Shown: piece by piece, positions 1 through 64,000 of the stretch | Numbering within the stretch: position 1 is the first letter of the stretch | Layout: the number at the start of each line of letters is the position of its first letter | From: Eledone cirrhosa | Taxonomy: Eukaryota | NCBI GenBank assembly: GCA_964016885.1 | Contig: CAXHJY010000119.1 | Location: 5,378-69,377 of the forward strand | Length of the DNA stretch: 64,000 nucleotides | Direction: 5' to 3' | Position numbers and translations under genes: made by a program | Notes under the pieces: generated by a model | Told to the model about the DNA's origin: nothing | Databases searched by the model: none | What the model saw: the letters and a program-made list of their open reading frames with translations, nothing else

Positions 1-4487
<4,487 letters not shown>

Positions 4488-4668
4488 TAGATAAATCTAC
4501 CAAGAGTTTACGGTAGTGTCCAATCCGTATGAAGAACTCAATGTATTCCGGATATCATGGAAAGAAGAGATGTAATGAAAATCCAATTTCGGTGAAAGAT
4601 AAACGGTATACAGAGTCAAGATAAAATAAATAATGAACAAACAATTCCTTATATTAAACAAAAAAAGT

Positions 4669-4821
4669 TCACTATTTAACGATCGTTTCTAGGGCATATA
4701 TGTGCTATAATTGGTATGCATATTTAACAGATCTATGTACAAAATTATACAAAATTATACAAATTATCAAGATTAAATATACATACCTAACTCATATATA
4801 CGCCGTCTTCAGAAATAATGA
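4669..4821 (-). ncRNA. Type I hammerhead ribozyme with very long stem II (left-arm copy)
   Basis: Reverse complement of the 11381-11533 motif. Confidence 0.7.
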
Positions 4822-5591
4822 AGTATATTTATTGATAATAACAACAATTCAAAATATCAGTTCAAAATTGACCAATGAAAACACAAAGGGTTAAAAAGCA
4901 GTTTGGTGTGTGTATATACATGTAAAACCCTACACACATTTTACAATAATGTGTGTATAATATGTATGTGCATACTAAAAAGATGGATGCAAATAAAAAA
5001 TTTCAAGGTTAATATCTCTGTAAGCTTAATGCGCTGATAAGATACGCAATGATACTTATGTAGTCAAGCATATAAATATATTTTTTCTTCATACTCACAC
5101 ATATCAGTATAATCACACATACATGTGCGTATATATATAAATATACACATAACCACGAACACACAAACACACACACACCCCCCACTCACATTTATATATG
5201 TGGATATAAAATCATAAGCAAATAGAAATTAAGTCACTCACATAAACACACTGATACACACATTTCAAGATCAAGATACAGAAATTAGGTGGGAGGGGGG
5301 GGGAGGGGTCAGTATTAGGTTGTCAGACCAGACAGCCTAATATAAATGTATCTATAAATTATGAAAAATAAAAAAATAAAAACAATAAAATATATTACAT
5401 AATATAATGTACATACGCATACAGATATACATACACATACGTACATGTACGCGCACATAGAGATATCTACACATACATAGATACACACATACCTATAGTG
5501 TCCTACACACACATACATTTACACGAACATACACATACACATATAAAAAGATAAAAATACGGACACACACACGCGCAACACATACACACAT

Positions 5592-5640
<49 letters not shown>

Positions 5641-5750
5641 TATACACACACACACATAGACTCATATATATACACATACACATACATATACTTATACATA
5701 AACATATATATCCCACACTCATACCACCATGAAAACACATACAAACATCC

Positions 5751-5789
<39 letters not shown>

Positions 5790-6027
5790 TATGTATACAT
5801 ATAAACATACACACACGTACACATATATGCACATATACATACACATATACACACACACACATACACATATATATATACACACACACATAAAATACAGACA
5901 TGCACATATATATATATATATATATATATATACATTTCATTACCTTTATATATACACATAGTATATATACATACACAACCTCACTTATACACATATACAC
6001 ATAAGTTATATTACAATAATAATAAAG

Positions 6028-6064
<37 letters not shown>

Positions 6065-6203
6065 TATACACACATATACACATATATATACATACACATA
6101 CATATACATACATACATACACATACATACATACACCTAAATATAAACATATATAAATACACACATACGAATAAAGACATATATTCACACATAGACACCTA
6201 TAT

Positions 6204-6246
<43 letters not shown>

Positions 6247-6799
6247 TACCTATATACACACACATACACATACACACACATATACATATATATATATACA
6301 CACATATACACACGCACACACATACAGACACACATACACACTCACACATATATATATATATATATATATATGTGTGTATGTGAGTGTGCGCAAATACACA
6401 CATATATATACACACACACACATATAAACACACACAAACACGTACATATGCATACATGCACACACACACACATATATCACATAGATACGAAGATAAACAT
6501 ATAAATAGAGAGACATACAAATATATACAGAACCCATATACACATACATGCAAACACGCATATACATATATACATATATACACACATATATATTCCTATA
6601 TACAAGCATACACATACGCACACATATATACATATACCTACACATATATATACACCACACATTCACATACACGTACATATATAATACATATATATACATA
6701 CATATACATACATATGTATGTACAATCATATATACACACTCAATCTTACATTCATATTTACATGCTCATATATGTATTTTTATATCTAGAAATAAATAC

Positions 6800-6839
<40 letters not shown>

Positions 6840-8100
6840 ATATAGACACCCATCTACCCATATATTCATACATATACACTTACAAAAACAGATGATAATA
6901 GTATGGGGGAAAGGGGGGGGTTTGGAGAAGGGGATCAAAGTAAATATATGTTTCAAGAAACCTATAATATTTTCCATATCTTAATTCAATGTATGTTCTT
7001 ACATATTTTCAATGCTAGGAAATACGAAATCTATGCATCACAAAATAAAAAAGTATACCATTAATCATATGTCAACTAAATCAAAGATAGTCAACATATT
7101 GATTTCCAAGGTGTAAATTAGTTAGGTTTATAATATTTGAAGCAGAATTATGAAGTCAAACAGTAGTAAATTATTAATTACATTATACCTAAATTAAAGT
7201 TAATAATAGGGAAAAGAAACCCAAATAAAAATAAAATAAAGTATTACATCGGTAGTAGCATATAAATTATATGTAAACTAAGTTAAAAATTATATATTTA
7301 TTTCAATAGTATATGTTAATTAGTATATGTTAATTAGGTATACAATACATAAAGCAGATATTGTATTTCATCAATAGCATAATATAATTATATGCAAATA
7401 AAAATCAAAATTAATACGCATACACATACATATACATACACATACACATACATATACATATACATACACATATATATATATATATATACATATATATACA
7501 CACGTACATACATATATAGTCACATAAATATACATACAGATACACATACAATACACACATATATACATATACATATAGATATACATATCTTTTTCAAAAA
7601 ATTTGCACAGAATATATTAACTAGGTATATATCCAAAAACACCTCCCATTCTATGATTACATGAAATTCTGCAATTCGTCTGTACAAGGATACTAATTTT
7701 AAGCTAATTAAAATTAAAATTAAAGTTTTAGGTTGATTAAAGCTAAAACCAAATAATAAATATATTTCCAAAATGTATATTAATTAGGTCAATAATACTA
7801 AAAATTCTTTCTCCGTCATAGGATACATGATATTATTTTGTTATATTTTATCTGTAAAAGAATTATAATAAAAAAAATTTTATAATAAAAGGTTAAACTA
7901 AATTAAAAAATTATAATAAAAGGTTAAAATAAGTTAAAATTAATCTATAAATTAAATTACTGAATATATATTAGTAATATTTAAAGGTTTTTCAAAATTA
8001 ATGATTACATAATATTTTCTCATCTGTAATAAAATATTAATTAAATTAAATTTATAGGTTAACTAACATTTAAATTAAATTAAATTCTAGAATAATGTTA

Positions 8101-8486
8101 TTAATTAGGTTTATAATATTTAAATGTTTTTTTTAGTTTATGATTACACGATATAATTAATTCTGTCTTTTATTTAATAAGATATCCCTAGACTTCATTA
8201 TTTCAAATAGTTCTTGGGAACATAATCTACATTCCTTTCTATTATTTTGATAAGGGGTGGCTCTTTTGAGCACACTCCAGGTCAAATCATATTTTATATT
8301 TTTATTTTTATAACTATTGATTTTTTCTGCTAGAGATGTTGTATTAGCCAGTGCGGCATTTTTAAAGCTATGTTTGTGGGTATTATACCTTGTCTTAAAA
8401 TTGTTAGAGGTAGCTCCTATATATGAGCAAATAGAATCTTTAGTTTTAACATTACATTTATAGACTATGTTGTTAACAAGACAATT
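8101..8486 (-). pseudogene. PLE GIY-YIG endonuclease C-terminal fragment (frameshift near 8165)
   Basis: Manual translation NCLVNNIVYKCNV..SYIGATSNNFKTRYNTHKHSF..WSVLKRATPY..CRLCSQELFEI..LLNKR/ELIISCNHK; absent from the ORF track. Confidence 0.85.
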
Positions 8487-9362
8487 TTAATTTTAATTAG
8501 CTTAAAATTAGTATCCTTGTACAGACGAATTGCAGAATTTCATGTAATCATAGAATGGGAGGTGTTTTTGGATATATACCTAGTTAATATATTCTGTGCA
8601 AATTTTTTGAAAAAGATATGTATATCTATATGTATATGTATATATGTGTGTATTGTATGTGTATCTGTATGTATATTTATGTGACTATATATGTATGTAC
8701 GTGTGTATATATATGTATATATATATATATATATGTGTATGTATATGTATATGTATGTGTATGTGTATGTATATGTATGTGTATGCGTATTAATTTTGAT
8801 TTTTATTTGCATATAATTATATTATGCTATTGATGAAATACAATATCTGCTTTATGTATTGTATACCTAATTAACATATACTAATTAACATATACTATTG
8901 AAATAAATATATAATTTTTAACTTAGTTTACATATAATTTATATGCTACTACCGATGTAATACTTTATTTTATTTTTATTTGGGTTTCTTTTCCCTATTA
9001 TTAACTTTAATTAGGTATAATGTAATTAATAATTTACTACTGTTTGACTTCATAATTCTGCTTCAAATATTATAAACCTAACTAATTTACACCTTGGAAA
9101 TCAATATGTTGACTATCTTTGATTTAGTTGACATATGATTAATGTATACTTTTTTATTTTGTGATGCATAGATTTCGTATTTCCTAGCATTGAAAATATG
9201 TAAGAACATACATTGAATTAAGATATGGAAAATATTATAGGTTTCTTGAAACATATATTTACTTTGATCCCCTTCTCCAAACCCCCCCCTTTCCCCCATA
9301 CTATTATCATCTGTTTTTGTAAGTGTATATGTATGAATATATGGGTAGATGGGTGTCTATAT

Positions 9363-9399
<37 letters not shown>

Positions 9400-9952
9400 G
9401 TATTTATTTCTAGATATAAAAATACATATATGAGCATGTAAATATGAATGTAAGATTGAGTGTGTATATATGATTGTACATACATATGTATGTATATGTA
9501 TGTATATATATGTATTATATATGTACGTGTATGTGAATGTGTGGTGTATATATATGTGTAGGTATATGTATATATGTGTGCGTATGTGTATGCTTGTATA
9601 TAGGAATATATATGTGTGTATATATGTATATATGTATATGCGTGTTTGCATGTATGTGTATATGGGTTCTGTATATATTTGTATGTCTCTCTATTTATAT
9701 GTTTATCTTCGTATCTATGTGATATATGTGTGTGTGTGTGCATGTATGCATATGTACGTGTTTGTGTGTGTTTATATGTGTGTGTGTGTATATATATGTG
9801 TGTATTTGCGCACACTCACATACACACATATATATATATATATATATATATGTGTGAGTGTGTATGTGTGTCTGTATGTGTGTGCGTGTGTATATGTGTG
9901 TATATATATATATGTATATGTGTGTGTATGTGTATGTGTGTGTATATAGGTA

Positions 9953-9995
<43 letters not shown>

Positions 9996-10134
9996 ATATA
10001 GGTGTCTATGTGTGAATATATGTCTTTATTCGTATGTGTGTATTTATATATGTTTATATTTAGGTGTATGTATGTATGTGTATGTATGTATGTATATGTA
10101 TGTGTATGTATATATATGTGTATATGTGTGTATA

Positions 10135-10171
<37 letters not shown>

Positions 10172-10561
10172 CTTTATTATTATTGTAATATAACTTATGT
10201 GTATATGTGTATAAGTGAGGTTGTGTATGTATATATACTATGTGTATATATAAAGGTAATGAAATGTATATATATATATATATATATATATATGTGCATG
10301 TCTGTATTTTATGTGTGTGTGTATATATATATGTGTATGTGTGTGTGTGTATATGTGTATGTATATGTGCATATATGTGTACGTGTGTGTATGTTTATAT
10401 GTATACATATATATGTATATATATATATATATATATATAGTATATATATCTGGATGTTTGTATGTGTTTTCATGGTGGTATGAGTGTGGGATATATATGT
10501 TTATGTATAAGTATATGTATGTGTATGTGTATATATATGAGTCTATGTGTGTGTGTGTATA

Positions 10562-10612
<51 letters not shown>

Positions 10613-11380
10613 ATGTGTGTATGTGTTGCGCGTGTGTGTGTCCGTATTTTTATCTTTTTATATGTGTATGTGTATGTTCGTGTAAATGTATGTGTGTGTA
10701 GGACACTATAGGTATGTGTGTATCTATGTATGTGTAGATATCTCTATGTGCGCGTACATGTACGTATGTGTATGTATATCTGTATGCGTATGTACATTAT
10801 ATTATGTAATATATTTTATTGTTTTTATTTTTTATTTTTCATAATTTATAGATACATTTATATTAGGCTGTCTGTCTGACAACCTAATACTGACCCCTCC
10901 CCCCCCCTCCCACCTAATTTCTGTATCTTGATCTTGAAATGTGTGTATCAGTGTGTTTATGTGAGTGACTTAATTTCTATTTGCTTATGATTTTATATCC
11001 ACATATATAAATGTGAGTGGGGGGTGTGTGTGTGTTTGTGTGTTCGTGGTTATGTGTATATTTATATATATACGCACATGTATGTGTGATTATACTGATA
11101 TGTGTGAGTATGAAGAAAAAATATATTTATATGCTTGACTACATAAGTATCATTGCGTATCTTATCAGCGCATTAAGCTTACAGAGATATTAACCTTGAA
11201 ATTTTTTATTTGCATCCATCTTTTTAGTATGCACATACATATTATACACACATTATTGTAAAATGTGTGTAGGGTTTTACATGTATATACACACACCAAA
11301 CTGCTTTTTAACCCTTTGTGTTTTCATTGGTCAATTTTGAACTGATATTTTGAATTGTTGTTATTATCAATAAATATACT

Positions 11381-11533
11381 TCATTATTTCTGAAGACGGC
11401 GTATATATGAGTTAGGTATGTATATTTAATCTTGATAATTTGTATAATTTTGTATAATTTTGTACATAGATCTGTTAAATATGCATACCAATTATAGCAC
11501 ATATATGCCCTAGAAACGATCGTTAAATAGTGA
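11381..11533 (+). ncRNA. Type I hammerhead ribozyme with very long stem II (right-arm copy)
   Basis: tcattattt-CTGAAGA-[116-nt hairpin]-GAAA-CGATCG-TT-aaatagtga; 9-bp stem I; palindromic stem III ACGATCGT; predicted GUU site at 11524. Confidence 0.72.
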
Positions 11534-11577
11534 ACTTTTTTTGTTTAATATAAGGAATTGTTTGTTCATTATTTATT

Positions 11578-14063
<2,486 letters not shown>

Positions 14064-15160
14064 TCCAAGTTTCTCATCAACCGTGTCCCGCATGTGCAAC
14101 CCCAAAGAACTAGAAAGACACATACAACACTTCATCCACCGTATGCAGTTCTCTGGTTACAATCAGAGAGATAAGATCAGAGTATATAGAGGAGCCAGAA
14201 CCAAATGGGAAAAAATGGTAAATAATGATACAAATGGGACCTGCCCCTCGTACAGGAGCAAATTTTGGAATAGAATAGAAAGAACTAGGAATAAGGTTAA
14301 TAGAATAAACTCATGGTATGATAGTAGAAAGACCAGGTACCTCCATAAAAATACTTATTAGCAATACATACCGTTTTCAAAGACCTCCCTGTATAGACAA
14401 GAAATGTATAAACTGTAAAATAAGCCCCCATATTAACTGTAAAACTAGAAATGTAGTATATAGCATAAGATGTACTGATGGACAATGTAGAGATAAGAAT
14501 ATAGTGTAATATAGGTGAGACAGCTCGTAGTATAGGAGAACGGATAAATGAACACTGGCGAGAGCTTCAAGATAGTAAAGAATCATCTGTACTCTGCCAA
14601 CATGCTAAAATAGAACATAAGGGTAAATTAAAGAACATAGAAATAAAAATCGAATCTACACACAGAAAAGACGCAATGTTTAGACAAATCACAGAGGCAA
14701 TAAACATAAATGAACTCCAACCAAAATTAAATAGAAAGCATGAATGGAATAGCAACATCACAACTTACAAGTAAGGACAAAATGAAAACACACACACACT
14801 TAGAACAAACAACCAACCAGTAACATGTAAATAAACAAATAAATAAACAAATAGAAATACACACATGTAACACATGCGCAAACTAAGCACACAACACACA
14901 CAAAAACAAGATGGCGTAGGACAGAACAAAGGAGAGGCACAAAAACAAAGAAAAGAATCCCCAGTCACTGAAGAGGTCACAGAATGTGTGACGAAAGAAC
15001 TTTGACAATATATGAACAATCGTCTGGTTGTGGAACCAACCAACCAATCGGAAATTTATAAATTCCTAAATTTATAAATTTAATTTATTATAAATTGAAG
15101 TGAAAGCAACTGGTGCGTGTGTTTCTTATTGGCAACATGACCCTCCCAAAGTATAACATA
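14064..15160 (+). mobile_element. 5'-truncated Penelope-like element (RT thumb, Cys linker, GIY-YIG, 3' UTR with HHR)
   Basis: [26 protein letters not shown]; PCIDKKCINC..NCKTRNVVYSIRC; IGETARSIGERINEH; LNRKHEW; contains stops and a deletion. Confidence 0.88.
14964..15006 (+). ncRNA. Minimal type I hammerhead in PLE 3' UTR
   Basis: gtca-CTGAAGA-g-gtcac..gtgac-GAAA-gaac-TT-tgac. Confidence 0.6.
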
Positions 15161-15519
15161 TATATATATATATATTAGTTTTGCGAGGTCTTTGATATGA
15201 AATCGTGTGTCGAAACAAATATTGTTATACTTGGGGAGGGTCATATTTTTGTAATATTGCCAGAATTAATAACAGAACACACTTACTGTTTGGTTGGTTT
15301 TCGCTTTTCACTTCTGTGTCTTGTATCTCGGTAATCTAATTTATTCGGTCCGCAATGTTGCCATTGACTGACCAACGGTCAAAAATACAGATACAATATA
15401 GACACAAACACATATATAAAGGAACCATCGACTTTTCGTCAAATCGGACCGAGGAAACAATGTTTCCGTTGGTCTTTCCAATTGCTAATACTATCTATCG
15501 GTCGCAATTCCAGGTAGAA

Positions 15520-15640
15520 GGAGCAACGTGAAATAAAGTATCTTGCTCAAGGACATAACGCATCGCCTGGTCCAGGAATCGAACTCACAACCTCACGATT
15601 GCGAATCCAATTCTCTAACCACTCAGCCACACGCCTTCAC
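15520..15640 (-). mobile_element. tRNA-derived SINE fragment (same family as 59927-60070)
   Basis: Reverse complement reads ggcgtgtggctgagtggttagag..gtgagttcgattcc (Pol III A/B boxes) then ccttgagcaagatactttatttcacgttgctcc. Confidence 0.75.
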
Positions 15641-15649
15641 ATATATATA

Positions 15650-18600
15650 GTTTATCAAAGTTCTTTCGTTGCACATCTACAGCATCGTCAGTGGTGCTAT
15701 GTTTCCTTCCGTTGCATTGTATTTTCTACGCCATCTTTATTTAGTCTGTTTATATATTTATTTATTTGTTTATTTTATTTTGTCTTCTTTGCGCATGCGT
15801 TTGCGTGTGTGTATAGTGTTTTGTTTGATGTGTGTTCGTGATTGGATGGCTGTGTATCGGTTAATGTATTCTATCTTTACTAGTGTGTGTTTATATGTGT
15901 TTGTTGTTATTGTGCTTGTGTATGTATTTATTTATTTATTTATTTATTTATACTTCTCTTAGGTCAGTGTTGTTTGTTTGGGTGTTGTTGTTATTCCATT
16001 CATTTTTTCTGTTTAGCCTTGGCCTTCTAAGTTCTATTTCACTGGTCTTTCTGATTTGCCTATCTGCTGGGTCATTTCTATGTTTAGATATTATTCTAAT
16101 TTCTATGTTGTCTATGTTACCGTCGTGTTGTTGTCTGCATGTTCGTATAGTACTGAAACCGTTTTTTCGTCTTTTTAGTTCCCCCCAGTGTTGGTCTATC
16201 CTTTCACCTATGCTACGAGCTCTCTCGCCTATGTATGTTGTTGTCATGTTTCTGCAAGTACCCTCTGTACATCTTATGCTATTGACTACGTTTCTAGTTT
16301 TACAGTTTATCCGGGGTTTACTCTACATATGATACATTTCCTATTAGTACAGTGGGTTTTCTTAAAAGGGTAGGTTTTGCTGATCAGGGATTTTTATGGT
16401 GGTTCCTGGCTTTTCTACCACCTTAATCTTTAAGTGGGTCTTTCTCAGGGCCTTTCTACATTGGTTAGCTAATTTCCCTCCAGGGGTAGCGCCCACAAAC
16501 ATGACACTCTGGTATCTCTGGTTGTCGTACCATGAGGTGTTTTTCCTTATCTTATGTCTAGCCCTATCTAAGCTATTCCATGATTTGCTCCTGTATAAAG
16601 GGCAAATTCCTTTCATGTCCAGTTCTATGAGGGTCTTATACTTCTCCGTGGCTCCTTCGTATACTCTGATTCTGTCTCTTTGGTTGTAGCCAGAGAACTG
16701 CATGCGGTTGATGAAGTGTTGGATGTGTCTTTCCATTTCTGTTGGGTCGCACATGCGGGACACGTTCTTCATCACTCGTTCCAAGTCTGCGATCAGAATA
16801 TTAAACTTAGCACTACTGGACATTGCTGAGTTTTTGAATATCAGGTATTTGGAGGCCATGGGTGAGTGGAGAATTTGGGCTCTCTCATCTATAGTGTTAA
16901 TCCAGAGTTCCGTGTCTAATACAGGTAGTCTATTGTTAGGGTGTTTGGAAGGGTAGTCGAGAGTTACAGTTATACTCTGGTGTATGGAATTAGCTATCTG
17001 CTGGATGCTTTCCATTGTGCTACGTTCTAAATCAAACTTGTTAGTGCTCTCTTGTGGAGATGTTCTTATAACTATATTGATATCGTCTACGTAACGAGAG
17101 TACATGATGAGGTCTATGGAGCTCTTATTAAGGAGATCTTTAAGTCTCCTTTCCCACCATACCATAAAAAGGTTGGCAACGTCACCAGCTATGCTGACGC
17201 CAATGGCTGCTCCTTCATTTTGGGTGTAGATCTTCTCGTTGAACTTGAATATGTGGCCCTTTAGGCTAGTTTTGATACTAGCCCCTATTGCATGTGCGAC
17301 CATTTTTCTTACCTGATCATTGTTTTGGGGTGTCCGTATAGCTTTGGTCCACCCAATCAACCTTCCCATGGGAGTCTTTTTAGCCATTGATGTTATGGTG
17401 GGGTGGGGTCTACCTCTTATGGGTCTACTGGGGCAGAAACGTCTAAGGTTATGGCTGTCTAGGTAGTCAGTGTCGTAGGTAAGTCTAAGTAGGAGGTCCA
17501 GTTCGTCTGTGTCGACGTCGCAGAACTCCACCTCACTCTCAATGATCATCTCCACACATTTTTCCACAGCAAAATCAATGTTATTGGATGGGTACAGTGA
17601 TACTACATCCATGCTGCCTATTATGCAGTTGGATAGGTTCCTGTTTTGTTGCACTCACTGATTCTGCTGAGGAGGTCCTCTGTACTGTCACATACATCTG
17701 AGGACATCTTGATTATGGGGCGTATAACCATTGAGAGGAAGTAGGAGATCCTGTAGTTGTTAGCTATATTTACTCCGGATACGGGTCTTGTTGGTGGTCC
17801 TGTTGTCGGGTCGTCGACTTTCTTGTGGTCTTTGCGGAGTCCATACAAGGGTGGTATGCCATTGTTAGACGCCTGGAAGTTGTTGGCAGTGCGTCTGCTT
17901 GGCTTTAGGATGTCGGTCCACATCATCATGTGAGCGTTGAGGATTTTCTCTCTCCCATCATGTATTTGCTGTGCAATTTCGCTCGTGTTGGTGATGTGGG
18001 GTTGCATAGCCTTGATGTAGTTCGGCATGCTATCTATTGACATCTTACTAGACTTATCCGTGGGTAGACATACTACCTCACCATCCCTTGTGCGCTGCTT
18101 GAGGCTAACCAAGCCTTCTACAGGTTTCCTCCAAGTTGTTGGGCCTCTGGTCGGCTGTCTCTTAGTATACCGGTATACTATTTGTCTAATCTTATTTCTA
18201 GCTATGGTGAACTGTGCCTCTGTCTCGTCATCTATTTGATGTGGTATGCAAACTCTTTTATTAAAGGGTAACCTCGTAGGATAGATATTACCCATCTTAT
18301 ATGTGGGTTGAAGAATAGTTTCTCTAAGGGGTTGTCATTATATTTATCGTCATAGTTGTGTGTGTTGCTATTATTGTTATTATGGTGGTTGTTGTTGTTC
18401 CTATCATTAGCATTATTATTATTGTCATGATTGCTAGATGTATTGTTGCTGTGATTGTTAGATGTATCGTTGTTATGATTGCTACATGTATTGTTGCTGT
18501 GATTGTTGTTTTCTTCACCGTTATTGTTGTTGTTACTGTATTTCTACCGTTGTGGTTGTTACTTTTATTATGTTTCTTGTTTTTGTTGTGTCTATCATTA

Positions 18601-18719
18601 ATGTTGCTACATGTATTATTTTCTATTATTACCACTGTGGTTGTTGTTGTTGTTGTTATTTGTATTGTTATCGTTATTACTACTGTGGGCGCTGCTGCTG
18701 TGTCGGTAGTTAATGTTTC

Positions 18720-18753
<34 letters not shown>

Positions 18754-18760
18754 GTGGTTG
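15650..18760 (-). mobile_element. Penelope-like element, frameshifted RT + GIY-YIG ORF with Asn-rich N-terminal linker
   Basis: ORFs 17621-18295 (PTDKSSKM, PPLYGLRKDHK, PTRPV), 16362-17654 (SMDVVSLYPS, QNEGAAIG, RYVDD), 15948-16247 (YIGERARSIGERIDQH, LNRKNEW); (AAT/AAC)-rich 18325-18760. Confidence 0.93.
15654..15695 (-). ncRNA. Minimal type I hammerhead in 3' UTR of the minus-strand PLE
   Basis: Reverse complement: acca-CTGACGA-tgc..gca-ac-GAAA-gaac-TT-tgat; homologous to 14964-15006. Confidence 0.55.
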
Positions 18761-18764
18761 TCGT

Positions 18765-19040
18765 TATATACATATGCATATATATATATGAATATATATA
18801 TATATATATATATATGCATATATATATATATATATATGCATATATATATATATATATATATGCATATATATATATATATATGCATATATATATATATATA
18901 TATATATGCATATATATATATATATATATATATATGCATATATATATATATGCATATATATATATATATATATATGCATATATATATATATATATGCATA
19001 TATATATATATATATATATGCATATATATATATATATATA

Positions 19041-19082
<42 letters not shown>

Positions 19083-19102
19083 TATATATATATATATATA
19101 TA

Positions 19103-19148
<46 letters not shown>

Positions 19149-19170
19149 TATATATATATATATATATCTA

Positions 19171-19220
<50 letters not shown>
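18765..19220. repeat. (TA)n tract with GC interruptions (TATGCATA)
   Basis: Directly visible. Confidence 0.95.
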
Positions 19221-19224
<4 letters not shown>

Positions 19225-19457
19225 TTAGAAACACACAGATGCATGTGGACACACACATATATACATGAATGCATCCGCACCCAACTGTGAGTTAAGGGTG
19301 CCAACTTCACCGATGTTGCTCAATGAATGACTGGGACAGACCAATTCAGTTGAACTAGACTGAACCAGTATCAGAGTTAAAAATACATTATGAAGAGAGA
19401 AGAAACATTTAGATATAATTAGTAATAAAATGTATCATACCTAAACTGCTCCTAAAT

Positions 19458-19547
19458 TCCTCGACTACGTAGTTTCGTGGCATAAACAAAAACAATATAT
19501 CATAAAGATATAGAGTCCTTGCGAGGTCTGCCGACTTATCAAGAGGA
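19458..19547 (-). ncRNA. Type I hammerhead, U3-A8 core variant, branched stem II
   Basis: Reverse complement: tcctc-TTGATAA-gtcggca..tgccac-GAAA-CTACGTAG-TC-gagga. Confidence 0.72.
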
Positions 19548-20052
19548 TACCTCATTTTACTAGTCTCAAGAACGCGTCTACACGACGTGAGAAAGAATCC
19601 CAAAAGGCGGAGGGGGAGATAGTCACGCGATATAACGGTCGAGAAACAGAGCTAAGCCTCTTATAACCTCGAAGAAAATACCACGGAGGCGGAGGGGGTA
19701 TTTATATCGAGGCCGCAGAAGAGGTGGTGAAGAAGGCGAGAAGTATGAGTAATGGAAGCTTACCAGCTGTCCCCACACTTCAAAGATTGCTCGACCAGAG
19801 GGAGTTATTAACAATATATTTAGAAACAGACAGATACATGTGGACACACACATATATACATGAATGCATCCGCACCCAACTGTGAGTTAAGGGTGCCAAC
19901 TTCACCGATGTTGCTCAATGAATGACTGGGACAGACCAATTCAGTTGAACTAGACTGAACCAGTATCAGAGTTAAAAATACATTATGAAGAGAGAAGAAA
20001 CATTTAGATATAATTAGTAATAAAATGTATCATACCTAAACTGCTCCTAAAT

Positions 20053-20142
20053 TCCTCGACTACGTAGTTTCGTGGCATAAACAAAAACAATATATCATAA
20101 AGATATAGAGTCCTTGCGAGGTCTGCCGACTTATCAAGAGGA
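20053..20142 (-). ncRNA. Second copy of the U3-A8 hammerhead
   Basis: Same sequence as 19458-19547. Confidence 0.72.
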
Positions 20143-20489
20143 TACCTCATTTTACTAGTCTCAAGAACGCGTCTACACGACGTGAGAAAGAATCCCAAAA
20201 GGCGGAGGGGGAGATAGTCACGCGATATAACGGTCGAGAAACAGAGCTAAGCCTCTTATAACCTCGAAGAAAATACCACGGAGGCGGAGGGGGTATTTAT
20301 ATCGAGAAAAACTCCGCCTAACATGTGATTTCACATATATGCATATATATATATATATATGCATATATATACATATACATGCATATATATACATATGCAT
20401 ATATACATATATATGCATATATGTATATATATATATATATGCATATACATACATATATATGCATATATATGTGTGTGTGTGTGTGTGTA

Positions 20490-37957: not shown

Positions 37958-38975
37958 TTTAAGATTAAAAAAAATATCTCTACATTCACTTCAAATCAGT
38001 TTCTATCTATATCTGTTTCACTCTCTGGATTTCTATTATTCAGTTCCATCTCCTCTCTCTTTCTCTGTTCTTTATCTCATATCTTCGTCATCATCCATAG
38101 TTTCTTCTCTTCCGTCTTACCTTTCCTTTTCATTCGTGTCGCCGACGTCACCGATGCGATCATTCTCAACATTTTTGCCCCTCCTCGATATCGTTTTAGT
38201 TTGCTACACCATCGCTCCCACCCCTCTTTTTTACCCTTGTTCCGCCGCGGCAATCATTCACAGCCATACAGCAGCAGCAACTACAACAACGACAGCAACA
38301 AACAACATGGCCAGACGTCTTTGACCAAGGAAGGGAGTGACTGTTGATGGATAAAAGAGAGTGAAGAGCGAGGCAGCGAGCATGCCTGCTTGTGTTTCGC
38401 TTAAGTCTTCTTACCGGTTCGTCAAGCTTTAACATACACCACAGCCAAATAAAACAGTCGAAAAACACTAAACCCAACTGCACCTTTGCTTTCAATTTCT
38501 TGTCCCTCTCCACTGGGTGGGTATACATACCGCTGATAAGTACCCGTTTTACACCCGACATTAACAACACCTACAAATTCACCGCCCACCGAAAATGTGT
38601 TAATTCATCAACTATTTTTTTACCTACTCATTTTTACTAATCATGCGTCACTTTATCTATCTCATTCGCCTATTTACCTAGCCAACCAACCAGGCATCTG
38701 TCTATCTATTTCTCCATCTATCTATCTAACAGTCTACTTATATATCCACCTACCCAATGTGTGTGTGTGTGTATATATATGCCTTATCTATTGCACGCGT
38801 ATTAGTGACACATTGCCAAGCCGATACCGTCATAATACCTATATGTGTCTGTGTAGCCGCATCAAACAGTAGAAATAATGTCTTCAAATATTTTCTAATG
38901 GGACCTTAATACGTTTTACCTGAAAATACCGGGTACACACACCTAACATTCATTCATTATTCTTTCCTTCACAAC

Positions 38976-39371
38976 GGCGGTGGATTGGCAGTATCAGTAG
39001 AGGGTCGGACGCCATGCTTTCCAGCATAGTTACGTCCCTTTACGATCTGAGTTCAAATCACGCCGAGGTTGACTTTGCCTTTCATCCTTACAGGGTCGAT
39101 AAAATAAAGTACCAGTAATGCACTGAAATAATTGCTGGCCTTGTGCCTAAAGTAGAAACAATTATTCTTTCCTTTCACAGGCGGTGGATTGGCAGTATCG
39201 GTAGACGGTCGGACGCCATGCTTTGCAGCATAGAGTTACGGCCCTTGCCATTCTGAGTTCAAATCCCGCCGAGGTTAACTTTGCCTTTCATCCTTATGGG
39301 GTCAATAAAATAAAGTACCAGTAATGTACTGGGTAATTGCTGGTCTTGTGCCAAAAATAGAAACAATTATT
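38976..39371 (+). mobile_element. Tandem dimer of a tRNA-derived SINE (38976-39166, 39180-39371)
   Basis: ggcggtggattggcagtatc..gagttcaaatc (A/B boxes); attattcttt(t)cctt(t)caca occurs before, between and after the copies. Confidence 0.88.
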
Positions 39372-39557
39372 CTTTCCTTTCACAATATTAATCCACCAAT
39401 CCATGCATTGGCATCTTGCTGAGCAAGACTTGATTCTGAAAATCCTTAGCAGCAATTAACTGTTATATTTCTGTCATTGATTGAGGTAGTATCGGTTATC
39501 TCCCACCTTTGTATATACCAACATGTTTTTCTCTGTACCCATCCGTATATATATACA

Positions 39558-39634
39558 CAGGGTGTCCCCCCAGAATGTATACACACTTTGATCAGAATGC
39601 TGTTGAAGTGTGTATACATTTTTTGGGGACATCA
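39558..39634. mobile_element. Tiny Tc1/mariner-type MITE
   Basis: Imperfect ~30-bp TIRs cagggtgtcccccca-gaatgtatacacactt / aagtgtgtatacattttttggggacatc in TA context. Confidence 0.6.
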
Positions 39635-39771
39635 TATATATATATAGAGAGAGAGAGATGGGAGAGTAAACAAGAGAGGATACCGGGATACTTTTAGAGG
39701 GTCATGTTGCCAATAAAAATACAAGCACCAGTTTCGTTTTACTTCAGTTTTATTATTAGTTAGGTAACTAT

Positions 39772-39995
39772 AGGGTGGTGAATTGGCACTATCAGTAGAG
39801 GGTCGGATACCATGCTTTGCAGCATAGAGTTATGGTTCTTTATGATCCGAGTTCAAATCCCGCCAAGGTTAACTTTACCTTTCATCCTTATGGGGTCAAT
39901 AAAATAAAGTACCAGTCACACACTGGGGTCGATTTAATTGACTTTCCCTTCCCCCAAAATTGCTGGCCTTGTGCCTATGTAAGAAACCATTATTA
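39772..39995 (+). mobile_element. tRNA-derived SINE, CpG-decayed copy
   Basis: Same family as 38976-39371. Confidence 0.82.
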
Positions 39996-40129
39996 GTTAG
40001 GTAATCAATTCCTTAGTTAGTTTAGAAACTGGATGGTTGTTTAGTTATTATATTACCACACAAGTCTGATATAATGGGTTTTATTCAACCAAATGTCTTC
40101 AGATGTTATGTGTATATATGTATAAAGAC

Positions 40130-40420
40130 TGGAGGCAGCATGGCCAAATTTTTGGAAGTTTGCTTCACAATCATTAGGTCTCAGGTTTGATCCCCTTTGT
40201 GTAGCATCTTGAGCAAGTATTGTTTACCATTGCTTTGGGTCAACCTTTGCCTTGTGATTGAAATCGGGTAGATGTAAACTGTTTGGAAACCTGTTGAATG
40301 AACTGTACCTGTAATTCAAAGGGCCAGTCATGTCACACTGAATCTCCCTAAGAATTATATTGACTGCGTGTGTCTGCAGAATGCTCAATCACTTGGGCAT
40401 TAATTTCATGAGCAGGCTGT
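40130..40420 (+). mobile_element. Diverged tRNA-derived SINE
   Basis: ggaggcagcatggcc..ggtttgatccc..cttgagcaag. Confidence 0.55.
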
Positions 40421-40424
40421 TCCA

Positions 40425-40690
40425 GGTAGAGCTATTACTTCTCAGAATTGAGAGAGCACAGCTCTGATACTATGGATATGTGGTTAGAATGTCTCAGGAA
40501 AGAATCGCTGGACAGATTTTACGGGTAAAACCAACCAGCAGGAGACCAAAGGGCAGACCCGAGCAAGATGGTTGGATAACATCCATGAGCTTGGCTGGTC
40601 TCACTTGGGGATCCAGCGGGATCAATTGGAGATGGTTGCTTCTGACAGGACCTGCTGGAAGGAGTGTTTGAGGACTCTGGCCCCAGGACT
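40425..40690 (+). mobile_element. RTE-like LINE C-terminal fragment
   Basis: LLLLRIERAQL*YYGYVVRMSQERI..RRPKGRP. Confidence 0.65.
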
Positions 40691-40844
40691 CTCTCAGGAA
40701 TAAGTGGGCGAAGAAGTCTGTTCCATTGAGTGAACAACAGAAACACATCGCTGAAACTGATGGAGGTTCATTCTTGTATAAAAGTCTAAAATCTAGAGGC
40801 TCATTAGGCAGTACTTATTTCTGTTTCCATCAATTACTGCTGCT

Positions 40845-40990
40845 ACTCATTTTCAGCTGAGTATACTAGAGCAATGTGATATGAAGTGTTTTGCTCAAGA
40901 AAACAACACACAACTTGGTCTAGGAATCAACCCTATGACATTACGATCATAAGTCCCAAACTCTAACCACTAGTCTACATGTCTTCACTT
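40845..40990 (-). mobile_element. Diverged SINE (family of 59927-60070)
   Basis: ctcattttcagctgagta..gagcaatgtga..ttgctcaag..ctctaaccact. Confidence 0.65.
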
Positions 40991-41239
40991 TGAATGAGCT
41001 TATGCTTAATTCTTGTATAAAAAGCCAGATACAAATTGTAAGGCTAGATCAGAGGTGGGCCTGTTCACATGGGCCTGCTCTTTTGAATGGATGGGATGCA
41101 CCTCATCTTCTAATTCTTTTTTTCCTGTTTTTGTAGTACTCATCATGTACATGTATATACCTATGACTTATACAGAAATCATATGTATTTAACACTGAGT
41201 ATCAAAATACTTAATGAACAGTTTAGAATAATGCCTACA

Positions 41240-41550
41240 TTTCACACATCCTGGAACGACTACCAGCTTTGGTGGGCCTACATTTTACAGCCTACTTTGG
41301 CTTATTACCAGCTTTGGACGGCGTGCATATTACTAGCGTTGGACGGGCCTGCATTTTACATCCAGCTTGCGCATATTACTTGCTTTGGATGGGCCTACAT
41401 CTTACACCCAGCTTGGGCCATTACTGTGGATGGGCCTATTTCTTGCTTTGGATAGGTCTACATTTCACATCCAGTTTGGGCCAAATACCAGCTTGGGGGT
41501 GGTAGTGGGCCAATCATCAACTTTAGTTGGGTCTATTACAAGCTTTTTAC
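41240..41550. repeat. Degenerate minisatellite (gggcctacattttacatccagcttgg..attac..gctttggat)
   Basis: Recurring ~20-45-bp motifs. Confidence 0.65.
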
Positions 41551-42530
41551 AAGCCAGCAAATAGTTGAAACATTGGAATATATATTGTGCCACACAGAAC
41601 AAAATCTTGGAGGGAGATGAAGAGTGAAAGCGAAAGAGAGAACTGTTTTATCCTTAGGGGACATTAAATTTATTCCATTGTTCTAGTGGCATCAGAGTCT
41701 ATTGTTTTCTTCTTCCTCTCAGATCTGCAACTCTTAATTGAGTCGTGGGGGCTTTGTAGTGACATACAGCGTTCTTGGGCATTTTTCAAACTTGATGGAG
41801 CCCATCTCTTCTCCAGGTATGAACACTGCTGATTTCTTCCAGAGAAGGAGAGAGAGTGATAGATAGGCAGTGAGAAAGATGTATAGAGGAGGAATCGAAC
41901 CAGTACCGGACTGGTACATTTCTTGCCAACCCCAAAAGTATGACAAGTAATGTTGACCTTGGCCGGATTTGAAATCAAAGTGAAGATAGCTGGAATGAAT
42001 ACTGCAAAGCATTTCATTTGTCATTCTAACAGCTCTGACACTTCACTGCCATCTATTGTTTTACTGGGCCTTAATTCAGCAGATCTGTTTATGATTAAAG
42101 ACTTTCAATCTTTTTTCACTTTTCAGACATAGTGCTACACCCCTTATTATATTGTTTTGATTTTCTTATGAATACAGCATAGGATGCCAATATGAGCAAC
42201 AGTAGCATCATCTCAGACGTGGGAACAGTTGCCTACATTGTCGTACTCAACTGAGTTCTCTAGATGGTCATTAGCTGGTAGGAGTTAAACAATTTTCTGA
42301 CCTTGAAGAGAAGAGATATTTGTGGGATGCAATATTAACTATTTTGAGAATGTGTGTTCTCCATTAGAGATTGTCAATGAAATTTAATGTATATTTTATA
42401 TATGTAACCCATACAAGTATGGAAAATGGATGTAAAAACAATGTTGTTGATGATTATATATATATATATATATATATACCCATGCTAGCGGGAAAATGGA
42501 CATTAAACGTTCTTAATAATGATATATATA

Positions 42531-44930
42531 TCATCATCATCATCATTTGACGTCCATTTTCCACACTAGCATCGGTAGCAGAGACAGTCCCTTTGTGAGA
42601 GAGCAGGTCAGAGGACTTTGATTTGCATACACAGAATTGATTTTGGCTTGTTTTCTACAGCTGGATGCCCTTCCTAATGCTAACCACATTTAGAGTGTGT
42701 ATACCTACATGACCACTTTAGTGTGTGCTGGTTGGTTGCTTTTTGTCGTGTCACCATCATGACCATTTTACAGTGTGGGCTGGGCGCTTTTTGTTATGAC
42801 ACATACTCAACCACTTTACAGAGTGAACTGGGCACTTTTTGTCATGATATCTACATGACAACTATACAGTGAGGGCAGGGTGTTTTTGTCGTGACACCTA
42901 CACAACCACTTTACAGAGTGGACTGCACGCTTTTGTTGTGACACCTACACAGCCACTTTACAGTGAGGGCTGGGCATTTAATTTTGAGGCTCCAGGGAGT
43001 CAACTTTATGGTGAGGGTGGGTGAGGATTAGGGACTTGGATGGGGTGGAGAAGAAGCCTGAGGAATTGGAGACATAGGTATAGGGGTGGGATGATTACAG
43101 CAAGGGAGATGGTAGGGAAAGGTGTTGCCTACTAAATATATGCCTCAGCTCAAGCATGTTGGAAGGCGTGTCTTCTGTAATACTGAATAGCGCCAGAGAA
43201 CACGGTTCTGTGTCATTGCCTTAGCGAAGTGTAATTGTGCAAGGCCAGCTTTTATTACCTCATCCCAAGTCTTCCTAGGCCTGCCCACTCCAAGGCTACC
43301 ATCAACTATGAGCACTCTGCACTTTTTTATATTACTGTCATCCTTCATATGCATCACATGTCCATACCAATGCAATCTCCTCTCCTGCACACTGCATCTT
43401 ATCTCTCTTATGCCTAATTTCTCTCGCAGTTCATTTATGCTTCGCCGTTCACTTATATTACTATTGCACATCCATTGAAGCATGGAGGCTTCATTCCTTT
43501 CCAATCTTCACAGGTCCTCTGTGCACAGTGCCCATGCCTCACTGTCATGCAACATTGCTGTTCGTTATAGTCATTGTTTCTTCGCTATAGTCATTAATAA
43601 TTCTGACTTTGCTGATTGTTCTTTTATGCATGGCTTGTACTGCCCTCACAAGAAACCCATCTACTCCTAGTTTTCTAAGAACCCACCAGATAATGGAATG
43701 GGAAATCTGTCAAAAGCTTTCTCCAAGTCAACAAAAACCAAGTAGAGTGGTATACTCCTAGCTAGGTACTTCTCCTGCAGTAGTCTTACAAGGAAGTGGG
43801 CATCTGTGGTACTTTTACTTGGCACAAATTCAAACTGCATCTCATCTAGGTTAACTCGTTCCTTAATCAGCTGAGCTATGACTCTTTCAGTGACCGTCAT
43901 AACCTGGTCAACCAACTGAATGTCCCTGTAGTTTTCTCTATTTAGAGCATCGCCTTTGCCCTTGTAGCAGTTGACAATGATGCTGCTACGCCAGTGATTG
44001 GGTATGACACCATTTTGTATAACTTGGTTAACAATGCAGGAGACTATGGTGTGGCTCACCATTCCTGATGCTTTCAGCATCTCAGCTGCCCTGCTTGACT
44101 TCATATCGTTGATTGCCTTACTTACTATTCTACTGCTGACTTATACAGCCGGTCCCTCTGTTGGGTCAACATGTGACAAACTTTCTTCTTCCCATGCATT
44201 CTCCTTTCCATTCTACCTTCTTTTCAGCGTCAGTGAGGGCAAGTTTGCCAAAATCATTTTGTACACACTTCTCCCCACTGACATCACAATTTACCCTGAC
44301 ACATTGTCTTGCGATCCTTAACACGTCATGCTTTTGATCATCATGCTGAAAAACATGCTTAATTTTTTTTGTTTTCTGCTTCCCTTCTTGCAATGTAAAC
44401 TCGACGCCTAGCTTCTCCCCTAGCCTTCTGGTAGGCTTCTCTGCTACCCCCATTTCACCATTCCTTCCAAGCCTGTCTTTTGGCCTTAATTGTATCATCT
44501 ACCTTACTATTCCACCACCAAGTAAGTCACTCTCCGTTTCCCTAGAGACCTACTCCAACCACAGGTTTCATCTGTCACCCTCAGTAGGTTTTCTTTTAGG
44601 AACTCCCACTGCTCCTCTATAATGTATGTCTCTATGTGCTCTTCCTTACTGTCAAAGGCATCAGTGAATATACTTCTGAATTTGTTGTTGTTTGATGGGT
44701 CTTTTAACCGCCATACTCTGGTTGTCTTCTGTTGCCGAGTTCTTCTAGCCCTGATTACAAGGTCGCTAACTTCTAAGTTATGTTGGGAGATGCATTTTTC
44801 ACTAGGGAGGGACTTTGTGTTCCTAATGGTTACTGTCTTACCTTCTGGTAAGAATGAAATCTATTTGGTTAGCATGCACACCTGATCTATAGGTGATTAA
44901 GTGGATGTCTCGTTTTTTGATGTTCGCGTT
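42531..44930 (-). mobile_element. Degraded, internally deleted RTE-clade LINE; 3' UTR with ~44-bp tandem repeats (42690-42980) and (GAT)n tail
   Basis: YKGKGDAL..NYR, QEKY..LYLVFVDLEKAFD, ERNEASMLQWM, RRLHWYGHV, GRPRKTW; APE remnant NQIDFIL. Confidence 0.9.
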
Positions 44931-44932
44931 AC

Positions 44933-44979
<47 letters not shown>

Positions 44980-45014
44980 GTATGTATATATGATACAATA
45001 TATATATATATATG

Positions 45015-45410
45015 TGCAGGAGAGGGAGATTGCGTTGGTATGGACATATGTTGCGTATGAAGGATGACAACTGCATAAAAAAGTGCAGAGAGCTTAGTCG
45101 TTGGAAGCCTTGGAGTGGGGAGACCCAGGAAGACCTGGGATGAGGTGAAAAAAGCCGACCTTGCCCAATTGCACCTCTCAGAGGAGATAACACATGACCG
45201 GGATCTCTGGCGATATGCAGTAATACAGAAGACCCAACTTCCCATGAACAGAAGCTGAAGCATATGTACAGTATCCCACGCCCCCAACAACCCAGCCCAC
45301 ACTGTAAAGTGGACATGTAAAAGAAACGGCAAAAAGCGGCGCACACTGTAAAGTGGACACGGCAAAAAGCATCCAGCCCACAATGTAAATGTTGTTGGCA
45401 TTAGGAAGGT
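45015..45410 (+). mobile_element. RTE LINE 3' fragment
   Basis: [21 protein letters not shown]; similar to 53455-53850. Confidence 0.85.
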
Positions 45411-46279
45411 AATAATATAATGTCACATCATCTATATGTCTTTCTCCTCATTTGGGTCCGTATATATAAATGGAAGCAATAATCAAAAATAAAAAAAAAA
45501 GTAAAATGGAGTACAATAACATGCAGTTATATCAATAAAAGAATAAAATGTTGTTAACGGTGCACATATATAAATAAATTAAGTTCAACTTTTGGGGTGA
45601 CATGCTTCAGACAATCTTAACTATAATAAAGAAAGGAGTGCGGGATTGTGTCCAGAATATATTTTTTTACCCCATTTGTAAAATAAGTTGGATTACTTTG
45701 AATAAATAATGAATGAATATTACATAATTTATGTGCTAAATTTTGTGGCAGTTGATTAAATATATTTTATAACTTATTTAAAGACCTTTAAAATTTTCAA
45801 ATGTCAACACTTCCGGTTAGCGGCTGTTATATTATAACACTTATAAAAATATTGCATATATTTCCGTCGCTAATTTTCTCCTAATGCAGTTTATATATAA
45901 TATCGTCTTTTTTTAAATGTATCATGGATTACGTTACTGATTACAGAAGACAGTGTAACATACATAGACTTTGTTCAATTTCTGTGTATATTGTCAATTA
46001 CAATTTTATTTGATGTATCATATCTCCATGCATATATATTTGTGTATAATATCAATATACACACTACACATGCTAGCAGAAAAACCACCCGACGGACGGT
46101 TTTCTGCTAGTATACCCTAATATTCATATTAATATATATATTCTTATATATTCTGTTACTATGTCGTCTATAATTGGGGGTGTGATTCGACAGATAGACA
46201 CGGCCTGAGGTCCATGAGGTAAACCAAAGGAGGGATGCATGAACACGTCGCTCTATAGTGCTCACTCTACTATTATCCG

Positions 46280-46480
46280 GGAATTCCAGTGCAAAAAAGG
46301 TGCAATTCCATTGATGCCTGCATACTATGATAACTTCAGATTTTAGGTTGACTGCATTATCCTTTAATCTGACTATCTCCATGGATTCTGTCAGACATAG
46401 TCTACATAGTCCTTCACCGGTGGAATATGCAACCACACGTTGTACTACACTCCAGTAGAACTTGTACGCTGTGCCACTAT
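46280..46480 (-). pseudogene. PLE GIY-YIG C-terminal remnant
   Basis: FYWSVVQRVVAYSTGEGLCRLCLTE..VNLKSEVIIVCRH; same motif as 8101-8486. Confidence 0.65.
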
Positions 46481-46712
46481 CTTTCAGACCCCTATCGGTG
46501 GTATAGGAACAGTAAATATAGTAGTAAGTGACGTCTGAACGCGCACGACAGCTTGACTGGAGGATAGACAAACGCCACCCAGAGAATAGCATGATGATGA
46601 TAATGGGATAATTGAACCAATGAAAAGGCCGAAATAACAGGATGATAATATGTGCTGTAGATAATAGTTGAAGTGTTTCAACAAACAGAATCGGAGACGA
46701 ACTAATATACCA

Positions 46713-46806
46713 AACATATCTGATGAACTTTTGATTACAGAATCAGGTTCGATCTGTAATAGATCTTGCCTCGAGCTAATTGATAGAGGAACATATGTAA
46801 TATGTT
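46713..46806 (+). ncRNA. Hammerhead-like motif with long stem II (GAAA reads GGAA)
   Basis: aacatat-CTGATGA-..-GGAA-CATATG-TA-atatgtt; perfect 7-bp stem I and palindromic stem III. Confidence 0.55.
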
Positions 46807-46990
46807 ATTAAATATATGATATGATATGCAACACTGAATCCTCGTTCTTTATCGTTATATTATATTTTGCTCTGCGCGAGCATCGAGTGTTCAACTGGCA
46901 TACCGCCTACGGACACATTTATCTTGCAACCTTAGAATAATATATATATATATAACGTATATATGTCTGTATATCTATCTGTCTATATAT

Positions 46991-47021
<31 letters not shown>

Positions 47022-47076
47022 GAGTAGTAATAATAAATGTGAAGACTAAAATCCAAAGAGGGCTCGATAAGGATAA

Positions 47077-50010
47077 TCATCATCATCATCATCATCATTA
47101 TCATACGTCCGCTTTTCCTTGCTTGCAAGGGTGGGACAGGTCTTATTCAGCACAGCATCTCTCCACTTGTCACGGTCTTTTGTCATCTCCTCCGTGAGCT
47201 TCAGCGATCTGAGGATTTGTCCTCACCACCTCCACCCATGTCTTTCTTGGTCTTCCTCTACTGCGTCTTCCTTCTACTGGGATTTCTTGGCAATTCTTTA
47301 CTCAGTGGTCATCCTCCATGCGCATCACATGCCCATACCATCGCAGTCTTCTCTCCTGCACACTACAACTTATCCCTCTTATACATAGTTTCTCTCTCAA
47401 CTCATCCATGCTTGGTCGTTCATGCACATTAACATTACTCATCCAACGGAGCATGCTTGCTTCATTTCTCTCTGCAGTTACTGCCCATGTCTCACTACCA
47501 TGCAGCATCGCGCATCTCACACATTCATCATATAACCGTCCTTTCGTACGCAGGGAGAAACCCTTCTTTGTCAACAGAGGAAGCAGCCCCCTAAACTTCT
47601 TCCAACCCGTCCTTATTCTAGATACTATGGCCTCGGAACACCCCCCTGTACATCTACTGCATAGGTAGTTTTCCCTACCTGTTAGTTTGCCTGCTATCTC
47701 ACTACATCTCTTGTGTACCCCAGATCTGCATTACGTACATTTTATGGAATTTATTCCAGTTCCTTTCCTACATATCGAACATGGCCATTTCCCTGATGGA
47801 ATCAGAGTATTGTCCTCTCTTCTACTTATCAACACTTTTGTCTTAGCTATGTTCACTCTCAGACCTCTTGATTCCAACTGCTGTTTCCATAGCCAGAATT
47901 TCTTCTCAAGCTCCTCTACTGATTCTGCTATAAGAACCAGATCATCAGCATAGAGAAGTTCCCATGGGCATCCAGTCTTAAACTCCTCTGTTATGGCTTG
48001 GAGGACTATAATGAACAAGAGTGGGCTGAGGACTGAAACCTGATGCACACCTACTTGTATCTGAAAATCCTCATTAAACTCCATGCCTACTCTCACTTTA
48101 CTGACAGCACCCCTGTACATAGCTTGCACTGTCCTCACAAGCCATTCCTCTACACCTAGTTTCCTTAGGGACCACCAGATAACAGATCGGGCTACCCTCT
48201 CAAAGGCCTTCTCTAGGTCAACAAAAGCTAAGTATAGTGGCTTATTCTTCTCTAACAACTTCTCTTGTAGTTGCCTCACTAAGAAGAGGGCATCTGTTGT
48301 ACTTTTCCCAGGCACAAAACCAAACTGCATCTCATCTAATTTGATCCTTTTTCTAATCAGTTGTGCTAATATTCGCTCTGCTACTTTCATAACCTGATCC
48401 ATCAGCTTTCTGCCCCTATAATTGCTCCACTCTAGAACATCCCCATTACCTTTGTAGCAATTTATGAGAATACTGCTGCACCAGTCTTTGAGTATGACAC
48501 CACCATATATAGCTTGATTGATGATGCGTGCAACCAGTTTAGTGCCTACTTCTCCTGATGCCTTCAGCATCTCAGCAACTATCCCCGACGCTCCAGCAGC
48601 CTTACCATTCTTCATTTCCTTAATTGCCTCTTGTACCCTATATTCGTCAATCTCAATAGCTGGTCCCTCTGTTGGGTCTACTGGGGGTAATTTCTCTTTG
48701 TCCCATTTGTTCTCCACATTCATCAGTCTCTCATAGTGACATTTCCAGGGCCTCCTTTTTTTGATCATTCTTCCGGACACACTTATCTCCAACAACATCC
48801 TGATTTGCAATGACACACTGCCTTGCAATGCAGAGCACCGCATGTCTCTGATCTTCCCGTTGCAGAACATTGGCAAACCTACTGTCGGCCTCCCTGCGTG
48901 CTAAGTACACCTGACGTCTAGCTTATCTCTTAGCGGCTGTGTATTTTTCCCTACTCCCACCATTTTTCCAAGCCTTCCATGCCACTCTTTTGTCTCTACT
49001 GGCCCTCTCTACCGTGCTGTTCCACCACCAGGTCACTCTCTGTCTAGTTGGAGCTCTGCCCAAACCACAAGTTTCTTCAGTAGCCTGCAGTAAGTTGTCA
49101 CGGAAGAAATTCCAGTTATCATCTATGTCATACAAATCTAAATCGTCTTCTTTTTCGTCATACACGTCTTGAAGGGCTTTGCTAAATTTATATTTTAATG
49201 AAAGGTCTTTTAGCTTCCAGACCTTTCTTTTCCACACCTTCCTGTATGTCTCATTCTTTCTCATGCTTACTGAGATGTCACTAACGACTAAACTATGCTG
49301 TGGGGTACATTCTTCCCCAGGGTATGCCTTAGTATTTGACACCATCTGTCTGTCTCGCTGTCTAACTAGCAGGAAGTCAATCTGGCTTATGTGCTCGCCC
49401 GATTTGTAGGTTATTAGGTGGTTGGTAGGCTTCTGGAAGTTAGTGTTGCAAATGGTTAGTGCATTTGCATCACAAAATTCAAGAAGCCTGACTCCTTCTT
49501 CATTTCTTGAGCCGTAACCGTGCCCACCATGTACTCCAGTGTATCCATCCTGGAGCTGTCCAACATGTCCATTGAAGTCCCCTGCTAACATAATGATGTC
49601 TCTGTCCTCTGTCATTGAGGCTGTTTGTAAAAGTTGCTCGTAAAAGCAGTCTTTCTCTTCTTTACCCAGGCCTACCTGGGGAGCATAGACAGAGATGATT
49701 GTCAGAAGTCTCTTGCCTACAACTAATCTGAGCTTATTTATTCTATCACTAACTCTAACTACCTCTTTTGTCTTATTGATCCATCTCTCAACCAGTAATA
49801 TGCCCACCCCACCTAACCCATCATCATTACCCGCCCAGAAAAGCTTATAACTACGATGTTTGCCTGCGATTAGTCTTGCAGAGGCACCTCTCAATCTCAC
49901 CTCTTGCACACATCCACATGCCTTCTCTCCAGCATCTCTATCTCACCAGATCTACCTGTTAGAGTGCCAACATTAAGTGTGGCAACTCTGAGATGCGACG
50001 CCTGATTCCT
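47077..50010 (-). mobile_element. Near full-length, frameshifted RTE-clade LINE (APE + RT)
   Basis: ATLNVGTL, QEVR, SVYAPQ, GDFNGHVG, QIDF; FVDLEKAF, GVHQVSVLSP, LYADD; (GAT)n tail. Confidence 0.95.
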
Positions 50011-50279
50011 TTTTCTGTTGTGCGATTGATTGATGACGGTCGTGGGGTTGTCACACATGGCCTCACTAGCCACCCCACTACCGTGCACAGCCCTAACATG
50101 GTTAGTGTTATTGCTGTTTACGTATTTGTTTTTGTGCGATTGCTTGATGAGTGCGGGGGTTCTCGCACATGGCCGCACCAGCCACCCCACTATCATGTGC
50201 AGCTCTAAAATGGTTAGTGTTATTGCTGTTTACGCAGTTGTTGCAAATTTCATTCATTGCGTTCATAGTGTTTGGCAGT

Positions 50280-50645
50280 AGTATATATACTGGTTGGATG
50301 CCCTTCCTAGCCCCAGCACCACTTTACAGCATGGACTGGGTGCTTTTATTTGTGCCACCAGCACTAGAGAGTTTGTCTTACTAGACTCAGGGGCTCTCTT
50401 TACTCCTCCATTTTACAGCATGGACTGGGTGCTTTTATTCGTGCCACCAGCACTAGGAAGTTGTCTTACTGGACTTAGGGGACTTCTCTACCCCACACCA
50501 ATTTATTTGGAGAGGTAGCTCTCCTAGACGGGTTGCATACACTACAGCTTACGGAGCCTCCATCCACCCCTTTTCTGCCTGATTATATATATATATATAT
50601 CATCATCATCATCGTTTAACGTCCATGTTCCACGCTTGCATGGGT
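50280..50645 (-). mobile_element. RTE 3' UTR/tail fragments
   Basis: ggatgcccttcct..ccactttacag motifs and (CAT)n gtttaacgtcc tail shared with other copies. Confidence 0.6.
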
Positions 50646-50672
50646 TATATATATATATATATATATATCTGT

Positions 50673-51215
50673 ATAAAATATTAAACAAATAATGAATAAA
50701 CAATTCCTTATATTAAACAAAAAAAGTTCATTATTTAACGATCGTTTCTAGGGTATATATGTGTTATAATTGGTATGCATATTCAACAGATCTATGTACA
50801 AAATTATACAAAATTATACAAATTATCAAGATTAAATATACATACCTAACACATATATACGCCGTCTTCAGAAATTATTTCTGAAGACGGCGTATATATG
50901 TGTTAGGTATGTATATTTAATCTTGATAATTTGTATAATTTTGTATAATTTTGTACATAGATCTGTTGAATATGCATACCAATTATAACACATATATACC
51001 CTAGAAACGATCGTTAAATAATGAACTTTTTTTGTTTAATATAAGGAATTGTTTATTCATTATTTGTTTAATATTTTATCTTGACTCTGTATACCGTTTA
51101 TCTTTCACCGAAAGTGGATTTTCATTACATCTCTTCTTTCCATGATATCCGAAATACATTGAGTTCTTCATACGGATTGGACACTACCGTAAACTCTTGG
51201 TAGATTTATCTACAT
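50673..51215 (+). mobile_element. PLE 3'-end remnant forming a perfect palindrome (203-bp arms, centre 50876) plus ~135-nt tail; long-stem-II HHR at 50874-51022
   Basis: Homologous to 4485-4821; ..gccgtcttcagaaat-t-atttctgaagacggc.. Confidence 0.88.
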
Positions 51216-51254
51216 ATATCTGTATATATATATATATATATATATCTGTGTATA

Positions 51255-51295
<41 letters not shown>

Positions 51296-51302
51296 GTGTA
51301 TA

Positions 51303-51355
<53 letters not shown>

Positions 51356-51915
51356 GTATATATATATGTATATATATATGTATATGTATATGTATATGTA
51401 TATATATATGTGTATATATATATGTATATATGTATATATATATGTATATATGTATATATATATGTATATATATGTATATATATGTATATATGTATGTATA
51501 TATATATATGTATATATATATGTATATATGTATATATATATGTATATATATGTATATATATGTATATATGTATGTATATATATATATGTATATATATGTA
51601 TATATGTATGTATATATATATATGTATGTATGTATATATATATATGTATATATATGTATATATGTATGTATATATATATATGTATATGTATATATATATG
51701 TGTATATGTATATGTGTATATGTATATGTATGTATATATATATATGTATATATATATGTATATATATGTATATATATGTATATATACATGTATATGTATA
51801 TATATATGTGTATATGTATATGTGTATATGTATATGTATATGTATATATATATGTGTATATATATATGTATATATGTATATGTATGTATATATGTATATA
51901 TATATATATATGTAT

Positions 51916-51951
<36 letters not shown>

Positions 51952-52276
51952 GTGTATATATATATTTATATATATGTGTGTATATATATGTGTATATATA
52001 TGTGTATATATATATGTATATATGTGTATATATATATATGTATATATGTGTGTATATATATATATGTATATAGATGTGTGTATATATATATGTATATATA
52101 TGTGTATATATATGTGTATATATATATGTATATATATGTATGTATATATATGTGTATATATATATATATGTATATATATGTGTATATGTATATGTGTATA
52201 TGTATATATGTGTATATATATATATGTATATATGTGTATATGTATATATGTGTATATATATATATGTATATATATG

Positions 52277-52307
<31 letters not shown>

Positions 52308-52332
52308 GTATATATATGTGTATATATATGTG

Positions 52333-52368
<36 letters not shown>

Positions 52369-52606
52369 TGTGTATACATATATCTGTATATATATATGTA
52401 TATATATAAATATGTGTATATATATATGTATATGTATAAATATGTGTATATATATATGTATATGTATAAATATGTATATATATATATGTATATATATAAA
52501 TATGTATATATATATATGTATATATATAAATATGTATATATAAATATGTATATATAAATATGTATATATATATATGTATGTATATATATATGTGTATATA
52601 TATATG

Positions 52607-52638
<32 letters not shown>

Positions 52639-52770
52639 TATATGTGTATATATATATATGTGTATATATATATATGTGTATATATATATATATGTGTATA
52701 TATATATATATGTGTATATATATATATATGTATATATATAAATATGTATATGTATATGTATATATATATA
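51216..52770. repeat. (TA)n/(TATG)n tract
   Basis: Directly visible. Confidence 0.96.
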
Positions 52771-53993
52771 TGGTAGAACTAGAGAATAAATTCCAAACTT
52801 GGAAGCAGGGACTAGAAAGAAAGGGTCTCAAAGTCAACATGACAAAGACTAAGGTCCTTGTAAGTAGATGAGAAAACAGAACCCAGATCCCCTCAGGGAA
52901 ATGGCCTTGCTCAGTATGTAGGAAAGGTGTAGGTAGGAACTCCATTCTCAGCCCCAAATGCAAACAATGGGTACACAAGAGATGTAGCGGGATCTCAGGA
53001 AGCTTAATTAAGAATGTAGGCTTTACATGCAGCAGCTGTGCTGGGACAGCAGGCAGCAAACAGCCACAGGAAACAAGTACCACCAATCTCTGGGAGGGCT
53101 CTGTAGAAACAGTAGACAGCTTCTGCTACCTAGTGACCGAATTAGCAGCCGAGGTGGGTGTTCAGAAAGTACAATAACTAGGTAAGAACGGGATGGAAGA
53201 AGTTTAGGGAACTACTACCACTGCTAGCTGCAAAAGGCTTCTCCCTTAGAATGAAAGGCAGACTGTATGATGCGTGTATCCGAACAGCAATGTTGCATGG
53301 CAGTGAGACCTGGGCGCTGAAGGTGGAAGACTTAAGTAGATTACAGAGAAACGAAGCCTGCATGCTCCGATGGATGTGTAACTAATATACGTGAACGACA
53401 AAGCATAAATGAATTGAGAGAGAGACTGAGCATAAGAGGAATCAAATGCTGTGTGCAGGAGAGGCAGTTGTGCTGGTATGGACATGTGATGCGTATGAAG
53501 GATGACAGCTGCATAAAAAGGTGCAGGGCACTATAAGTTGGCGGAAACCGCGGAGTTGGGAGACCCAAGATGACCTGGGATGAGGTGATAAAAGCCGACC
53601 TTACCCAATTACACCTCTCGAAGGCAATGAGTCACGACCGTGACTTCTGGCGTCACGCAGTAATACAGAGTACCCAACCTCCCATGGGTACAGGCTGAAG
53701 CATATAGACAATATGCCCCCACACCCCCCACCGCAAGGTGGTCGTGTAGGTGCCACGGCAAAAAAAGCACCCAGCCCACACTGTAAAGTGGACGTGTAGG
53801 CGCCACGAAAAAGCACCCAGCACTCACTGTAAATGAGGTTGGTGTTAGGAAGGGCATCCAGCTGTAGACATCAAGTCAAATCAGTTCCTATATGAGCAAG
53901 GCATGGTCAGCCGACCAGACACTGCCCACAACAGGACAACCCGTCTAACCCATCCTAGCGTGGAAGAACGGACGTAAAACAGTGATGATGATG
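52771..53993 (+). mobile_element. 5'-truncated RTE LINE
   Basis: [41 protein letters not shown]; (GAT)n tail. Confidence 0.92.
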
Positions 53994-54057
53994 TATATGT
54001 ATATATATATATGTATATATGTATATATATGTATATATGTATATATATGTATGTATG

Positions 54058-54088
<31 letters not shown>

Positions 54089-55330
54089 GTGCTAAAACTA
54101 AAGTTCTAGTTTGTAGGAAAGAAAATAAGGCGCCGGTCCCTTCTTGGAAATGGCCATGCTCAGTGTGTAGGAAAGGCGTAGGTAGAAACTCCATTTTATG
54201 TCCCAAATGCAAGGTATGGGTACATAAAAGATGTAGTGGGATCACAGGTAAGCTAACTAAGAACATAGATTTTACATGTGGCCGGTGCTCTGGTGCAACA
54301 AGTAGCAGCATGTGCCCACAAAATACTAGCTCTTTCAATTGCGCAGAGGGGTCTATAGAAATAGTGGACAGCTTCCGTTACCTGGGTGACAAAGTCAGCA
54401 GTGGGGGAGGGTGCTCTGAAAGTACAGTAGCTAGAGTCAGAACTGGATGGAAAAAGTTCAGAGAGCTTATACCACTATTAGCCTCTAAAGAGTTCTCCCT
54501 AAAAATGAAAGGCAGGCTGTATGATGCCCGCATACGAACAGCAATGTTGCATGGCAGTGAGACCTGGGCATTGTGTGCAGAGGATATATGCAGACTAGAG
54601 AGGAACGAAGCTTGCATACTCCGCTGGATGTGTAATAGTAATATACGCGAACGGCAAAGCATAAACGAACTAAGGGAAAGATTAGAAATAAGAGGGATCA
54701 GATGTTGTTTACTCGAGAGAAGGCTACGTTGGTATGGTCACGTAATGCGCATGAAAGACGACAGCTGTATAAAAAAGTGCAGGGCAATAAAGATGGACGG
54801 TAGCTGCGGAGTAGGCAGACCCAGAAAAACCTGGGACGACCTGATAAACTCCGACCTCACACACTTACACCTCTCCAAGACAATGTCACTGGACGGAGAT
54901 CTTTGGCGCCACTCAGTAATAGAGAAGAAACGCCTTACCTAAATACAAAGTAAAACCTACTACAGTCAGTAGGCATCTCTAATAAAATACATCCCCGTCC
55001 CACCACCCCCACCCCATCCACACCGCCCCTTTCAATGTAAAGTTATGTTGGTGCCACAACATCCAGGCCGAAACAAATGAGATCGTGTAGGTTTCATGAC
55101 AAAAAACACACAGTCCACGCTGTAATGTGGCCGTGTAGGCAACACGGTAAAAACCTCTCAGTCCCACACTGTAAATGTGGTTGGTATTAGGAAGGGCATC
55201 AAGCTGTAGAAAACCCGCCAGACAGTCCTATGCGAGCAAGACAACCACTCTAGCCTCAAGTGGGAAAACTCCCGTCCAAACCCATGCAAGCGTGGAACAT
55301 GGACGTTGAACGATGATGATGATGATGATG
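54089..55330 (+). mobile_element. 5'-truncated RTE LINE with PHD-like Cys insert; open frame to 54942
   Basis: KWPCSVC..CPKC..HKRC..CGRC; FRYLG; MLHGSETW; RRLRWYGHV; GRPRKTW. Confidence 0.93.
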
Positions 55331-55352
55331 TATATATATGTAGTATATATAT

Positions 55353-55392
<40 letters not shown>

Positions 55393-55475
55393 GTATATAT
55401 ATATATGTATATATGTATATATATATATGTATATATGTATATATATATATGTATATATATATATGTATATATATG

Positions 55476-55530
<55 letters not shown>

Positions 55531-55531
55531 G

Positions 55532-55576
<45 letters not shown>

Positions 55577-55808
55577 GTATATATATATATGTATATATAT
55601 GTATATATATGTATATATATATATGTATATGTATATATGTGTATATATGTATATATATGTATATATATATATATGTATGTATATATATATGTATGTATAT
55701 ATATATGTATGTATATATATATGTATATATATGTATATATATATGTATGTATATGTATATGTATATATATATGTATATATATATATGTGTATATATATAT
55801 ATGTGTAT

Positions 55809-56392
55809 ACGACCCGACCATGAGTACAACCTGTCTCATGGTCGGGTCGTTGGCGACTAAACTGGCAGCCCCATCAAGGTTTCTTGGTGAGGAGGGTGAC
55901 TTTGGACATCCTGCAGGACTAAAAACAAAACCTGTCAAAGGGCAAAGGAGCTCTTAAGAGTCAATGGCCATCCAAAATCACCGGGAGAGATGACCCCTTA
56001 GCCTTTGTCAAGGCAGAATTCTAGGAGAAGGAAAACTCTGATATAACACCTGCAACCCTGATGGTATCCAATGATGTTGACTTGTTCTTCTTTTTGGTAA
56101 ATATCATCTTGGTTAAGAGAGTGGGACTGGCTTTGTGCAGTGCCTTTGCTCACTATAAAAGCTTCACGGCACAGGCATTGCTTTATATCTTGAGATCTCT
56201 CTTCACTTGTCGTCACATGGTACCATGGGTCCAGCACTATGTGTCAATAATTGTCACAAGTGTAGTGTTTATACCAGAGTTTTCAAGTCGCTGGCTGGAC
56301 TAAAAAGTCACACTCGTTTAGCGCATCGATAGGGGTTCTCCTACATGGATATAAAGTAGTGGCCGTACTCGAAAACGAGTTGGCAGCCACCA
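55809..56392 (+). mobile_element. ~580-bp non-autonomous bipartite RTE-derived element, copy 1
   Basis: RTE-5'UTR-like aggagaaggaaaactctga motif; C-terminal [12 protein letters not shown]; 3' stem-loop gccgtactcg-aaaa-cgagttggc. Confidence 0.65.
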
Positions 56393-56852
56393 TATATATA
56401 TGTATATATATATGTGTATATATATATGTATATATATATGTGTATATATATATGTATATATATGTATATATATATGTGTATATATATATGTATATATATA
56501 TGTGTATATATATGTATATATATATGTGTATATATATATGTATATATATATGTGTAGATATATATGTATATATATATGTATATATATATGTGTATATATA
56601 TATGTATATATATGTATATATATATGTGTATATATATATGTGTATATATATATATGTATATATATATGTGTATATATATATGTGTATATATATATATGTA
56701 TATATATATGTGTATATATATATGTGTATATATGTGTATATATATATATGTATATATATATGTATATATGTATATGTATATGTATATATATATATGTATA
56801 TGTATATATATATGTGTATATATGTATATATATATATATGTAAATATATATG

Positions 56853-56883
<31 letters not shown>

Positions 56884-57189
56884 GTATATGTATATATATA
56901 TATGTGTATATATATATGTATATATGTATATGTATATATATATGTGTATATATGTATATGTATATATATATGTAATATATATATGTATATATATGTATAT
57001 ATATATATGTATATATATGTATATATATGTATATATATATATGTATATATATATATATGCATATGTACATATATATATGTATATATATATATATATCTAT
57101 ATATATATGCATATGTACATATATATATGTATATATATATATATATATCTATATATATATGTATATATATATATGCATATGTACATATA

Positions 57190-57246
<57 letters not shown>

Positions 57247-57319
57247 GTATATATATATGTATATATATATGTATATATATATGTATATATATATGTGTAT
57301 ATATATGTATATATATATG

Positions 57320-57350
<31 letters not shown>

Positions 57351-57415
57351 GTATATGTATATATATATGTATATATATATGTATATATATATGTATGTAT
57401 ATATATATATGTATG

Positions 57416-57446
<31 letters not shown>

Positions 57447-57651
57447 GTATATATATATGTATATATATATGTATATATATATGTATATATATATGTATAT
57501 ATATATGTATATATATATGTATGTATATATATATGTATATATATATGTATGTATATATATATGTATATATATATGTATGTATGTATATGTATATATATAT
57601 GTGTATATATATGTATATATATATATATATGTATATATATGTATGTATATG

Positions 57652-57682
<31 letters not shown>

Positions 57683-57847
57683 GTATATATATATGTATAT
57701 GTATGTATGTATATGTATGTATATATATGTATATGTATATATATGTATATATATATATGTATATATAAGTATATTTATATGTATATATATATATGTATAT
57801 GTATATATATGTATATATATATATGTATATATAAGTATATTTATATG

Positions 57848-57878
<31 letters not shown>

Positions 57879-57927
57879 GTGTATATATATATGTATATAT
57901 ATATATATATATGTGTATATATATATG

Positions 57928-57960
<33 letters not shown>

Positions 57961-58207
57961 GTATATATATATGTATATATATATATATGTATGTATATGT
58001 ATATATATGTATATATATATGTATATATATTTATGTATATATATATGTATATATGTATATATATGTATATATATATGTATATATGTATATATATATATAT
58101 ATATGTATGTATACATATATATATATGTATATGTATATATATATGTATATGTATATGTATATATATATGTATATGTATATATGTATATATATAAGTATAT
58201 GTATATA

Positions 58208-58248
<41 letters not shown>

Positions 58249-58572
58249 ATGTATATGTATATATGTATATATATATGTATATATATATATGTATATGTAT
58301 ATATATATATGTATATGTATATATGTGTATATATGTATATATATATATATATGTATATGTATATATATGTATATATATATGTATATCTATATCTATATAT
58401 ATATGTATATATATACGTATATATATATGTATGTATATATATATGTATATATATATGTATATATATATATATGTATATATATATATGTATATATATATAT
58501 GTATATATATATGTATATATATATGTATATATATATGTATATATATATGTATATATATATATGCATATATAT
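56393..58572. repeat. (TA)n/(TATG)n tract
   Basis: Directly visible. Confidence 0.96.
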
Positions 58573-59132
58573 GACCCATGGTCGGGTCGTTGGCGACTAA
58601 ACTGGCAACCCCACCAAGGTTTCTTGGTGAGGAGGGTGACTTTGGACATCCTGCAGGACTAAAAACAAAACCTGTCAAAGGGCAAAGGAGCTCTTAAGAG
58701 TCAATGGCCATCCAAAATCACCGGGAGAGATGACCCCTTAGCCTTTGTCAAGGCAGAATTCTAGGAGAAGGAAAACTCTGATATAACACCTGCAACCCTG
58801 ATGGTATCCAATGATGTTGACTTGTTCTTCTTTTTGGTAAATATCATCTTGGTTAAGAGAGTGGGACTGGCTTTGTGCAGTGCCTTTGCTCACTATAAAA
58901 GCTTCATGGCACAGGCATTGCTTTATATCTGGAGATCTCTCTGCACTTGTCGTCACATGGTACCATGGGCCCAGAACTATGTGTCAGTAATTGTCACAAG
59001 TGTAGTGTTTGTACCAGAGTTTTCAAGTCGCTGGCTGGACTAAAAAGTCACACTCGTTCAGCGCATCGGTAGGGGTTCTCCTACATGGATATAAAGTAGT
59101 GGCCGTACTCGAAAACGAGTTGGCAGCCACCA
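58573..59132 (+). mobile_element. Bipartite RTE-derived element, copy 2 (direct repeat, offset 2740)
   Basis: Nearly identical to 55836-56392, about a dozen substitutions. Confidence 0.7.
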
Positions 59133-59483
59133 TATATATATGTATATGTATATCTATATGTATATATATATATGTATATATATATGTATATGTATATATA
59201 TGTATATGTATATGTATATATATATGTATATGTATATATATATGTATATATATATGTATATGTATATATATGTATATATGTATATGTATATATGTATATG
59301 TATATATATATATATGTGTATATATATATGTATATGTATATATATATATATGTATATGTATATATATATGTATATGTATATATATATATATGTATATGTA
59401 TATATATATGTATATATATATGTATATGTATATGTATATGTATATATATATATGTATATGTATATATATATATGTATATGTAT

Positions 59484-59515
<32 letters not shown>

Positions 59516-59702
59516 GTATATGTATATATATATATGTATATATATATGTATATATATATGTATATGTGTATATATATATGTATATATATATGTGTATATA
59601 TATATGTATATATATATGTATATATATATGTATATATATATATGCATATGTATATATATATGTATATATATATGTATATATATATATGCATATGTACATA
59701 TA

Positions 59703-59743
<41 letters not shown>

Positions 59744-59744
59744 G

Positions 59745-59779
<35 letters not shown>

Positions 59780-59926
59780 GTGTATATATATGTATATATA
59801 TATGTATATATATATGTATATATATATGTATGTATATATATGTATATATATATGTATATATATATGTATATATATATGGAGGCACATGGCTTAGTGGTTA
59901 GAGTATATATATATGTATATATATAA

Positions 59927-60070
59927 TGGAGGCACATGGCTTAGTGGTTAGAGCATTGGCCTTGCAATCGAAAGGTTGTGAGTTCAATTCTCAGACCGGG
60001 TGATGTGTTGTTTCCTTGAGCAAGGCACTTTATTTCACATTGCTCCAGTTTACTCAGCTGTAGAAATGAG
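59927..60070 (+). mobile_element. tRNA-derived SINE; head duplicated at 59877-59903
   Basis: tggcttagtggttagagc (A box), gagttcaattc (B box), ccttgagcaaggcactttatttcacattgctccag. Confidence 0.85.
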
Positions 60071-60094
60071 ATGATAGGGACTGGGGTCACTATC

Positions 60095-60267
60095 ATTCCA
60101 CTGCAAAGTGGTCGTGGAGGTGCCACGGCAAAAAAAAGCACCCAGCACTCACTGTAAATGAGGTTGGTGTTAGGAAGGGCATCCAGCTGTAGAAATCAAG
60201 CCAGAATCAGTTCCCGTCCCACCCTTGCAAGCAGGGAAAAGTGGACGTAAAATGAAATGATGATGAT
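60095..60267 (+). mobile_element. RTE 3' UTR/tail fragment
   Basis: Matches 53735-53890 and the RTE tail. Confidence 0.75.
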
Positions 60268-60318
60268 ATATGTATGTATATATATGTATATATATATGTA
60301 TATATATATGTATATATA

Positions 60319-61603
60319 TCATCATCATCATCAACGTTTAACGTCCGTGTTCCACGCTTGCATGGGTTTGGACGGGGGTAGTCCCACTTGAGGCAAGAGT
60401 GATTGTCTTGCTCGCATAGGACTGTCTGGCAGGTTTTCTACAGTTGGATGCCCTTCCTAACACCAACCACATTTACAGTGTGGGTCTGGGAGGTTTTTAC
60501 CGTGTTGCCTACACGGCCACATTACAGCGTGGACTGTGTGTTTTTTTGTCGTGACACCTACACGATCTCATTTGTTTCGGCCTGGATGGCGCGGCACCAA
60601 CATAACTTTACATAGAACGGGGTGGTGTGGATGGGGTGGGGGGTGGTGGTGGTGGGAAGGGGTGTATTTTGTTAGAGATGCCTACTGGCTGGAGTAGGTT
60701 TTACTATATATTTAGGTAAGGCGGGTCTTCTCTGTTACTGAGTACCGCCAAAGGTCTCGGTCCAGTGACATTGTCTTGGAGAGGTGTAATTGTGTGATGT
60801 CGGAGTTTATCAGCTCGTCCCAGGTTTTTCTAGATCTGCCTATTCCGTGACTACCGTCTATCTTTATTGCCCTGCACTTTGTTACACAGCTATCGACTTT
60901 CATGCGCATCACGTGTCCATACCAACGTAGCCTTCTCTCGAGTAAACAACATCTGATCCCTCTTATCTCTAATTTTTTCCTTAGTTCGTTTATGCTTTGC
61001 CGTTCACGTATATTACTGTTACACATCCAGCGGAGCATGCAAGCTTCGTTCCTCTCTAGTCTGCGTATATCCTCTGCACACAATGCCCAGGTCTCACTGC
61101 CATGCAGCATTGCTGTTCGTATGCAGGCATCGTACAACCTGCCTTTCATTTTTAGTGAGAACCCTTTAGCAGCTAATAGTGGTATAAGCTCTCTGAACTT
61201 TTTCCAACCAGTTCTGACTCTAGCTACAGTACTTTCAGAGCACCCTCCCCCACTGCTGATTTTATCGCCCAGGTAACGGAAGCTGTCCACTATTTCTATA
61301 GAACCCTCTGCGCAATTGAAAGAGCTAGTAGTTTGTGGGCACTTGCTGCTACTTATTGCACCAGAGCACCGGCCACATGTAAAATCTATGTTCTTAGTTA
61401 GCTTACCTGTGATCCCACTACATCTTTTATGCACCCATACTTTGCATTTAGGACATAAAATGGAGTTTCTACCTACGCCTTTCCTACACACCGAGCACGA
61501 CCATTTCCCAGAAGGGACCGCCGCCTTGTTTTCTTTCCTACAAACTAGTACTTTGGTCTTAGCCAGGTTAATTTTAAGTAATATTAGCCAGGTTAATTTT
61601 AAG
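60319..61603 (-). mobile_element. 5'-truncated RTE LINE, same subfamily as 54089-55330, inverted
   Basis: ORF 60712-61491 is nearly identical in protein; 5' junction has a tandem duplication ttagccaggttaattttaagta. Confidence 0.93.

Positions 61604-64000
<2,397 letters not shown>

What the first reader, a model, noticed from the sequence alone, without database searches (positions are those of the whole stretch)
11381..11533. Penelope-associated hammerhead with a ~116-nt stem II
Seen: 9-bp stem I (tcattattt/aaatagtga), CTGAAGA, a long hairpin (gtatatatg/catatatgc; ggtatgtatattta/taaatatgcatacc), then GAAA-CGATCG-TT. The copy at 50874-51022 has substitutions that mostly keep or improve pairing (aaataatga; tatatatgtgtta/taacacatatata). 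Established: PLE hammerheads are usually minimal, with short stem II and palindromic stem III. An insert this long, with extra unpaired bases at the stem II junction and a GUU site, is atypical. Four copies occur in the window.
Basis: partly seen in the sequence, partly recalled or inferred. Interest (0 to 1): 0.72.

Follow-up and report, generated by a model that had tools for sequence, protein, structure and literature searches.

The report
Long-armed hammerhead heading a Penelope transcript
This is one of more than ten thousand copies of a hammerhead (self-cutting RNA) motif with an unusually long second arm in a young, intact family of Penelope-type jumping genes; it likely sits at the very start of the element's RNA and is predicted to be folded 'off' in the RNA that gets copied, and the long arm possibly hides a splice site.

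Summary
The motif is real. It is a type I hammerhead in the leader/pLTR of a Hydra-clade Penelope-like retrotransposon (6.4-kb unit, intact 812-aa RT/GIY-YIG ORF). The window's four copies are two inverted insertions. Genome-wide, 13,063 hits have a 70-130 nt stem II insert and 123 have a short one. Sister families keep the fold by double changes in stem I and the base of stem II, and one swaps the core pair C3-G8 for U3-A8. Relatives in other organisms have 10-25 nt inserts.

About 1,900 copies begin exactly 7 nt before the core, often behind an extra G, so the capped transcript likely starts inside stem I. No excess of copies begins at the cut site. A conserved downstream copy of the stem I 5' strand is predicted to fold the ribozyme off. 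Stem II covers a 7/8 splice-donor match, and an acceptor is conserved about 35 nt before the ATG; this intron is inferred only. GUU and the 5' extra base are not unusual. Cleavage and splicing are untested, and no RNA run was listed. The scan noted long-stem-II hammerheads before, on other DNA.

The parts
11380..11389 (+). Stem I, 5' strand (10 nt; only the last 7 are present if transcription starts at 11383)
11383..11383 (+). Inferred transcription start (A of TCA, 7 nt before C3)
   Evidence: 5' break hotspot and extra G; inferred
11390..11396 (+). Hammerhead core C3-A9 (CUGAAGA); U3-A8 variant in sister family F
11397..11512 (+). 116-nt stem II insert: basal helix with a C.C mismatch, middle helix of about 14 bp, apical internal-loop module, 10-nt repeat loop
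11414..11421 (+). Splice-donor-like site (7 of 8 consensus match; GT at 11416-11417), predicted fully paired once the middle helix is transcribed
   Evidence: function inferred
11434..11472 (+). Conserved apical module GAU-N4-UGUA / UACA-UAG-AUC (11434-11444 with 11463-11472)
   Evidence: present in 12 of 12 representatives, one with two substitutions
11513..11524 (+). G12-A15.1, 8-nt palindromic stem III (11516-11523), predicted cut after U17 = 11524 (GUU)
11525..11534 (+). Stem I, 3' strand
11564..11574 (+). Downstream copy of the stem I 5' strand; predicted to capture the 3' strand (off hairpin)
8483..11583 (+). Right arm of the insertion: 3' UTR plus hammerhead, ending at the 'short' end (about 60 nt past the cut site) in (TA)n
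4485..8486 (-). Left arm: 5'-truncated copy with the end of the GIY-YIG ORF (8107-8486), 3' UTR, hammerhead (C3 at 4812) and the 'long' end (about 200 nt past the cut site)
50673..51200 (.). Second insertion: head-to-head pair of hammerhead ends; plus arm starts at 50874 (the inferred start site) and has the long end, minus arm has the short end

Best explanation
This is a type I hammerhead motif with a 116-nt stem II in the leader/pLTR of a young, intact Hydra-clade Penelope-like retrotransposon family; it likely opens the capped transcript, is predicted to cut only as a dimer, and is predicted to be held mostly off in the RNA that is reverse-transcribed. Steps: (1) Shown: the motif lies about 490 nt before the ATG of an intact RT/GIY-YIG ORF and again at the end of each 6.4-kb unit. 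(2) Shown by covariation: stem I, the base of stem II and the C3-G8 core pair have been maintained across families. (3) Inferred: Pol II starts at A11383, which leaves only 7 bp of stem I. (4) Predicted: a copy of the stem I 5' strand 40 nt downstream captures the 3' strand, so RNA long enough to hold the RT start sites folds off. (5) Inferred from copy ends: RT starts at two fixed sites (about 60-65 and about 200 nt past the cut site), one for each DNA end, and reads through the uncut ribozyme. (6) Least certain: the long arm is a regulatory leader domain that, in families A-D and F, buries a 5' splice site and so favours the unspliced template over the spliced mRNA.
For: Element: tandem units 6,211-6,375 bp with intact ORFs; Hydra motifs. 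Fold: z -4.4. Double changes at 4 of 10 stem I pairs and at the core pair, CG 12 / UA 4. Base of stem II in ungapped register: G-C/A-U/U-A at position 5, U-A/G-C at 6, U-A/G-C/A-U at 10. Family E branched insert: 8 pairs with double changes, 95% of cells paired against 30-46% when slid. Palindrome covaries, ACGATCGT against ACAATTGT. Dimer predicted at -98.0 against 2 x -41.7 kcal/mol; monomer stem III p = 0.25. Start site: 2,802 hits lack C at -8 (70 of the first 100 foreign upstream), 422 lack A at -7 (84 of 100 foreign), 6,466 keep C at -8. G directly before the break in 19 of 70 against 5 of 84 one base further in, p = 0.0006; an extra G marks the cap in L1 (PMC11702581, passage). Off fold: P(stem I) falls to 0.15 or less in 9 of 10 representatives when 65 nt downstream are included. 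Ends: 48 of 48 terminal ends at two sites and 17 of 17 inverted pairs one of each, as in Anolis PAc (PMC11167929). No excess of 5' breaks at the cut site, about 64-77 against about 61 at a control site. Donor 7/8 in A and F by different mismatches; acceptor AG|TTGAGC 31-35 nt before the ATG in A, F and J; 9 and 7 upstream ATGs in the A and F leaders.
Against: No cleavage, splicing or transcript end was observed. Family J (90-nt arm) has no good donor in its leader (best 5/8) and family E shows no 5' break hotspot near the core (3 of 100), so steps 3 and 6 do not explain every long arm. A 7/8 donor match somewhere in a 490-nt AT-rich leader has roughly a 1-in-6 chance (my estimate). No spliced genomic copy was found (0 hits; no such joint); intron retention predicts this, but it gives no support. 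The number of distinct pairs with double changes did not beat the shuffles convincingly (132/500, 30/500), and related rows inflate the cell counts. The apical module barely varies, so it gives no pairing evidence. AB keeps stem I at p = 0.84 despite the downstream strand, and shuffle p-values for that strand are modest (0-0.047). Family K in the same genome has a 12-nt stem II, so the long arm is not needed for Hydra elements in general. The break tallies are by eye from the first 100 listed hits.
Confidence: 0.68

Rival explanations
1. The ribozyme is active and cuts unit-length RNA that is religated to a circle. The long stem II only stabilises the fold or binds the PLE protein, and copies read across the cut site because the template was religated.
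For: Model proposed in PMC4209133. Head-to-tail arrays of 3-4 near-identical units. The invariant UGUA/UACAUA module looks like a binding site. The PAc hammerhead is protein-assisted.
Against: About 1,900 copies stop 7 nt before the core, many with an extra G, which needs a linear capped template whose first hammerhead is uncut; a circle has no end there. No excess of breaks at the cut site.
Confidence: 0.14
2. The core no longer catalyses. The structure is kept only as a leader domain (internal promoter at the DNA level, or a protein-binding RNA scaffold).
For: The insert lies at +15 to +130 of the inferred transcript, where D. virilis Penelope has its internal promoter and intron (PMC2377424). 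The junction is non-standard (extra A before G12; G-U or A-U at 10.1-11.1). No cleavage footprint.
Against: C3-G8 to U3-A8 is a tertiary pair of the active site and changed on both sides in 164 family F hits. The stem III palindrome covaries and H17 stays U, A or C. The DPE-like match at +28 holds in A1 and D only.
Confidence: 0.12
3. The long arm is neutral: a TA/TG microsatellite expansion in loop II that pairs because such repeats are self-complementary.
For: The A-C arms are rich in TA/GT runs, the genome is full of (TA)n, and stem II length tolerates change (recalled).
Against: Family D replaces the TA-rich basal helix with a G/C-rich one in the same register; E and J have unrelated arms of 90-98 nt. 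Insert lengths cluster at 90-126 nt, and deletion derivatives are single copies.
Confidence: 0.06

Closest known systems
Minimal/palindromic type I hammerheads of metazoan PLEs (Cervera and De la Pena 2014, PMC4209133; parts 1-2 of 4 read, passages, supplement file 2 passages; file 1 not searchable)
   Same: Type I topology in the pLTR, CUGANGA-H, one extra base after A9, palindromic stem III for dimer cleavage, R10.1-Y11.1; the U3-A8 core variant was reported for Schistosoma Cercyon.
   Different: Published helix II is 4-8 bp. Here the insert is 116 nt (90-126 in sister families), rod-like or branched, with an extra A before G12 and a 10-bp stem I.
Hydra clade of C-terminal EN+ PLEs, e.g. Hydra-1_Obim (Craig et al. 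2021, PMC8557442; section 11, passages and supplement rows seen)
   Same: RWK-like motif, DKT, CxCX5C linker, CxxC..E and N..CxH, (TA)n targets, tandem/inverted structure, hammerhead present.
   Different: Unit of 6.4 kb against the stated under 3 kb. The Hydra hammerhead rows seen (Hydra-1_Obim and 6 others) have 3-7 bp stems II with 4-8 nt loops.
Anolis Poseidon PAc (Frangieh et al. 2024, PMC11167929; parts 1-2 of 4 read)
   Same: Two internal RT start sites downstream of the hammerhead that define a 'tail'; uncut RNA is the template; no reads at the cut site.
   Different: There the tail is short (30-40 bp quoted for Penelope) and the start sites lie in the ORF. Here they are about 137 nt apart in the leader, and each inverted pair has one end of each kind.
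Drosophila virilis Penelope promoter and leader intron (Schostak et al. 2008, PMC2377424; abstract and passages)
   Same: Internal promoter in the pLTR and a leader intron starting a few dozen bases after the start site (46 bp there, 33 inferred here), retained in genomic copies.
   Different: There the intron ends at the 5' side of helix I. Here the candidate donor lies inside stem II, so splicing would remove the cut site, both RT start sites and 8 of 9 upstream ATGs.

Membership tests
Type I hammerhead ribozyme | Core CUGANGA ... GAAA ... UH | tested here: met
   11390-11396, 11513-11516, U11523-U11524
Type I hammerhead ribozyme | Three helices around the core with covariation | tested here: met
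   stem I and stem II double changes; stem III stable only as a dimer
Type I hammerhead ribozyme | C3-G8 tertiary pair | tested here: met
   CG in 12 and UA in 4 of 16 rows
Type I hammerhead ribozyme | Loop I-loop II tertiary contact of canonical type I motifs | tested here: inconclusive
   the terminal loop is more than 30 bp from the core; no contact identified in the folds
Type I hammerhead ribozyme | Self-cleavage after H17 | not testable with these tools
   no RNA run listed; no excess of copy ends at the site
Minimal PLE hammerhead (Cervera 2014 consensus) | Extra base after A9 and palindromic stem III | tested here: met
Minimal PLE hammerhead (Cervera 2014 consensus) | Short helix II (up to about 8 bp) with G10.1-C11.1 next to G12 | tested here: not met
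   116-nt insert; G-U, A-U or G-C at 10.1-11.1 and an extra A before G12
Hydra-clade PLE | Single ORF, RT then C-terminal GIY-YIG | tested here: met
   812-aa ORF, YRDD at 346, GIY-YIG-like at 692; Pfam gave no hit
Hydra-clade PLE | RWK, DKT, CxCX5C, CxxC..E, N..CxH; no GxKF/Y; no CX2-5CxxC | tested here: met
   RWR 37, DKT 115, CNCRNKTNC 673, 771, 790
Hydra-clade PLE | (TA)n targets, tandem and inverted arrangement, tail | tested here: met
Hydra-clade PLE | Placement in the Hydra clade by RT phylogeny with reference elements | not tested
   reference Hydra proteins were not available as tool sequences
Nematis/Neptune PLE | CX2-5CxxC linker and DKG | tested here: not met
Naiad PLE | N-terminal endonuclease | tested here: not met
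   endonuclease is C-terminal
Non-LTR retrozyme | Short non-coding tandem unit | tested here: not met
   unit is 6.2-6.4 kb and coding

The most novel reading that the evidence does not exclude
The hammerhead has become the control domain of the element's leader. Transcription starts inside stem I, a downstream decoy strand switches cleavage off, and the 116-nt stem II sequesters the 5' splice site. One fold would then decide between a spliced, ribozyme-free mRNA and an unspliced, uncut template that alone keeps the RT start sites. This would give a mechanism for intron retention in Penelope-like elements.
Probability: 0.3. Interest if true: 0.8.

Novelty: new variant of a known kind. Interest (0 to 1): 0.55.

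Why it matters
What PLE hammerheads do, and why PLEs keep their introns, are both open in the papers read. This family has intact ORFs, near-identical copies and more than 10,000 ends, so it records the RNA's start, its two priming sites and the absence of cut templates, and it gives exact constructs to test. It also shows that short-spacer descriptors miss most hammerheads of this type in this genome (13,063 long against 123 short for one palindrome), so elements scored as lacking a hammerhead may carry long-armed ones.

Tried and rejected
Rfam scan: no hammerhead among the 150 of 587 matches listed; these were miRNA models on TA repeats.

First clade guesses (Naiad, then Nematis) were rejected by domain order and motifs.

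RT tree discarded. One search showed that the ORF pieces beside the L096, L146 and L159 hammerheads belong to other families (at least two with their own hammerheads), two more labels were unverified, and host genome is confounded with arm length. One origin of the long arm is therefore untested.

ADAR editing as the source of the A/G differences: A>G 18 against T>C 14 over ten subfamily groups, not supported.

A short intron inside stem II (11416-11469): would be 42-54 nt across families, judged too short (recalled size limits); not excluded.

DPE at +28: matches in A1 and D only.

Spliced genomic copy: 0 hits.

Twelve junctions that join an arm starting at the cut site to an arm starting at the start site are explained by cDNA fold-back on stem I and were not counted as cleavage; adding them does not create a clear excess.

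Sequencing runs: no RNA holder listed. Three contig runs laid gave one unrelated joint and no start or end information. Viral contigs: no relative.

Lunse et al. 2017 and Arkhipova et al. 2017 are not held, so I have not seen their text or supplements, which could list long stem II forms. Literature searches without a report of a long stem II in PLE hammerheads: (listings), plus passages.

Full report
Observation. The fold is far more stable than shuffles (z -4.4, 0 of 200). The four copies are two inverted insertions. The 50874 copy differs at five single positions, four of them A/G changes between A-U and G-U pairs, so within the window there is no two-sided covariation.

The element. The middle of the larger inverted repeat holds the end of a GIY-YIG domain (8107-8486, minus strand). 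Forty top hits in the 3.0-Gb genome are 100% identical over the query, and several lie in arrays spaced 6,211-6,375 bp. Intact units encode an 812-aa ORF whose ATG lies 488 nt after C3. Its motifs (RWR, DKT, CxCX5C, CxxC..E, N..CxH, no GxKF/Y) match the Hydra clade as defined in PMC8557442 section 11. B/C-type hammerheads lie 702-731 nt after ORF ends that are 75-85% identical to this protein (6 loci). F has a directly linked ORF at 72-78%, and J one at 49% over the N-terminus. ORFs for D and E were not established.

How common the long arm is. With the same core and palindrome the genome gives 10,876 hits for spacers of 100-130 nt, 2,187 for 70-99, 128 for 35-69 and 123 for 5-34; reversed controls give 13, 4, 15 and 8. 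Another palindrome gives 2,270 hits at 70-100 nt, control 10. The arms fall into rod-shaped families A-D and F, a three-way-branched family E and an unrelated rod J. Among 77 metagenome loci with related ORFs, 17 had a sense-strand hammerhead, all with 10-25 nt inserts although up to about 200 nt was allowed. The Hydra rows seen in Craig et al. File S2 are also short. Family K of this genome has a 12-nt insert.

Selection on the fold. In 16 aligned representatives stem I has double changes at 4 of 10 pairs, and the core pair is C-G in 12 and U-A in 4. Family F (164 hits) carries U3-A8, a variant reported for Schistosoma PLEs. F also has an inner CTGATGA, but it pairs within stem II and has no stem I. 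Read ungapped from the junction, the base of stem II shows double changes at positions 5, 6, 7, 10 and 11 among 12 representatives, with an invariant C.C mismatch and an extra A before G12. Family E has 8 pairs with double changes and 95% of cells paired, against 30-46% for slid partners, and its palindrome alternates between ACGATCGT and ACAATTGT. Caveat: the count of distinct covarying pairs was reached by 132 and 30 of 500 shuffles, and rows are related. The apical module is nearly invariant and says nothing on pairing. A double-hammerhead dimer is predicted at -98.0 kcal/mol against -41.7 per monomer, and the monomer stem III has p = 0.25, in line with the dimer model.

Where the RNA starts. 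Of hits ending in the core, 6,466 keep C at -8, 2,802 do not, and 422 lack A at -7. In the first 100 listed for the second class, 30 were native subfamilies and were dropped; 70 had foreign upstream DNA. In the third class 16 were point mutants and 84 foreign. Extrapolated, about 1,900 copies begin at -7 (window 11383) against about 350 at -6. The base before the break is G in 19 of 70 against 5 of 84 one position in (p = 0.0006; 13/64 against 4/83 after removing templated cases, p = 0.004), and 649 hits have G at -8 genome-wide. An extra G at full-length L1 insertions reflects the cap (PMC11702581, one passage). I infer a capped start at A11383. The plus arm at 50874 begins exactly there. Family E shows no such hotspot (3 of 100).

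Where copying starts, and no trace of cutting. Of 51 distinct family A ends examined, 28 stop about 60-65 nt and 20 about 200 nt past the cut site, and 3 run on into the ORF; 17 of 17 inverted pairs have one end of each kind. This matches the two internal RT start sites and both-strand extension shown for PAc. All these copies cross the cut site. Copies beginning at the cut site number about 64 (60 of 100 listed of 107, after dropping 28 point mutants and 12 fold-back junctions; about 77 with those), against about 61 at a control site 10 nt further on (43 of 100 listed of 141). Cut RNA is therefore not a noticeable template.

An off state. Bases 11564-11574 repeat the stem I 5' strand. A similar strand is seen in A-D and F and in several other families, but not in E (output partly cut). 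Including 65 nt downstream lowers the predicted stem I probability to 0.15 or less in 9 of 10 representatives (AB stays at 0.84). Starting at -7 lowers it to under 0.2 in 8 of 10. Shuffle p-values for the downstream match are 0-0.047. These are equilibrium predictions; stem I could still form briefly during transcription.

What the arm may do. The best donor-like site in the A leader (7/8) lies inside stem II at 11414-11421 and is predicted fully paired once 11490 is transcribed (though largely paired locally even before). F has a 7/8 site at the same place with a different mismatch. An acceptor AG|TTGAGC lies 35, 34 and 31 nt before the ATG in A, F and J, while the leader between diverges. 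Splicing would remove the cut site, both RT start sites and 8 of 9 upstream ATGs. D. virilis Penelope has a leader intron 46 bp after its start. Against: J has no good donor, chance alone gives such a match about one time in six, and no spliced copy or read was seen. I give the intron about 0.5 and control by the helix about 0.3. A protein-binding role for the UGUA/UACAUA module, which recurs in E with the strands in swapped order, is equally open.

Verdict. A genuine, selected hammerhead fold in a known clade of PLEs, in a long-armed form that I did not find in print (searches named under Tried and rejected; two key papers not held). The scan had noted long stem II and U3-A8 forms and two-site ends on other DNA. 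The start site inside stem I, the lack of a cut footprint and the donor masking did not appear in the summary lines of those notes. New variant of a known kind; interest 0.55.

Noticed in passing
window 23410-28783: Palindromic array of a 422-nt unit, each with a short-stem hammerhead (12 copies); retrozyme-like.
   Followed up: no
window 14050-14771 (+) and 15951-18334 (-): A second, degenerate Penelope-like element of another clade (YVDD RT, GIY-YIG pieces) with an inverted fragment about 70% alike; hammerhead-like match at 14968.
   Followed up: no
window 19276-20306: 436-nt direct repeat, 100% identical; each copy has a minus-strand hammerhead-like match with a U3-A8 core and a 10-nt palindrome (19542, 20137).
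   Followed up: no
window 22244 (+) and 21587 (-): Two further hammerhead-like matches (80 nt with an 8-nt palindrome; 30 nt with a 4-nt palindrome).
   Followed up: no
window 29654-30232 (-); 43600-61800: Tc1/mariner-like transposase fragment and several RTE-like LINE fragments (family names recalled).
   Followed up: no
L255, L257, L265 (G000:C1 near 60.2, 63.3 and 70.9 Mb): Family E hammerheads with a three-way-branched 93-98 nt stem II occur as 0.73-1.0 kb tandem units, about 1,750 hits; may be non-autonomous.
   Followed up: partly
L289, L292: Family J: Hydra-like element with an unrelated 90-nt stem II, a different palindrome, a GUC site and the same extra A before G12; copies nearly identical, so young.
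   Followed up: partly
L274: Family K: Hydra-like element with a 12-nt stem II and an apparent U3-A8 core with a weak stem I.
   Followed up: partly
L125, L134, L133, L140: Further families with 40-65 nt stem II inserts and the same palindrome; one may have two side-by-side hairpins.
   Followed up: no
L031:828-845: The long (+200) end falls on CTACATA, the same letters as the invariant strand of the apical module; it could give microhomology to (TA)n targets.
   Followed up: no

Follow-up and report, generated by a model that had tools for sequence, protein, structure and literature searches.

The window analysed here, a 64,000-nt stretch of the Eledone cirrhosa genome, contains on its minus strand a tandem repeat with a 595-bp period and 1.83 units (20306-19217), flanked by two TA microsatellites. 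One of these, a (TA)n/(TATGCA) tract at 18765..19216, is the target at the 3' end of the repeat, and the other, a TA-rich tract at 20334..20471, lies on its 5' side. With the unit numbered from u1 at 20306 to u595 at 19712, the repeat (19217..20306, minus strand; locus L001) is a one-armed retrozyme insertion into (TA)n comprising one full unit (u1-u595, 19712..20306) and a second, partial one (u1-u495, 19217..19711), both on the minus strand, with its 3' end at the position designated site B below. The two copies recorded in the first-pass annotation are real, having 494 bp in common (19218-19711 vs 19813-20306) with 2 mismatches. The longest ATG frames of the unit, 76 aa in sense and 46 aa in antisense, mark it as non-coding. 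The TATAAATA box proposed earlier as a TATA box is present in both window copies (20301-20294 and 19706-19699, minus strand); its reading as a promoter element did not hold, the box not being conserved in the family, where 37 of 112 young units read TATGAAT or TGTGAAT at this position and the old ones mostly CATAAAT. CCCCCTCCGCC occurs twice (20293-20283 and about 20213-20203, minus strand) and is kept in young and old subfamilies, and its copies, better conserved than the TATA box, are candidate promoter boxes.

At the 5' junction lies a short foreign piece (20307..20333, minus strand), joined with a 4-nt overlap, whose 20-nt core has one other genomic occurrence, at about 1495-1525 of locus L256, which resembles a LINE RT frame by reading; a template jump is a possible origin of this join. 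The window also holds a GC-rich fragment (20520-21500) with a 166-aa minus-strand frame (20738-21238) without a Pfam match, which looks like the end of a non-LTR element, and two further hammerhead-like motifs of other repeat families, found by eye, with a CUGAUGA core at 21555-21590 (minus strand) and a CUGAAGA core at 22245-22330 (plus strand).

Each copy of the 595-bp repeat carries a type I hammerhead with a U3-A8 core on the minus strand: hammerhead 1 at 20053..20149, with a predicted cut after 20058, and the identical hammerhead 2 at 19458..19554, with a predicted cut after 19463. The UUGAUAA motif reported earlier in both copies was recovered with all of its stems. In hammerhead 1, stem I is formed by 20142-20138 with 20057-20053 (UCCUC/GAGGA), the core UUGAUAA occupies 20137-20131 and GAAA 20071-20068, and stem II pairs 20130-20124 with 20077-20072, with one bulged C. 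The palindromic stem III, ACUACGUAGU, and the GUC site (C17 at 20058, and at 19463 in the second copy) are both present as first described. The elements of a type I hammerhead, namely paired positions 3 and 8, GAAA, an NUH site, and stems I-III, are all found, with U3-A8 as an accepted variant. Cleavage at the two GUC sites is predicted to free exactly 595 nt, a monomer spanning 19463..20057 (minus strand). No hammerhead match was returned by Rfam at the repeat, and the earlier expectation that CUGANGA-based searches would miss this ribozyme extends to Rfam as well.

The architecture of stem II differs from that first proposed. Instead of two sub-hairpins, the prediction gives one long hairpin extending the stem (20082..20116, minus strand), which is a perfect 15 bp in the old-subfamily copy L197, where the region reaches a z of -4.2 vs shuffles, and in which one pair varies among U-A, U-G, and C-G across subfamilies. 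The predicted fold does not contain the 'cct-cgca-agg' sub-hairpin, which the older subfamily could not form at all; the 'cct' strand lies more likely in a 6-bp pseudoknot with the 5' flank, in which UGAGGU, directly 5' of stem I (20144..20149, minus strand), would pair with ACCUCG in the stem II internal loop (20117..20122, minus strand). Across 27 rows, hand-picked to span subfamilies from 72 source copies of which 25 are older or intermediate, 96.9% of the cells of this knot are paired, and the changes are confined to one pair that varies among U-A, U-G, and C-G and to its neighbour, which shows a single G-C to A-U replacement. Only 1 of the 12 knot positions differs between the young and old majorities, with pairing kept. 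Because its support consists of conservation plus about three covariation events, the pseudoknot is counted here as a prediction.

Taken alone, the young hammerhead region folds modestly better than shuffled sequences (z -1.6), and the catalytic fold without the knot lies above the predicted minimum (-22.8 vs -23.9 kcal/mol). Folded as a circle, the 595-nt monomer reaches -175.3 kcal/mol vs -134.7 +/- 7.9 for 20 shuffles. The predicted circle adopts a competing GAGG/CCUC hairpin, made from the same strands as the knot, which leaves the ribozyme unformed and could keep the circle from cutting itself. Pairing of the stem III palindrome between two ribozymes is predicted at -12.9 kcal/mol.

The unit belongs to a large genomic family. 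A search of the 3.0-Gb genome returned 1,290 candidates, of which 38 were scored, giving 171 matches that are 95-100% alike among the 150 matches listed, and the 24-nt 3' half of the ribozyme has 7,300 exact matches and the 19-nt 5' half 6,311, with 0 for the reversed-pattern controls; the abundance of the motif is not due to chance, and further copies exist in the thousands. By exact genomic counts of the core, U3-A8 occurs 6,311 times, C3-A8 and U3-G8 8 times each, and C3-G8 0 times, so other copies do not show random core substitutions. The first-pass annotation took positions 3 and 8 to be covariant; since the 595-bp family has no C3-G8 copy, U3-A8 is in this family a fixed founder state and does not covary. 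Single core mutants arise without spreading, while at many other sites the minor allele frequency among the sampled insertions ranges from several to tens of per cent. Two adjacent units of one array (C19:18237721 and 18238312) are both U3-G8; here the core change was present in the template of that insertion and did not spread.

An older subfamily is 73-83% alike to the young one and keeps the unit size and the two ends described below; cut-to-cut length stays at 585-607 bp in 137 of 138 units across 25% divergence. Between majorities built from 23 young and 25 old units, the ribozyme frame differs at 1 of 44 positions and the rest of the unit at 123 of 518 (p=2e-4), a comparison of sequences that supports selection on the ribozyme frame. 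A functional hammerhead is supported because the frame is conserved and core mutants have not been amplified, in line with the earlier preference for function rather than decay.

To describe how these units are inserted, 109 sites were scored (36 best BLAST hits, 65 exact-motif hits within the initial 60 Mb of contig C1, and 8 C3 variants), excluding locus records that overlapped and two sites truncated by the end of a locus; L103 and L106 are both counted and may be one duplicated event. The 3' ends fall at either of two positions about 165 nt apart, u329 (site A; 19970..19980, minus strand, internal in the window copy) or u493-501 (site B; 19806..19814, minus strand, used at 19217 by the window insertion), and 157 of the 162 A or B ends directly abut (TA)n, the ends overlapping the target by a short TA-like stretch. 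The 63 two-armed insertions comprise 56 A+B, 2 A+A, no B+B, and 5 with one other end, which places A+B in 56 of the 58 that can be classified (p=6e-15 vs independent choice). The 46 one-armed insertions end at A (22), at B (19), or elsewhere (5). The 5' ends are variable and the insertions form dispersed short arrays; 14 of 144 arms begin just past the cut site, a weak enrichment over the roughly 9 expected (p=0.07). A separate cluster of 5' ends at u399-433 (19 of 144 arms in u399-428) sits at the foot of a predicted GC-rich hairpin and is possibly an RT stall or joining hotspot.

A comparable layout is found in other repeats. An unrelated 422-bp hammerhead retrozyme with a CUGACGA core forms one two-armed insertion at 23355-28790 of the window. 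Copies of its family are nearly 100% identical, and their ends lie +216-219 and +274-275 from the cut site. Of 20 insertions fetched, 13 were complete and two-armed, and all 13 had one of these ends on each arm (5 were one-armed and 2 were cut). The PLE family discussed below has one site per arm in 5 of 7 cases, by our reading. Elsewhere in the window, a large inverted repeat lies between long TA runs at 4700-11500, with arms 5760-6834 and 9365-10439 that are 100% identical, and may be another two-armed insertion.

Individual insertions carry a single haplotype. In 103 young insertions compared at 45 polymorphic sites, units within one insertion disagree in 33 of 2,800 polymorphic-site observations, where 675 would be expected if they were independent, and arm disagrees with arm in 16 of 1,311, where 231 would be expected. 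Twenty-four variants private to one insertion (that is, private among the 103 sampled, out of several thousand copies) sit in all of its units, up to 7, and 11 of them extend across both arms. At least one cut site is crossed by 133 of 144 arms, and two or more by 67, up to 8, a share that is inflated by the choice of sites by best match or exact ribozyme motif. With so many arms passing one cut site and about half of these passing several, a linear monomer is excluded as template. The uniform arms, the private variants, and the crossing of cut sites would together likely be explained by a monomer circle, as proposed in PMC7229834. Closed 620-nt contigs in runs X4 and X6 were considered as circles and set aside as uninformative about RNA, the same runs containing the PLE at similar low depth, and a loose end in X1 had no match in the genome.

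Taken together, we consider it probable that the 595-bp repeat is a non-coding, high-copy element of the animal-retrozyme class, predicted to be cleaved by its U3-A8 hammerhead to monomers that likely become circles, which a Penelope-like RT-endonuclease acting in trans likely copies into (TA)n. In such a cycle, the unit would be transcribed into tandem RNA and cleaved to monomers, with help from the 6-bp pseudoknot and possibly from dimer pairing of the palindromic stem III, and ligation would likely close the monomer into a circle. Both DNA ends at a (TA)n break would then prime on the same RNA, one at u329 and the other at u493-501, and the enzyme, likely supplied in trans by a Penelope-like element, would go on copying round the circle, stopping when the two cDNAs meet and are joined back to back.

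The same element and helper could also work from a linear multimer that is transcribed off a tandem array and left uncut, with the ribozyme acting rarely or at another step and no circle needed. The anole PLE uses unprocessed RNA, its dominant substrate in vitro, and its hammerhead mutants still insert in vitro (PMC11167929); in the present family most RT passes read through the cut site, and source arrays are uniform, so that uniform insertions could come from a homogeneous array. However, a new variant found in every unit of both arms, as in the 24 private cases with up to 7 units, needs a single-unit template, and without a single-unit step arrays should turn mosaic, which they rarely are. 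Core mutants, moreover, never amplify, and the ribozyme therefore appears to be needed in the cycle. On this evidence we regard the multimer as an unlikely template.

The candidate helper family is represented next to the repeat by a separate, 5'-truncated and frameshifted Penelope-like element (PLE; 15140..18760, minus strand), with an RT at 16362-17654, a GIY-YIG-type EN region at 15948-16322, and a minimal CUGACGA hammerhead near 15655-15696. Its RT gives only a weak RVT_1 match, below the Pfam cut-off, a CX4CxxC linker is found in the PLE-family locus L061, and the EN label is by reading of the sequence; the element has the feature set of the Neptune/Nematis type (RT, CX2-5CxxC linker, and C-terminal GIY-YIG EN). 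Its family is very young, has a 4,132-bp period with RT, linker, and EN region, and ends in (TA)n. Autonomous PLEs are present in the genome (27,189 candidates, 98 scored), many with long open frames, and a PLE of the neighbouring family's type is the likely, candidate helper; a link between retrozymes and PLEs has been argued from vertebrates (10.64898/2026.07.22.740005). Two likenesses were rejected as recognition signals for being of low complexity, a 33-nt TA/TG-rich stretch shared by the unit and the 3' region of the PLE (score 43, against a highest score of 36 in 100 shuffles) and a TA/TG-rich resemblance between the 595-bp and 422-bp units. Two PLE subfamilies stand back to back here (15140-18760, minus strand, and 14064-15160, plus strand), each with a minimal hammerhead and with EN regions 49% identical, and a SINE-like piece near 15420-15640 interrupts the 3' region of the minus-strand copy.

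The first-pass annotation left a choice between a longer retrozyme and a PLE pseudo-LTR, and the retrozyme reading is the one that held. The unit would be a solo pseudo-LTR if an autonomous PLE with the same ribozyme existed and were absent from our sample, which is small; non-autonomous PLEs resembling autonomous 3' ends are described in PMC8557442, and of 57 retrozyme families in Xenopus, 24 had matches to known TEs, almost exclusively PLEs (10.64898/2026.07.22.740005). Yet none of the 31 fetched loci of the neighbouring PLE family contains the 595-bp unit, and direct linkage to a PLE frame, named earlier as a point to check, was found in only 1 of 176 locus records with the unit, themselves a sample of copies. 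In that locus (L258; C1:141987500-141993800), a PLE arm is joined to a retrozyme arm at 2347-5083, with TA at both outer ends; the PLE arm ends at the PLE's own site and the retrozyme arm at B. The PLE part, with its own hammerhead, resembles the young copy at 87% and none of the copies compared at more than 94%, which suggests that it may be older than the retrozyme, and the locus is possibly a single chimeric event. A relaxed pattern with a shorter stem II gave 4 matches, all deleted copies of the 595-bp family, and the constancy of unit length noted above also speaks against this origin, which we consider quite improbable. Least credible of all is an inert satellite whose ribozyme-like motif has decayed and whose spread and homogenisation took place at the DNA level. 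Unequal exchange is able to homogenise tandem copies (a point discussed in 10.64898/2026.07.22.740005), but the satellite reading is opposed by the dispersed short arrays, the fixed 3' ends at (TA)n with variable 5' ends, the A+B pairing, and the conservation of the ribozyme frame relative to the rest of the unit.

Variation in the retrozyme family is skewed. Substitution polymorphisms on the RNA strand comprise 30 A/G vs 11 C/T (p=5e-5), and inner-branch changes 49 A>G vs 25 T>C, with G>A and C>T even (parsimony, 90 units, midpoint-rooted). No A-to-G excess was found inside arrays (17 vs 36) or in the PLE. In the predicted circle, 15 of 18 A/G sites are paired with U (p=0.06). Half of the sites (9 of 18) are followed by G on the 3' side (p=0.004), and the 5' neighbours of the sites are without depletion of G. 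ADAR has a neighbour preference around the edited A. The excess can come from selection on pairing (A-U to G-U) or from A-to-I editing of the template, and editing is a tentative explanation, the balance leaning against it. A fuller version of the circle reading, in which a knotted U3-A8 circle is copied by a dimer of a Penelope-type enzyme, with each break end on a different start site, and is diversified by A-to-I editing fixed through reverse transcription, is in its entirety doubtful; if true, the family would document in the genome both strand-coupled rolling-circle retrotransposition and heritable RNA editing.

The U3-A8 core and the class of element are already known. Our literature search, limited largely to openly available papers without their supplements, which may hold similar ribozymes, returned no paper that treats the 595-bp family, the pairing of one site per arm, or ADAR in connection with retrozymes, and ribozymes are without mention in the portion of PMC13282606 consulted. 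As far as the literature was searched, the architecture of a knot plus a long stem II and the insertion record of one site per arm and one template are new. The value of the family lies in this insertion record, in which thousands of young copies yield sharp predictions, namely two start sites, with one for each DNA end, and a single template molecule. The predicted knot would be a ribozyme architecture missed by CUGANGA-based searches and Rfam. Because the RNA would be 595 nt long and the candidate helper has an intact frame, in vitro testing is within direct reach.

With regard to its core, U3-A8 is real, and its novelty was overstated in the first reading. Perreault et al. 2011 (PMC3088659) describe natural U3-A8 covariation, stated to be active in vitro, and Cervera and de la Pena 2014 (PMC4209133) about 1,300 U3-A8 matches in Schistosoma, tied to a PLE. 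Pseudoknots between stems I and II are reported in PMC3088659 for all three hammerhead types, with knots needed for fast cleavage in other hammerheads; the knot predicted here differs in joining the 5' flank of stem I to the stem II internal loop, followed by a 15-bp hairpin, and in belonging to a mobile animal repeat. The PLE hammerheads of PMC4209133 share the U3-A8 core (in Schistosoma), the bulge in stem II and the stem III palindrome (in Drosophila virilis), and a proposed circular template. However, they flank an RT-EN frame and are mostly minimal, whereas the present ribozyme has a 5-bp stem I, a stem III of at least 3 bp, and no frame.

The 595-bp repeat has the features of animal retrozymes, namely tandem hammerhead units, absence of coding capacity, dispersed multi-copy insertions with retrotransposition-type ends, and autonomous PLEs in the genome. 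With the animal non-LTR retrozymes of PMC7229834 and 10.64898/2026.07.22.740005 it shares the non-coding tandem unit with one type I hammerhead each, the palindromic stem III, thousands of copies, co-occurring PLEs, and a strongly self-paired predicted circle; circles have been shown for other animal retrozymes (PMC7229834), and of 9 Xenopus retrozyme dimers assayed in vitro only 1 cleaved (10.64898/2026.07.22.740005). At 595 nt it is larger than invertebrate examples of 170-400 nt and lies within the 51-972 bp range of 10.64898/2026.07.22.740005. It differs from animal retrozymes in its U3-A8 core, its long stem II extension, and a predicted pseudoknot replacing the loop-loop contact. A strict (TA)n target, two fixed ends, and a two-armed layout were also not found in the passages of these two sources that were compared.

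The mode of insertion is closest to that of PLEs, whose tandem and inverted copying, like a possible copying of retrozymes from circles by PLE enzymes, is named as open in 10.64898/2026.07.22.740005, PMC8557442, and PMC7229834. As in PMC11167929 and PMC8557442, RT would start internally at two sites, a 'tail' lies at one end, targets are AT-rich, and copies are tandem and inverted. Craig et al. 2021 (PMC8557442), who also describe the CX2-5CxxC linker, give PLE tails of 30-40 bp, often at one end only, and Frangieh et al. 2024 (PMC11167929) report two internal RT start sites behind the 'tail' of the anole PLE. The tail of the retrozyme family is longer, at about 165-172 nt vs 30-40 in these PLEs, and while the choice of start site showed no strand difference in vitro (PMC11167929), the two arms of the insertions described here almost always differ.

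What the first reader, a model, noticed from the sequence alone, without database searches (positions are those of the whole stretch)
50673..51215. Perfect 407-bp palindrome that reuses the same two 3' end points as the 7-kb structure
Seen: 203-bp arms around a single T at 50876, folding back inside stem I of the HHR. At both loci (here and 4485-11581) the short arm stops at ..TATTTTAT, while the other runs ~135 nt further to ..gatttatctacatat before (TA)n. Identical asymmetric ends at two independent, slightly diverged insertions point to a defined mechanism: a pseudo-LTR end plus a tail longer than the few tens of nt known for Drosophila Penelope. They argue against an assembly artefact.
Basis: partly seen in the sequence, partly recalled or inferred. 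Interest (0 to 1): 0.7.

Follow-up and report, generated by a model that had tools for sequence, protein, structure and literature searches.

The report
Twin-primed Penelope ends, 137-base tail
This mirror-image sequence is one of about 400 alike stumps of an abundant Penelope-like jumping gene of a known group; its two fixed ends lie 137 bases apart, and the joints suggest that both cut DNA ends were likely extended from the same RNA up to its capped start, which would explain how these elements make their inverted copies.

Summary
Confirmed. 50673-51079 is a perfect palindrome, the right arm runs 137 nt further, and a 12-bp target duplication flanks the unit. It is a stump of a Hydra-clade Penelope-like element (PLE): 6.6-kb unit, intact 813-aa RT/GIY-YIG ORF elsewhere in the genome, thousands of copies in (TA)n. 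Of 100 consecutive copies, 44 end at the long point, 47 at or within 5 nt of the short point, and 9 read through. 395 head-to-head joints lie at the same hammerhead stem I position. Inverted pLTR plus one-sided tail is published PLE architecture. Not found in the papers read: a 137-nt tail (published 30-40); arms piling up at one 5' base; an extra G there (194 copies; on both arms at 18 loci); either arm owning the central spacer (8 versus 8). Best reading: two reverse transcriptions primed from both target strands at two fixed RNA sites, run off the RNA's likely capped 5' end and joined head to head. The central T is a joint, not a hairpin loop. No RNA data; raw reads support the joint type, not this locus. 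The scan has noted twin-primed PLE palindromes before on other DNA.

The parts
50663..50674 (+). Left copy of the 12-bp target-site duplication ATATATCTGTAT (last 2 nt shared with the arm end)
   Evidence: row L001
50673..50875 (-). Short arm: pLTR from +4 to the short end +206 (..ATTTTAT), read on the minus strand
50730..50875 (-). Hammerhead motif of the short arm; the 5' strand of stem I is cut to 4 nt by the joint
   Evidence: mirror image of the right arm; fold of the homologous copy
50874..50875 (.). Head-to-head joint with 2-nt AT microhomology; 50874 is +1, the inferred RNA 5' end (A of the Inr-like TCATT in read-through copies)
   Evidence: start-site reading inferred; Inr likeness recalled
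50874..51216 (+). Long arm: pLTR +1 to +343, ending ..GATTTATCTACATA
50874..51022 (+). Type I hammerhead: stem I 50874-80/51016-22, core CTGAAGA 50881-87, stem II region of about 115 nt, GAAA 51004-07, 3-bp stem III, predicted cut after GTT 51015
   Evidence: sequence, fold of the 7-kb copy z -4.7, same layout as the Hydra HHR table in the PMC8557442 supplement; Rfam gathering scan gave 0 hits
51080..51216 (+). 137-nt tail: the start of the next unit's body, which in tandem copies runs on to the ORF start about 150 nt later
51214..51225 (+). Right copy of the 12-bp target-site duplication
4485..8483 (-). 7-kb sister insertion, long arm: GIY-YIG-coding end of the ORF, microsatellite-rich 3' UTR, pLTR, tail
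8104..8468 (-). ORF remnant, residues 692-813 of the 813-aa protein (98% over 692-793, frameshifted near the end); lies in the central spacer
   Evidence: tblastn
8484..11581 (+). 7-kb sister insertion, short arm ending ..ATTTTAT

Best explanation
The palindrome is a single, target-duplicated insertion of two head-to-head ends of a Hydra-clade Penelope-like retrotransposon, likely made by twin target-primed reverse transcription from two fixed start sites 137 nt apart on the element's RNA. Shown: the two fixed 3' ends (+206, +343), the (TA)n target with 12-15-bp duplications, the pile-up of arm 5' ends at +1, the extra G before +1, near-identity of the two arms within a locus, and the intact RT/GIY-YIG ORF. 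Inferred: (1) the GIY-YIG domain, probably as a dimer, nicks both strands of (TA)n 12-15 bp apart; (2) each 3' end primes cDNA synthesis internally on an RNA not cut by its hammerhead, one at +343 and one at +206; (3) when priming is on the pLTR at the 5' end of the transcript, both RTs run off the RNA 5' end at +1 and often add a C opposite the cap; (4) the two cDNA 3' ends are joined through 1-2-nt microhomology or a few added bases, then filled in. Priming on a downstream pLTR of a read-through RNA would give longer arms that stop independently, as in the 7-kb structure.
For: Ends: 44 at +343, 45 at +206, 2 at +201/+202, 9 read-through, of 100 consecutive copies on contig C1. 47 of 49 mini-palindromes carry one long and one short end. 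Both sites work alone: 14 copies with no partner arm seen in the fetched flank split 7 long, 7 short. The central spacer belongs to the short arm in 8 loci and to the long arm in 8, window included; a single fold-back of the tailed cDNA cannot give the first class directly. 5' ends: 25 of 100 unselected arms start at -5..+9, none at the hammerhead cut +136..+150; 51 of 98 arms in mini-palindromes start exactly at +1 and 7 reach upstream of it. Extra G: 194 copies with G before +1 against 8 of the first 100 of 162 one base downstream; in 18 of 30 inspected it is not templated by a partner arm; 18 loci carry it on both arms, 3 with no base and 6 with one base between. Zero-loop perfect joints are common in the listing, and 20 of 49 joints have a 2-nt overlap. 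Arms: 39 of 52 identical within a locus, mean 0.35 differences versus 5.9 between loci; 13 of the 39 have a haplotype private to the locus. Precedent: an anole PLE protein cuts and extends both strands, starts RT at two internal sites that bound the tail, uses uncut RNA and is predicted to be a dimer (PMC11167929). An extra 5' G marks cap copying in L1 (PMC11702581).
Against: No RNA run holds the element, so the start site and cap are untested; the G could be plain terminal addition at any RNA end. Both arms copy the same +1..+206 segment, which needs strand displacement on one RNA or two RNAs from one source; neither is shown. Secondary deletion across an unstable palindrome centre could also give spacers on either arm. 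Arm identity fits fold-back or arm-to-arm gene conversion equally well. Only 6 of 52 loci gave an exact informative target duplication, because the target is pure (TA)n. Two of 49 mini-palindromes did not align to both ends. In the spacer tally 11 loci had no spacer of 18 nt or more, 2 were unassignable, 1 had no paired anchor and 1 (C1:113214200, near-symmetric 6.1-kb arms) was misclassed by the script and dropped by hand. The mini-palindrome set was selected by a pattern that confines starts to about 30 nt.
Confidence: 0.7

Rival explanations
1. Snap-back (self-priming): one cDNA primed at +343 folds back at its 3' end and copies itself, and the copy is cut or joined at +206. This is the reading published for PLE head-to-head palindromes (PMC3846280, there on an antisense template) and the first reader's picture.
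For: Explains identical arms and the loci where the tailed arm owns the spacer, including the 7-kb structure. Snap-back joints are documented for R2-mediated insertions (PMC11371274).
Against: 8 loci where the short arm reaches further 5' than the tailed arm; 7 short-ended copies with no partner arm seen; perfect zero-loop joints with both arms at +1; 18 loci with an extra G on both arms 0-12 nt apart.
Confidence: 0.17
2. Two-step origin: the +1 ATT is an endonuclease cut site in the element's own pLTR, and palindromes arise when a second copy inserts into, or recombines with, an existing one, followed by central deletion.
For: The anole PLE protein prefers 5'-ATT-3' near its ORF-pLTR junction (PMC11167929), and +1 begins ATT. 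Tandem and nested arrays occur.
Against: Arms within a locus share a haplotype far more than random copies do (0.35 versus 5.9 differences; only 10% of between-locus pairs differ by 1 or less). One target duplication spans the whole unit. 47 of 49 pair long with short, where independent events would give about half like-ended pairs. A cut does not explain the extra G.
Confidence: 0.08
3. Assembly or library artefact: fold-back chimeric long reads.
For: Three large near-perfect palindromes in one 64-kb window; this locus itself was not checked in reads of the assembled individual; strand-switch reads were few (5 reads in three raw runs).
Against: Direct, not inverted, 12-bp flank duplication here. 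13 of 52 loci have arm differences. Joints vary by locus. Raw Illumina reads show the long end into (TA)n (533-714 reads per run in 3 of 3 runs) and the strand switch at +1 (4 reads from 3 starts in X18, 1 in X19, 0 in X17, 1 contig in X1). Contigs of two further organisms (X4, X7) carry the inverted arm at +1, and X5 shows both ends into (TA)n.
Confidence: 0.02

Closest known systems
Hydra-clade C-terminal EN+ PLEs (Craig et al. 2021, PMC8557442; section 11, passages and supplement part 2 read)
   Same: RT then C-terminal GIY-YIG; RWK-type, DKT, CxCX5C, CxxC and CxH motifs; no CCHH; canonical hammerhead in the pLTR; (TA)n target; a 5'-truncated inverted copy is noted for Penelope-13_HM.
   Different: Unit of 6.6 kb with a 3.7-kb microsatellite-rich 3' UTR (published: generally under 3 kb); hammerhead of about 150 nt with a long stem II (published table: 80-100 nt for Hydra); 137-nt tail.
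Inverted pLTR plus tail architecture of EN+ PLEs (PMC3846280 passages; PMC2377424 passages; PMC8557442 Fig. 2 legend)
   Same: Head-to-head inverted 5'-truncated copy, tail on one end only, target duplication, palindrome at the joint, Inr-like sequence in the pLTR.
   Different: Tail about four times longer (31, 34-37 and 30-40 nt in print). Those papers ascribe the palindromes to self-priming and the tail to endonuclease resolution; the joints here favour two cDNAs.
Poseidon of Anolis carolinensis in vitro (Frangieh et al. 2024, PMC11167929; main text parts 1-2 read)
   Same: Two internal RT start sites bound the tail; both strands cut and extended; AT-rich target; uncut hammerhead RNA is the template; predicted dimer.
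   Different: There the sites are adjacent and inside the ORF; here they are 137 nt apart and upstream of the ORF. In the parts read the paper does not link the two sites to the inverted copies or show run-off at the RNA 5' end.
L1 twin priming and cap-derived 5' G (PMC11702581, passages)
   Same: Second target strand primes a second cDNA; microhomology at the inversion joint; preserved target duplication; extra G at full-length 5' ends.
   Different: L1 arms are adjacent, nearly non-overlapping parts of the RNA and the second start is set by microhomology. Here both starts are fixed and the arms overlap, so a palindrome results.

Membership tests
EN+ Penelope-like elements | Single ORF with RT and GIY-YIG endonuclease | tested here: met
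   813-aa ORF in tandem copies with YRDD and IVY..YIG motifs; same start and end in 4 of 5 stitched regions, frameshifted in the fifth. Pfam gave 0 families and PDB 0 matches, so the call rests on motifs and by-eye likeness to the published Hydra alignments.
EN+ Penelope-like elements | Partial tandems forming pLTRs, with inverted 5'-truncated copies | tested here: met
   6613-bp tandem unit; tandem and inverted arrays
EN+ Penelope-like elements | Tail on one end, 30-40 nt | tested here: inconclusive
   One-sided tail present in 47 of 49 mini-palindromes, but 137 nt long
EN+ Penelope-like elements | Hammerhead ribozyme in the pLTR | tested here: met
   Core motifs and stems; GAAAC and GTT segments kept in 104 of 104 arms (CTGAAGA was selected for). 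Rfam 0 hits. Cleavage not tested.
Hydra clade | RWK motif, DKT, CxCX5C linker, CxxC and CxH around the EN end, no CCHH | tested here: met
   RVRWR (RWR, as in several of the top relatives), SDKTG, CNCRNKTNC, CRLC, CNH; one Cys only between IVY and YIG
Hydra clade | Insertion into (TA)n | tested here: met
   All 91 terminal ends among the 100 copies run into TA repeats
Hydra clade | Phylogenetic placement with named Hydra RTs | not tested
   No tree with named references was built; the 150 relatives are unnamed
Hydra clade | Generally short (<3 kb) | tested here: not met
   6.6-kb unit; the excess is 3' UTR. A stated tendency, not a diagnostic.
Non-LTR retrozymes | Tandem non-coding hammerhead monomers without an ORF | tested here: not met
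   The unit is the end of an ORF-bearing element; retrozyme definition from bioRxiv 10.64898/2026.07.22.740005 abstract
MITE / foldback DNA transposon | Moves as one fixed palindrome with symmetric terminal inverted repeats | tested here: not met
   Ends are asymmetric and the centre differs from locus to locus

The most novel reading that the evidence does not exclude
Penelope-like elements normally integrate by symmetric twin priming: a dimer copies one capped, ribozyme-uncut RNA twice from two programmed start sites, one per target strand, and replaces second-strand synthesis by joining the two cDNAs. The hundreds of mini-palindromes are strong-stop products that record the transcription start on both arms, and the distance between the start sites (137 nt here) is a family-specific RNA ruler.
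Probability: 0.45. Interest if true: 0.75.

Novelty: new variant of a known kind. Interest (0 to 1): 0.55.

Why it matters
How PLEs make their inverted copies and tails is described as unresolved in the papers read (PMC8557442, PMC3846280, PMC11167929). This family is young, abundant and has an intact ORF. Its two start sites are far enough apart (137 nt) to be told apart in every insertion and in any assay. The genome thus holds hundreds of natural products that separate twin priming from self-priming, and predicts the transcription start to the base. If right, a telomerase-related RT routinely writes cDNA onto both ends of one break, and seeds thousands of palindromes in an animal genome.

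Tried and rejected
Rfam scan of the window: 0 hits at gathering score; the hammerhead rests on motifs and folding. Pfam 0 families and PDB 0 matches for the ORF. Sequencing runs: no RNA holder listed; no evidence either way on expression. Read pile-ups at 5551, 5705 and 5774 in the RAD runs fall at AATT sites with mixed loose ends and are read as library cut sites, not element ends. The short end was not among the loose ends shown (466 rows not shown); it appears (X5, and X6 with a non-TA flank). X6 held only 3 contigs and showed no joint. Hammerhead cut as the source of the 5' ends: rejected, 0 of 100 arms start at +136..+150. A distinctive RNA structure at the tail: not supported, z -0.58. 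In the full pLTR the predicted probability of stem I is about 0, with a competing hairpin at 0.3-0.4; this fits an uncut template but is a prediction only. Paper searches for a long PLE tail or PLE twin priming listed nothing on it beyond the papers cited; most subscription papers, including Arkhipova 2006 and Cervera and de la Pena 2014, were not seen, and a word search of the PMC11167929 supplements found nothing (figures not held). The host species was not determined.

Full report
OBSERVATION. The palindrome is exact: 203-nt arms, 50673-51079, centre T 50876. The right arm continues 137 nt to 51216 and meets (TA)n. The same 343-nt sequence, 95.6% identical, forms the left end of the 7-kb structure (4484-4819), and its first ~200 nt form the right end (11383-11583). 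The unit at 50673 is flanked by a direct 12-bp duplication, ATATATCTGTAT at 50663-50674 and 51214-51225. I number the element from the A at 50874 (+1); the short end is +206 and the long end +343.

WHAT IT BELONGS TO. A search of the own genome (3.0 Gb) gave 1497 candidates. Exact patterns gave 1675 matches for a 34-mer of this subfamily, 7865 for the hammerhead 3' core and 7113 for the long end; reversed-pattern controls gave 0, 0 and 1. Tandem copies define a 6613-bp unit: pLTR, about 150 nt, an 813-aa ORF, then a 3.7-kb microsatellite-rich 3' UTR. The tail is simply the start of the next unit. The protein carries RVRWR, SDKTG, YRDD, CNCRNKTNC, IVY..YIG, CRLC and CNH, matching the Hydra clade diagnosis in PMC8557442 section 11, and resembles the published Hydra alignments by eye. 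It has 511 unnamed relatives at E<=1e-30. Pfam and PDB gave nothing. The spacer of the window's 7-kb structure holds residues 692-813 of this ORF. The pLTR holds a type I hammerhead with the layout tabulated for Hydra elements but a long stem II; the 7-kb copy folds into it with z -4.7. Rfam missed it.

THE ENDS. I took the first 100 listed matches (consecutive on contig C1, chosen without regard to ends) and fetched all of them. 44 end at +343, 45 at +206, 2 at +201/+202, all into TA repeats, and 9 read through inside tandems. A pattern for two hammerhead 5' ends head to head within 30 nt found 395 places. Of 49 such joints examined (47 of the 50 listed fetched by place, one more of the 50 as L042, plus the window), 47 pair one long with one short end. 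Six of 52 loci gave an exact informative target duplication, of 12, 12, 14, 14, 14 and 15 bp counting the ambiguous TA bases.

THE JOINT. Arms do not start at random. Among the 100 unselected arms, 25 start at -5..+9, 16 at +10..+135, none at the hammerhead cut (+136..+150), 2 at -99..-6 and 57 extend 100 nt or more upstream. In the mini-palindromes 51 of 98 arms start exactly at +1 and only 7 reach upstream. In read-through copies +1 sits in TCATT, Inr-like by recall. Where an arm starts at +1, a G often precedes it although the template has C: 194 copies, against 8 of the first 100 of 162 copies at the next position. In 18 of 30 inspected, no partner arm templates that G. Eighteen loci have it on both arms, three with nothing between and six with one base. 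An extra 5' G marks cap copying in L1 (PMC11702581 passage). At this locus the right arm starts at +1, the left at +4, overlapping by AT; 20 of 49 joints have a 2-nt overlap.

ONE OR TWO cDNAs. For 31 two-armed loci I asked which arm owns the central spacer: short arm 8, long arm 8 (window's 7-kb included), no spacer of 18 nt or more 11, unassignable 2, no anchor 1, one near-symmetric locus misclassed and dropped. Fourteen copies without a partner arm in the fetched flank split 7 long, 7 short; one of the short ones has a remnant of the inverted long end upstream. A fold-back of the tailed cDNA cannot directly give short-arm spacers, lone short ends or zero-loop joints with a G on both arms. 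Arms within a locus are nearly identical (39 of 52; mean 0.35 differences versus 5.9 between loci), and 13 have a haplotype seen at no other of the 52 loci. Both arms therefore come from one source. That fits one RNA copied twice or two RNAs from one locus, but also fold-back or gene conversion.

MECHANISM. Best reading (0.7): double nick in (TA)n; each strand primes RT internally on uncut RNA, at +343 and +206; on the transcript's first pLTR both run off the capped 5' end; the cDNA ends are joined by microhomology or a few added bases. The biochemical steps have precedent in the anole PLE (both strands extended, two start sites bounding the tail, uncut RNA, predicted dimer; PMC11167929). The link to inverted copies, the cap and the start site are my inference. 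No RNA run was available. Rivals: snap-back 0.17 (PMC3846280; R2 precedent), two-step homing 0.08, artefact 0.02.

ARTEFACT TEST. Three raw RAD runs of a related organism label show the long end into (TA)n (622, 533 and 714 reads) and a strand switch at +1 in 5 reads (X18 4, X19 1, X17 0) plus one X1 contig. Contigs of X4 and X7 carry the inverted arm at +1, X5 shows both ends and X6 no joint. These reads are mostly 90-99% alike, so they confirm the joint type in other individuals or species, not this locus.

KNOWN VERSUS NEW. Inverted pLTR with a one-sided tail is the typical EN+ PLE insertion, so the architecture is known. Tails in the papers read are 31, 34-37 and 30-40 nt. Searches listed no paper on a tail of this length or on twin priming by PLEs, but subscription papers were not searchable. 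Two diverged copies (76% and 84% identical) keep the same ends. Earlier AI notes of this scan reached twin-priming readings on shark PLEs and on retrozymes in this genome; I had stated my reading before looking and do not count them as support. Verdict: real, a new variant of a known kind, of value because it makes an open mechanistic question testable. Interest 0.55.

Noticed in passing
window 23356-28787: A second family: 5.4-kb palindrome of 422-bp tandem units, each with a hammerhead motif (6 per strand), in (TA)n, with the right end about 59 nt longer than the left. Retrozyme-like array with the same long/short asymmetry.
   Followed up: partly
window 16362-18334 (-) and 13990-14361: Broken reading frames that look by eye like the RT of another Penelope-like family; not matched by tblastn with the Hydra protein.
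   Followed up: no
window 46296-46454 (-): Fragment 41% identical to the C-terminal end of the Hydra endonuclease: a further, diverged PLE remnant.
   Followed up: no
window 47731-49942, 53992-54942, 60712-61782, 43667-44140: Fragments that look like RTE-type LINE endonuclease/RT by recall; 54091-54991 and 60663-61563 are 93% identical inverted copies.
   Followed up: no
L005:1461-1500; L161 joint: Joints with short reiterated copies of the RNA 5' end (GAAATAAT repeated three times in L005), like repeated template jumps by the RT.
   Followed up: no
window 51016-51025 and 51056-51065: The 3' strand of hammerhead stem I can pair instead with a downstream repeat of its 5' strand; this hairpin is predicted to out-compete the ribozyme fold and ends shortly before the short end. 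Possible switch that keeps the template uncut.
   Followed up: partly
L174 flanks: The two flanks are an inverted rather than a direct repeat of about 20 nt.
   Followed up: no
G000:C1:166451500 block; C1:217446300 block: Exceptions: one inverted pair with two short ends, and arrays with two long ends in the same direction.
   Followed up: no
window 29654-30232 (-): ORF resembling by recall a Tc1/mariner transposase N-terminal half.
   Followed up: no
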